Shown in pieces: positions 1 to 64,000 of a stretch of DNA of 64,000 bases. The translations under genes were made by a program, and so were the position numbers. This DNA comes from Amphiscolops sp. MND2022 (Eukaryota), in contig OZ076409.1 of NCBI GenBank assembly GCA_964187785.1, positions 37,574,001 to 37,638,000 on the forward strand, in the 5' to 3' direction. Position 1 is the first letter of the stretch; each line of letters opens with the position of its first letter. The notes under the pieces were generated by a model. That model did no database searches and was not told the DNA's origin. It saw nothing but the letters and a program-made list of their open reading frames with translations.

Positions 1-2
1 AA

Positions 3-2759
3 ATGAAAGTCATATCGTACAACTCTCGTATACTTAACCCACAAGAACAAAAACTCTCCACACTTGATAGAGAACTCCTTGGTATAGTACACGCACTTCA
101 AATCTATGAATTTCTTATCATAGGTTCTCCACATCCAATACACATTTTCACTGATCACAAACCTTTATTACATTGTTTTACAAAGAAAGGTAATCTCAGC
201 CCTTGTTTCTATAGAGCTCAAATGCAATTGACAAAATTTTCAAAACTCAAAATAATTCACACCCCAGGAAAAAATCTCTCTGTTGCCGATATGTTGAGTC
301 GCTCATTCACAAAAACTGAATTACAACTTAACCAATTAAAACATAAACACCTCCCACCACAAATCGATTTTGCACTTATACAAGATAACACTCTTAAACC
401 TGTACATTACTTAATAAAACATGAAGAAATTTTACCTCATCAAAAACATGACTCTCATCCAATTCTTGCTGATTATGGTACAGATCAATTTTCTATTCGT
501 ATCAATGATAAAGGAAATGACATTATTGTAAAACCCTTACAATCTTTTTCATTCAAATCTGTAACTCCTTTTCAAACCAAATTTAAGACACCTACAAAAA
601 GGAATAACAAAACCCTTCATCAACAATCTCTCTTACTCAATGATACTGACGTTACAAGTGATGACGAAGATCATATTTACACCAGAATTCCAAAACCTGA
701 CTCTTCCTTCTCACAAGATACTACATTACAAACAGAAAATTATTCTACTCTTAAACAACCAAGTCACAACACCTCACAGAAATCAATTTCCGCAATAATT
801 GTACAACCAAATTTACCATCTCTCACACACTGTCAACAAATTATACCTTTTTACGATACATCATTTTTTAAGTACAAAAACTATTTTCAAGGTTTCTTCC
901 TCCCTGATGATTACTCCTTAGACATAAAAACTCTTCAACAACAACAATCTCAAGATCCGGTTCTCAGAACTGTTTATTCTTGGTTACTAAATAATGAAAA
1001 ACCCGAATTTATAACACCTCTTATCACTGGTACTCCATTTCTACATGTATATTACAAAAGATTTTCACAACTTTTCATTGATGAATCCACTAATCTTATT
1101 AGTTTGTATATTACAAACCCCACTGTTAATAACCAATCCTCTACTCCAAATTTTGTACAAGATACTATTCGCATATGCCTACCTTTTAGACTGTTTAAAA
1201 CTGTCTTTAACAAACTTCATGAACATTCTCACACTGGTATGAAAATCACCTACAATACATTCAAACAATATTACTATATTCCATTCCTTGAAAAATGGCT
1301 TTCCATTTTCATCCATGACTGTATTGAATGTCAACGTAATAAGCACTTCAATATGAAAATTCAAACTGCTCCTACACAATCATTTTCAGAACATGCTCCA
1401 TCTTTCAACTATAGAATCTCAATGGACACTAAAGGACCTACTAATCCTCCTTCTCATAACAAATCCTATATACATGTAATAATTGACGCTTTTAGTCACT
1501 TTGTTGTTACAGTACCCATCAAATCAAACAACGCAAAGACTGCTATCAAAACTCTCCTACACCATTGGATTATTAAATTTGGAACACCCATATACCTTGT
1601 CACTGATCGTTGATCAGAATATGTTAACAAAGAAATGGCACACCTTTGTACACTTATGGGAATTCGTCATTCTCCTAGAACAGCTTAATCTCCTTGGACA
1701 AATGGACTTGTTGAAGTACAAAACAGAAATCTTGGTACTCATCTTCGAATGTTCCTACATGACACACCTAAAGATTGGGCATTTCAAGTCCATATGTATG
1801 CTTATGCACATAATTCACAACCACTTTCAGAACTCAATGTTTCACCTCACGAAATTGTTTTCCATACTAGACCCAGAATACCCCTCACATTTGATTTAAA
1901 CCTTAATCGAGATACCTCCAAGACATGTATTTCACGCTATTGCTCTCAACTCCCTGAACACTCTCACTATGATAAATCAGATTTAAACCCATTCTTCTAC
2001 AAAACACTTTCAAAACCCATTCCCCAATGGTTTCTCGCTGTAGAAACTGCTATGTTACAAATTTATTCCACAGTCTACGAAAACACCCTACGAAAAATTA
2101 ATTCACACGCATACATTACAAAAACTTACCACGAAGGTAAACCCCTTCCTACTGGTACCTTTGTTTTAAAACGCAATTTTACACATGTTCACTTTTCAGA
2201 CAAACTCAAACCCCTTCGGATTGGACCATATAAAATTCTTGACAGACTATCAGACGTCACATATGCATTACTTGCACAAGATGGCTCTACAATACACGTT
2301 CATAGAAATCATTTAATCCCATATTACCCTAAAGAACCACTCTTATATCCACATTTGCGTAATTTTATGCGCTTTTCAGACACAACTCAAAACCAAATTC
2401 CACAAATTACCAGATATGCAAACAGTGATTCTTCCCCGTTTAACTCTGATGAATCTTTGTCTGAAGAAGATTCTCAAACATTTATGACACCACCGTCATT
2501 TAGTACATCCAATCAAAATACACCATCTATAACATCCAATGACAAGTCTTTACCTTCCTCAACCAATGACAACTCCTTATATAAACATATAATTAATACC
2601 CCTCACACTAATGTCCCTAGTGACAGATCGAGACACCCTTCTAACAACCAAACAACTTCACTTCCTCCTCTAATTGACAGAACCACAAAAACCACTTATA
2701 AACTACGACAACAACCCAAATTAGATTATAGACTTTTTATTACACCTTCACAACTGTAA
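3..2759 (+). pseudogene. pol: pol C-terminal half: RNase H, long linker, integrase (HHCC, DDE, GPY/F); two in-frame stops
   Basis: RNase H motifs ELLGIVHAL...TDHKPL...VADMLSR; zinc finger HEHSH...CIECQ; catalytic ISMDTKGP, LVTDR*SEY, NGLVE; GPY/F module KLKPLRIGPYKI. ORFs 3..1613 and 1749..2759 share one frame, broken by TGA 1611-1613 and TAA 1686-1688. Confidence 0.93.
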
Positions 2760-2884
2760 TCTAGTCACTCTATCTGTTGGCTTACTCAAAACTAGTCACT
2801 CCGGTTGAATGAATATTGAATGAATGAAATATAACCCATAACAAGTTATCTTAAAGATAACCTGTTGAAAACACTTCAACAATC

Positions 2885-4117
2885 CTGGATCCTCCCTCTG
2901 ATATCTCTCCATCAGCTCCAAGTCTTCCTTCTACACCTGAATCTTCAGTATCAAACACTACAAACTCTAGTAATGTAACTCCTACTACTCCTTCTAAAAG
3001 ACCCAGATCATACATTTCTGAAACCACTTCTTCTTCACTTCTTCACAGACCACCTATAACCGAAATTCCTATAAACACTCGTCCCCAACAAACTCCTATT
3101 AACACTCCTATTATACACATACCAAACCCTGAAAGTGTTGAACAATACGTAACATACAAACACCCTACAGCTATCAAAACTGTTAGACTCCAACCTCAAC
3201 TTAATCTTGTACAAATTCCTGATCCTGAATATACGAAACTACCTCCACTAAAATTACCTTCAGAACTTAGCACTACAGAACTTAGCACTACTTCTTCAAA
3301 ACTTTATCCACCCTTAAAACCTCTTCGAAAACCCTCTACATCACTCTCAAATCTCTTAGACAATAATACTTCTGACTACGCTCCATCACAAGACACAAGC
3401 TCATTTTTTGTACCTAAACATAGATACAATCTTCGTGACCTTCCTTCACGCAGACTTAGTACAGACACTTCCACACTCAATTTTTCCGCTCTTTCTAGCA
3501 ATTCTGCATTACGACTTGTCAGACAACACGCTCAACCATTGTCCTCTGACCCATCATCTTCAGAACTCTTCCAATCTCCTTATTTTACTTCTGGTTTTGA
3601 AACCGCTTCATTACTTTCATCTAACCCACAAACTGCATTTCTATCAGGAGATCTCTTTTCACAAGTAGTAATTCCTACTCCTGTTCCTGCACATATTAGA
3701 CTACCTGAATACTATACTGCAGAACATTCTAGACCTCCAACCCCAAATTTTGCTGATTATCCACTTCGAGTCGATGGTATAACTATCTACGACCCACAAA
3801 ACGATCCTCGATTTCCAATTCTTGCAGAACGTTTTATTAATAACAACGATCTCTTATCTCATAAACGTAAAGAAACAGAACTAAAACGTCTTCAGACACC
3901 AAATTTAGAACTTAAATTTGAAGTCAAGGTCAAATTTCAAGGATTAAATCCTCATCCAATATTTCACGTTTCTAAAATAGAACATAAAACCTCTCCTGCT
4001 CCTTTTGAAGTAGTACATATTGAATTCGAACGCGATCTTAATATACCCACTATCACATATGGCAACATTGTCTTCTGTAACCCATACTCTGGTCTCAAAT
4101 ATAAGACATCCTTTTAA
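2885..4117 (+). CDS. ORF2 of retroelement: ~410-aa Pro/Ser/Thr-rich protein with a putative globular C-terminal domain (candidate matrix/budding protein)
   Basis: The frame of track ORF 3539..4117 is open from 2861 with no ATG. The first plausible start is CTG at 2885 in a strong context (A at -3, G at +4). Contains PSAP (2909-2920), LYPPL (3302-3316) and RYNLR (3422-3436). Confidence 0.7.
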   Translation: MDPPSDISPSAPSLPSTPESSVSNTTNSSNVTPTTPSKRPRSYISETTSSSLLHRPPITEIPINTRPQQTPINTPIIHIPNPESVEQYVTYKHPTAIKTVRLQPQLNLVQIPDPEYTKLPPLKLPSELSTTELSTTSSKLYPPLKPLRKPSTSLSNLLDNNTSDYAPSQDTSSFFVPKHRYNLRDLPSRRLSTDTSTLNFSALSSNSALRLVRQHAQPLSSDPSSSELFQSPYFTSGFETASLLSSNPQTAFLSGDLFSQVVIPTPVPAHIRLPEYYTAEHSRPPTPNFADYPLRVDGITIYDPQNDPRFPILAERFINNNDLLSHKRKETELKRLQTPNLELKFEVKVKFQGLNPHPIFHVSKIEHKTSPAPFEVVHIEFERDLNIPTITYGNIVFCNPYSGLKYKTSF

Positions 4118-6764
4118 ATCCTACACAACCTCTTATATAACAACTATAATTTTCTTACATTTCTTTCACTCTACCTTTTCCATACCTATAGTACTCCCTG
4201 ACACAGAAAACTATCTTCCATCGGATGACCCGAATATTACAAATCTCATGGTTTCTCATTATGATTGTGCAAAACAACACAATCTCCGACAATTTAATCT
4301 ACTTAATGTAAAACAATGCACTGAAGCTCCTTCTGACATTAAACATGCAAGTGTTAAAGCCCGTGTATATGTCCGAGCAAAAGCTAAACGTATCAAAGCT
4401 TTCAAATGTGTTGCTTATGCAAAGAAAGAAAGGAAAATATGCTTTCAAGGATCTGTCAAATACCGTCGTGTTGATCGAACCGTATGGAATCATAATACAT
4501 TACCTCTTCCTGTTACTCTTGATCCGGTAGAATGTAAAAACATTATAAGACATTTAAATGGTACAAATGATAAAATATTGAACAACCTTCACTACAACAA
4601 AACATTTACACTCTTAGAAGACCATTATTTTCAAGAACGTTTAGAACAATATCAAACTCTTTTCACTGTATATCAATTGAACAAAATGTATACAGGTACA
4701 TTTACATTTATGCCTGCTGATAAAAACTGGATATATGACCCTACAAAAAACCCTTGTCATAACTGTCCTGCTCATCATCAATTCGAAGTCAACTTAGTTA
4801 GTTGGCGACTAGAAGTTTCCGAAATAGAACTTACATATGATGACACATCAAATGACATGATAATTGATGGACATACATTACCCTGCTATTTTGCAGATGG
4901 CTTTTGTAAACCCACTACAAAAACTCCTTTTACTCTTGTTTGGTTTAATGATGATTATTGTCTAATTTTTACCCTACAAGACTTTAATGGACGTATGACT
5001 AAAATTGAAGATAGATATTGGATTGAAACAGACTCCTTTGTACATTCTCCACATTCAGTAAAATCTCAAACTGCTTCTGGTATAAAAGGTACAGAACATC
5101 TTTATGTTCATGCTCCCCATACACAACATCCAAATAACCCAAGTCTTTCAAGATTTGAAGTTTTTCCTACAGCACAAACCTTTTGTGGTAAACCAGACCC
5201 TCTCTATTCTACACAATACTCAGACCTTTTTGTTACATACACTGATGGTTTTAATATGCATACAGGACAACCTAATCCTCATTCCATAAGTGATGAGTAT
5301 ATCTCTGGTAAAATAGTATTGGACACTTCAAAAAACAAATTTGTGTTTCCTGCATTAAATGTATCAAACAATTTCGCTACCATTGATTTTGATGCACATA
5401 TAAACACCAAAATTGACTACACTATTAATCATGTTTTTCGATCAATGACAGTACAAGAACTAAATACTCTTCATACAATATGTGAACTAGAACGAAATCA
5501 ACTTCTTACAATACTCGCAATGTCAGTACAAAATCCTCAACTTGCTGGTTTCCTTTTAACCGGTAATAGAAGTAACTTCTTATACGTTGAAGGCTCAACC
5601 GCCTGGCTTTATGACTGTCCTCATTTTTTATCTCCTTTATACAAAGCAGATAGATGCTTTGACCGTATACCCATACATTTTAAAGATACCTTAATGTACG
5701 TTGATCCTATTACAAGACAAACTTCTGATTATGCTACACCAATTACATGCGATAATAATCCACGTAACATTATTGAACTCGACCCTGATTCAGATGATCA
5801 AGACTTTTACATTCTTGGACCTGAACCTATCAAACCAAACCTCCACTAATGTTTACACCCTCACAAATCAAAACTACAATACGCCCTAATACTTTTACAG
5901 CCCAAGATGCTGGTATATATTCAAATGCAGAACTTGATCAATTTTGGAACCGTATTTTATTTTCTAAACACTCTGATTCTACACTTCAATTGCTAGGTAA
6001 AGCTCTTAGTTATTCATTCATTTCATCTAATACTCCAAATTACGATGCAGATTCCCCTCAAGACTCTGGTAATCCTTACAATACATTACGAATAGGACTA
6101 CATAATAAACTTTTGAATTTAACTCCTCTTTTCACACCTACATGGTTCTCTGATGCTTTTATTGCACTCTTTGGATACCCTTGTTACATTCTTACACAAT
6201 GTGGCATATACTTTTCTACATTTCTTTTTGTACAAGCTACTCTTACACTTATTGTTAAACTTTACAAAACAATATCCATTAAATATAATCTTAAAAATAA
6301 TATTACTTTACTTAGTTCTATTGCACATGGTTTTTTTTAATGTTCTTACAGCACGAATGGTCAGTGACCTACATGAGACTCAAAACAAAAAACCCAAAAG
6401 TACACTTTCCAAATCCAAATCTTTAGATAACTTTATTGACACTTCTCCAAATTTAATTAACCATTCTACAGATGTTACTTCCCCTCCACCTTTTTATACC
6501 AAACGATCTAACAAAATTCAATTTCCTAAATTTAACTTCTTTCCGAAACGACACCACAATTCTCACCATAAAACGACTCCACTTCCTTTCTCTTCTATCC
6601 AACATCCCCCACTTCCTAATTATACTCATAAAAACTTTCACTCGAATGACAATCTAACTACTCAACCTGACACTTTAATTAACAATTCTGTCACTTCTAC
6701 TACGGATACGCCAATTAAAATCTATTCACGAATAAACTATCCTTTTCCTCCTCCATCTTCTTGA
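4059..6764 (+). pseudogene. env: env: ~900-aa envelope glycoprotein, chuvirus/Monjiviricetes-like class III fusion protein; two frameshifts
   Basis: ATG 4059 and a hydrophobic signal-like segment (ITTIIFLHFF); motifs HYDC..N..LLNVKQC, CELER..L..LA, C.DRIPI..DP.TR..C and GIYS..EL; TM segment CGIYFSTFLFVQATLTLIV; Pro-rich tail. A 1-nt loss near 5836-5838 and a 1-nt gain in the T-run 6331-6338 join track ORFs 4020..5849, 5849..6340 and 6153..6764. Confidence 0.8.
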
Positions 6765-7013
6765 ACTCTCTCTCAGTTCTTCTATAACTCTCTTCCAGAA
6801 CACTCGCCTACTATTTCTTCACAATTGCTACTCCTCCACCACTTGAAACTCTTGCAGAAATTCATCTTCCTCAGTCCAATAATACTTCTCTCATAATAAC
6901 CATCTTAAAAAACTCTTCAACTAAAGTTGACAAATCCACTCGTTAGTGTAATTTATAGTACTTTAACTTTAAAGTGCTAAGGCCTCTTGGAATAGATAAC
7001 ACTGTGACTGTTG

Positions 7014-8357
7014 ATGCTTTCTCAAACAATGACACAAGCACAAATTGATCTACAAACACAGCTTGAACAAGCAACCCCAACAGATCTTATAACAAGACCT
7101 CTTTCAAATGATTCTCCTGTTCTCTATATTGACACTTCTGACAAAACACCTCCAACTTTTCTTGAACCAATGGAACCCACAAAAGTTGAAAATGAAAATC
7201 CAAAACCTACTCCTCCACAAGATGATACTGATCATACACAATCGACACCACCTCCTCCAAAAAAGCGATATGAAATAATGAAAGATCCAATCTTTCTTTC
7301 ATCACCAATATATCCTCCTTCAATACCTTCAAAAATTTCACTTTGCACGAATCGCGATGATCATTTGATCTCAATTCTTTCCACTGACGATTTCGTCTTC
7401 AAAGCACAACTAACTTCTCTATATATGCATCCTACTGACTACTCATTTCGCTTATATGACAAAAATCAAGACTTCTTCACATCCATTGCTTCCAAAATAA
7501 TGGGTCCATACCAATATTGGCTCGAGAATGGAGTTAAAATTTTCTCTCTCCAATTCAATTTTCTTAGACCTTCTATATACGATCTCAAAACGGATGAATC
7601 TGATCCATCCTTTCTCTCTATAGCACAAAAAGCTTCTCATCATCAGACATATACTAACTTTCTACAATACACGAAACCACAAAATTATATTTTTGTCAAT
7701 TACAAATATACATCACCGTTCACAATGACAAATATGTACACTCTCGATCACTCCTGTATAACAGGCTACCTTCGGAACTATGACCCTATAAAGCAATACT
7801 TCTGTTTGCTTCCATATAACAATACTTCACGTCCACTTATTGTACCTCAAGAATATCTCATACATTACGATGATTTTTTGTTGCCTTGCAACATCCCTAC
7901 TCAAATTGCAAAACCTCTTACTGTTATTAAACACCTCGTTTCTTCTCCACTTGACGATAAAGATAGAACATACTATACAGCACTCTACAAACAAACGTAT
8001 TCCTACAATGAACTTCTCTTTATATCTGCCAAAACTATCTCTTTCATGGTACAAGCTGAACAAAAACCTGAACATAAATCACACACTTCGCCCATCAAAA
8101 ACACTCATGACAAACTTTCCTCTGTATTAACCAATCGAACACTTCGAGACATAACAAATTTACTGGAACCCTATAAACGAAACTCCTCTGAAACACCTAT
8201 CACAACACTCACACATATACTACACTGTTATGACAGAACACACAAACTCCTTCAGACACTCGATTTAGACTCTCAACGCATCACTCAATCATCCCAAGCA
8301 ATCCAATCTGCTTTGGAAACTATAACTACTCTTTTTAATTCAACTAATCTTCATTAA
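7014..8357 (+). CDS. Orphan accessory ORF4 of retroelement (447 aa)
   Basis: Uninterrupted 1.3-kb ORF from ATG 7014, with the same strand and base composition as pol/env. Pro-rich N-terminus with PPPKKR, aromatic-rich middle and helical C-terminus. No family recognised. Confidence 0.75.
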   Translation: MLSQTMTQAQIDLQTQLEQATPTDLITRPLSNDSPVLYIDTSDKTPPTFLEPMEPTKVENENPKPTPPQDDTDHTQSTPPPPKKRYEIMKDPIFLSSPIYPPSIPSKISLCTNRDDHLISILSTDDFVFKAQLTSLYMHPTDYSFRLYDKNQDFFTSIASKIMGPYQYWLENGVKIFSLQFNFLRPSIYDLKTDESDPSFLSIAQKASHHQTYTNFLQYTKPQNYIFVNYKYTSPFTMTNMYTLDHSCITGYLRNYDPIKQYFCLLPYNNTSRPLIVPQEYLIHYDDFLLPCNIPTQIAKPLTVIKHLVSSPLDDKDRTYYTALYKQTYSYNELLFISAKTISFMVQAEQKPEHKSHTSPIKNTHDKLSSVLTNRTLRDITNLLEPYKRNSSETPITTLTHILHCYDRTHKLLQTLDLDSQRITQSSQAIQSALETITTLFNSTNLH

Positions 8358-8766
8358 ACTCCTCTACAGGTAATATAAAGTTTTAAATTTTCTTCTCTGG
8401 TACACTCTATGGTACATCTGTGGCACATTTTACAAGGTATTTGCATTTTTTTAAACAAAAATCCTTATTTTTGAATGAAATCTCAGGACTGTTTTTTAAG
8501 TACACTAATTTTTCCTACAGTACATGTCAAAAAATAACTATTTTTTTACTCAAAACACTACAATACAAGACATACAAGACAATCTAAAATAATACTACAT
8601 ATGGTACATTATAGCACCCATTTTTGTTGTACATCTTTGACTTGATATTGTCATTCTTCTTACACTTCCTTTGTTTTAGAAACATCCATTCTTCCTTCTC
8701 CTTCATCCAAATTCTTTCAGAACATCCCAACTTCTCTTTCTTCGTATTCTTCAAACTCTCGTCATA

Positions 8767-9219
8767 ATGGCTCCAAATGCTGAAACAAACGACATTCTAA
8801 CAATGACTTCAGAATTTTCGAAAGTCCATAGTCTTAAAGCCGCCATATTTCATACCATGGCCTTCAAACTCTCACTTGAGATTCACAAAAACAAAATTAC
8901 GCCAAAATGTCTCATCGCTTTCTTAAAAGTACTCTACAATGTCACGCAAATAAAGAAAAAGAAAATCACTTTCGAGCAATACTCGCGAATCCATCTTCAA
9001 GGACCTAAAATTGCCATTTGTGAAACGGCATCTAATGTTGTTTTCGTCCTCAATTCGTCCTTTACTTCAAAGGATCAGTACTTTCGTGCTGCTATCCAAG
9101 AAGCTACAGATGCCTTTAATAATATGTTGCAAGATTTCGGGTATACTCAACAACTAGAACTTTATGACCCGATACAACATCAACCTCATCCTCCATCGCA
9201 AAACCCTCTATTTCAATAA
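8767..9219 (+). CDS. Orphan accessory ORF5 of retroelement (150 aa)
   Basis: ATG in good context (ATAATGG), intact 150 codons, KKKK basic patch, same strand as the other element ORFs. A pyrimidine tract + AG at ~8664-8679 could be a splice acceptor. Confidence 0.6.
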   Translation: MAPNAETNDILTMTSEFSKVHSLKAAIFHTMAFKLSLEIHKNKITPKCLIAFLKVLYNVTQIKKKKITFEQYSRIHLQGPKIAICETASNVVFVLNSSFTSKDQYFRAAIQEATDAFNNMLQDFGYTQQLELYDPIQHQPHPPSQNPLFQ

Positions 9220-9573
9220 TCTCTAACACAAACTCCTACTTACTTCTATTTCACTCTTTGACTACATTTCGTCTCCAAATCCTTCATCTTCTTTCGATGA
9301 TGCTTCGAAATGTGGTTGATGATTACTTCCAAGAACTCCTACACATGCTGAAACTCTTCACTTCACCCACCCACGATGGTCAACAACATCCATCTACACT
9401 TTGGGTTCATCGACGTTGCCAAAAAGTGTCCTCGTCATCAGTCTTCACACCTCAACTGCTGACTTCGTGAACTGGTCTTCATACTTCAATGGCCAATACA
9501 AATTTCAAACTGAACTGTATAATCACTTATAATCAATATAACCTGTAACCTAATTTAATCAAATCATAATATA

Positions 9574-9690
9574 GACTAGTGCTATATACTCGTATCTAAA
9601 TTTTAGTGCTATATAATCTTATCTAATCGTAGTATACTAGTGCTATATACTCCTATCTAATCTTTAGCGCTATATAATTTTATTTAACCT
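9574..9690 (+). repeat. Short tandem array in the retroelement 3' non-coding region
   Basis: Four TAGYGCTATATA cores arranged as two ~62-bp units. Confidence 0.7.
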
Positions 9691-11334
9691 TAATCTTATC
9701 TAACCATTGTATAATTACCCCCCATTAACCATAATCCTTCCCAAATTCTACCCATAATTATTCTTGTAACCACAATATTATTTACTTCCATTGTATTGTG
9801 TATAGAACTTTAACATTATCTTACATAATTATCCACTTCAAAATACATTTTAATCCCCGTCTTTTTACAGAACACAAGTCCTACTTACAGCACAAGAAAT
9901 TTTCTAAGATTTTTGGACAAAAATTTTTCTTTTACAAAACATGTTTTACAACTTTCCTTTAACCCTCAAAAGCATTCCCAAAAAATTTTTTCAAAATTTT
10001 CTTTCGAACTCTTAAAAATTGTCACTTGTGAAAAATGTCACTTCTAGTTTTCAAATATTTGAAACTTGAAATAGCCAAAGTTTTTTTTTCAACTCTTGCT
10101 TCTGCTCTACTCTTCACTTTTGTTGAAAATGAACTCTCACTCCAACCTTGACTTTTCAAAACTTCTTCACTTTTGGTTCACATACCCGCCAATGTTGGTT
10201 CACAATTCATTGACAACTTCACGCTTTAATTCCTCAACTTGAAAAGTTTTCAATGCTGACTAACTCATGTTGATGAAACAAACTTTTTCAACAAGCCGAT
10301 GGCTGATACGTATGAAAAAGAAACATGAAAGAATAAATAGTTGTCAACAATAACTTCAAAGAACTTGTCAGTCAAAGAAACTGAAAGAACTTGAACCTGT
10401 TTGAACCTTTTTGCACCAATTGAATCGTCTATGACGTAAGAAGTCAAATCGTCTTAGGTTGTTCTCACTCCTTAAGTATGGTACTCTACAAAACGAAACT
10501 CATGCAACTGTAATACAACACATATGAAACAAACCCATGCACATAACAAAAACTTCTAGAACTCCTCAAACTCAAAAGTGCATATATGTAATTTTTATTT
10601 TTCAAATTCCCGGTTGATTGTGATGCCATGATGCATGTCCTCAAAGATTTTATAAATCTGAAATACTCTGAACTTTTAACAGAAGAAAATAGTAAATCTA
10701 ATTGAATCTAGAAACTAATTATTCTAGAAGAAACTTCATTTAATAGATCCTGTATCAAACTTCCCTGTTTCATCCTGTTGCTGTCACATTATTAATTGAT
10801 GCAACCTACCCTAGTTAATAAAATATATCTACTCGGAGAAATTGAGAATTCTTCCTAGCAATCAGTCTTCTTCCAGCACTTCAAGAACTGAGATCTCAGA
10901 AATAGATTGTACTCTGAACTAGCTAGCTACCAAGTATAAGATAAAATATAAGACGACTCTGCTGTTAAAATCTTAGACTTCTTATGTCAGTTCTAACTCG
11001 TATAAAAGAAACAACTACCAAACTTTTTAACAGCTCAAATGAAAGAAATCACAACGCAAAATGATAGCTTTGTTTACATGCAGTCCAAATTATTTGTTTA
11101 AAAAAAATAAGAGTTCAGTTCTTTTCTTACACTTTTGTATTTCTAAAGGTTCAAACAATCCTTAGTTGAAGATGTGATTATGTAACTCAAGCTTAATTTT
11201 AATTACTTAATAGAACATTTGAAAGAATTTAAGATTCTTGTTTAGAAATAAAAACGACTTCGAGGACGCAAATTTTCTTGCGGCCTGCCCATCTTGAGTA
11301 ACCCAAATAACTGAACGCGTTCGGGTTTTTGGGT

Positions 11335-11882
11335 CCCTAGTCGAGATTGCTTGAACTTTTCACATGCTGCATGGAAACACGCAGGCTAATTTTTTACAAA
11401 ACGTGGAAAATTCCTGGAGCCTGCATGGAAGCAATTTGTAGGATTACAATGCAGCCTCCACTATTTGAATTAAAACTGAAAACATTTCCACTTCTTCACC
11501 GCCGCGATCATTTTGTTTTCACGCGTAAGTTTCTCAAGTAAGTACCTTATGTTATCACCGTTAGTCAATTAGCACGCCGAATATGACGCTACTTTGAAAC
11601 TTATAATGTGATTGAAGAGTTTTTGCATTGAAATTGCTGTAAAATTGATGAAGGTATCAGTTGCTTTCAAAATTCGAACGGCGTCTTAATGGAACCTATT
11701 GAACTTTGCGGCGCAGAACTGCCGCTAACTTTAGGATGCATCTTATAGGCAGCTTCATAAAATTCCATCGAATCAGTGAAGTTTTAATGCATGGACGTTT
11801 CTTTGAGAATTTTATAAAATCATGAAAATTTAGCTTGGTAACATGCAAAAACGTGTAAAAAGTTCAAGCAGTTCCAACCAGG
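11335..11882. mobile_element. MITE with imperfect TIRs
   Basis: 5' CCCTAGTCGAGATTGCTTGAACTTTTTCACA versus 3' TGTAAAAAGTTCAAGCAGTTCCAACCAGG. Related fragments at ~44270-44420 and ~60230-60450. Confidence 0.65.
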
Positions 11883-13482
11883 CGATATTATATATAAAGA
11901 ACTAAATGCATCATTGCATTCTTATGAGATAGGTTCTCTTGCATTCTTATCAGAGAGATATTCTTTCAGAGATGTTTTACATCCACGAAACAATGATAAA
12001 GGCTGTATTCTTGACAACCATTCCGTGAATGTAAAACCATTCTTAGTAAGTGAAGACAGTCAATGACTTGAATCATACTTTTTTGAAGGAATGAAATCTT
12101 GGTTTATCATTTTCAAGTCTTGATTCCTGAGGGTTTTCTGAACTCATAGCACCTGCAATGACGTTACAAAGTGATAATCAGTTTCATGTCGTTAAAAGTC
12201 GATTAAAAAATTGACTCAATGAGTAAGCTGGTTGAAACTCAAGTCTTCGGTTTTTCCCAAGTTAAATGCCACGCAAGCAATTTGCTTGAAGGGGCTGAAC
12301 GAAAACAAGCTTGTGGAAATTTGCTGATCCATTAAGATGAAAACCCTCAAGATCTATAATGGTGAAATTTAAAGTCAAGAAGCAACTCCTTATACGGATG
12401 AATATGGGAAGTGCAGAAAACTATGGCGCCAAAGTTGTTAGAGAAACTTAAATTTTCAATTAAACGCATTCAATGATGGTCGCCACATAATTTGGTTCAT
12501 AGATGCAATGTCTATTTTAAAATTTTATCAATTTAAGTCGTATCGTAAAATTTTAACCTCAAATATTCGCTATCTAACTGGGCTGTGATAGTTCGGAGGA
12601 GTAATTTTCACTCTAGATTTTCTTAATCCATGAACTAAAAAGTTCGACTGCAGAAGTTTATTTTCTTATCTCAAATATTCTTAGCGAAAAATCTTCAATA
12701 TAAAATGAATTCAAAATACTGATTGTATGGCTCAGCCGTCCTCTTTCGGAGTACTTCACAGGTCATAAGGTCGGGTTGGCATTCGTTAAAAAACAAATTG
12801 AAGCAATAATATGCAACCCGGGTCGATCCTCCATCATGGATATGATCTTAGTAATATCGTAGAAATATATTATGTAGTGACTTGATAACCTATCATGTAA
12901 TAATTATCAACAATTATAATCAATCAATACAATCGATTAGGACTCACAGAATTGACAGATAGCTGAAATGACTTTCTTAGCTCACTTTTTCTAATGCAGA
13001 AATACTAATTACTGAAAACTCTTTTCTGCACAAAGCCTCAATAAGAGCTAGCTGAACAAATTGTGTGGGCGCTACCTCAAAAATCTGGAACTACTAACAA
13101 AGGAAACAGTGTTCAGTGAGTGGTAATAATTTAACGAGAACCATTTTGCACTAAATTAGAACATAGCAGTAAAAACATTTTTGTGCACATTACTTCATTC
13201 ACGTCGTTCAATTAACTGTCCGTGAACACTAACAAAAGGACGTATCGATCTTTTTTAAAAAAATCAAAATATATACGAGAAAGAAAAATCATTATCTCTC
13301 TTCTATAGAAAAACTCATTGGTATGTGTCAGGTCGTACAAAATGTTTTTTGAAATTTTTCTCCGTGGTCACCAAGATGATTGACGTTACAGGCTATTTTC
13401 CTTTTCACATCTATTAAAACTTTAAAACTGCAAAATTGAAACTCTCAGGTAACTTTACATACTTTCAGAGTCAATTAACATT

Positions 13483-13782
13483 TTGTCTGATGAATTGAAT
13501 GCAAGGTTTTCTTGGGAAACGGATTCGATGATGGACCTAATACAATCTCAGATCAATAGAGCAATAAGTTCTGCTATTAATGATAGAGTCATTCCTGAAG
13601 TACAAAGTATGATGGGAAGTTTGCCTTTGAATGGCAATGTCCCTGAGACGTGTACGTCCTTAAATGAGGATGGTATTGGTAATGCTTTGAAAAACAAAAA
13701 CACGAAATTTACAAGGAATGACTCAAGGTCCGCTCATGATCTCAGAGAAAATACGGACTTTACTCCTTACAGAAGTATGTAA
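13483..13782 (+). pseudogene. Probable retrotransposon gag/ORF1-like fragment
   Basis: Isolated open stretch with helical character (MDLIQSQINRAISSAINDRVIPEVQSMMG), no ATG start or partner exons. The assignment is tentative. Confidence 0.3.
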
Positions 13783-14689
13783 GAACACTCAGGAACGTCA
13801 CATATGAAACGTTTTTATACGCTTTGAAGACGCGTAGGGACTTGGAGAGTTCCTGGAGGTTACTCTGGAGCTCTAAAACAAAGTTCTTTCTCGACAATTG
13901 GAAATTACTTCCACTTTTCCGGCCCGAGGATGCCCATACAGGACACTTATGTACCAAAGAATCGGGAATATGAGTTCCCACGAAAAAGTGGAAGTAATTT
14001 CCAATTCATACCAATTCATATACGGGTATTTTCCCAGTTCTTGCTCCTTTGCCGGATGTTACATCCACAAAGAAATATGAATTCAAGGACAAAAAAATTA
14101 GCTCCTAAGCATACGGTTCAAATAAGACATTTGTTTTCTAATTTGTTTGATATTTTTGGCTAATTTTATTTCATTTTAGGCTCTTTTTCACATCGAAAGT
14201 TTAAACTTTTTATGTAAATTTTGAATGTATCCATATAGGCACAACTTTATTTCTTACGCACTAGCCTTAAAAGAATGTTGTTGCTAAAACAATGTAGTGC
14301 ATAAAATATCCCGGTGTGCCTTACTTAATAAAAATAATTTTTAATGAGTACATAAAGCTGTGATGTTTTTTCAAACTAATTGCATTTTGTCTTTAAATTC
14401 ACTCTTATAAGCGTATGGACAAACAGTCATAATAGCTATAGTTAGCTGTGCCATTTTCCAGACATTATACATGTAATTCACAAGTTTATTTTTCAAGGCC
14501 ATGGCGTAGATTAGTAGAGTTCGACTCGGAAGTTTATTGGCACTTTGTGAAGAAGTGCAGGAAAACGAGACTTTAGAGTCTTGTGAAAGCCTGCTTTACA
14601 CACGGAAAGATTCGCTGAGTGCCTGTTTTTGTGCAGGTTCAATACAGTGGCACAATGTTGGACAAATCATCAGCGAGGCGCTAATTATG

Positions 14690-17500
14690 ATTTTCCGTCC
14701 ATATTTCATATAGAAAAGGAAAATATTTAAATCAAACGGTTTTTTTTACAAAATGTGTGCCAAGTACCAAATTTATATCCAAGCTAAAGAATTTCACCCA
14801 TAAAATTCAACTTACGTAAAATTTGTATCATACGGTATGTATTTGTAGAGATTTTTTGATTTTTTGAGTATCCCCAAAGCCCCCAGAATAGGCCAAAAAT
14901 GACGACAAAAATAGTAAAAACTTCAAAATTTTCCAATTTTTGACGTTTTTATGCAACTTTTGTCAATTTTTCGATAAATTTCGTGGCTTAGATTGTTGAG
15001 AACGTTCAAAAGAGAAAAATTTCGTTATCCAAGAGGCTTTGTTGAAGGAATAAATGCAATTGTTCAATGGAAAAAAAGCCTCAAATTGAGACGGAAATTG
15101 AAAAAACTTCCAAGAAATTCAGATTTTCAACGTTTTAATGCAATGTTTGTCAAATTTCTGATACACTTGCTAGCTTAGAATGTTCAAAAGGTTCAACAAC
15201 TAGAGAATTCGTTGTCTAAGAGGCTTCTTCGAAGAGATAAACACAATTTGTTTCGAAAAAATGTCTCAGATTCAGACCGAATTTAACAAAAATCCCAAAA
15301 ATATCAGATTTTTGAAAAAATCATGCAATATTTGTCTATTTCTGGAAAAACTTGATGACTTGGAATATTAAAGACGTGCAACAAGGAACAAATTCTTCGA
15401 CTGGGAGGCTTTTGTTCAGTAATAAAAGAACTTTTTTTGATTAAAATATTTAAAATGCGACGAAAAATGGCAAACACTCCCTCAATTTCATGAATCAGAA
15501 CGTTGGAAATGTTCAACAACGAATGAATTCGTTCCCCCAACGAAGTTGTTTGGGGAGAGAAAAGCAGTTTTATAAAAAAAATGCCACAATGTTCAGAAAA
15601 TAGTCAAAAAGTCCAATTTTCGATTTCCAATGCAATTTTTGTCAAATTTTTGACGTTCGCATAGATTAGAACTCTGAAAATGTTCAACAACAATTGAATG
15701 CGTTGTCCAATAGTCTTTTTGGTGGTATAAGTGACTGTCTCTGATGAAAATGAGCTTTATTCTGACACAGAAATTGTCGGAAATCGAAATATTTTCAGTG
15801 TATGTAGCTTCTTCATGTTATTTGAGTACAATTTTTAAAGGTGTTTGTGAGTTAGAAGGTTCAAAACAAAAAAACGAATATTTTGGATATGTAATTTTGT
15901 TGATGAAAAAATTACAGTGTTTTACATCAGAAATATTTCAAAACGACACAAGTGAGTCGAAATTTAAAATAGAAATTTCTAACGTTTTTGTGCAAAAGTC
16001 TGTGAATTTTCGAAACGTATCGTGGGTTAGAATAAAAGAATGGTTCAACAACGAATGCATGTTGGAGTTTGTGGGAGGTAATTGCTGATTTGTGTTCGGA
16101 AAATGTCTAAATCTGAACCAAAAATTGATTAGAATATCGAAAGGTTATTTTTTTGACAACTCTTGTGATTGTTCGTGAAACTACGGGATCCTGAATCTCC
16201 AGACGATCTATCCAGCTTTACAGTATGTCTTTTGAAGTAAAACTTTGTAGTTTACTAGATAGAACATTGTGTCAGAGTGACCCAAATGAGTCTAAAATCC
16301 GAAACTTTTCTGAAAAACGAATTTTATTGGAAAGTTCGTAAATTTCGTATGTTAGAAGAGTGAAAACATTCAACAGGAAACTATCGCGAAATAGAGTAGA
16401 CTTTTTGAATATCAATTGCAGTTACATGTTCGAAAAGACCCTCGAAATGACGCCATTATAACCAAAAATTCAAAAGTTTCCAGAACTTTTGACGTTTTTA
16501 ACCCATTTTTTTGACATTTTGACAGACTAGTAAATGTTTTGAAAAAATAAATGCGAGTTATTAGAAGAAACATGCCTCAATTTCACCCCAAAATATCAAA
16601 ACCCGAAATTTTACAGTTTGTTGTTTTTCCTGCAGTTTGTGAACAATTTTTGATACTTTTTGCAATCAAGAAAATTCAATGCACTGAAAAACGAACAAAC
16701 TAGCTGTACAGTATGCTGTTCTGAAGAGGGAGTTGCAGTATTTAGCTTAAAAATTACTCGAAAACAGCCCTGATGAGTCGGAAGTGAAAAATTTCAAAAT
16801 GAACGTTTCATAGGCAAAGTCCTGAAATTTTTGTGTAATTCACACTGTTGGAAAACGTTCAACTGCGATCGAATGCGTTATTCAGTAGGCCTTTTGGAAG
16901 TCAATTGCAGTTTCACGTAGGATAAGAGTCTCAAAATGACCTCAAAAGTCTGTTGTTTGTCAAATAAGTTAATTCTTATCAAACGTTGTCAAAGTTCCGT
17001 AATTTTCAAAAAATCCAATAGGCATGCAGAACGTTGATAGAGACAAATCACAATTTTGTATGTAAAACGTTCGTCACTTGAAAAAAGTGAAAATTTTTTG
17101 TAAACATTTTGATTAATTTTGTTATTCAAGAACGACTGGATCAGTCATCCAGTAGGCGTTTTTGAAAAGAAATATTCAATTAATTAGAAAAGTTCTTGAA
17201 TGACCGCTAAGGTGTCAAAAAAGAAAAATTTTGCAAATTTTGAAGTTTTTGGCGACTTTTCACAAAATTGAAAAAACTGGTTATGTTTTGGTATACGCAC
17301 ATGCCGACAAAAACAAAAACATGTTTTCGGTGTGTTCTCGAAGTGCTTTCTTCTGAAAAAGGATGTCATTATTCAAAAAGTGTCAAAACTTTAATCATCT
17401 TCTTTGCGTTTTCACAGTGAAATGGCTACTCTTGAGTCCAAAAATAATGTCATTGCTACAACAGTTTGACGAAAAATATCCTGCTGGTCAGCGAGCGTCA
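14690..17500 (+). repeat. Large interspersed non-coding repeat with internal ~180-bp degenerate tandem units
   Basis: Reverse-complement copies at ~32845-35580 and ~38467-41202 (shared end TTTCCGTCCATATTTCATAT and internal GACGCTCGCTGACCAGCAGGATAT). Confidence 0.75.
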
Positions 17501-17569
17501 GCAATGAAAGAGTGAACCTTGCGAGAGGCCCATATGGTTGAGTTTTTTTCGCAGATTCCGTAACATGTG

Positions 17570-18580
17570 CCTAATTTTCGACCTTCCGAGGCAAATTTCT
17601 CAAATCCTGAATAGATATGGATACCGTTTTCGATAACAGTTGCGCAAGAACGTGGGGGTCCTGTTCTCCAAAAAATAATTTAAAAATGGAAATTTTGTTT
17701 TTTGCAAAAAAGTTTTGAAAAAACCCAAGTTTTGAGTGTTTTTCACATTTGATCCGTGTATCTCAGAAGCCGACTGAATACAGAGTCCGTGGTTACAGAG
17801 TCCGTGGTCCGTGCACAAGCATTTTATAGGCTACATTTTAGCCTAAAGATGACCTCAAAAATTTTTCAATCCTAGTTGTTTTTTTTTGGCAAAAAGGGAT
17901 GAAAAAAAGCCGAATTTTTCCTCATTTGTAGCTAATTTTTCTCAAAACTGATAAGAGATACAGAAACAGCTCTGCCTCAAGAAGTACAGCAAGGATGTAG
18001 GCTAAGTTTTTTTAATACCAAAACGTTTCTGTCATCAAGTATGACGCTTTCGTTTTTCTGCCAAAAACATTTTTTTCGTATTTTTCTTAGTTTTTTTCCA
18101 CTTGAGCTCCTATATCTCCTGACCAAGACGGAATACGGAGTCCATAATTTCGTAATATGTACGAGGATTCTGTAGGCTACGTTTTAGACTAAAAGTGACG
18201 TCGAACATTTTTTTCGTTCTGGTTTTTTGGACGAATAAAGGGATGAAAATTTTTTTCCAATTTGTAGTTGATTTTTTCTCAGAACTGAAAATGGATATGG
18301 AAAACATTCTCTCTCGGAAAGTACGACAAGGAAGTGGGCTAATTTCATACCATCAAAGGTTCCGTCATGAAGTTCCTTCGTTCGTCGGCCAAAAATACTT
18401 TTTCTCATTTTCCCAATTTCTTTTTGCGTTTTCTCAATTTTTTGTCAAAATCCCTCTTCTGAAACTAGAAAAATTCAAATGGGTTTGGGATTTGGAATTC
18501 ACACAAATCCTAGCACCTTCTACACGCCATCAAAGTGTCTGGTCGAAATCAAGCGTGGCATGCCACTGTGCCTATTTCTT
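17570..18580 (+). repeat. Interspersed ~1-kb repeat
   Basis: Diverged reverse-complement copies at ~36360-37370 and ~41985-42995. Confidence 0.7.
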
Positions 18581-18992
18581 TAAATTAGAGAAAAGTTTGG
18601 GAAACAAGCCGGGACGGACTGAAATCGGTGCCACGCTCAAGCCTCAAAAAACGCAACGTACTTCAAATTCTTTGACAACATGTGTGAAAAAACGCCTCAA
18701 CATCTCACATTTTAAAAAATCAAAAGCAGGATCCTCTGAGATTTACAAAGACTTTTCTTTTTGCAAATATCAGAAAAAAAACAAAGGAAAAACATTTTAG
18801 GTATTAAAAACTTTTCGAAAAACCGCAGTATAAATATGTTCCGTTTCTAACAACTCAGTTCACTTATAGAGAGGTGACTTTGAATCTCATCAAAAAATCC
18901 GACTTTATTGAAAAAGTTCAATAGCAACTGGATTAGTTGTATCCGCATTTTATGTTACATTCGAAACTTTCCAGACTATGCGGGCTATACCT

Positions 18993-19512
18993 AACAAGAC
19001 GGGAACGTCTAAAGTCGGCGCTATATCTAAGGCTCAAAAGGCACAGTTTTTATGATTAAAAGAGCCCTACTATTACTGTCACTCGTTTTTTTTATTTAGG
19101 ACAGACTCGAAGCAACGAACGTTAACGTTCAACTAAAGGAAACTAGATACCAGGGAAACGCATGTAAATTATTTCAAAGGATCCCCCCTTTGGTTTTTTA
19201 CTTTTTAAACGTTACCTACAAGCCCGGACGGGACTAAAGGGTCCCCCCTTTTGATTTTTTTCGGCACTGTGCGACTTTTTTTCGAAATTTTTCTAATGTC
19301 CCCAAAGGGTCCCCCCTTTGAGTTTTTTTGTAATTTTGCTACAGAATGCGTGTTTATAAATCAAAAACGGTCCCCCTTTTACATTTTTCGGCACTGTGCG
19401 ACATTTTTCGAAAGAAGTTTTTTTTCGAAAATTTCAAGTTTTTTCCAAAAAAAATGTTTTGCGTTTTTTGAGCCTTAGATATAGCGCCGACTTGAGACGT
19501 TCCCGTCTTATT
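18993..19512. mobile_element. MITE with ~45-bp TIRs
   Basis: AAGACGGGAACGTCTAAAGTCGGCGCTATATCTAAGGCTCAAAA ... TTTTGAGCCTTAGATATAGCGCCGACTTGAGACGTTCCCGTCTT. Related ends at ~18603, ~23491-23527 and ~31055-31268. Confidence 0.8.
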
Positions 19513-20029
19513 GAACCTCCGCCTCCTCCCTAATAAAATGCAATGCAGTTCGGATATAACGTCAATAACGGAAAAATTGAAAGAAGGAAAACCCTTCAGA
19601 TTCGTGCGGTTTTGTATGTTACGTTTAAAAAGTAAAATGTCGAAGGGTGGACCCGCGTTTCCCAAGTATTCGTTTAGTTGAACAAACTGAACAAAAATTT
19701 TGTCGCATTCAAGATTGTCATGAAGAAAAACAGAAACTGAAAAAACGAATGACTTTAATAGTCGGGCTCTTTTATTATATAAAATGCCTACTAAAAATTA
19801 GGATTGCATAATTTAATTTCTACGAAGAAATGTTGAGATTGATCGCATGCAAATATGTCTAGCGAAACGCAAAGAAAAAAATAGCTTTAAATTTCTTCAT
19901 ACGATATATCTGAAAACGAATGTTCGATGTCCTAGTGTTTTTTTCTCAGGACTTCTGAATCATCACTGCTGGAGGCCTGCATACATGGCAATTTTGGCAA
20001 TTAACAGAGAACCTAAAAAGCTAAATACG

Positions 20030-21771
20030 CCCGTACTGATAACCCATGGTAACCCACCACTGGCCATCGGTGGACCACCGGTGACCACCGGTGACCACCG
20101 GTGTAGGCAATTTTGAAGAATCAGTCACCTGTGGATTTTTTTCTCAACAAAATGAATTGGGAATTATGGAAAATTCTTGAAAATTAATATTTCATTATGG
20201 AATCCGAAAGTTATTTAAATTTTCAAAAATTTACTTTTGCACTCAAGAAGTTCTGCAGCAATTAAGACTATTTTGGCACCGCGTGTACGCGAGTCGCGAT
20301 GTAGGCAATGCAGCAGAACAAATATAGCTGTGGCAAAACAAACAAATTACAAAAGCTGATAGCGCAGAGGGAAATGCTGGAGTGTCAACAAAATTGATAC
20401 AGGTTCGCGTCACGATTTCTGCAATATTTTGTATACATTATGAAATTTTTCCCCACCGGTGGCCACTGGTGGTCCACCCTGGCCACCACAAAATGTGTTA
20501 TGGCCACCGCGGTGGCCACCGGTGGGCTGCGATGGCAACCCATGTTGAGCACTCCCTGCGAATCTGTACAGATCTGCACAGATCGTGACAGATATTCCAG
20601 GGTTGTTCGAAAATTGAATAGTCATAAATTCAGTTTTCGAAAAAGAAATTAGTTGGTTGAAAAGTGCTCTACGAAAAAAAACACACCTCTTATTTGAAGT
20701 TTTAAAAAAGTTTCTCTGCGAATCTGTACATATCTGTACAGATCCTTGCAGATATTCCAGGATTTGTTGAAAATTAAGACCCTGAACTTTCTATATTCTT
20801 TTGAAAATTACCCTGTGCATTTCCATGCAGCATGTGAAAATTTCTTGTAATTTCAACTGGGGGTGGTTCATAGCGGTGGGTAAAGGTGGCAGAGCAGGTC
20901 AAAAAAGCTACCTCAAGCAATGTTATAGTCAAAACAGCTACAAGGCAGTGTGCCTGAATCTTACCTCTTTTTCACGTTCATTCTGAAAATGGAAAAACAG
21001 GTTTGTACATTGATACTTTGTACGCACAAGAACCAAGATACGAAAAATGGTAGATACAGATGAATTTCGGAACGAGTGAAGCAAAACCCATGTTGAGCAC
21101 TCCCGCGAATCTGTACAAATCCTGACAGATATTCCAGGATTTGTCAAACATTAGCCAAACGAAAATGAAATGACCAATAAATTACTATAACGTATTCCGA
21201 GTTTCCAGCAACTACTAAAACTATTCCAGCAAATTATGTTTCCGAAGTATTACAACCACAGCACTCTATCAACACCTCTACTAACCCAGAAGGTTGTCAC
21301 ATGTGAAATTTCATTCGTCAAAACGAAGTCAATATGGCAAACGAGCCTCTCAAAGTTGAAAAACCACTTCTGGAAAGTTCAAGTGAAATGGATAAATTAC
21401 AGTGTATAACCAACACCGAACATTCCCCAGACACCAAAATTACCGTGATGGGGACAAGATATCCTGCTCAAGAATTTTGAGTGATGGAGAGTTTCAACTG
21501 ACTGAGCCTTGGTCAGCAAAAATGTCTACTGAAGAAGCTAAAAAATGAAATCCATAGTTTCACTAGAAGGTCCGGAAAAATTTTCTAAGAAATCTATAGA
21601 GAAAATCTTTGAACATCTTTGCAGATCTGCAGTTATCCTTACGTAGCAGTGGCACGATCTTTACAGATCCTCAAGGAAAATTGGCGCACAGATCTTTACA
21701 GATTCTCAAGGAAAGCTCAACATGGGAAGTGCGGTGGCCACCGGTGGGTTACCCTGGGTTGTCAACACGGG
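20030..21771. mobile_element. Composite non-autonomous DNA transposon with CCC..GGG termini
   Basis: TIR CCCGTACTGATAACCCATGGTAACCCACC / GGTGGGTTACCCTGGGTTGTCAACACGGG; CCACCGGTGG subterminal palindromes. The internal part is related to the 59135 and 61098 elements. Confidence 0.7.
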
Positions 21772-22534
21772 TGCTGCCTGTGATAAGTCTGGTTGGATTT
21801 TTCTACTTAATCGGAAACAATACTTTTTGTCTGTCAATGTCATCACTCTGTTTTCAATTGTGCCTTGCTGTGATGTGATTACCGTTTTTCATACAAGACG
21901 CTGAGAGTGACGCTTGGTTTAATTGTTACTGAAGTTACTTTGTTTTGATGATAATAAATATTTTGAGAATAACGTTACAAGTCGGAAATTTTTATTGTTA
22001 AATATTCTTTAATAGAAAACAGCGGTATTATTGTTCAATCTACTAAAAAAAACGCTGGCAACTCGAACCCATGATTGATGGCAAAAAGTAAAATCAAACT
22101 GATGTCGCGTCGAAAATTGTGATCTAGTGCGTTTTCAAATCGTTATATACGTTATAGCAGAAAACATTTCTATTAGTTTGAAAAAAGTTTTTTGTTTTTG
22201 ACGTTTCAATCTAAGAAAAAGCACCTATAAATCCAAAGGCATCACCTTTGGCTTTTATCACTGCGATTTACTTTGAATTTTTTTCATCAAAACGTTCTTT
22301 GCTTTTTGACATTTTCAGTTAGGAAAGAGCATGTTAAAGAACAAAGGCTATATTTCGAAACTGACAGAGCTTTTACTAAAAGCAGTCTTCCAGTGTATTT
22401 GAAAGGCTTGGAGATTTTTTAATGATGCTTCCAGATAGAAAACTTTTTTGGACTCAAAAGGAACTCAAAGAAAACTCAAATATATGGTATGAGCGTATAT
22501 AGTTCAATATATATTTAATGTTCAAAATGAAAAA

Positions 22535-22607
22535 TGGTCCTGGTTGGGATTCGAACCCACGTACTCCTGTTTCCAAACCAGGGGCCCCAACTACTAGATT
22601 AACCGGC
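22535..22607 (-). pseudogene. tRNA-derived sequence (tRNA-Pro-like pseudogene or SINE head)
   Basis: Minus strand has B box GGTTCGAATCC and an anticodon-like arm CCTGG-TTTGGAA-ACAGG (TGG), and ends CCA followed by TTTTT. Acceptor and T stems pair imperfectly. Confidence 0.5.
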
Positions 22608-22827
22608 AAGTTCGCAGCAAGTAGTGCCAGGCTGAAAAATTTGGGAAAAAGATTTTGAAAGAAAACGCTGCTAAAACTAAAGTTTTAATTTTCTCAAGCA
22701 AATACCAGTGGCCAATTTGAGATGATTGTGGATGGATTCATGTGACGTAATCAAACGAAGGCCGTGTAGGGAAAAAAATTCCAAAAACTGGCTGACCAGA
22801 TAGTTATTTCAACTTAATGTGGACAAT

Positions 22828-23490
22828 CCCTGGGTGAAGTTAAATGCAAATCTTTAAAGATTCTTGCCAATTTCTTGCATTTGATGGCTATCTTGTAAGA
22901 TTGGCGACCTCAATTCAAATGTTGCAAGATTTTTCAGTTGTATGCAAATCTTACAAGATATCTTACAAGTTTCTTGAAAGAAAAACATTTTGCTGCAACT
23001 ATCCTGCATGATTTATGAAAAAATCTAAATTTGAAAAATTCGAAGTTTGGGCGCGGCCATTTCGAATTTCATCATTTTTGCTTGTCATGATTTTCGGATT
23101 GCCAAAACGGAACTGGAATTTTAAAGCCCAATCCTACCGGAACCTAGCACTAGCAGAGAGCCTCCAACCCAGAATAAGGACATTTCTCAATTACTGAAAG
23201 CTTTGCTTCTAGTAGAACTAAATGTCCGACATTATGCTTCTAATTTAATTTTGTTTCAGCTCATGTAATGGAGAGTGTCTTTGTAAATGGGATCCCTCAA
23301 TTCCGTGAATACTTTTCATTGGAAAAGTCAATTCCTTCAAGATTCTTTGAGAAAATGTATATCTTGCAAGATTATCATTGAAAAATGTTTATCTTGAAAG
23401 ATTCCTGCAAGATTTCTTCAAGAAAAATGCATTTTCTTTAAAGATGAAAATGTAAGAATCTTGCAAGATAAGCATTTTTTTGAACTAGGG
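22828..23490 (-). mobile_element. MITE of the TCTTGCAAGA-rich family (inverted relative to 46791-47604)
   Basis: CCCTGGGTGAAGTTAAATGC ... TTTTTGAACTAGGG; both ends are reverse complements of the 46791-47604 ends. Confidence 0.75.
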
Positions 23491-23859
23491 TAGATATGGC
23501 GCCGACTTGGGCCGGTCCCGGCTTGTTTCATGGTTTACATGGTTATAGTCATTTACTAGTATACATGCGTTCGAACTTCTCCCTGTGGTAACCACTTTCC
23601 GAAGACATGAAATGTTTGTTAGATCTATGATTTTTCACTAGCTACCTGTGTTAAGACCTTCCCAAACAAATCATGATCATGCAAGATCATGCCATGCGCA
23701 CCATGCATGATTACCATGGTTTAGTAGGATAAACCATGATCTTAACAAGTGTTCTGTCTTCGTTCACATGGAAAGTTTTTGAACCCTGTCAATGAAACAC
23801 CGATTTCGATTGACTTAATGAAACTGAGAAAAATAATTGTTAACCAACTTCTTTCGTGA

Positions 23860-24330
23860 GTCCTGTCACGTGTGTTATATCTATAATATGCCGCACTAGC
23901 AGAGAGCCTCCAACCCAGAATAAGGACGTTTCTCAATTACTGAATGCTTTGCTTTCAGTAGAACTAAATGTCCGACATTATGCTTCTAAGTTCATTGTTT
24001 TCAGCTCATGTAATGGATAGTGTTTGAAAAATTTTGAGCTATTAGTTTTTTGGGACTCTGCGGAGGCCACGTTCTTGTCGTGAGTTCTGTCACGTGTGGT
24101 ATATCTATAAAATGCCGCACTAGCAGAGAGCCTCCAACCCAGAATAAGGACGTTTCTCAATTACTGAATGCTTTGCTTTCAGTAGAACTAAATGTCCGAC
24201 ATTATGCTTCTAATTTCATTCTGTTTCAGTTCAGGTAATGGAGAGTGTCTTTATAAATCGGATCCCTTGATTCCATGATTACTTTTGATATGAAAATTTA
24301 ATTCTTTCATGATTCTTTGAGAAAATGTAT
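23860..24330 (+). repeat. Two tandem ~223-bp copies of a segment also inside the 22828 element
   Basis: GCACTAGCAGAGAGCCTCCAACCCAGAATAAGGAC occurs at ~23147, ~23893 and ~24117. Confidence 0.75.
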
Positions 24331-25206
24331 ATGCTATCGTTCAAAACAATTTTGAAGCCTTGAACTGGCTGACTCAAAAGAACAGAGGCTCGATTCGATC
24401 CTCCACCATCAAAATGTTATACTTTTTAAAATGAAATTTTGAAAGTTTTTCGAACTGGCATCTTTAAATTTTTTTTTCATAAGAGGGTAGTTACTATCGA
24501 AATAGTTTTTTGTTTTGATTGTGATTATGTTCGAATTCAGTTTTTAAAAATTCAAAAAATAAAGCTGATCGTTTCCTTAATATTTCTTAGTAAAAAATAC
24601 GTCATGACGTAGCATGAGTAGTAGCACTTATGAAGTTGCACGTCATAAGAACCATGTTTAATGAACAAAGTTTATATCTGGAACTTTGAAGCCGGATTTA
24701 AAATTGAAGGTTTCTGGTTTGGTTTTTAGTTTTTTGTCATAATATTTTCAATGAATTTTCCAGAAAATTTTGGCGGTGGAGGAAAAACAGAAAACAACAT
24801 TCGGCCGTGATAAACTTTTTTTGGTTTTTCTGTTCAAAAACACTGTAATGCCTGCCAATTCTGCTATTTGTTTAAAGTGATGGAAAATTAAAAAGTTATG
24901 CAAAAATCCTTGAACTGTGAAGTTGTGAAATTGTGAATCCAGCATTTTTGATACCATTCCAGGTCAAACAGAGATGCCATCTTTGCAACCTGTATATAAA
25001 GCACACAAATATATTTGAGCACGTGCTTCTTTCATCTTCTCTCGACTGTAGAATGATTCACGAAAAATCACATGCAATAAAATAGCAAGCAGTGTTCTTT
25101 GTCAGTGGCTGTTAAAATGAACTACCAACGAAACGCGATTACTTCACTTTGAATCCACAACAAACATTTGCTCTCGAAACAGAATACTATCAAAAAATCC
25201 AGAGCC

Positions 25207-25547
25207 ATGGAGAGTGGGAAATATTACGGGATTCTCAGTCTTCTTCTTTTCTTCATTTTCGTCGATCTTTTCATCAACTGCTTCATCTTCGTGCTGAGAT
25301 ATCAAAATGTTGTTGTTCTCATAATCTATCTTTTCCAAGACATTTGCTTAGTCTTTTCTCTGATTGTCATCTCTCTGATGTTTGTCAACACTTACATATT
25401 TCAAGCAGGTCTTACTAAAATTCTCCTGAAAAAGTTCAAACTCACGATCTTCATGATTTTACTCTACTTCACCATGACTGTCGTTTTTCATTGCATCGAC
25501 TTGAGTGACAGATGGAAATACCCGGATTACTACTACTGGGATACAAG
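25207..25547 (+). CDS. TMEM138: TMEM138 (ciliary transmembrane protein 138), coding exon 1
   Basis: MESGKYYGILSLLLFFIFVDLFINCF...QDICLVF...NTYIFQAGLTKILLKKFKLTI...RWK matches the TMEM138 pattern (DLFxN, QDI, NTxxFQAGL, KFKxTI). Donor AG|GT at 25547/25548, phase 2. Confidence 0.92.
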
Positions 25548-25745
25548 GTTTGTCATTTTCATCAAAACTTTTTGAAAACCACCTGATTCATTTCATGAAT
25601 CCATTCAAAATCTAATTCATTTAATTCATATTAAAACAAACAATCCAGGCTTTTCCCGGCATCAGCTACTAATTTACTATAATTTTGCAACTTTGTCACA
25701 ACTATTTGCGTCGGTGGGGTTTCACAATCTATTATATATGTGTTG

Positions 25746-26155
25746 GGTTCTTTTCTGTCCCCCCCCACCACCAAAAATTTTGAAAATAACTCCTTAAAAA
25801 CTTTAGACTATCCTAATTAAAAGTAAAATCTTCTTTCATAACAGGAAGTTAACTTCTATTAGAGTAGTTTTCCGCTTGAACAAAACATTGTTCACGCATT
25901 TTGACTATAATTATGTTCGTATTAAGTGTCTATTTATGACTTAAAACAGGAAGCTGTTGATTTCTTCATCGAAAATGCGTGACCACTAAAGGAAAAAGTG
26001 TGAACAAAGTTTGTATCTGAATCCTTAACTATCACTTTGAGAATAAGTTTGAAACTGAAGCTTTCTGGTTTGTATTCAAATCTATTTGTTATAATATTTT
26101 CACTAATTTTCCAAAAAAAAATTGGTGGTCGGGGGGGTTTAAACAGAAAAGAGCC
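25746..26155. mobile_element. 410-bp MITE with 8-bp TSD in the TMEM138 intron
   Basis: TIR GGYTCTTTTCTGT..CCCCCCACC / GGTGG..GGGGG..ACAGAAAAGAGCC; TSD ATGTGTTG on both sides; sister copy at 50525-50934. Confidence 0.88.
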
Positions 26156-26585
26156 ATGTGTTGAGCGAGAAAATGTTTCGGTCTGCATTATTTTCTGTGT
26201 GAAATTTTGTTCTGTTCGGGAGTTTGATATGAAAACTGATGAAAGTTTCCCTATTGTGTTTCATTCAATTGTAAAATTGCAAAATATGAACTTCAATTTT
26301 GAAACAACCATTGGTGTCCTTTACAATCATTTGATTGATGAGCTGCTTGCAATTTTGCATCTTTTCGTTTCAAAACCATCTCTCACCATCGAGGTTTTTT
26401 TAACCAGTTGAGGAACTAGCATAAAATGTGGCTGATTATATTATTTTTAGTGACGTCATTTGAAAAGAAAAACTGAAATGTTTCAACAATTGTCAATAGT
26501 AGTTTTTGTATGAATCATCAGGTAAAATTTTACTTTTTATAACGATTTGTTCGTTAAAGGAAAAAGAATCCAAATCTCGTTTTAG

Positions 26586-26769
26586 ATTAACGATATTGTT
26601 CACGGTACAAAGAACGCTGGCCGCTTTTCACTATTTTTACTACAAGAGGACGGCTCTCAGACTGGCGGACCCTCTCTTCTACAAAGACTCCAAGTGGCTC
26701 CGAAACTGGCTCAAGGGAATCAAGACTGACGAGCATGACGTAACAACTAGACAAGCCATCGTTTCTTAA
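26586..26769 (+). CDS. TMEM138: TMEM138 coding exon 2 (total 174 aa)
   Basis: Acceptor TTTTAG at 26580-26585 with compatible phase. LFTVQRTLAAFHYFYYKRTALRLADPLFYKDSKWLR matches the TMEM138 C-terminus (YKRTAxRLxDPxFY). Stop TAA ends at 26769. Confidence 0.92.
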
Positions 26770-27017
26770 CCAACATGACGTCACGAAACCCAGATGACGT
26801 CACGGAAAAAGGAGCAGTCACTTCTTGAAATAATGGACGAAGATGCTATGTCCAGTTGACACTTGAGTTTTTCGAAAATTTTGCATACAAATGATTTGTA
26901 GAATACTTAAAGATTACGTAATTGATTTGGAAATTAATTAATTACAGGCTTAGGTTATCATAATTTGAATTTTATAACTTACTTGAAACGTTTGATTTCC
27001 GGAAGTTGTTGACGTTG

Positions 27018-27023
27018 AATAAA
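27018..27023 (+). promoter_or_regulatory. Candidate polyadenylation signal for TMEM138
   Basis: First AATAAA, ~250 nt after the stop codon. Confidence 0.45.
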
Positions 27024-28002
27024 TGGTTGCTCATTTCCGCTAATATGATCCATACAGCCAAAAACTTCAAATTATTTTTTCCTCCCTTATTTCGATAGAA
27101 AGAAAGGAACAAAACTTTATTTTATTGGGTTGCGTTTTACATCGTACAGCGACAACTCATATCAAGTGAAAACTCATTGTCGCAGGCTGGCGCCTGCGAT
27201 GGTAACTTTTATTCAATAAGTTACAATTATCAACAAATACTTCTGGGACAATTCCGCTCAACTGAAGGAAATTGGACAAGCAGTCCTATAGGAATCTCAC
27301 AAACTGAAACTGGAAATGAACTGGTTTTTAATGATACTATCCACGCATGTAAATTCAGAAGTGTTTCTTACATGTATATTAGTTTCATACCCAAGATTTT
27401 ATTAGACAATAAGTTAGGATAAACCACTAAGGTTCAGAATATTATCATTATTAGAACGATTTGTTGCCGCTTTAATTCACTTGTTCACGTATTATGTTAA
27501 TTGGACACCAAGGCACACAGGCAGAGGAAACGAGTTCCAAGGTTTCCTCTCCTGTCGCTGTGGACACCCAGTCCGTACCAATGTTTGACCAATCAGATTG
27601 CAGTATTTGTCTGAGTATTTTAATTCAGTCCTGTAGTTATTGGACACGATGGCCATACGCCGCTTGTTCACATGTAGTGATTCTTTAATCAAGGCAGACG
27701 GACATCCCCTACATTGTAACTGATATATTTGTATGTTTACATAAATACCAATATGTATTGTTTCCAACATGAAATACTTGAATGTTGAATACATGTAAAG
27801 TTGCTGTAAAACCCATGCATGTTTAGGTATCCTCCAAGGACGTTTGCAGATTTCTTCAAGGTGCAGTTGTGTTCAGACAATTATGTCTTTGATGTGACCT
27901 AATGGTCATGATGTCGTCACAACTATAAATAGTTGATGCTATATATAGAATAGTTTTAGCTATTTTTAGAACGTGATAACCACAATTTTGATGATCATGC
28001 AA

Positions 28003-28202
28003 NNNNNNNNNNNNNNNNNNNNNNNNNNNNNNNNNNNNNNNNNNNNNNNNNNNNNNNNNNNNNNNNNNNNNNNNNNNNNNNNNNNNNNNNNNNNNNNNNN
28101 NNNNNNNNNNNNNNNNNNNNNNNNNNNNNNNNNNNNNNNNNNNNNNNNNNNNNNNNNNNNNNNNNNNNNNNNNNNNNNNNNNNNNNNNNNNNNNNNNNNN
28201 NN
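28003..28202. other. Assembly gap (200 N)
   Basis: Run of exactly 200 N, typical of a scaffolding join. Confidence 0.99.
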
Positions 28203-28540
28203 CACAGGAATAAGATCTAAAAGTACCGAGAAACCACTGAAATGATTTAAAACAACTGACGAAAAACACCGGAATAAGATCCAAAACCTATGAAAAAACA
28301 CCTGAAAAGGATCTAAAATTATTGAAAAAAACCCGGACTAAGATCTTAAAATCACTGAGAAAACCACAGGAATAAGATCTAAAACTCCCGAAAAACCACT
28401 GAAATGAGATATAAAACCACTGACGAAATACCACCGAACTAAGATCTAAAATTACAGAAGAAAACCAGTCATAAGATCTGAAATCACCCAAAAAAAAATC
28501 ACTGGAACAAGATCTAAACTCACTGGAATAACCAGTGGAA
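28203..28540 (+). repeat. Minisatellite, ~32-33-bp unit, abutting the gap
   Basis: Repeated AAAACCAC(A/T)GGAATAAGATCTAAAA-like units. Confidence 0.8.
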
Positions 28541-28715
28541 AATGTTTTTCGGACACGATCTGAAACTGCAAACAGGGTTTACAGAAACTTCAGAACCGGT
28601 CCTGATAATTTTTCCCATTCTCTTTGGTTTTGATACGTCTAAAGGTATTTCGTGTAGTAAATCCAGTTGCTAGAAACTTTGAACGAAATTTTCATTTTCG
28701 AAATTTTCGAATTTT

Positions 28716-29100
28716 CCACCGATGGCCACTGGTGGGTTACCATGGGTTGTTCAGTACCGGGTATTCACTTGAACTTTCCAGAAGTGATTGTTGAACTTTG
28801 AGAGGCTCGTTTGTCATATTGACTTTGTTTGGCAGATGAAATTTGACATGAGGCCACCTTCTGGGATGGTCGAATGTGTTGATAAAGTGTTGTTGTTATA
28901 GTATTTCCGCAACATAGTTTGTTGGAGTCTTTTTAGTAATTACTATTAACTTGGAATGCGTTATAGTAATTTATTGGTCATTTGTTTGGCTCTGTAAAGA
29001 TCTGTAAAGATCTGTAATTTCTTTAGATCTGTACAGATTGCTACAGAAAAACGTTTCATGATTTTGACATGAATGAGACTTTCCGGTTTTAAACATTTTT
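28716..29100 (-). mobile_element. Fragments of the CCC..GGG MITE families seen at 20030 and 59135
   Basis: GGTGGGTTACCATGGGTTGTTCAGTACCGGG terminus, followed by the reverse complement of the internal segment at ~59330-59640. Confidence 0.65.
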
Positions 29101-29149
29101 ATTATTCGTTTGACATCGCTGTGGGGTTTTTATTGTTTTTCTGAGTATG

Positions 29150-29700
29150 TCAGTGTAAAACAAGCTGGACTCGTAAAATTTTTGTCGATTGCATCTCGTA
29201 TGAAACCAATTATTTCGCTGTTTTCATGCACACAAGAATGGTTAGAACAAAAACCAAACAGTACTGGAACAAAGAAATTTTGTCACAAAAATTAAATCAA
29301 TCGATTGTAAAACAGTTTCTCGATGACCTTACACGGTGAACTTAGTAGTCTAATCGTACAGTAATTTTGGGAATCAATAAAATCACTTTTTTGTGGAGGG
29401 TAATAATTTTGGCTGCTTCAAGGTATTCCGGAACTTTACGACTTTTCTCGCTTCGAAATAAATTATTCCCCTGATGAATTTGTTGTGTCAAGTACAGTCT
29501 TTACTGAACTTGTGGTAATACTGGCTGAAGTTATATTTGCTCAAATAATAACGGAATTCGATTATTTCCCCGTTATACCGTTTTGAAAAGTGTAGATCAG
29601 GATGATTTCAAAAATAGACACATAGCTGAAGGTATCACCGTTCGCAGCGGGAGTTTCCTCAAAAAAATATTTCAAAATTATTGTTTCACGAGTTGAAATT
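29150..29700 (-). pseudogene. Degenerate non-LTR retrotransposon (CR1/L2-like) reverse-transcriptase fragment
   Basis: Minus-strand translation across stops and frameshifts gives PEYLEAAKIITLHKK..DSQNYCTIRLLSSPCKVIEKLFYNRL..LFGF..IRDAIDKN..ACF, matching LINE RT domains 0-3 (KxAKIIPLHKKG..NYRPISLLS..KxxEK..QFGF). Confidence 0.65.
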
Positions 29701-32067
29701 CAACGAAACGTTACTCACATTTTGTCAGTTCTACGTAAATTGGTTTGAAAAAGTGCTAAACAGTAAACCCAAAGGTTTGTCTAGAGTGAAAGGTAATTGT
29801 TTAGGTAATTTGTTTTTTTTGTGGTATGAAAACAGCAGAAAAAAATGATCTTCTTGTTGACTGATTTTATTTTTGATTTTTTGCAGGCGAGTTCGGGACT
29901 TGGAAGTTTTGCGCACAGTTTTCCTACTTTTGCCGAGCAAATGAACTGGAGCGAACAAGACAAAGAGCACTTCTTCGAGAACATTAAAATTCTTGCTTCT
30001 AAAGATTGATGAAAGAAACCAATTCCAATGACTCCTAAAATGTCGCAATGACTTGCTGAAATCAATCCATAAAACAGGTTTGGCGCTAAACTCGAACTGT
30101 AGGTCTAACACAGTTTACATGTTTCTTATCGATTTCTAATTGACGACTTAAAATACCAAGAATATATCTGAGGTTCTTCATATTAAATGATGCTATTACA
30201 TTTAGAATAATCAAATGTAGTGTTCTCTGATTCGAAAAATTCAATGTTCGAAGCAATTTTCTCCATTCGAAAACCTTTTCAGCTTTTTGGCGTGCTTGCT
30301 TTGGTGTACAGCTTCGGGTTTCACAGGAAACCTTAATCTCGTCAAAGCAAATGTATGCTCTCAATCGCTATACTAGTCGAAATTAATGGCACGGTCGTGT
30401 TATGAGAGCTAAGTTTCTACCTGTACTAAAGACACAAAAAACAATATATCCATTCTTTCAAACCTTCTAATGATCATCGTAGCTTTTAATTGAAGCATTG
30501 GCGTCACTGGCGAAGATGAAGTTGTGAATTCGCACTTATAATTTTCTCTGACCATCTGTTTGTTAAATTCTCGATGAAAAGGTTCAGCATCCCACAATCA
30601 ATTCTCCAACAACGAAAATATGCTAAGTAAATGGCATCATTGAACTTTGCTCATAAACTACATTTCATTCAGTTCTGTCTCTGAGTTACAATAGATAATG
30701 GTGATGTGACACCCCCCCCCCCCCAACTTCAGTTTTGAGACTTGGATAGTTGCCGGAAATTTCGGTGTTGTTGTGTAAATTCCTCTTTGTGTCATTCGTA
30801 CGTATCGGTGTATCGTCTTTGTTTTGTTTTCCCGTGAAACAGAAAAAATATTATTTTCATTTTTCAGGTTATCTCGTAGAGAATTCCGCCCGGCTTTTAG
30901 TTTTTTGTCGACACTTCATGACTTTTTTTTCAATCCACATGAACTGACCAAAATATTTATACCAAAAGTTCTACAAATTTTTAAGGCGCCGCCAAAGTGT
31001 ACCATTTTTCCCAGGAAACTAAACTGTAAAAATTGTTACTTTTTTAGCTTAATATACAAAACGGGACGAGACTAAAGGACTTTTTTAAAATGTCTCTAAA
31101 GGGGACCTTCATTTTTTTTGATATTTTGCAACAGAAAGAATATTTAAAAATCCCCAAGGCTCCAATTGAGTTTTTCGGGTACTGTATAAGAGATACTTGA
31201 CGCTTTGAATTCCTTTTGCTATTTTTGAGCCTTAAGCGCGGCGCCGACTTATGCCGTTATCGACTGTTCAAAGGATGTATGAAGCTTCATTCTGTCTGTG
31301 GGGTTTGAGTACACGTTTTCTGTCATCCTTGTTGTAGCATGGAAACTCATCGTCACTAACCAATCTAAGCTTGTCATCAAGTCCTGTGGTTCCACGGTTT
31401 GTTTTGGTGATTTGGCTGCCTAAACTTTGGGTGATATGGATCAAATCGTCAACGGAGGACAAAGAAGTGGAGTGGAACTTTTGAAGATTCCTGTTTGGTT
31501 TCAAGTATTTGTTCGACGAGTATTTTTAGCTCCATCTGTGCGGTGGGAAAAAAGGCGTTGACAGTTGCAAATATATCAGAGATCGACTGATATTTAATAT
31601 TTGTAATGCCGACCTCGGGTAAACCGAAATTCATCAAAATTTAGTTCCAAAATGACGTGGACAGGCTGAGCATGGTTTGTCAAGTACCTGCCAACAAAGA
31701 GAGAGTGAAAGCAAGCGAAGCCGCCCCGCCAGACAGCAAGCCAATAAAATGCGAATTTCAACAGAAAAACGTGTCAAACTACGGTATGTCATCACGAAAT
31801 GGGAGCTTTTTACTTCCTATAGTAGGGAAAACCCAAGAATATGGTGTCAGCATAAAGCCTTCGCCGATGTCCCTTTGGTGTTTCCAGCTCGTGCGCTATG
31901 TGAACGACCGATCTAACACACTGCAATGGACTGTTTCATCCTAATTTTGTTGTTTTCATGATGTATTTAGATTATATGCTCGAAAGCTGTTAAATTGGAC
32001 CTTCTGCAAGCTTGTTTTTAGATCGTTTTATTGACTCCCCTATCCTTGATTTAAATTTACTATTCGA

Positions 32068-35000
32068 CAAACCCTAACCCATTTTTAAAGGCTATTCTGC
32101 GGTAGTCCTGATTATAGCAAGATGCCCGTAAATTGCAGCATTTAAAGACTGGAACTTTAAGATCAAAGAGCGTCCCTTAAGATGGTGCTCCCTCTTCGTT
32201 ACCGGATTCCCACGCAGGAAAATGGACTAGTCTGTTAAACGGTCAGTCTCGGACGTAAGCGTTTGCATGCTGGTTTCTCCACCTTTCATAGCTGCCAAGC
32301 TATCTTTGATCAATTGAGCACAATCGAAAGAGTACGATCGATTGAAATGCCGTCTGGAAAACTACAAGAATTCCACTGCTTACGTCTTTATGTACTTTTG
32401 CGACATTCTAATGGCTGTTTGTGTCAATCGCAACCAAAATGAAAACTAGAGTTGATTTTCTTAAAATGATTTGTTTTATACAAAATTGAGTCCGCCTTTT
32501 TTGCTGAATTTGCAGGTTAACTATGGTACATTTTCTCAGTTTATGGTACCTGAAAAATATATTTTCTCCGGCATTTTGGACAGTTGAACGTTGCTGACCT
32601 CCTTTTTGATGCTGATTAGCAATTTTTAACCACTTATTGCGAACTCCAGCGTTATCCAAAAGCAAAGCGTTCGAAGTTGCGTATTTGATGTTTTCAGTGT
32701 TTTCCATTTTGTCATCTACCAGAAGTGTTCATCGCCGAAGTTTTCTCGGAGAAAATTTTGGCATTTATCCCATTTGGCAGCTTTCTTTTAGCTGCTTATT
32801 TTTCGATGGTTATTGTTCCAGTTTGCTGTTGTTTTTTGTCAAACAAGACGCTCGCTGACCAGCAGGATATTTTCCGTCCGAACTGTTCAAGTAATGACAT
32901 TTTTCTGAGATTCAAGAGTAACCATTACACTATGAAAACGCTTAGAGGTTTGATGGAAAAGGGTTTGACACTTTTTGGATAATGTTATGCCATTTCAGAA
33001 GGAAACACTTTAAGAAGACACCAAACACCTATTTGTTTTTTTCGTCAGATTGTGTGTAACCTAACCAATCAAATTTTCTTTAAAATTGAGTGAAGTTGCC
33101 AAAAATGTCAAAAGCTGTAGATTTTTGCTTTTCGACAACTTTGCGGTCATTTGAAGAACTTTTATAGGAAACTGTAGATGTTTTTTCAGAAACGCTATTT
33201 GGATAACGGGTCCACTCATTCTTGAATTACAAAATTGCTCGAAACGTTCACTCTGACGAACTTTTTGCATACACAGTTGTAGATTTCTTTTTTGGACATT
33301 CTGCATGCCTACTCAAAAAAACTAGACTTTTAGAATATTGCGAAATTTTGGTAACTTTCAATAGAAATTCTCTAATTCGTCAAACAACTGCCAAAACTTT
33401 TTTCGACTATTTTGGGGTCATTTTGAGGCTCTTTTCTAACATGAAACTGCAATTCACCTGCAAGAAACTTACTGAACAGCGCATTTGTTCGCTTTTGAGG
33501 GTTTTTCTTCTTCCAACGATGGAAACTTCTCAAAAAATTCGGAACATTGCATAAGAAACGTTGAATTTAGACTTTTTATATCGGACTAATCAGGGCCACT
33601 TTTGAAGTACTTTTGAAGCTAAGTACTGCAACTCTCTTCCAACCAGAATAGTGCATAGCTAGTTTCATCGTTTTTGAGTGTTTTGAACTTTCTTGGTCAC
33701 AGAAACTTTCAAAAATTCAGAACACAAACTGCAGGAAAATCGACAAACTTGAATAATTTCTGATGTAAAACACTGTACTTTTCTCATCAAAAAGGAAACT
33801 ACATACCTGATTCTATCACCTCGGAATGTTTTGAACCAATATTCTCAAAAATGATACTCAAATAACATGAAGAACCTACATAAATTTTTTTTAGGACTTT
33901 TCGACAATTTTTGTGTCAAATTAAAGTTTAATTTTTTTAATCAGAAACTGGCACATATCCCATCAAAAAGCCTTCAGGAGACAGCCTTCAGTTGCTGTTG
34001 AACAGTTTAAGAGTTTTGATCCTGAAAAGGTTGAAGTTTTTACAAAAGTTCCGTTGGAAAATACAAAAATGTAAAAAAAAATCTAGGATTTGTTGACTAT
34101 TTCGTGGTCCTTGTTGCAAGTTTTTTTACAAAACTGCATTTATCTCCTCAAACAACTCTTTTGGACAACAAAATCATTGGTTGTTGATCGTATTCAACTT
34201 TTTGATCCACGAAATCTCTAGAAATTTGACAAAAGTTGCATAAAAAGGTGAAAAATTGGTACATTTTGAAGTTTTCGTCATATTTGGTCGCAAATTGTGC
34301 GCTTTTTTCAGTAGAAAACTTTGTCTACTTCTTAACAAAAGCCTCTCTGACAGCGAATATGTTCCTTGTTGAACGTCTTAAATTTTCTAAGTCCCCAAGT
34401 TTCTCACAAAGTACACAAAAACTGCATAAAATTTCCGAAAACCTGAATTTTTTAGGCAATTTCAGTCTGAATCTGATGCATTTTTCCAGAACACATTGCT
34501 TTTACCTCTTCAAAAAAAGCCCCCGGACAACAAATTGTTTCCTTGTTGAACGTCTGTGAGATTCTAACGCACCAAATTTTTGGGAAAAAAAAACAAAAAT
34601 TGTATATAATTTACAAAAGGCTGAACTTTTTAGTTTTTTTTTCGGTGTGAATTTGATAAATTTTTACAGCACAAATTGCTTTTACCTCTTCAAAAAAGCC
34701 CCCCGGACAACGAAGTGTTTCCTTGTTGACCGTCTGTGGGATTCTAAGCCACTAAGTTCTTCGAAAAATACACAAAAATTGAATAAAATTTTCACAAAAT
34801 TGAACTTTTTAGTTTTTTTTTGTCAATTTTGGTGTGAATTTGATGCATTTTTCAGCACAAATTGCTTTCACCTCTTCAAAGAAGACTCCCGGACAACGAT
34901 GTTTTCCTTGTTGAACGGCTTTGACATTCTGAGCCACCAAGTCATTCGAAAAATAGACAAAACTTGCATGAAATTTTCAAAAATCTGAAGTTTCTGGGAT

Positions 35001-37682
35001 TTTTGTCATTTTCGGTCTGAATTTGAGGCTTTTTTACAAATCAAATTGCATTTATAACTTGGACGACGCCTCTTGGACAACAAAATCTTTCCTTGTTGAA
35101 TGGTTTTAACTTTCTAAGCAAGCAAGTGTATCAAATATTTGACAAAAATTGCATAAAAACAGTAATATTCCGAACTGTTTGGTAGTTTTTTTTTCAAATT
35201 CGATCGCAATTTTTTCTTTATAAAGTTGCATTTATTTCTTTGAAAAAGTTTCTTGGATAACGAAAGTTTTTTCTTTCAACTTTCAAAGCCACGAAATCTA
35301 TCGAAAATTTGACAAAAATTGCATTAAAACGGTAAAAAACCAAAAATTTTGCAGTTTTTACTATTTTCGGGTCATTTTTGGGTCATTCTGGGGTCTTCGG
35401 GGTCAACCAAAAAAGTCCAAAAATATCCACAAATACATTCCGCATGATGCTAATTTTACATCAGCTGAATTCTATGGGTGAAACCCTTTAGCTTTGATAT
35501 AAATAAATTCTTGGCAAATTTTGTAAAAAAAACCGTTTGATTTAAACATTTTCCTTTTCCATATGAAATATGGACGGAAAGGAATAATTGAAAATTTACT
35601 AACTTGAACTGTCTCTGTATTCAGACGCAGGAGTTACTGGATAAGGTTCCAACTCTTTCATCGTCCAATTTTTTCATCGTCACGAGGCATGTTGTAAATG
35701 ATCTCGAGCTCTCTCGTTCAGTTTCGGGTCGCTCTGAGAAATACATTTCAATTGAGAGTCTTTCTCGCATTTACGTTAGTTCTACCAATTTAGTTTTTTA
35801 GTCGACCAGTTGCTGTGTGTTCTCATTCCCGAGAATACGCCCAAATTTTGTAAAACGGTAACCTGCACGTTTTCACGCAGGATCCGAAGGTTTTTTTATT
35901 TAATCATTATCAAAAGCCAGTCAAGCAATGCTCTTGTTATGATGCAAAAATTATCAAAAAAGAATGGATAGAAAAATTCCATTTTCTCATACGGTACAGA
36001 CAACAAATCCAATAGGGAATTGAATTGAACAAAAATCGGTATCTTTGTCAACGTGAGAATGAAATAAACATAGGTAGTCTCATTGCTTTTTACAGTTTTC
36101 GAAGCATTACTCAGCATTGTGTTAAAGCCACCACCATCGGACAAGATTGTGCCAAGTGTTTCTTGCTCAAGATGTCATTAGTTGAGACTGCTGGAACTTT
36201 GGCTTGCTCTTTGCGTTGTATACACACTTATATTCCTCAACTCATGTAATAAAATCACCACTTCTCAAATATCACGGTGAAAATGACACTAGTTTGCAGT
36301 TTACAAAGTGACTGAAACATTATTACCTTGAAATGGCGGTGAATTTGAAGAATTCTCAGCTCATTAAAACAGCCACGACGGCATGTCGCGCTTCGCCTTG
36401 AGTAGAAACTTTCAATAGTCTGCAGAATGTGCTACCAATTGTGTATGTTCCAGGGCCCAAAACTTTGTGAACTTATCTAGTTTCAGATCAGGAAATTTGA
36501 TGGAAGAACTAAAAAGATGAAAGAAAATAATTTGAGAAAAACGATAAATGTATTTTTGGCAAAAAAACGAAGACGTCATACTTGATGACGAAATTTTTGA
36601 TAATACAAAAAATAGCCTACATCTTTGCCTCATTCTGTGAGGGAGAATGGTTTTTGTATTTATTTTCATTTCGGAGAAAAATCATTTATAAATTGGAAAA
36701 AAATTGGATTATGTTCAACTTTTTATCCCTTTACTTGCCCAAAAAACAAGAGCGAAAAAAAATCGACGTCACTTTTAGTTTTAAACGTAGCCTACAAAAC
36801 ACTGTACAAATTACGAAACCATGAACTCCGTATTTGTTCTCGGTCATGAGATAGAGGAGCTCAAGTTTAAAGTAAATTTTTTGAAAAATAATCAAGAATT
36901 TTTAGCAGAAAAACGAAGGCGTCATCCTCGAAGGCAGAAGATTTGCTGGCACAAAATGTAGCCTACATCTTCGCTGCTTGTCTTGAGGGAAAATGGTTTC
37001 TGTATCTTTTATAAGTTTTGAGAAATATGAGTCAAATGAAAAAAAAATGACATTTTGTTTCATCCCTTTTTTGCCTTAAAAAACTGAGTATGAGAAAGTT
37101 TTGACGTCAGTTTTAAGCTAAAGTGTAGCCTATGGGATGCTTGGACAATTTACGCAACCATGGACTTTTTTTTGGTCTTGATTTTGAGATATAAGGAATC
37201 AAAGATTATAAAACGCTCAAAAGTTGCGTTTTTTTGAAACTTCTTTTCAAAAAAAAACATGAAACCGAATTTTTTGAAATTTTTTCAACGAAAAAGTAGC
37301 CTACGATCTTCCGCAACTTTTAGCGAAAACATGGTATCCAAATCTATTCTCAGTTTCGAGAAATTTGCCTCATTAATTTGAAAAGTGAAATCTGCGAAAA
37401 AAATAAAGCAAAGCCCGAGCCCCAAAAATAGAACTGATGCATAAATCCCGCAAAACGTTCCGGCCTAAAGTTTCTGCCAAATAATAGATAACCTTTCGAG
37501 GTGCGTGTTAGAAATCGAATATAACAGGGGAAAATATTCACATGAACTTTAAAAATTTCTCAGCAAAACTTGATGTAAACTTTCAAAAACAAGGGAAAAG
37601 ATCAAGAGTCTTGAATAAGGAGATTCAACGCAGCATTTTGAGGTTTTGTGAGAATATTTACTTGGGGTTGCTCAAACCACGG
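32068..37682 (+). repeat. 5.6-kb tandem segmental duplication, copy 1
   Basis: Near-identical to 37690-43306 (offset 5622, then 5624 after a 2-bp insertion); the ORF track is duplicated accordingly. Confidence 0.97.
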
Positions 37683-37689
37683 GGTTGCT

Positions 37690-40600
37690 CAAACCCTAAC
37701 CCATTTTTAAAGGCTATTCTGCGGTAGTCCTGATTATAGCAAGATGCCCGTAAATTGCAGCATTTAAAGACTGGAACTTTAAGATCAAAGAGCGTCCCTT
37801 AAGATGGTGCTCCCTCTTCGTTACCGGATTCCCACGCAGGAAAATGGACTAGTCTGTTAAACGGTCAGTCTCGGACGTAAGCGTTTGCATGCTGGTTTCT
37901 CCACCTTTCATAGCTGCCAAGCTATCTTTGATCAATTGAGCACAATCGAAAGAGTACGATCGATTGAAATGCCGTCTGGAAAACTACAAGAATTCCACTG
38001 CTTACGTCTTTATGTACTTTTGCGACATTCTAATGGCTGTTTGTGTCAATCGCAACCAAAATGAAAACTAGAGTTGATTTTCTTAAAATGATTTGTTTTA
38101 TACAAAATTGAGTCCGCCTTTTTTGCTGAATTTGCAGGTTAACTATGGTACATTTTCTCAGTTTATGGTACCTGAAAAATATATTTTCTCCGGCATTTTG
38201 GACAGTTGAACGTTGCTGACCTCCTTTTTGATGCTGATTAGCAATTTTTAACCACTTATTGCGAACTCCAGCGTTATCCAAAAGCAAAGCGTTCGAAGTT
38301 GCGTATTTGATGTTTTCAGTGTTTTCCATTTTGTCATCTACCAGAAGTGTTCATCGCCGAAGTTTTCTCGGAGAAAATTTTGGCATTTATCCCATTTGGC
38401 AGCTTTCTTTTAGCTGCTTATTTTTCGATGGTTATTGTTCCAGTTTGCTGTTGTTTTTTGTCAAACAAGACGCTCGCTGACCAGCAGGATATTTTCCGTC
38501 CGAACTGTTCAAGTAATGACATTTTTCTGAGATTCAAGAGTAACCATTACACTATGAAAACGCTTAGAGGTTTGATGGAAAAGGGTTTGACACTTTTTGG
38601 ATAATGTTATGCCATTTCAGAAGGAAACACTTTAAGAAGACACCAAACACCTATTTGTTTTTTTCGTCAGATTGTGTGTAACCTAACCAATCAAATTTTC
38701 TTTAAAATTGAGTGAAGTTGCCAAAAATGTCAAAAGCTGTAGATTTTTGCTTTTCGACAACTTTGCGGTCATTTGAAGAACTTTTATAGGAAACTGTAGA
38801 TGTTTTTTCAGAAACGCTATTTGGATAACGGGTCCACTCATTCTTGAATTACAAAATTGCTCGAAACGTTCACTCTGACGAACTTTTTGCATACACAGTT
38901 GTAGATTTCTTTTTTGGACATTCTGCATGCCTACTCAAAAAAACTAGACTTTTAGAATATTGCGAAATTTTGGTAACTTTCAATAGAAATTCTCTAATTC
39001 GTCAAACAACTGCCAAAACTTTTTTCGACTATTTTTGGGTCATTTTGAGGCTCTTTTCTAACATGAAACTGCAATTCACCTGCAAGAAACTTACTGAACA
39101 GCGCATTTGTTCGCTTTTGAGGGTTTTTCTTCTTCCAACGATGGAAACTTCTCAAAAAATTCGGAACATTGCATAAGAAACGTTGAATTTAGACTTTTTA
39201 TATCGGACTAATCAGGGCCACTTTTGAAGTACTTTTGAAGCTAAGTACTGCAACTCTCTTCCAACCAGAATAGTGCATAGCTAGTTTCATCGTTTTTGAG
39301 TGTTTTGAACTTTCTTGGTCACAGAAACTTTCAAAAATTCAGAACACAAACTGCAGGAAAATCGACAAACTTGAATAATTTCTGATGTAAAACACTGTAC
39401 TTTTCTCATCAAAAAGGAAACTACATACCTGATTCTATCACCTCGGAATGTTTTGAACCAATATTCTCAAAAATGATACTCAAATAACATGAAGAACCTA
39501 CATAAATTTTTTTTAGGACTTTTCGACAATTTTTGTGTCAAATTAAAGTTTAATTTTTTTAATCAGAAACTGGCACATATCCCATCAAAAAGCCTTCAGG
39601 AGACAGCCTTCAGTTGCTGTTGAACAGTTTAAGAGTTTTGATCCTGAAAAGGTTGAAGTTTTTACAAAAGTTCCGTTGGAAAATACAAAAATGTAAAAAA
39701 AAATCTAGGATTTGTTGACTATTTCGTGGTCCTTGTTGCAAGTTTTTTTACAAAACTGCATTTATCTCCTCAAACAACCCTTTTGGACAACAAAATCATT
39801 GGTTGTTGATCGTATTCAACTTTTTGATCCACGAAATCTCTAGAAATTTGACAAAAGTTGCATAAAAAGGTGAAAAATTGGTACATTTTGAAGTTTTCGT
39901 CATATTTGGTCGCAAATTGTGCGCTTTTTTCAGTAGAAAACTTTGTCTACTTCTTAACAAAAGCCTCTCTGACAGCGAATATGTTCCTTGTTGAACGTCT
40001 TAAATTTTCTAAGTCCCCAAGTTTCTCACAAAGTACACAAAAACTGCATAAAATTTCCGAAAACCTGAATTTTTTAGGCAATTTCAGTCTGAATCTGATG
40101 CATTTTTCCAGAACACATTGCTTTTACCTCTTCAAAAAAAGCCCCCGGACAACAAATTGTTTCCTTGTTGAACGTCTGTGAGATTCTAACGCACCAAATT
40201 TTTGGGAAAAAAAAACAAAAATTGTATATAATTTACAAAAGGCTGAACTTTTTAGTTTTTTTTTCGGTGTGAATTTGATAAATTTTTACAGCACAAATTG
40301 CTTTTACCTCTTCAAAAAAGCCCCCCGGACAACGAAGTGTTTCCTTGTTGACCGTCTGTGGGATTCTAAGCCACTAAGTTCTTCGAAAAATACACAAAAA
40401 TTGAATAAAATTTTCACAAAATTGAACTTTTTAGTTTTTTTTTGTCAATTTTGGTGTGAATTTGATGCATTTTTCAGCACAAATTGCTTTCACCTCTTCA
40501 AAGAAGACTCCCGGACAACGATGTTTTCCTTGTTGAACGGCTTTGACATTCTGAGCCACCAAGTCATTCGAAAAATAGACAAAACTTGCATGAAATTTTC

Positions 40601-43306
40601 AAAAATCTGAAGTTTCTGGGATTTTTGTCATTTTCGGTCTGAATTTGAGGCTTTTTTACAAATCAAATTGCATTTATAACTTGGACGACGCCTCTTGGAC
40701 AACAAAATCTTTCCTTGTTGAATGGTTTTAACTTTCTAAGCAAGCAAGTGTATCAAATATTTGACAAAAATTGCATAAAAACAGTAATATTCCGAACTGT
40801 TTGGTAGTTTTTTTTTCAAATTCGATCGCAATTTTTTCTTTATAAAGTTGCATTTATTTCTTTGAAAAAGTTTCTTGGATAACGAAAGTTTTTTCTTTCA
40901 ACTTTCAAAGCCACGAAATCTATCGAAAATTTGACAAAAATTGCATTAAAACGGTAAAAAACCAAAAATTTTGCAGTTTTTACTATTTTCGGGTCATTTT
41001 TGGGTCATTCTGGGGTCTTCGGGGTCAACCAAAAAAGTCCAAAAATATCCACAAATACATTCCGCATGATGCTAATTTTACATCAGCTGAATTCTATGGG
41101 TGAAACCCTTTAGCTTTGATATAAATAAATTCTTGGCAAATTTTGTAAAAAAAACCGTTTGATTTAAACATTTTCCTTTTCCATATGAAATATGGACGGA
41201 AAGGAATAATTGAAAATTTACTAACTTGAACTGTCTCTGTATTCAGACGCAGGAGTTACTGGATAAGGTTCCAACTCTTTCATCGCGTCCAATTTTTTCA
41301 TCGTCACGAGGCATGTTGTAAATGATCTCGAGCTCTCTCGTTCAGTTTCGGGTCGCTCTGAGAAATACATTTCAATTGAGAGTCTTTCTCGCATTTACGT
41401 TAGTTCTACCAATTTAGTTTTTTAGTCGACCAGTTGCTGTGTGTTCTCATTCCCGAGAATACGCCCAAATTTTGTAAAACGGTAACCTGCACGTTTTCAC
41501 GCAGGATCCGAAGGTTTTTTTATTTAATCATTATCAAAAGCCAGTCAAGCAATGCTCTTGTTATGATGCAAAAATTATCAAAAAAGAATGGATAGAAAAA
41601 TTCCATTTTCTCATACGGTACAGACAACAAATCCAATAGGGAATTGAATTGAACAAAAATCGGTATCTTTGTCAACGTGAGAATGAAATAAACATAGGTA
41701 GTCTCATTGCTTTTTACAGTTTTCGAAGCATTACTCAGCATTGTGTTAAAGCCACCACCATCGGACAAGATTGTGCCAAGTGTTTCTTGCTCAAGATGTC
41801 ATTAGTTGAGACTGCTGGAACTTTGGCTTGCTCTTTGCGTTGTATACACACTTATATTCCTCAACTCATGTAATAAAATCACCACTTCTCAAATATCACG
41901 GTGAAAATGACACTAGTTTGCAGTTTACAAAGTGACTGAAACATTATTACCTTGAAATGGCGGTGAATTTGAAGAATTCTCAGCTCATTAAAACAGCCAC
42001 GACGGCATGTCGCGCTTCGCCTTGAGTAGAAACTTTCAATAGTCTGCAGAATGTGCTACCAATTGTGTATGTTCCAGGGCCCAAAACTTTGTGAACTTAT
42101 CTAGTTTCAGATCAGGAAATTTGATGGAAGAACTAAAAAGATGAAAGAAAATAATTTGAGAAAAACGATAAATGTATTTTTGGCAAAAAAACGAAGACGT
42201 CATACTTGATGACGAAATTTTTGATAATACAAAAAATAGCCTACATCTTTGCCTCATTCTGTGAGGGAGAATGGTTTTTGTATTTATTTTCATTTCGGAG
42301 AAAAATCATTTACAAATTGGAAAAAAATTGGATTATGTTCAACTTTTTATCCCTTTACTTGCCCAAAAAACAAGAGCGAAAAAAAATCGACGTCACTTTT
42401 AGTTTTAAACGTAGCCTACAAAACACTGTACAAATTACGAAACCATGAACTCCGTATTTGTTCTCGGTCATGAGATAGAGGAGCTCAAGTTTAAAGTAAA
42501 TTTTTTGAAAAATAATCAAGAATTTTTAGCAGAAAAACGAAGGCGTCATCCTAGAAGGCAGAAGATTTGCTGGCACAAAATGTAGCCTACATCTTCGCTG
42601 CTTGTCTTGAGGGAAAATGGTTTCTGTATCTTTTATAAGTTTTGAGAAATATGAGTCAAATGAAAAAAAAATGACATTTTGTTTCATCCCTTTTTTGCCT
42701 TAAAAAACTGAGTATGAGAAAGTTTTGACGTCAGTTTTAAGCTAAAGTGTAGCCTATGGGATGCTTGGACAATTTACGCAACCATGGACTCTTTTTTGGT
42801 CTTGATTTTGAGATATAAGGAATCAAAGATTATAAAACGCTCAAAAGTTGCGTTTTTTTGAAACTTCTTTTCAAAAAAAAACATGAAACCGAATTTTTTG
42901 AAATTTTTTCAACGAAAAAGTAGCCTACGATCTTCCGCAACTTTTAGCGAAAACATGGTATCCAAATCTATTCTCAGTTTCGAGAAATTTGCCTCATTAA
43001 TTTGAAAAGTGAAATCTGCGAAAAAAATAAAGCAAAGCCCGAGCCCCAAAAATAGAACTGATGCATAAATCCCGCAAAACGTTCCGGCCTAAAGTTTCTG
43101 CCAAATAATAGATAACCTTTCGAGGTGCGTGTTAGAAATCGAATATAACAGGGGAAAATATTCACATGAACTTTAAAAATTTCTCAGCAAAACTTGATGT
43201 AAACTTTCAAAAACAAGGGAAAAGATCAAGAGTCTTGAATAAGGAGATTCAACGCAGCATTTTGAGGTTTTGTGAGAATATTTACTTGGGGTTGCTCAAA
43301 CCACGG
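37690..43306 (+). repeat. 5.6-kb tandem segmental duplication, copy 2
   Basis: Same as copy 1 apart from a handful of differences (six found by eye). Confidence 0.97.
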
Positions 43307-43327
43307 AGTTAGTTTCACTGCAAACTA

Positions 43328-43781
43328 CACTCAAACTATAGTGTAAATCAACCAAGTTAAGCAGCGTAAAACAGTCGAAGTTGTTGCAGAGTGAATTCCA
43401 ATTTGAAGCGTCAGCAAGAAATTGTCTAGTATTAATGAATTAGTGTAAAGTAGTCAAACTTTGACTACTATCCACTTTTTGAGGAGATTACTTTCTAAAT
43501 TCGTCAAAAAGTGAATTCTAGTTAAAGTTTGACTGATTCACACTTGAGGCAATTTTTTGACTGGAATACACTCTTTACGAATTACACTTAATGACTGAAA
43601 TTCGTGAATCTGCATTACACTGCTTGACTGAAATACGCAATACAATAGCTAATACACGTTACACTCCTTGACTAAAATACGATTCGTAATTATTTTACAC
43701 CGAAAACATACTACACCTGATGGTAAAAGTTCACTTTTGCGGCTCATATATCGTAATGTAACTAAAGTATTCAAAAGGGTG
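43328..43781. mobile_element. Possible CAC..GTG non-autonomous element with TACACT/TTGACT subterminal repeats
   Basis: TA|CACTC ... GGGTG|TA flanks and repeated TACACT..TTGACT units; TIR weak. Confidence 0.35.
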
Positions 43782-45476
43782 TAGTTTAAAAAATCGGCTG
43801 CTATCAGGTCTCCCGTCCCTAGTCAAAACGCTGGGCTTTTTAGATTCGGAAAGTCAGCATCCATCCGTGTATTGGTTTATTAGTACCTTCGGTTAATTTG
43901 CACCCGCAAAATTCGGATCTTCTTTCAATTCGTATGAATCTAAGACCCCCATTTCGTGGGTTTAAATGTAATATCACCCTGTTTTTTCGTTTTTCTCATT
44001 GTTCGTATTGTTCCACTCGGCCCGTAGCGATACGAATTAGGCGTATTCCACTGCACCTAGAAAGTTTGCGAGTTTCCGGTGGCAAGTCTAGTTGGAATGC
44101 AGTGCAGGTTCCACTAATACCAGTGATGGTTTCTATTGCAAATAAATTCCGCTGCGTTACCGACGCATTAACGTTGTTTTTTCCACTTGAGCTTCCCAAC
44201 GGAATATATTTTGCATTAAAATGGCGGCAAGCTTGATGACATCTCAGCTATATGTAAAACTAAAACCAACGTCTATTAAAACCTGCAAAACTTCACGGTT
44301 AGGAACTTGCCTCCAGACTTTTCATGAAATAATTGAGCACAAAAAATTTATAAAATCATGAAAATTGTTAGCAAGCTCTGAAAAGATGCAAGAATTTCAA
44401 GCATTTTTAACAGTTCAACAAGGGATCCCAACCCCACTAAGTGACCCAAAGGTCATCAATGGTACCCTGGGCCATGAAAGTACTCCAGAGTACTTAAAAT
44501 TTGAGTTTTTTTTCAACTAAACTTCGTAACTTAGAAAAAAGTCGTCTCCAGATTCGAATCTTTTCCCCTAAGGAGTCACCGGTAGAAAAGTCTTAAATAA
44601 TCCAAACTACTGTCCACTTGCTGTCATCAATGCGTTGCCCTCGAGACATCTGTCTCGCAAATTCAACTCAATGAAGCAGATTCTAACTAGCTCAATTGCA
44701 AGAAATTAATATCAACACATTCAATTACAATTAAAATAATACAGTACTAACAAACAAAACAATCTTATTACAGAAACAAGGAGCATCTTTTCCAAAAGGT
44801 TTCAGAATTTTGACAACGTAATGGATCCATAATAGTTTCGAAACTACAATATGGCAACGAGAACTACAAACTAAGACTACATTCCATCAACTCGAGTTAT
44901 GACTTTGATTAACTCAGCTTTCAGTTTTTGATCATTTAGGAAGTGTAGTCGAAACAATAAGAAAATATTCCTTTCATGGCAGTCTGCAGAGCATCAAAAT
45001 GTGATTTCGGAAATGTTTATCAGCATGTGAACGAAAAACAGGCTGGGATTTTATGAATATGTTGCATTTGGGAGCATTTGGCAACTATTTGATTAGTACT
45101 GCACAATTTGATTAATGCTACGTGCTAATGCGGATAAAACTAGAACAACGTGAAACATCTATATAAAAATTGAGTGCTCGTTCAAAAGTGTGGTCCGATG
45201 AATATACCGTGTTACAGACCAGACAATGTCAGAAAACTCGCAAAAGAAAGAAAAATTAATCAAATTTCAACTGAAAAGGTTGAGAAAAGGCGTATAGACT
45301 AAAAAAAGTTTAAAAGTGGTCCTGTGGAATTTCGGGAAACATGAATTCATATGTTTCCCAAAATTGCCTTAAAGCAAAAGATCAAAAGAATTGACTCTAT
45401 TGACTCAATATTTGAAGGACCACACTTTTAAATATTGCATTAAGTAGGTTTGTTCCATTTTGGGATATGTTCGCAC

Positions 45477-46773
45477 CGTGTCCGTTTAAGTTCGCCACTT
45501 TTAAGTTCGCCACCCGGGTTGACCCTCTTACTAGCATCTTGGCTGTCTTGGCAAGATCTTGCCAAATTCTTACTACATCTTGGCAACAATGGATCCCATG
45601 GCAAGATTCTTATTAAGATCTTACTAAGATAATACTTATTCCAAGATCGTATCTTATCACGATGGACAAAATTTTAAGATTATAAAAAAACGCTATACCT
45701 TCGGTACAAGCAGCCGAGACTCAATCTAAAGGCTCATTTCACTCAACAACGACTATTTCTACTCGTTTCCATAATCAAAATGCTTAAACCTGCTGAAAAC
45801 ATTTTGCATGCAAAAATTCGTGAAAAATTACGATAACGTAGTCTAGCTTCCAAAATTTTGACGAGAATCCTAATAACTGCTCACCTGTTCAGGACTGGGA
45901 AATGCGAATCTACCAAATGAAAGGTCATTTCAAGGGCTTTCCAAAACTTGTAATCGATATCGAAATGGTTGTAAAAACCATCCAGTAATTTTGTTTTGAG
46001 TGATGTCTAGATTATTTTTCCATAACTCTTACTTTAATGGTTTTCTGATTCTACTTTTTCTCGATATCGAGCAGTTCGTAGCAATTTTTTTCTTGCCATA
46101 TTCGGCTTTTTAGTTAGATTTTTCTTGCCATATTGGGCTTCTTAGTAAGATTTTTCTTGCCATATTGGCTTTCTTAGTAAGATTTTTCTTGGAAACATGG
46201 CTCTCTTGATAAGATCTTACCATGGCATCTTGCAATTCTTGGCAATATCTTGTCACGATCTTAGCTAAGATTTTTCCAAGATCTTGGCAAGATCTTGCCA
46301 AGATCTTACTAAGATATCCATGGAAGGTCGACCCGGGCACATATAAGTTAGCCCGTAAATCTTAGCCATATTTAATTTAGCCACCATATATGTTCGCCAC
46401 ATACAAGTTCGCCACATTTTCGGCCAATCAAATTCGAGCATTCAAAATTACGATAACGTAGTCAGATATGTTCACATACCCCTAGTGCCCTAAATGCAGG
46501 AGCGAAGCGAAGCGGAGCGACGTGCCATATGGCTATGCCTCAATGTTGCTACTTGGCGAAGGGAGCGAAGCGACCGAGCCATACAACAAGTATGCTAATC
46601 GCCACTAAATATAACCAAATGAAAATAATCGCTGATATGGAATTCTTTCATTAGCTGAAATGTGGCGAAAATAAACGTGGCGATCTTATATGGTGGCTAA
46701 CTTAAACGTGGCTAAGTTTTACGGGCTAACTTATACGTGGCGAACTTAAATATGGCGAACTTACAACGGCACC
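45477..46773. mobile_element. Foldback-type element with 15-bp subterminal repeats; carries a nested insertion
   Basis: TAAGTTCGCCAC-type repeats on the left, inverted GTGGCGAACTTA-type repeats on the right. Flanked by the direct repeat GTTCGCAC (45469-45476, 46774-46781). Confidence 0.8.
45513..46337. mobile_element. MITE (CCCGGG termini, CAAGATCTTG repeats) nested in the foldback
   Basis: TIR CCCGGGTTGACCCTC / GAAGGTCGACCCGGG; 2-bp TSD CA. Confidence 0.85.
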
Positions 46774-46790
46774 GTTCGCACTTCTAGTTA

Positions 46791-47604
46791 CCCTAGTCCA
46801 AAAAAATGCGTATCTTGCAAGATTCTTACATTTTTATCTTTAAAGAAAATGCATTTTTCTTCAAGACATCTTGCAAGAATCTTGCAAGATAAACATTTTT
46901 TCAATGATAATCTTGCAAGATATACATTTTCTCGAAGAATCTTGAAAGAATTGAATTTTCAAATCAAAAGTATTCATGGAATTAAGGGATCTGATATATA
47001 AAGACACTCTCCATTACAGCCAGAGTCTCACTTCTAAAATTGTGAAGGACCCAAAAATGCAAACTCTAGAAAAAATAAAACTCTAGAAGTGTGATTTTAG
47101 TAATGCGCCCTGAAAGCCAAATTTTTGCAATAAAAAACTGACATTTGAAACTCAGTTTTGATGAAGTACATTGGAAAACAAATGACCCTCTATCACGTAC
47201 ACGATGGAGACTTCGAAATCAAGCCGAACGAACCTAAATTGATGATAGGCGTACATTTTTTGGAAAAAAACGCAAAAACAAGAGAAAAATAATCTTTTTT
47301 CGACAATTGGTGAAGCTGTTGACTACGTTATCATAACTCATTTGTTGTCTTGCAAGATTTGCATTGTCTTGCAAGATTCTTGCAAGACTGGTATTCTAGT
47401 TTATCATCTTGCAAGATTTGCATTGTCAGATATTTGCAGCAAAATGTTTTTCTTTCAAGAATCTTGTAAGATATCTTGTAAGATTTGCATACTTCTGAAA
47501 AATCTTGCAAGATTTGAATTTAGGTCCACAATCTTGCAAGATAGCCATCAAATGCAAGATATTGGCAAGAATCTTTAAAGATTTGCATTTAACTTCATCC
47601 AGGG
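46791..47604. mobile_element. MITE (CCCT..AGGG, TCTTGCAAGA repeats)
   Basis: CCCTAGTCCAAAAAAATGC ... GCATTTAACTTCATCCAGGG; 2-bp TSD TA. Confidence 0.8.
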
Positions 47605-47847
47605 TAGTCCATGGATTAATATGGTTTGGACCTGAGGCGATGTTCGGGATTAATACATTGCTATAAGCATGCAACTTTTCAAATTGATATCAACTTTAGC
47701 AACCTACCGGCTCATATCAGCAGGAATTCCAAATCAGACTATTAGAATTTCTTCATTTGGATTTGATTTCGGGGTTTATGTTTACTTGATTTCAAAAATG
47801 CTTGATAATTCAGTTAAACATTTAAGTGTTTCTTCATCATAGACTGC

Positions 47848-48027
47848 CTAAGCAGAAGTTTCTCGGACTTCGGGTATTGCTGCAACATCATTGGCTAGCT
47901 CGAGCTTGTTTGCTATGACGTCACTATTAGCAGTGGCGACATCTGACACTCGGTGTCGTTCCTCTTGATGACTGTCGACTTCTTCTTTGGATGACTTCTT
48001 TTTGGTGAGGGCGGTGTTATCTGCTGC
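47848..48027 (-). CDS. Class A GPCR, probable last coding exon (C-terminal tail)
   Basis: Acceptor TTCTTTAG; phase 0 matches the preceding exon; 59 codons AADNTALTKKKSSKEE...VRETSA then TAG. Confidence 0.65.
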   Translation of the reverse strand, partial: AADNTALTKKKSSKEEVDSHQEERHRVSDVATANSDVIANKLELANDVAAIPEVRETSA

Positions 48028-48709
48028 CTAAAGAATTGAACTCAATTTTAAAAAAGTAATGGCTTTATTTAGGTGTCACTAATTTGAAGCAGGGTGGAAG
48101 TCATTCGAGATACATTCACTTCAACCAAAAATTTCAATTAGTTTCTGAGACTTCATTTCATATAAACTGACCCATGTCTTTGTTTTCCATCCATGATTCA
48201 TCCGTCGATCATGAATTCGCAATGTCCAGAATCATTCCATATGTGAAAAGCCATGATGCCTTGGATGACCATGGATGAAAACTCATGAATTTAACCACGA
48301 AAATGCCTAAATTTTCCTTTATTTTGTAATAGTGATACTCTTGAACAACACTAGAATAGAAAATTAGTGAACTGAAATTATAAGTTCTATATGAATAAGA
48401 AAAAGACGATATGTTATTTCGTATCATACGCTCGAAAGAATAGGAGTTTCTGAGCTAACTTGCAATCAGTTCGAGAAAGTTACTAGGTTATGTGGGGCAG
48501 AAACAAGCACAGCTGCTTATACTCATTTTCGGTCTCGGTTGTATAAACTCTTAATTGATTCCTACAAATGAACTTTCGCATTTGTTCCCGAATACCCTAT
48601 CAAATAAACACTCCTTCCCTTTCCTGATTGATATGAGCGTCAGCGCCTTTTAAGAAATAACGATTTTTTCGCAAGTTCACAAGTGATGATTTTTAGAGGA
48701 AAATGGTAC

Positions 48710-48860
48710 CTGGTCATTGACGGGGAAAGATCGGTCTTCGTGCGAGTCATCGCGACAGAGAAGAGTCTTGATGAGAATTTTCCTGCGGGTCTCCGGCAAC
48801 ACGGAGTAGAATAGAGGGTTCAGTGCCGCGTTCACGTAAGTCAGCGCTATCGCTGGTTGC
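48710..48860 (-). CDS. Class A GPCR exon: TM7 and helix 8
   Basis: QPAIALTYVNAALNPLFYSVLPETRRK contains NPxxY. Acceptor TTTTGTCTGCAG, donor CAG|GTACC. Confidence 0.88.
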
Positions 48861-50524
48861 CTGCAGACAAAAAAAACAATGAAACTTATGAGCAAGCAAA
48901 TAGTGCCCGGTTCAAGACACAACTAACGAAAAGTCCTGAAATTTGTTTCGAAATAGCCACAGTACTTCTGTAAGTATTCAAACATTGAAATAGCTGTGCA
49001 AATAATTGATCAGACTACAAATATATTTCGGAATGTGTGAAGCCAGTGTGTAGCTCGACTTAAAAATAAATCTCTAGAACATTACATCAGGTCTCAAAAT
49101 ATTCCACGATCAATTGGAATAAAAACGAGTGGGTTCTGTTGCAACCACTTAAACACCTGTGCAACATATGTTAGCCGACTCTACTTTTTGCGTTTCGCTA
49201 CTTCACTGGGAATCAATCGAACACATTTATATTTATATACACAACGATAATTTCAGCGGAATTGGCTGACTCAAAGATTCAGAAGTGTGCAAGCATTTGG
49301 CATTGTAATGGAAACACTTTGAGTGCTAAAAACGGCGTAATATCTAAACGAATTTTAAACTTCAAGAGAAAGCGCTCCTGTTGGGCAAGTGGTGTAACTA
49401 GGGTTTCAGCTGAAGATAAAATACTACTTCGTACATTAGTGAGTTTTGGGGAAAATTCAGTTTCAGGTCTTGCTCTTGCTTGGTCTCTCGAGATCATTGC
49501 TCGTGCTTGAATTTAAAGCGAGATACAATTTCTCCCTTTTCAAGCTTTTAGCAAAGCTTGTTTATTTGTTGTAGACAAAATCTAAATTGTAGAATAATCA
49601 GACGAAATTTGTTGTAGATGTTTTTAGGTTTATTTCGAACTTTTTGGTGTGGCTTAAAATTTACAGAGCTTTGAAGAGGCCAAGTCTCGTAACATTAATA
49701 TTTTCATTCATGGTATCAAAACCGAAGGCGCAACCGAAGCCCAATCACCTCTCAAACGACTTGGAGAAATGAAATGAAGATTAAACATTTTTCGAGATTG
49801 GTAGAACTTTTAGCCTTTTCTTCTTTTGCATCACAGACTAAAATGGGTAAATTTTTCTATAAAACCCTCCTCCTTGAGTTAACACTATTGCGGTTTCTTG
49901 ACCACATGTAAAATGCGCTTCAGAATTAGGTCAACTGAAGTGCATCGCTAATTCATTCAGCATGAGGTAATTTTCTGTGCTTTCAAGCAGTAACAGTAGT
50001 ACCCTCAAGCATTTGCATAATTTATTGACATTGTACCCACGGGCTGTCAAAAATTGCCTACTAATATTATTTCATGATCACTAGACTGTAAAATTTTCCT
50101 GAATTTTAACAAATCTAGAATTTAAAAGGTTTGCACACAAAGTCTACGACTAGATTTTGCTTGTTCTTTGCGGAGAATCGTCGGAATTTTTAGCAATTAC
50201 ATGGAAATTAACTGAAAAAGTTCATTTTTCAATGTGAGTTCAGCACTATGTCAACTATAGCTGACCTTTAGACCATACTAATTAAATTCAAGATAATGTT
50301 CAACATCAAAATAGGCGTAAGATTAAATCGTATAATACTGTTAATTTAGTGCTATGTAATGATTTTTCCAACTTCCAAATTTGAACTATTCGATCGACAG
50401 AGAAAAAAATGGTGGTTAATTTTTCCAACGATTTCACCGCAGTAAAGTCATGACGTGACACTCATTACAGATATAAGTATCGATAAAAGCATTTCTATAT
50501 ATAAGTATACTCATAACATACTTC

Positions 50525-50934
50525 GGCTCTTTTCTGTTTTCCCCCCCACCATCAAAATTTTTGAAAAAAATTCCCTAAAAAACTTTAGACTAGCCTAATT
50601 AAAAGTAAAACATGTTTCATGACGGGAAGTTAACGTCTATTGGAACAATTTTTAGCTTGAACAAAACATTGTTCACACATTTTGACTCTAATTATGTTCG
50701 TATTAAGTGTTTATTGATGAATCAAAACAGGAAGCTGTTGATTTTTTCATCAAAAAAAGCGTGACTGCATACGGAAAAAGAGTGAACAAAGTTTGTATTT
50801 GAATCCTAACCTGTCACACTGAGAATAAATTTTAAATTGAAGCTTTCTGGTTGGTATTCAAATCTTTTTAATATAAGATTTTCATTAATTTTTCAAAAAA
50901 ATTATTGGTGGTGGGGGGAAAACAGAAAAGAGCC
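50525..50934. mobile_element. 410-bp MITE with 8-bp TSD in a GPCR intron
   Basis: TIR GGCTCTTTTCTGTTTTCCCCCC..; TSD CATACTTC on both sides; same family as 25746-26155. Confidence 0.9.
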
Positions 50935-51422
50935 CATACTTCTATAAAAAGCTCCATAATATTGGTCTACCGTAATGAGTTTCAATTTGAATGGATGTAC
51001 GATTTGCGGTAATTGGCTCGTTTTCATGCTGTGCAATTCATTCCATTCGATATTTTCAGAATGGTGTTAGCTCGTTAAAGAGTAAATCATTATGGATTTG
51101 GTGATTTTGTATATCAAAAACTTGCTCATTAAGGATTCTTTTCATTATAAAATTTTCAATTATATTATAATAATGCTGCAAGTTGAGGTATACCTAGTAT
51201 TATAATGTAATCGAAAATTTTAAAAAAATCTTTGAAAAAAGATATAAAAGTTACTATCTGCCTCGCTCGAGCTTTTCACTCAATGAGATGGGAATTTAAT
51301 CAATGATGAAGACGCTGGCAGGTTATGAGCCTTCAATTTTTTGAAGCCAAGTTTTTGTAATTATTCATAGTAATAATATTTTTATTATAATTATTATAAA
51401 TTTATAAAAAAAACTGTTTTAC

Positions 51423-51624
51423 CCAAGATATGTGAGGAAACTGGATCGCGCAGCAGGGGAGTACTCGAAGACCAGGGTGAGAGTCCAGAAGGGAAAGTAG
51501 CAGATCCAGAACGTGGAAATGATGGCCAGTACCAGTATCACCATGCGCATGTTCAGGCTGCGTCTCCTCAGTCCGGGGTTATTGGCCGCGTGCGAGTTGA
51601 ACTGCTGGTTACGATCCCGGATAG
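51423..51624 (-). CDS. Class A GPCR exon: ICL3, TM6, ECL3 (missed by ORF track)
   Basis: AIRDRNQQ...RRRSLNMRMVMILVLAIISTFWICYFPFWTLTLVFEY (FxxCxxP TM6 motif). Acceptor TTGTTGCAG, donor GG|GTAAAA; phases 1 and 2 fit both neighbours. Confidence 0.88.
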
Positions 51625-53155
51625 CTGCAACAAAAATCGTATCATATTGTCACAAAACCTTAGCGTACTCTAAAACCAGCGTGAATTCCTAATATTATTA
51701 TGGGTTCGTATCACAACTTTCAAAAAAATTACCAGAGACATTTGCGACGAAAAACATACACAATTAAGGCAAGAAGACTCCTACAGCAAAATAGCCCCAG
51801 GTTGCCTCAAGTAACAGGTCATACGAAAACAAATTATTATGGGTCAACCACTACAAAGTTGATGAACTTTTATTGTATTCATCGACCAAAGTGCCAATTT
51901 CTACAGCAATTAATTTGTCCGCCACTGAAGAATGCAAAAAATGTTGAGTGAGAAAAGTTCAAATACAAATAATACTTTCGTCGCCAACAAAAAACGCGCA
52001 TAGTAAGTCATCGAGTTCAGCGAGTAGTTCATAGAGAAGATTTTTTGTTTTTATTCCGTTTCTTTCAAAAAAAATCAGTTGAGACTGAAATCAGCCAGCT
52101 ACCTTCTATCGGCAATATGAGGCATTAAAAGACATGATCTCTGTGATACATTTGTCCATTGAAGTAATTTTTTTCTTAAACCTGTTGCTTCAATGCTAAC
52201 CCGCAGGTCCCACAAAAGCCTTAACTTCTGCATTGGTGTTTGTCGCAACTTTTTAGAGAAGCAACCAACTCCCAGTAAATTTCGTTTTCTTGGTGGGTCG
52301 TCGGATGAAGTATCTTGTTTTCTCTGCAATTTTTTGTTTAAGGGTACAAAAATTACCGCTGTGCTGTTTTTCTCAATTATATATCTGATTTAATTGTGAA
52401 AAACTAAATTTACAGTATTATTTAGTACAATTTGAGAAACAAGGTAGTTACAAAAAGTATTTATAGCTTTTATATACATTGTTTGTTAGTTTGTCCACGA
52501 TACTGAAGTTTCTAGGATGGCGAGAGTTAAGGGGGGATAAAAGATAGTACATTAATTCCATTTGTGATTGTCCTACGTGTTCTGTTTTTCGTGATAATTC
52601 GCCTAATTGATTCCTCGTTGACTTTTGATTCAATATTTGACATTATCACTCACGTCCGAAAAATGAATTCTCCCCGGGGAGCAATTTTTATGGAAAATAA
52701 GTGCCTTCAAGATTTTAATGATCATACGTTCCGTCCTCTCTTCTCAGCTTAAATAATCCCACGGATACGTCTTCGGCTCTTCTTTCTTACTTACACTAGG
52801 CTATTAAAGTTCTAAAATAGGCGATACACCATTTGAAGACAAAAAGTCAGGGAAAATATCAAATGAAGGAGGATAGTTTACGCTGAAGTTTTCCCGAATA
52901 TCATGAAATCAGTCTAAGTATTTGACTTTTGACGACAGAAGTTTTGACAAAAGATTTCAAAATTTTTCTTCGTCAATAGACTAGTCAGTCGAGTATGGTC
53001 AGTTGACTAGCTAATAAAGCTCTGTTTCCATTTATAATGTCAAGCATTGGAGCCGTAGATGGCCTCAAGCAGGATAGTAGGTACTGGAGCTTGTCTCTTC
53101 TCAAGGTAAAGGAAACTTGGCAATTGTATATATATCTTTGTACTGTACCTCACCG

Positions 53156-53966
53156 GGGGTCTGCCCAGTTGCTCCTAATTTAATTGCTTCTAATTTTGAA
53201 ATGACGCGTCGCATCAAATCTGTCTGCTTCTAAAACTAGTTGCTCTTAAAACTACTAGCTTCCAATTTTAGACTATTCTAACGGTGACTATTCAAACCGT
53301 AGAATATTCTAACCGTCGAAAAAATTAAAGTTTTTTAGAGCGTCAAAAAATTTCATAACAGCGATTATCTTCAGCTTACAATTCGAAGAGGTTAGCATAT
53401 TTGTTGTAAGGTTCGGTCGCTTTGCTCCCTTCGCCAAGTAGCAACATTGAGGCATGCCCGGGTCGACCCTCCATGGATATCTTAGTAACATCTTGGCAAG
53501 ATCTTGTCAAGATCTTAGAACAATCTTGGCTAAAATCTTGTCAAGATTTTGCCATGGTATTCATTTTGCCATAGTAAGATCTTATCAAGAGAGCCATGTT
53601 CCCAAGAAAAATTTTATTGTAAAATCCTATTTGACCAGAACAAAACTTCTAAGGAAGTCAACAGCAAAGATGCTAGTACGAGGGTCAACCCGGTTGGCCA
53701 TATGGCACGTCGCTCCGCTTCGCTTCGCTCCTGCATTTAGGGCACTATGGATTTGTGGGCATTATTAGCTGATTACATTATCGTAATTAGTTCGTCGCTT
53801 GTGTTGTATTCATTTTTAGAAGCTACTAGCTTACATTTAGATAAATTAGAAGAAACTAGCTTACATGTAGATAAATTAGAAGCAACTAGCAACTGAAAAA
53901 ATTTAATTGGAAGTAACTAGAATTTTTGATTAGGAGCAAATAAACTAGGAGCAGGTGGACGTCCCC
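53156..53966. mobile_element. Foldback-type element (TTGCT(C/T)CTAA repeats) with nested MITE
   Basis: GGGGTCTGCCCAGTTGCTCCTAATTTAATTGCTTCTAAT ... ATTAGGAGCAAATAAACTAGGAGCAGGTGGACGTCCCC. The central module is shared with ~46445-46590. Confidence 0.7.
53457..53694. mobile_element. Short member of the CCCGGG MITE family
   Basis: CCCGGGTCGACCCTC ... GAGGGTCAACCCGGT; TSD TG. It splits a module that is contiguous at ~46520-46545. Confidence 0.82.
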
Positions 53967-55746
53967 ATTCATATCGATGCATAATCAGTACTGAATGTTC
54001 TCCAGTCATTATAACTAGCGTGATGGAGACATTCTTTTCTGCTCAAGCTACGGAACCTTGGAGTTGATTGGTTTTAATTCGGATTCTAGACAGTTTTACA
54101 GCTCAGATTTTTGAGCGAAGTAGTGCTGTAATTGATTCCTGAAAAACCTAGTTATCAGACATTTCTTAGTCTAGGGTCAGGTCTGGACCAGGATTTTGTG
54201 CCAAGATCTTGCCACGGGTTTTTCCTCTGTCAGACACAGAGCCAGATCTGGTTAAGAAATCTTCGGGGGCGGCGGGCAACCCGGGTGATCATAAAAATTA
54301 AGCATCTATAAACTATAGCTTCTGAATCAACAGTGTTTATACTTGAGCTTGTTTTACCAGGATTGATAGTTTCTTATTCTGTTATTGGCTCGTGATGCAT
54401 TGATAAAACAGTTTTTGAATGAAATGAAATTGAAGAGGAATATGAAAAGATTTCTGTGATGCGGAAAGGACCAAAAGAAGAGCAAATGAAGTGCTGAAAA
54501 TAAATAGGCAGAAAAAGTGTGCGGCAGAAAAACATCGAGGATATGTACCATCAGAATCTTCCGAAAGTTTCAAACTTCAATTTAGATACGCAAAGTCAAA
54601 AACTTCAAAGCTCATTTTAAAAAACGCCAAAATATAACGCTGTATCTAAAATCTGTCTTATAACCGAATCAATAACCGAATATTAATATTATTTGATTCG
54701 GTCATAAGACAAACTTCGGATAAAGCGTTGTTTTTTGCGACGAAAAATTTTTGTGCAGTGACGCTGGACTTTCTGTTAGAACATTTAGTCAACGAAACGT
54801 TTTACAAAACTGAACACTAGGTCAATAAAATCTATTTACCATAAGTCCAGTGGACCTGAATAATTTCTCTTAATCAAATCAGTTACCTTCCAGCCTCGCT
54901 TGTTTGCAAAAAACAAAACAATTAGTGATATTTCGAACTAAAAAAAAGACTATTTCTGTCATATATGCATATGAAGTTCGACAATGACCGTTTGAAAATA
55001 GTATTTAATCATCCTCGCAAAACCCAATATAATTGGGTAGTGTCATGTCCGAAAGCATGAATAGAACGGACGACTACAATCTATAGTCTTCAAAAAACTC
55101 AGAAGCTCTACCATTCACGTAACCAATATTTATGAAGCTATTAGAAGAAAAGATGACTGGCTTAACCGGTCGTCAAGTATTAAGCATTTTCATGCAAACC
55201 AATACAGTTCATGTCTTTCGTTTCATGAAGCATCGATTTGTACAGTCCAGTAGCTAATACTCATAATCGTAAAAGCATCGAAACCCACAGCAACGACTAT
55301 TGTAGTTAGTCATCACTTGTACTTGAAGCGTCGTTTAGTATACATTTAGAAAACATTCTTCGCCATTGTATAATTACAATAACCATGGTTACAAGCTGCA
55401 ATAATTTAGTGCTATTAACACAATGCAATGCAAACCAATTACTACTTACCCAAACTAGTACGTAGGAGGTGCAAAAGAACACTTATGTGCATGTATATTT
55501 CAGTTGATGACGACTACAGCGTGCGGTCGTAATTGCGCTTTAATTAACACCTGATGTAATAACCAACCATAAAGCAGTTACTAACGATGTTTAATTAGAT
55601 GTGAGTACCGGCAAAGGTTACGAGCGAAGTTCAGTGAGATTTTGATAACCACAAAGTACAGACGCTTTCAGTATCAGTTTGAGTTCGATACTGAATCACT
55701 ATTGTATTTCATCAATTTCCTTAAAATCATTCTCGTACTTTTCTAT

Positions 55747-56000
55747 ATGGTGATCACCAGAGCCCAGAGTGCAAACAACAACCAAGCTAGTCCTACTAAT
55801 ATGGATGAATACAGTGACAACGGAAGCGACATTAGTTTGCCTGGATTTAGTTCACAAAACTTTAATGTCTGAAATGATAACCAACAAATTACTGACTGTG
55901 AAAGAGATCATGAAAGGGTTCAAATCGAACAACGATTCAAAGACATGAACCGACAAATAAGGAAACTAACAACCCTTATCGGGAAAAAGCCTCTAGCACA
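55747..56000 (+). pseudogene. Decayed gag-like N-terminus of an LTR retrotransposon
   Basis: MVITRAQ start (MVxTRxQ is common at Gypsy gag N-termini), acidic stretch MDEYSDNGSDISLP, then after a stop the coiled-coil-like ERDHERVQIEQRFKDMNRQIRKLTTL. Confidence 0.4.
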
Positions 56001-56939
56001 AGAGGACAGAGAATTTCTCCAATTTTCATTGTTTGAGAGCTCCAAGTCATTGTGACAGATAGTAACGTTAATACGTAGGATATATGACATTCTTTTTGAT
56101 ATGTGTGTTCTAACAGAAAACGGTAACAATAGTATTGAAGTTTCATTGTATTTTGAAACGCTGTAAGTTCTCTAAGTACTAGTGTTGGCAAACATTTCTC
56201 GGCGATATCTTTTTAAATAGAAGACTATTCAATTATCACCCCACCCTATCAGATAACAGCAGTCTTTTATACGCGTAGACACGTTCTCTCAAGCAGTCAC
56301 GCCATTCGAGGCAAAGAAAGCAGTAATTTTTTTAAAAAAATTGACTGCAAAAATGCATTGATGCTAATAAACGAGGTTTTGACTGATTTATATTATTTTC
56401 ATATTCTAATATGAAAAGTCCATATATCATATTACATCTCTGGCCATGTTAAATTTCAAGTTATTCCGTTCATCAAATCAAAAGTTGCTGCAATTTACTT
56501 TTCTGATTAGTTTCCCAAATACCCTGAATATTACTTCTTTTTAAGCAAAAAAAAATGAAATGATTGTGTGTCATTTCAAGCATGAAACTAAACATAGACG
56601 TGGTAATTTGAAACACCAGGGATAACAAGTATCCTATAGAGCACGGTTTTTGAATAACCTCAATTTTGACTTTACTTCATATCAAGAGTAACAAAGCTCA
56701 CAATTGAATTTTCAATGAAATGGTAGAAAGTAACACATTGTAGTAAATTAGGAGGGGCAAGGACGCTTTTCCATCTCAATGAAGCATGAAGAAAATTTGA
56801 AACGTAGCCACTATACACATCTTCGAATAGAAAAATTTGGAATGTAGCGGAAAATTACGTGGATCTACTCTTTGATTCGCGTTTCATTAAAGAAATATGA
56901 GCGTTTTCTGCATTGAACTTAGAATCTTTGATTAACATT

Positions 56940-57850
56940 GTTTCACAATAGACGCCATTTTTTAGAACATCATTTGACCACCATATTTGTTGGGGTTGCA
57001 AGAATGAAACAGAATGTGACAAACGAGACTTTTGATAGTAGCCTAGGCTTTTGATTGATGCCAATTCCTCAGAAAAAAGCTCATTTTTTCAATCAAGTTT
57101 CTAGCGATTGAAGCAGGCATCGCAATCTCATCTAACTTGTTTGTGAGTGAAGTTTCTGAAATTTTAGTGATTCAATTATTGTGAAAAAACACAGGGCAAT
57201 GAAAATGGCTTTATACTAAAGCTTTCATCTGGTTCAATCTGGTTTTGAAAGACAGGCTTGACTTGATTGTAGATAAAACTTCGATGCTACAAGCTATGTT
57301 TCATGAAAAGAAGAGTTTGGAAATCTATGATGTGCCGGACTTCAAAGATTTTTGTTTTCGTCTGCATATAATTTGCTTTCCCGACTAACTCGGACAACTT
57401 CGATGCATTTTCGTGGCCATGATATTGTAAAGCTTTATGCCAATTGTGGAATCACACTAATAGAAAGCAATGTTAACAGATAGCATTTTCCATTTTCTTT
57501 CATTGGATGTGCTTCAAAAAATTTCATCTCGAACTAAACCATCATTACCATCGGTTGACCGAATGTATTCTCAGCCCTGGTTAAGACCGCTGGAACATTT
57601 TAAATGCTGCAGGCCTGCATGCAGGGTGAACTGTTATAAAACCTGGAAAATTCAGTAAGGTTCCGTTGGTAGATTTAGTAGAATCACATTGCATTTTCCA
57701 CTACTGCAATTGATTTTGAAAATTAGTCCCACTTGAATAACAACACGATGACTTTGTATTCCCACTTTGTTTTGTCAACTACTTATTTCAGATATCTACC
57801 GCTTCTTAAATAAGACGCTAAACACGCTAAACGTGGCGCTAAGTTGTAGT
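56940..57850 (+). pseudogene. Possible highly decayed hAT-like transposase relic
   Basis: Broken reading frames such as KWLYTKAFIWFNLVLKDRL, LSRLTRTTSMHFRGHDI, STTYF and LNTLNVALS follow the order of hAT C-terminal motifs, but each match is weak. Confidence 0.25.
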
Positions 57851-58069
57851 TTATAACGTAGTTTATTATTTTGCATTTGAATGGCGGTGAACTTTATAGG
57901 AACGTATTTGCTTTTAAATTAGAAATGCTTTTTAATGAAACTTTCAAAACTTCAACGCGTAACCTTGCCGCCAAAACTTTGATGATGAATCTTTCGAAAA
58001 GTTTGATACAAGTCAAGTACAACATGAAAAATTTTCGCATGAAAGTTTCCGTAAGTTTTAGAAGATCAT

Positions 58070-58832
58070 CTCGGGTTTCCCGACCAGGCTGATCATAATC
58101 TGACCATAGTATGGCACCATACAAATCATACAAATTTCCTCACTATGATCTTGCCATGATTGGCCTGGAATCATATATGGTCCAGAGTATGGTCAGCCTG
58201 AAATCATAAATGGTCCAGAGTTTGGACAACCTGGAATCATAAAAACCTAAAAATTCAATTATAATCAGATAAATGTTGGTCATGGCAACCACTTGTGCAC
58301 AAAGTGTACAGAAATTTGTTGCCCAGATGCATATGCTGTATTTTTAGGGAGGCACTCAGCTCGTGAGATACATATTATCGCACTTGACGAGACCCACAAC
58401 AAGAACGTGGCCTCCTTCGGGTCTCAAAAAAAGTAAAGCACAACAAGTTTCAGGGGTTTAGTACTGCAGTGAAATCTTAAATCGAATTTAGAGATGTTTA
58501 CCAGTATTTTGGTGGTTGATGCATTTGAATGACTCCAAAACCAGTTTCCTTATCACAGAAAGTTTTTCATGAAACTAAATTAAGTTGCAAAGTAGCCACA
58601 AATTTATCCTTTTTTCCTAACATTTCCCCCAAGTTTTTAATTGTCTCGGGGAAAGGAAAAAGTTCCAAATATTGTTTCGGACCGATCATAGTCTGAACCA
58701 TATATGACCCAGAATATGGTCAGCCTGGAACCATGAACCTTTATGGTCCAGAGTATGATTAGCCTGGAATCATATGGTGAGTATGAGGGCAGAGTATGAT
58801 GGACCTGTTTTTGTATGGGAGAGAAACCCGGG
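58070..58832. mobile_element. MITE with C(T)CGGG..CCCGGG termini and ~32-bp subterminal repeats
   Basis: CTCGGGTTTC / GAAACCCGGG; TSD AT; repeated GGTCCAGAGTATGGTCAGCCTGGAATCAT units. Confidence 0.7.
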
Positions 58833-59134
58833 ATAATAAAAGTTGCTGGTAACATTAAAGTAAATGCAACAAGTTCAAGTAGTTTCAACAAGGGATTAAA
58901 GTGGGTACAAACTTGAACCTTCCAACACTTTTCTCATCGATGGTCACAGATATATATATGAAAACAGCGCTTGAACTGCTTCATAATGTTTTGAGGTAGT
59001 CCAATTGACCTGGCGTAGCATAAGCGATGCTAGAGAGCAACTACAGTTCAATAAAAACAAACAATTTACAAACGCAAGTTACAGCTGGGGGGGGGGGTGT
59101 AAAATGAGGAATTTGAGCGTTAAAATGCTACACA

Positions 59135-59993
59135 CCCAGGTTTTCGATCTTTGCGAATCTGTGCAGATCTGCAGGATTTTTGCAGATCTTTGCAGATATG
59201 TGCAGGTCTGCAGGATTTTTGCAGATCTTTGCAGATATGTGCAAATTCGAAGAAAAATGACCTTATCAGAAACACACTAAAAACCAAACAGCGACGTCAA
59301 ACGAATATTAAAAATGTTTAAAACTCGAGAGAAGTCTCATTTGTGTCAAAATGATGAAACATTTTTCTGCAGCAATCTGTACAGATCTGTAGAGTTTTGC
59401 AGATCTTTACAGATCTTTAGAGATACAAACAATGACCAGTAAATTACTATAACGTATTCCGAGTTACCAGAAATTATTAAAATTACTCCAACAAACCATG
59501 TTCCCGAAATATTACAACAACAACACTTTATCAACACATCTACCAACCCAGAAGGTTGCCACATGTCAAATTTTATCAGTCAAAACAAAGTCAATGATGC
59601 AAACGAGCTTCTCAAAGTTCAACAACCACATCTGCAAAGTTCACGTGAAATGGATAAATTACAGTGTAAAACCAATACGGCTCATTCTCCAGTCACCATA
59701 ACTACCGTGATGGGGACAAAGTTTTCTTCTCGAGAATTTTGAGTGATCGAGAGTATCACATGACTGAGCCTTGGTCAGCTAAAGTAGTTGATGAAGTAGT
59801 TAAAGAAGTCCAAAAATGCAGTCATTGGTTCCTTAGAAGCTGCAGAAAAACATATTTCTGCAAAAATCTTTAAAGAAAATCTGCACACTTCTTCAAAGAT
59901 CTTGCAAATCTGTATGGATCTTCAAGATTCAGTGCAACGATTTTTGCAGAACCCTGCAGATCTGCACAGATTCGCAAGGATCGAAAACCTGGG
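59135..59993. mobile_element. MITE (CCCAGG..CCTGGG, GCAGATCTGC repeats)
   Basis: ~40-bp TIR CCCAGGTTTTCGATCTTTGCGAATCTGTGCAGATCTGCAGG; TSD CA. Confidence 0.9.
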
Positions 59994-60755
59994 CAGCTTT
60001 GTGATGTGTTGTTCAATACTTCAAATATTTCCGTGACGGCCACTGAATCGGCCACTGAATCATCATTTTGCATGTTTCTTGGATTCCATTTTCTATAGTT
60101 TTGTACTAATCAACTTCACGAAAGAAGCATTTCAGTCATAAAAGGTGTGTCCTGGAAACAAAACAAACGTTGTATAAAATCCTCAATTTTCAAACATCCC
60201 TTCTGTCAAGTTGTTCCGTCTTAACGCCAAACCCTAAAAGCTGCTTGAACGTTTCACAAGTTTTGTAGTAGGTTGCAAAGCTAATTTTTCATAATTTTAT
60301 AAAATTCTCAAGGAAACTTCTATGCATTAAAATTTCAGTGATTCGATTTAATTTTATGAAGCTGCCTATACGATGCATGATAAACTTGTCGGCAATTCGG
60401 AGCCGTGAAGTTTCGCAGGTTTCGTTAGGAAGCAGTTCTAATTTTAAAAGCAGCTGGGACCTCATCAATTTCGGAATTCGAATGCAAACAAACCTCTGTC
60501 ACATTATGTTTCAAAGCAGCGTCATTATCAGCGCTATTTGACCAATGATGATTGCATAAGTTAATTACTTGAGAAACAAGCGTGAAAACAAAGTGATCGT
60601 GACGTTGGAGAATCAAATACATTTTCACTAATAGTGGAAGCTGCTTTGTAATCCTACAAGTCTTGTCAAACAGGCTCCCGGAGTTTTACATGTTTTGTGA
60701 TCATTTTGAGTTTTTGTTGTTTTTTGCAGTTTTTTGGTGTTTCTGTTGAGTTTAC

Positions 60756-60909
60756 CTTTGAGGGTCAGTATGTACATGACAGTAGTGACGATGAGGGGAC
60801 TTGCGCAGTCTACAGCATAGAGGGCTGTGAGAAACGCCGTGGTCCAGTTGCCATCGTAAATGACCCCAGAACAGCTGATACGGTTCTCCAAGTACGACGA
60901 ACTCACAAG
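60756..60909 (-). CDS. Class A GPCR exon: ECL2 (Cys) and TM5
   Basis: LVSSSYLENRISCSG...TAFLTALYAVDCASPLIVTTVMYILTLK (TM5 P...Y). Acceptor TTGTTTTAG, donor G|GTAAAC. Confidence 0.85.
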
Positions 60910-61097
60910 CTAAAACAACACACGGTATACTTTTTTCTACTGAAATGGGGAATAACAATAACGTTCAAAGAACAACGGCTCATAAGTTTTGGGGAGAAAC
61001 GTCTAAATGCATGTTATGACCTTTTCAAATCTCAATACATTGATTTGCAGTCGTCATTGCCGGAACAATTTTAGAGTTTGTTAACTTAAATGGTATT

Positions 61098-61947
61098 CCC
61101 AGGTTTTCGATCTTTGCGAATCTGTGCAGATCTGCACGATTTTTGCAGATCTTTGCAGATATGTGCAGATGCGAAGAAAAATGACCTACTTAAAAACACA
61201 ATAGAAATGTCAAACGAATAATAAATATGTTTAAAACCCGAGATAAATCTCATTTATGTCAAAATGATGAAACATTTTTCTGCAGCAATCTGTACAGATC
61301 TGTAGAGTTTTGCAGATCTTTACAGATCTTTAGAGATACAAACAATGACCAGTAAATTACTATAACGTATTCCGAGTTACCAGAAATTATTAAAATTACT
61401 CCAACAAACCATGTTCCCGAAATATTACAACAACAACACTTTATCAACACATCTACCAACCCAGAAGGTTGCCACATGTCAAATTTTATCAGTCAAAACG
61501 AAGTCAATGATGCAAACGAGCTTCTCAAAGTTCAACAACCACATCTGGAAAATTGTATAACCAATATATATCGGTGTATAACCAATACCGCACTTTCTCC
61601 AGTCACCAAAGTTACCGTGATGGGTAAATTTTCGTGGACAAAGTTACCGTGGACAAATTTTCCTTCTTGAGAATTCTGAGTGATGGAGAGTCTCAACTGA
61701 CTGACCCTATGTCAGCTAACATACTCAATAAAGTAGTTGAAGAAGGCCAAAAATTGAGTAAATTGGTTCCTTAGAAGCTGCAGAAAAACATATTTCTGCA
61801 AAAATCTTTAAAGAAAATCTGCAAACTTCTGTAAAGATCTTGCAGATCTGTATGGATCTTCAAGATTCAGTGCACCGATCTTTGCAGAACCCTGCAGAAA
61901 AAAAATCCTGCAGAACTGCACAGATTCGCAAAGATCGAAAACCTGGG
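61098..61947. mobile_element. Second copy of the CCCAGG MITE
   Basis: Same TIR as 59135-59993; TSD TT; long near-identical internal block. Confidence 0.9.
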
Positions 61948-62212
61948 TTCCCACTTCGTATGATGACATCAAGCTTGCGGCCAAGTTGATACATAGTGAG
62001 ATGTAACGACTCATTTTATTCCCAGTACCCACGTTTTCTGGTTTCTCTATTTCATTTTTCCATCCTCTCTTTCACAAATTCATTCACTTTGAAAGTTGTT
62101 GAATTGATGATTTGATCGGGTTATCAATAAGAGTCTACTAAATTTTCATGGCACGCTTATGTCTGAGAGACTAGACACGGCACTGTGAAGAAGAAGACGA
62201 AGAAGTACTCAC

Positions 62213-62408
62213 GTGTGAGAAGATGAAGTTTGGGGCAGCGATCACCACACCTGAGATCCAGGCCAGGGCGAGAAGCACTCGGGTCTTGTACTTGGAGCGA
62301 TGACTGAACGAGTGTGGCTTCGTCACTGCCAACATGCGGTCGTAACACATCAGAGTGATGGCCACCACACTGGCATGGTTAGTGGCCACGTCCAGGGCAT
62401 TGAACAAC
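62213..62408 (-). CDS. Class A (rhodopsin-like, probably peptide) GPCR exon: TM3, ICL2, TM4; TM1-TM2 exons not found in window
   Basis: LFNALDVATNHASVVAITLMCYDRMLAVTKP...LAWISGVVIAAPNFIF (DRY-type DRM, TM4 W and P). Acceptor TTTGTGTTCAAG, donor CAC|GTGAGT. Confidence 0.9.
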
Positions 62409-62443
62409 CTTGAACACAAAAAGGTAGTTGCAAAAGATACGTA

Positions 62444-62728
62444 CCCAGCGTTTGACATTAAAATCCTTAGTAAGATCTTGACAACATTATGAACGACAAT
62501 AGAAATCCTGCCGAGAAACTCGGGAAGATTTCTAGAAGTCACCAGGGTCCAATGGGAAAACTGAAATGAAAAACTGCCCGGAGAAAAAATCCCGAGACCT
62601 TGTCAAGAAATACAGGAAAGCGGGAAAGTTGCCAAAAAATCCAAGACACCAGGAATCTCGCCAAGATTGCCAAGATAATCGGGAAATAGCCAGTATCTTG
62701 CCAAGATTCTAAAATCTCGAAAGCTGGG
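62444..62728. mobile_element. Small CCC..GGG MITE just upstream of the GPCR acceptor
   Basis: CCCAGCGTTTGACATT / AATCTCGAAAGCTGGG imperfect TIR; GCCAAGAT repeats. Confidence 0.55.
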
Positions 62729-63449
62729 TGAATGTCTTCTAGAATGATTTGAAATCTGATCACGAGACTTCTATTAAACGATATGCAAGCATACGTTACA
62801 ACCCAAGCTTCAACAATAAATAGCAATGTTAGGAAGAAACAAAAAACAAGCAATGTCAACAAGATTAGAATGTTCAATGTCATCATCTTGTTTAGGACTC
62901 GAAAAGCTGAAGTGGTTTGAATAACTTAATGATTTTTGTCCAGAGCAAAAGAAACTTTTGAAGTTCAAAAAATTTCTCCCCTGTCAACATTTGAAAAACA
63001 AAAAGCGATAACTTTTGACGACATGAACGATTTTCGAGAAAAATTTTCACAGTGCAAAAAGTACTCCAAAGAGCGACCCTTTGATGTCACATGGTTTTGT
63101 AAATCACATAATGAAGTGGAAGATTCGAAGGGAGACCTCTCTTGCAATGCCTGAAACCTAATGCATAAGGTCTGTGAAATGAAGATCATCCGAAGTGACT
63201 TCTGTGGTCTCGAGAACAGAGGTGAATGTCGGCACACTTTGTTGCAAACTGCACTCTCAATGCTTTTTTTCAAAGCTCGTAAAATTTGATCGAACTTTTT
63301 GTTTTGTCAGAACAAAAGTTGAATTAGTGATGATTTTTTGTGACAAAGCAGTGACAAAAAGTATCTTCAGGAAAAATTGCAATTCAACAATCGAAGGGTT
63401 TAAAAATCTTTCGTCTGTCTTGAAGCTTAAATCAGTTTTGCAAAACTGG

Positions 63450-63750
63450 ACAACTCATATCGAACGAAAACTCAATAAAAAAGAACTTGAAATAACTAAG
63501 TTGAGTCAAAATCCAACTAGATCCGGGATCGAATATCGAACACAAATTCGCATTGGTCCTCATGATATTTTTCCTTTTGCCTCTCAAAGCTATGAGCGCT
63601 ATACGAATGATGGTAAAAGAGATCCGCTTTCGGATGAACGTGCAATCGTTTGAAAATGCAACAACTGTGAAAAAGCGAGACTTCATGTCCACATTCAATT
63701 GACATACAAGCGCAATGATAAACGAATCGGGCACCTAAGTGATGTTAATG
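63450..63750 (-). pseudogene. Very decayed non-LTR RT fragment
   Basis: NIT*VPDSFIIALV...AFSNDCTF...NIMRTNANLCSI has the spacing of VTSGVPQGSILGP...FADD...NxMxxNxxKC. Confidence 0.3.
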
Positions 63751-64000
63751 TTCGGAACACTCTATTTTTTAGCTCTTATCTATACCCTTTATTAGGAGGA
63801 ATACGTTTCATAAAATGATCTTTACATTTAAGCTAGCTTACAATCGTGTGAGTTTAAAAATTCTGTGACAGAAAATGTCAAAAATAATTTGTAACACCTC
63901 CGTATGTATTTATGATACCAAGATTTTGATTTCATGTACTTTAGAAACAATTACTATATTAATAACAAGGTTTCCATTCATCGTCCATTGCATTGGTGTC

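Follow-up and report, generated by a model that had tools for sequence, protein, structure and literature searches.

An env-bearing Ty3/Gypsy element with an unusually large gene set and a probably CUG-initiated reading frame between pol and env in the genome of Amphiscolops sp.

The stretch analysed here (the window: 64,000 nucleotides of Amphiscolops sp. MND2022, assembly GCA_964187785.1, contig OZ076409.1, positions 37,574,001 to 37,638,000 of the forward strand) opens with the 3' 11 kb of a Ty3/Gypsy element of 17,977 bp. An earlier note, made from the letters of the window alone, had described a Gypsy Pol end followed by four further ORFs on the same strand in a G-poor block. Indeed, all five plus-strand frames were recovered at the sizes it gave, and GC skew lies between -0.19 and -0.61 in each 500-nt bin up to 11000 and is about zero beyond. 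The 3' LTR (10619–11037, plus strand; 419 bp, TG..CA) is 98.8% identical to the 5' LTR, found at 2061–2479 of L011, the locus sequence reaching upstream of the window. It is followed by the target-site duplication AATG (11038–11041), equal to the four bases preceding the 5' LTR; such a 4-bp duplication is present in 5 of the 6 checked copies of the window's own subfamily, A. The element ends at 11037, thus 8.3 kb of it lie 3' of pol, not the roughly 8.5 kb up to 11290 proposed in the note. A primer-binding site starting with TGG lies 2–3 nt past the 5' LTR in subfamilies A, B and C. Metaviridae have a polypurine tract of about 10 A/G before the 3' LTR (ICTV profile, PMC7879559). No canonical tract was found there in A–D; instead, the plus-strand priming site (10601–10618, plus strand) is a conserved motif containing pyrimidines, and a motif of the same type, with a CCCGG-type core, precedes the 3' LTR in all four subfamilies. 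In our opinion the polypurine tract is a canonical but not a strictly defining feature of the family, and the LTR pairs here are intact.

The 3' part of gag-pol (1–2759, plus strand; frame 3–2759) encodes RNase H, a long bridge and an integrase with H2C2, core and SH3/GPY-F-type tail, and matches PF17917 (1.7e-13), PF17921 (2e-09), PF00665 and PF24626 in Pfam. A search of the upstream flank had been suggested, and gag, the protease motif, RT and the 5' LTR are all found there; the three coding parts were located in L011 and in sister copies. They belong to a single fused gag-pol ORF, which spans about 2,700 codons and has a large additional region at its N-terminus; the order is PF03732 (gag), an LLDSGA motif (recognized by eye), PF00078, PF17917/9, PF17921 and PF00665. 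In a PDB sequence search the RT is closest to the 4ol8 RT/RNase H (3e-38) and to Ty3 Gag-Pol (7.6e-38); a pararetrovirus-type enzymatic polyprotein (6e-28), foamy Pol (1.5e-18) and other retroviral RTs (E at least 2e-7) come next. In the Pfam-only view gag-pol has one RNase H, and a bridge of 300 aa precedes the integrase. Two small membrane ORFs (39–45 aa and 78–79 aa) precede gag, both lacking an N-terminal MG. A +1 frame inside gag, open over 202–229 codons in A–D, was considered as a gene and rejected (pN 0.29, pS 0.26). Readthrough or frameshifting from pol into ORF2 is excluded by gaps of 61–251 nt that contain stops.

The genome holds at least 94 near-identical copies among its best matches. 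Four subfamilies were distinguished, A, B, C and D, which come from one genome and are not independent samples. The order pol-ORF2-env-ORF4-ORF5 is found in 5/5 fully read A sister copies and recurs in B, C, D and their variants; the exceptions are one C copy cut within ORF4 and one D-type stretch that is inverted with its order unchanged. For the pairs A-B, C-C2 and D-D2, dN/dS is 0.07–0.26 across ORF2, env, ORF4 and ORF5, similar to pol (0.13–0.16), and every ORF from pol to ORF5 evolves under purifying selection. The view that the accessory ORFs are conserved is upheld by this selection and by the shared order. The window copy itself is dead. We found the four lesions counted earlier, two in-frame integrase stops (1611–1613 and 1686–1688) and two env frame changes (near 5825–5849 and near 6340), and two further breaks in gag-pol upstream of the window, in L011. 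Its LTRs agree with recent inactivation, as had been proposed, and the family is young and recently amplified in this animal genome: of the 9 other copies whose two LTRs were compared, 8 have pairs that are 99.3–100% identical. A sequencing run of unknown kind gave low-depth contigs 80–99% alike, and no usable splice joints were seen in them.

The env gene (4059–6764, plus strand), about 900 codons in three pieces in the window, encodes a Monjiviricetes-type fusion glycoprotein (PF24664, 3.5e-18; 1.4e-23 in P0002, a 901-aa database relative). It has an N-terminal hydrophobic segment, conserved cysteines, a C-terminal membrane segment and a tail with PPxY (4/4 env tails). A hydropathy threshold of KD 1.6 is passed by the N-terminal segment in A, B and D and by the C-terminal one in A, the rest falling just below. 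Given PF24664 and what is reported in the available part of PMC7642597, the protein appears to be a class III, gB-like fusogen. A baculovirus-F-like env, which the earlier note mentioned for insect errantiviruses, is not what we see: no match to that family was obtained at E<=1, and the furin site R-x-[KR]-R occurs in none of four env proteins. Identity is 54–84% between the four subfamilies and about 21–30% to the nearest outside relatives; dN/dS is 0.08–0.12, measured over saturating divergence. IMG/VR scans with env gave no relative, and looking up the clusters of 10 distant env proteins returned no names. Among 26 A copies, picked for good ORF4, env is broken in 12, so that many of them spread or survive without an intact env.

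Between pol and env lies ORF2 (2885–4117, plus strand). Its size agrees with the roughly 410 aa of the earlier note, but its start cannot be an ATG, since there is no in-frame ATG. The stop-to-stop frame (2861–4117) has 418 aa, and 410 aa remain when counted from a CUG at 2885; across subfamilies the length is 410–446 aa. No methionine occurs in any of the 22 normal-length frames among 26 A copies, nor in any B, C or D copy read, against a Met share of 0.7–2.1% in the other ORFs. At the aligned N-terminus a CTG with A at -3 and G at +4 is present in 13/13 copies from A–D, and in 26/26 A copies; CTG accounts for 14 of 645 Leu codons, hence a rare codon occupies an invariant position. Out-of-frame AUGs are avoided as well: NAT codons are used in 7/27 cases before G as against 165/254 before other bases (Fisher test, p=1.2e-4), the opposite of env, ORF4 and pol, where NAT before G is favoured (0.73–0.84). 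In two D variants the stretch from the CUG to the env AUG, 1348 and 1437 nt long, is free of AUG, and in the window the two AUGs of this interval are each stopped within 1–2 codons. The CUG start together with AUG avoidance is the pattern expected of a bicistronic ORF2-env RNA translated by leaky scanning, and we regard such an arrangement as probable. The gap between pol and ORF2 (2760–2884, plus strand), where three AUGs open uORFs of 4–5 codons, likely holds the 5' end or the splice acceptor of this RNA.

The N-terminal part of the ORF2 protein is disordered and rich in Pro, Ser and Thr, with PSAP in 4 of 6 ORF2s (absent from D) and a LYPxL-type motif in all six; such short motifs readily arise in Pro-rich sequence. 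The C-terminal domain that follows, about 140 aa long, is folded and beta-rich (AF2 pLDDT 71, pTM 0.54); for ORF2, dN/dS is 0.10–0.18. We propose ORF2 as a candidate matrix-like budding adaptor. No known family or fold was matched: the model of the C-terminal domain gave nothing at E<=0.001 against BFVD and PDB, and against 48,161 chains the best Z was 3.2 (rmsd 4.1, 70 aligned), no matrix fold being matched. Such a failure demonstrates neither a new fold nor the absence of a matrix fold. An atlas assignment of this domain to DUF5696 (0.92) was rejected for low recognition and a bacterial family. Paralogy of the ORF2 C-terminal domain or of ORF4 to the gag N-domain received a probability of 0.2–0.3% and was likewise rejected.

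ORF4 (7014–8357, plus strand; 447 aa), with a conserved core and a C-terminal helical segment, is open in 92 of the 94 best genome matches and 35–70% identical in subfamilies B–D, with dN/dS 0.07–0.15. Pfam, PHROG and PDB gave no family for it and the atlas nothing, and its structure model (pLDDT 39) is unusable. Its motifs resemble by eye those of the post-env ORFs of L081, L082 and L085, but we do not claim homology because hhalign gives a probability of 0.8%. ORF5 (8767–9219, plus strand; 150 aa), preceded by an acceptor-like TTTTAG common to subfamily B, is 63% identical in B (A-B pair: pS 0.82, pN 0.26) and matches no known family or fold. The ORFs of C and D at this place are at most candidate homologues of it, and ORF5 is to be read as a positional label. 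One weak match to phrog_13579 (1e-4) was rejected, as it is absent with the ORF5 of C or D. In the 3' non-coding region (9220–10600, plus strand), which has a short tandem array at 9572–9713, no small ORF is common to the subfamilies.

How could these genes work together? The reading we prefer, with a probability of roughly 0.6, is that of an env-bearing Gypsy of about 18 kb with a leaky-scanned ORF2-env RNA and ORF2 as budding adaptor. The element replicates by tRNA-primed reverse transcription and integrase-mediated insertion, as its domains, LTRs, primer-binding site and 4-bp duplications show. The full-length RNA would yield gag-pol after ribosomes pass the two small membrane ORFs in weak context, and a shorter bicistronic RNA would start within the pol-ORF2 gap. 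A minority of ribosomes would initiate ORF2 at the CUG while the others scan 1.2–1.4 kb of AUG-purged sequence to env, and this split would set the ratio of ORF2 to Env. As a matrix-like adaptor, ORF2 would recruit ESCRT factors through PSAP and LYPxL, together with the PPxY of the env tail, and capsids would bud carrying the class III fusogen and move from cell to cell, for example from soma to germline. For this last part, from adaptor to passage between cells, we see about even odds. ORF4 and ORF5 each begin with an AUG and are probably made from separate RNAs; they are accessory proteins under selection, for which RNA handling or countering of host defence seems the most plausible, if weakly founded, role. 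Certain observations count against this reading. In A and B the env start codon, with C at -3, lies in only moderate context, and an internal AUG carrying A at -3 occurs in one D copy; a metagenome relative, L081, has env and downstream ORFs without ORF2.

It is possible, though in our opinion improbable, that splicing supplies the ORF2 start from an upstream exon (a leader small ORF, the gag start, or a trans-spliced leader whose last codon is AUG), the CTG being a plain Leu codon and env being made from a separate spliced RNA. Splicing is the usual retroviral route to env (PMC4402516, as far as its available text goes), and each subfamily has an acceptor-like YAG between the last upstream AUG and the CTG. 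However, the candidate in A varies (TTAAAG in 13, TTACAG in 8, TTCAAG in 4 and none in 1 of 26 copies), the LTR-leaders of A, B and D lack a GTRAG donor, and an invariant rare codon in Kozak context and the purging of out-of-frame AUGs are left unexplained. We find it about equally improbable that ORF2 starts at the CUG while env is reached by termination-reinitiation or has an internal promoter to itself. Only 1–2 nt separate the ORF2 stop from the env AUG in C and D, which fits stop-start reinitiation too, and the pol-env spacer of Oikopleura Tor4b contains an env promoter, according to the part of PMC4402516 available, with Tor3b/4b as the model. But the stop-start distance varies, with a 59-nt overlap in A and B and a 30-nt gap in C2, and neither route needs AUG avoidance across all of ORF2.

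A further objection concerns function: the gene set could be selected for intracellular movement, direct cell contact or counter-defence, with no free enveloped particle and ORF2 not a budding adaptor. ORF2 and ORF4 indeed lack a fold match, young copies frequently carry a broken env, and Chary and Hayashi state that how env acts is understood only in Drosophila (PMC13524379). Against it stand the env dN/dS, conserved cysteines, membrane anchor and PPxY, and the translational coupling of ORF2 with env, which suggests a shared job; we consider this objection unlikely to hold. That ORF2–ORF5 are nested insertions, captured host genes or shadow frames has in effect been refuted. G-poor DNA does yield long open frames, as the unselected 200-codon +1 frame of gag in four subfamilies illustrates, but the four ORFs keep one order within an LTR pair in four subfamilies, have dN/dS far below 1 and no introns, and match no host family. 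None of the outcomes named beforehand as fatal for them (a lost order, host genes or insertions, an already described layout) was encountered.

Is the lineage undescribed, as was thought possible? Not as a kind, since Gypsy elements whose env is gB-like and of class III have been described widely across invertebrates (Chary and Hayashi 2026, PMC13524379, in the part available). Our assignment to Metaviridae rests on the LTR pair with its duplication, gag followed by PR-RT-RH-IN, an RT closest to Ty3/Gypsy, and the primer-binding site. With env 3' of pol, carrying signal segment, ectodomain and anchor, the element agrees with gB-type env-carrying Ty3/gypsy elements as defined in the accessible portion of that paper. 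The F-type env and furin site of insect errantiviruses are missing, Pfam finds only Ty3/Gypsy-type families in gag-pol and none that would indicate Belpaoviridae or Anakin. From Retroviridae, lokiretroviruses and Odin, which are recognized by a tether with a second RNase H and a class I env, the element is set apart only tentatively, by the single RNase H that Pfam gives and by an env that is not of class I. Troyka, with CG..CG termini, a 3-bp duplication and no env (PMC12440569, available text), was rejected for an element with TG..CA, 4 bp and env.

With the HSV/gB-type 'ancient errantiviruses' of PMC13524379 our element shares Ty3/gypsy pol, gag-pol-env order, a class III-type env with signal, ectodomain cysteines and anchor and no need of a furin site, multicopy and young families, and invertebrate hosts. 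By their description those elements have three ORFs, and 'accessory', 'non-AUG' and 'CUG' occur 0 times in the text available, while here there are 18 kb, a fused gag-pol, an ORF with a probable CUG start in the pol-env interval, a pair of ORFs 3' of env and another pair of small ones before gag. What is new relative to described elements is the Met-free, CUG-opened, AUG-purged ORF2; in the literature covered, which excludes subscription papers and Repbase, we found no account of the five-ORF layout or of a CUG-started ORF in Gypsy elements. Oikopleura Tor3b/Tor4b (PMC4402516) are likewise marine-type Gypsy elements with env, a pol-env spacer and an env RNA independent of the LTR start; by description, in the part available, no ORF is reported in that spacer, and Tor4b clusters with F-type env elements (PMC13524379, same restriction), unlike ours. 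Anakin elements (PMC7642597, PMC10084718, available parts) also join an LTR element to a Jingchuvirales-type, gB-like chuvirus glycoprotein, but with BEL/Pao pol and in mosquitoes, where ours has a Ty3-like pol; a 2023 paper among these sources gives no clear Gypsy capture of that glycoprotein. Leaky scanning through AUG-free ORFs is known from RTBV and badnaviruses (PMC5902531, available text), where an upstream ORF with a non-AUG start likewise leaves the downstream gene within reach; those are plant pararetroviruses with a 900-nt scan to a polyprotein, whereas here 1.2–1.4 kb would be scanned to env in an animal LTR element.

Elements of the gB-type env Gypsy kind are annotated as gag-pol-env only (PMC13524379, available text). 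ORF2 is a candidate for the missing part in how capsids meet the envelope; gene callers that rely on AUG would skip it, and CUG with AUG purging gives a rule for screening the pol-env spacers of the 1,512 catalogued elements. With this family, Metaviridae are seen to have developed accessory-gene complexity of the retrovirus type. We hold it only as a tentative, rather doubtful extension that this is a distinct complex invertebrate retrovirus lineage of as many as seven genes, that its class III fusogen and a CUG-initiated, late-domain, new-fold matrix-like protein come from one leaky-scanned RNA, comparable to the matrix-glycoprotein module of negative-strand RNA viruses, and that enveloped particles are still made in the host. 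With four subfamilies and no fewer than 94 near-identical copies present in a single genome, expression and protein tests in host tissue are feasible.

Two smaller likenesses may be added. L081 (metagenome contig JAAUYE010140917.1) has the same domain order, with 48% identity in RT-RNase H and about 28% in env, and likewise has ORFs after env, three in number; it differs in its 13 kb, a short separate gag and no long ORF between pol and env. The small ORFs before gag recall sORF1 and sORF2 of the Drosophila MDG1 group (PMC11952523, available text), also two in a Gypsy element and one with a membrane segment; that group lacks env and its sORF2 has myristoylation and polybasic motifs, whereas our element bears env and its two ORFs are without MG.

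The earlier note took the first 11 kb of the window for the end of an enveloped Gypsy-like virus, possibly of an undescribed kind. This interpretation stands in part: accessory ORFs do belong to one selected element, but the kind itself is already known, because gB-type envelopes are widespread in the available part of the catalogue of 1,512 env-bearing Ty3/gypsy elements by Chary and Hayashi (PMC13524379). What is new is the accessory set, together with a putatively CUG-started, AUG-purged ORF2 coupled to env. The accessible text of that catalogue nowhere mentions accessory ORFs, non-AUG or CUG, although its figure supplements may hold related elements, and the present family is set apart from its elements by text description, not by sequences. 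No account of a pol-ORF2-env-ORF4-ORF5 layout was found in the literature searched. Anakin is a BEL/Pao element, whereas ours is of Ty3/Gypsy type. As far as the accessible parts of their descriptions go, Troyka has other termini and no env, whereas our element has TG..CA ends and an env; elements of rotifers add a single ORF3 (PMC5408684) rather than several accessory ORFs; and MDG1-group sORFs sit in env-less elements, unlike the leader ORFs described below.

All five same-strand frames claimed for the window were found, on the + strand, at their sizes (pol end to 2759, ORF2 CUG at 2885, env 4059-6764, ORF4 7014-8357, ORF5 8767-9219). The G-poor block that holds them is indeed visible as a negative GC skew (-0.19 to -0.61) that stops near 11000, and of the four lesions, two are in-frame stops within integrase and two are env frameshifts. 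The assignment of Pol to Ty3/Gypsy is borne out by RNase H and integrase domains of that type (Pfam) and by RT-RNase H, to which Ty3 is nearest among solved structures. Gag, protease motif, RT and 5' LTR, for which the note had suggested retrieving the upstream flank, were recovered from that flank (locus L011) and sister copies. The 5' LTR (L011:2061-2479) is 98.8% identical to the 3' LTR (window 10619-11037, TG..CA ends); the flank has a primer site and a 4-bp duplication, the latter present in 5 of 6 copies checked of A, the window's subfamily. The full element is 17,977 bp long. Its gag-pol is a single ORF of about 2,730 codons, which encodes, in order, a conserved 270-aa N-domain, a low-complexity linker, a Retrotrans_gag domain, a Cys/His knuckle, an Arg/Ser-rich stretch, a protease motif, RT, RNase H, a 300-aa bridge and integrase. 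The N-domain, ahead of the capsid domain (L011:3593-4400; L013:3811-4710 in another copy), is 38-61% identical across subfamilies and has no Pfam or PHROG match. A polypurine tract was looked for before the 3' LTR and found in none of the four subfamilies; all of them instead have a conserved motif of TTTCAAA(A/T)(C/T)CCGG type (CCCGG-type) at this place (window 10601-10618). A similar stretch, CCGGTTGA, is also present downstream of pol, at around 2801, and is confined to subfamily A. The polypurine tract excepted, the element agrees with the Metaviridae criteria, and its sequence suggests that it would work like an enveloped errantivirus.

Copy numbers are lower bounds, since copies were picked by score. 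The DNA search gave at least 40 copies, 97-100% identical (best-scoring 40 of 3,190 candidates), and the ORF4 search at least 94, 98-100% identical (best 94 of 8,638), 92 of the 94 free of stops. Database env proteins 84%, 62% and 54% identical, each with many copies in the same genome, define subfamilies B, C and D, with RT-RNase H identities to A of 94%, 78% and 74%; the gene order recurs in A-D. Family copies often lie nested, tandem or inverted beside one another (L032:496-1002; L033:9241-9999; L037:9163-9999; L046-L047). Of nine other copies in which both LTRs were compared, eight have LTR pairs 99.3-100% identical; the ninth pair stands at 95%, owing to a 20-bp gap. Among 26 A copies chosen for good ORF4, 22 have an ORF2 of normal length, 25 an open ORF5 and 14 an env that clears a threshold of 905 codons, including one whose env frame may be fused with ORF2. 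The per-ORF dN/dS the note had proposed (Nei-Gojobori; A-B, C-C2 and D-D2, the last two being pairs with variants) is 0.18, 0.13 and 0.10 for ORF2, 0.12, 0.09 and 0.08 for env, 0.15, 0.10 and 0.07 for ORF4, and 0.13, 0.15 and 0.16 for the pol end; ORF5 is saturated in A-B, with 0.10 and 0.26 in the others. In all four subfamilies a +1 frame stays open for 200 codons across the Arg/Ser-rich nucleocapsid part of gag (L013:6341-6949). It was rejected as a gene and serves as a control, its pN of 0.29 against pS of 0.26 being that expected without selection.

Every normal-frame ORF2 read, in all subfamilies, lacks Met, which makes up 0.7-2.1% of the other ORFs. A CTG with A at -3 and G at +4 stands at the aligned ORF2 N-terminus in 13 of 13 copies printed, the remaining flanks having diverged, and is kept in 26 of 26 A copies, while CTG is rare in the element's ORFs (14 of 645 Leu codons). 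It is the sole near-cognate codon in that context within the first 110 ORF2 codons of A, B and D; C has one more, an ATT upstream. Out-of-frame AUG is likewise purged from ORF2. NAT makes up 7 of 27 NAY codons before G and 165 of 254 before other bases (p=1.2e-4, pooled over four subfamily representatives that are not independent), and the trend is opposite in env (144/172 before G), ORF4 (60/73) and pol (208/283). From the CUG to the env AUG, a span of 1,174-1,437 nt, seven copies have 2, 3, 2, 1, 1, 0 and 0 AUGs. The same pattern, a non-AUG start and AUG avoidance ahead of the next gene, is described for RTBV and badnaviruses, where it allows ribosomes to scan onward (PMC5902531, available part).

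Reading from pol into ORF2 is ruled out by gaps of 61-251 nt, hence a shorter RNA is needed. Such an RNA would carry ORF2 and env; some ribosomes would start at the CUG and others scan on to the env AUG. Acceptor-like sites precede the ORF2 CUG and ORF5, and a search of the A, B and D leaders gave no strong splice donor; the Oikopleura Tor elements are a precedent for an internal promoter as the RNA source (PMC4402516, in part). Env may also be made otherwise than by leaky scanning: in A and B the context of its AUG is moderate, an AUG of fair context lies between CUG and env in one D copy, and the ORF2 stop adjoins the env start in C and D. Against these points stands the purging of AUG from ORF2.

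The window's env piece matches PF24664 Monjiviricetes_fusion (Pfam, 3.5e-18), as do 20 of 20 env relatives scanned. Env has an N-terminal hydrophobic segment, a membrane segment and conserved cysteines, the latter common to 19 outside relatives at 21-30% identity; no furin motif was found in it. Together with the available part of PMC7642597, the PF24664 match points to a class III, gB-like fold. ORF2 is disordered over two thirds, followed by a five-strand domain (pLDDT 71). It carries, at aligned places, PSAP in A, B, C and C2 (missing from D and D2) and an LYPxL-type motif in all six ORF2s, and the env tail has PPxY in all four subfamilies; we take these short motifs to be ESCRT/NEDD4 late domains. 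Because ORF2 has PSAP and LYPxL-type motifs and gag-pol shows no P[TS]AP (first 2,063 aa of A, first 2,494 aa of D), we infer that ORF2 is a candidate matrix-like budding adaptor, perhaps made at a fixed low ratio to Env. ORF2, ORF4 and ORF5 gave nothing above the Pfam cut-off, and no family match was found for ORF4 and ORF5. The ORF5 of C and D is equated with that of A by position only, since identity is 16-22% with no BLASTP match. Upstream of gag and outside the window, A has two small hydrophobic ORFs of 40 aa (L011:3202-3324) and 79 aa (L011:3344-3583), with weak start contexts; B and D retain both, and pN is lower than pS (A-B 0.26/0.52 and 0.42/0.67), while C has a 37-aa hydrophobic ORF at that position. 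They are candidates for membrane or FAST-like proteins.

Seven env relatives were found among 14 pattern matches in a scan of JGI-hosted metagenome contigs. One, L081 (JAAUYE010140917.1), is a Gypsy element of 13 kb. It has gag, pol (RT-RNase H 48% identical to A), env and three further ORFs after env; it lacks ORF2, and its short gag is without the 270-aa N-domain. In an unrooted RT-RNase H tree of 17 rows, none of them a named reference element, A-D group on a single long branch with full support, separate from L081 and its database relatives. A frame of at least 160 aa directly follows env at 5 of 7 metagenome loci, the other two being too short to show one. Those at L081:9651-10754 and 11157-12092, L082:2541-3137 and L085:2318-4060 have a common small domain and then a coiled coil, duplicated in L081; by sequence they are a putative second accessory family of the lineage. 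At L084:361-5738 and L083:3-3356, env relatives have unknown-family ORFs on either side and no RT in the contig; these may represent either other elements or segments resembling those of RNA viruses.

The rest of the window (G000:C1:37574001-37638000 of a 1.07-Gb genome) holds host exons of TMEM138 (25153-25575, +) and a rhodopsin-family receptor (GPCR; 62171-62602, -), genes that mark the host as an animal. At 14935-16950 and 18600-19780 the flank has a degenerate 185-bp tandem array and an inverted-repeat (MITE-like) element. Identical 142-aa frames at 34560-34988 and 40182-40610, 5.6 kb apart, suggest a recent local duplication.

Follow-up and report, generated by a model that had tools for sequence, protein, structure and literature searches.

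An AUG-less accessory gene directly upstream of env in a giant Ty3/gypsy element

Related systems and the setting of ORFX

Gypsy elements carrying a gB-type env are known and widespread (PMC13524379). One of the closest described systems, the ancient errantiviruses of that survey, shares with the element reported here its LTRs, a gag with a CCHC knuckle, a PR-RT-RH-IN order, a class III env after pol and many near-identical copies; the main text of PMC13524379 contains no match for "matrix" or "splic". Two other systems resemble the locus in how an ORF may be expressed. RTBV (ORF I-II-III) is likewise reverse-transcribing and has a first ORF with a non-AUG start and no internal AUGs, through which ribosomes scan about 900 nt to the next ORF while tolerating short internal uORFs (PMC5902531). 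HIV-1 vpu-env and SIV rev-env place an accessory ORF directly before env on one RNA, with leaky scanning between the two (PMC5902531). Retroviral late domains are described within Gag, such as PSAP/LYPAL/PPPY in MLV, YPDL in EIAV and those of HIV p6, and of these motif types YPxL is a ligand of ALIX and P[ST]AP of TSG101 (PMC8402826). The literature listed by our searches offered no description of an ORF before env of the kind reported below, and PMC7923801 added nothing on it; the supplementary element list of PMC13524379 may tell whether this clade has been recorded.

The window, a stretch of 64,000 nt from a host genome of 1.07 Gb that is probably that of an invertebrate animal, opens inside a Ty3/gypsy element of about 18 kb. 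This length was derived from a 420-bp LTR match, the 3′ LTR at 10619..11038 being 99.0% identical over 420 bp to L031:3061-3480; this and all features below lie on the plus strand. The domain order is that of Ty3/gypsy, with gag and its CCHC knuckle followed by PR-RT-RNase H-IN and an env-like fusion gene also present; gag, protease and RT precede the window start. The window itself begins with the 3′ part of pol (RNase H and integrase, 1..2759), which in this copy is interrupted by in-frame stops at 1611 and 1686. A non-coding pol-ORFX spacer follows at 2760..2884, 125 nt long in this copy and 79-350 nt across families, and then ORFX. Next comes env (4059..6764), which matches the class III fusion profile Monjiviricetes_fusion PF24664 (E 3.5e-18), carries a PPxY in its tail and in this copy has frameshifts near 5830 and 6330. 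Downstream of env are ORFY (7008..8357, 449 aa) and a second post-env ORF (8680..9219, 179 aa), both without a family match. The window copy is damaged in gag, integrase and env, but its ORFX frame is open. A strong C-over-G skew of the plus strand (-0.2 to -0.5) runs over positions 1-10500 and stops at the LTR. Compared with the ancient errantiviruses, the element is larger and has three extra ORFs, and its pol-env gap of ~1.3 kb exceeds the 500-1000 nt allowed in the survey (PMC13524379); surveys that require pol and env within 1 kb pass over such elements.

The existence of a separate gene at this place, with a frame open over 2861-4117 and a 59-nt overlap with env, had been proposed in a sequence-only reading of the locus. 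The frame is indeed open for 418 codons plus a stop, and the env ATG at 4059 gives the overlap of 59 nt. Counted from the putative CUG start, the ORFX coding sequence occupies 2885..4117 and encodes 410 aa. The window frame contains zero Met residues, a point absent from that reading. Gene callers miss or shorten AUG-less ORFs, making ORFX a member of a hidden gene class, and database entries for it begin at internal codons (for example, one of 192 aa).

We gathered relatives from one genome, using the env family and diverged domains as queries, which yielded the sister families A (subfamilies A1-A3, the window belonging to A1), B and C; the ORFX proteins of B and C are 39-48% identical to that of the window. 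Counts of frames below refer to 115 natural stop-to-stop frames that contain the C-terminal domain preceded by at least 240 residues and have both ends inside the locus. Shorter or broken frames were dropped from this set, which consists of top search matches in one genome, counts some loci twice and represents three independent families. Protein searches added families D (P0184 and P0432), E, a decayed F and a large, distant G, the relatives listed being unnamed ENA entries. Families D and G are known from protein only, and the CTG start described below was read in A, B and C. Family G aligns with ORFX only in the C-terminal domain, at about 30%, and there too an ORFX-type gene lies directly before a glycoprotein gene (P0389). 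A C-terminal domain identical to that of the window occurs at 150 or more genomic places, among 5645 first-look candidates.

Selection was evident over the whole of ORFX. In nine of nine pairs dN/dS was 0.10-0.26 in the Pro/Ser/Thr-rich N-terminal part, showing that this part of the open frame is conserved in sister elements, and the last 140 aa gave 0.04-0.08, again in all nine. This purifying signal and the recurrence of the frame in diverged families support the proposal of a separate gene, and by its pattern of substitution ORFX is a real, selected, AUG-less accessory gene.

Late-domain motifs and a candidate role in budding

The N-terminal part of ORFX contains PSAP, a TSG101-type late domain, at 2909..2920 (residues 17-20), and LYPPL, an ALIX-type YPxL late domain, at 3302..3316 (residues 148-152), exactly where the sequence-only reading had placed them. 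Its caution that short motifs of this kind can arise by chance was well founded: shuffles of the window N-terminal part produce YPxL in 12%, [LIF]YPxL in 2% and P[ST]AP in 5% of cases. The weight of the motifs therefore lies in their conservation across families and not in single-sequence odds. YPxL is found in 113 of the 115 frames, with codons that vary synonymously, in both D-type proteins and in 39 of the 45 family-G proteins that reach the site, and is broken in some copies, among them the remaining two frames and six G proteins; L201 reads LYSKL. PSAP is present in 79/83 frames of families A and B, 8-9 codons after the CTG and in four codon spellings; all 32 family-C frames and 117/118 family-G proteins lack it. 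The expectation that both motifs persist against diverging flanks thus holds for YPxL in all families readable at the site (A, B, C, D and G) and for PSAP in A and B, but not for PSAP in C.

Neither P[ST]AP nor YPxL occurs in the Gag frames of the five ORFX-family loci sampled (L031, L152, L153, L214 and L215). PPxY is present in the Gags of families A and B, and the env cytoplasmic tail carries a PPxY in all three ORFX families (window ~6480-6500), so ESCRT could be reached without ORFX. Matrix (M) proteins of Mononegavirales have late domains in a disordered region, and Gag and M resemble ORFX in presenting P[ST]AP and (L)YPxL within disordered, Pro-rich sequence. ORFX differs from both in that its motifs sit in a separate protein outside Gag, and no matrix fold was matched.

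Judged from the motifs, the most likely function of ORFX is that of an ESCRT adaptor, a prediction to which we give about an even chance. ORFX would recruit ESCRT via YPxL (ALIX) and, in two families, via PSAP (TSG101). Its disordered N-terminal part would present late domains absent from Gag, and the folded C-terminal domain would anchor ORFX at the budding site through a presumed partner that may be the Env tail, Gag or the membrane. ORFX may then work like a matrix or late-domain protein, with no implication of descent from a viral matrix. We counted against a role in budding that env families of the same genome without ORFX are also multi-copy. The best overall explanation, to which we likewise give about an even chance, is that an AUG-less gene encodes ORFX as a probably CUG-started accessory protein, which is co-expressed with Env and would serve as a budding adaptor of its own.

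The main rival is a role at chromatin. According to this explanation ORFX is CUG-initiated but nuclear, with a tethering or regulatory function exerted through a YNLR motif (3425..3436 in the window) and nearby basic patches, and YPxL is kept for some other reason. The chromatin-binding sequence of foamy virus Gag reads YNLR, and in ORFX the motif is found in 108/115 frames, at a chance expectation of 0.2-0.3% per sequence, and is kept in families A, B, C and D. A similar motif ends pol: in 8/9 elements shown it reads Y[NK][LF]R, which presumably resembles a chromatin-tethering sequence. We also counted in favor of this role that an Arg anchor attaches foamy virus Gag to the acidic patch of the nucleosome (PMC6042332). 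However, YNLR is found in 0/118 family-G proteins, where LYPxL persists, and assembly accounts better for the coupling to env and for the two kinds of late domain. A chromatin role is therefore unlikely, roughly one chance in five, but it is the strongest alternative to the adaptor. As a separate observation, pol ends at window 2697-2759 and at the same place in B and C with Y[NK][LF]R-x-x-P-x-x-x-Y after a low-complexity tail.

The start codon and the coupling of ORFX to env

Of the 115 full frames 112 are Met-free. An R-N-N-CTG-G in the reading frame is found close to the 5′ end of 107; in five of the eight others the frame is broken and the site survives immediately beyond its limit. In the window this site is ATC-CTG-GAT (2882..2890, CTG at 2885), which we designate as the putative non-AUG start from its conservation and from a published context rule: A+5/U+6 enhances CUG starts, and A-3, G+4, A+5 and U+6, all present here, form the best CUG context (PMC524250, PMC5902531). 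CTG-GAT is found in every haplotype listed, and the A at -3 is constant while positions -2 and -1 vary (ATC, ATA, AAT, AAC, AGC, ACC). Among 51 invariant columns of degenerate residues in seven diverged sequences, only the Leu of this site uses a single codon; CTG accounts for 4/318 of the other Leu codons in the same sequences, and synonymous changes are seen in the codons that directly follow the conserved CTG. The stretch of open frame preceding the CTG ranges in family C from 7 to 85 codons and the CTG-to-stop length is 444-447 aa in 28/30, and the pol-ORFX spacer is rich in indels. A near-cognate codon in strong context thus sits at the 5′ edge of coding constraint, and these patterns make it very probable that ORFX is translated from the conserved CUG codon. 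A CUG start kept across families about 40% identical would be a clean natural case of non-AUG initiation in a retroelement.

AUG codons are scarce from the start of the ORFX frame to the env AUG, with 0-2 found against 6.7-9.8 in dinucleotide shuffles in all seven elements compared. When protein and codon usage were held fixed in synonymous shuffles, out-of-frame AUGs fell below expectation in ORFX (C P=0.003, B 0.032, A 0.058, family A alone not being significant) and in 0/11 other ORFs. The scarcity is not absolute: ORFX of families A and B still contains 1-4 short frames that open with AUG. We counted against the proposed start three further short AUG frames in the spacer of subfamily A1, 61-76 nt upstream of the CTG. 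Across families, the position of the env AUG relative to the ORFX stop ranges from 59 nt before it to 96 nt after it.

The conserved CTG-GAT and the scarcity of AUGs up to the env AUG together suggest that translation starts at the CUG and that env is reached by leaky scanning. Part of the scanning ribosomes would start at the CUG and make ORFX, and the remainder would pass through 1.2-1.4 kb with few AUGs before reaching that of env, a division that would set the ORFX:Env ratio. We consider it likely, with less assurance than for the CUG itself, that ORFX and env share an mRNA on which env is reached in this way. The known systems differ in several respects. RTBV is a plant pararetrovirus with an AUU start after a shunt and a polyprotein downstream, whereas ORFX has a CUG and env downstream and its mechanism is deduced; HIV-1 vpu-env and SIV rev-env use AUG starts and spliced RNAs and have no homology to ORFX.

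The alternative that ORFX starts from an upstream AUG on a spliced-on exon, or by reinitiation, with CTG-GAT serving as an RNA or DNA signal, is improbable. We counted in its favor that splicing generates the RNA for env of Drosophila errantiviruses and that about 10 nt preceding the CTG are invariant in family C. Family B has AG dinucleotides upstream of the CTG, so splicing is conceivable there. However, in A1, A3 and the L050 type of C the sequence from the last in-frame stop to the CTG is free of AG, leaving no usable acceptor dinucleotide there, and synonymous changes have removed the AG within PSAP from A3 and B. These absences and the synonymous variation of the CTG-proximal codons make a spliced-on start unlikely, and the exact -3/+4/+5/+6 pattern also speaks against it. 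A spliced AUG would, in addition, leave the scarcity of Met and of out-of-frame AUGs unexplained.

The C-terminal domain and other ORFs of these elements

The folded C-terminal domain of ORFX spans 3692..4114 in the window. An AlphaFold model built on 111 sequences (pLDDT 88, pTM 0.71) consists of a hairpin, two helices and five strands, and a first fold model had the same elements. The earlier suggestion of a beta-rich domain in the last ~130 aa was therefore correct as to folding and the five-stranded beta part, and needs amendment in that two helices are also present and the domain covers the last ~140 aa. No transmembrane segment was found in ORFX. Sequence, profile and structure searches with ORFX named no family or known fold, and no viral matrix protein was among the matches listed. 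The matrix fold raised in the sequence-only reading is thus not supported by the matches listed, though the domain may have such a fold all the same.

That reading had also suggested capture of a matrix gene together with the glycoprotein. ORFX would then be a true matrix protein acquired, with its class III glycoprotein, from a negative-strand RNA virus as an M-G module. A disordered N-terminus bearing late domains, joined to a soluble domain, is the general layout of rhabdovirus M, and ORFX has such an N-terminus, a soluble alpha/beta domain and no membrane anchor; it also lies directly before an env of the Monjiviricetes_fusion family. Against this, ORFX is ~410 aa long with a domain of ~140 aa, and the other env-bearing families that we sampled in this genome, which have short Gags, showed no ORFX match in the vicinity of env. 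The lack of such a match and the short Gags fit a later gain of ORFX in one clade better than capture with env, and env capture by these elements has been argued to be ancient (PMC13524379). The joint capture is accordingly not supported, and we regard it as improbable. Finally, the view that ORFX is no gene and owes its open frame to chance, on a strand rich in C and poor in G whose strong skew lowers the frequency of stops and AUGs, is rejected by dN/dS far below 1 in both ORFX parts and is further opposed by homologues at 30-48% identity and the confident fold.

Returning to the predicted budding adaptor, we propose more tentatively, and at somewhat less than an even chance, that a clade of giant invertebrate-type gypsy elements moved budding from Gag to an accessory protein of new fold, with a CUG start and a bicistronic ORFX-env RNA. 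If true, a functional matrix would have been invented independently, and there would be evidence that such "retrotransposons" bud through ESCRT as enveloped viruses. The envelopment and cell exit of env-bearing invertebrate retrotransposons are largely open questions, for which ORFX offers a concrete candidate with defined motifs.

Several other features of these elements were observed. Families A, B and C all have ORFY (window 7008-8357), at an identity of about 40%. Family C has a 320-aa frame that overlaps integrase in another frame (L050:2162-3124, L051:2293-3255, L054:2295-3257). The Gags of ORFX-bearing families (L031:4584-5357; L153:6047 onward) have an N-terminal domain of ~250 aa without a Pfam match, which could itself be a matrix equivalent, and a long Pro/Ser/Thr/Gln linker between this domain and the capsid. 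The short Gags of ORFX-less families start with YPDL (L204:6792, L205) or FPDL (others), a feature of probably structural nature, even if YPDL also serves EIAV as a late domain. In ORFX-less families with env, an ORF located after env contains a TRAF/MATH domain (L042:7636-8409, L044:7481-8302, L059:7406-8557, L053:7798-8823), which matches PF21355 with E about 1e-22 in 3/4 and is apparently a captured host signalling domain. The TRAF/MATH post-env ORF of L044 and L056 ends in LYPPL.
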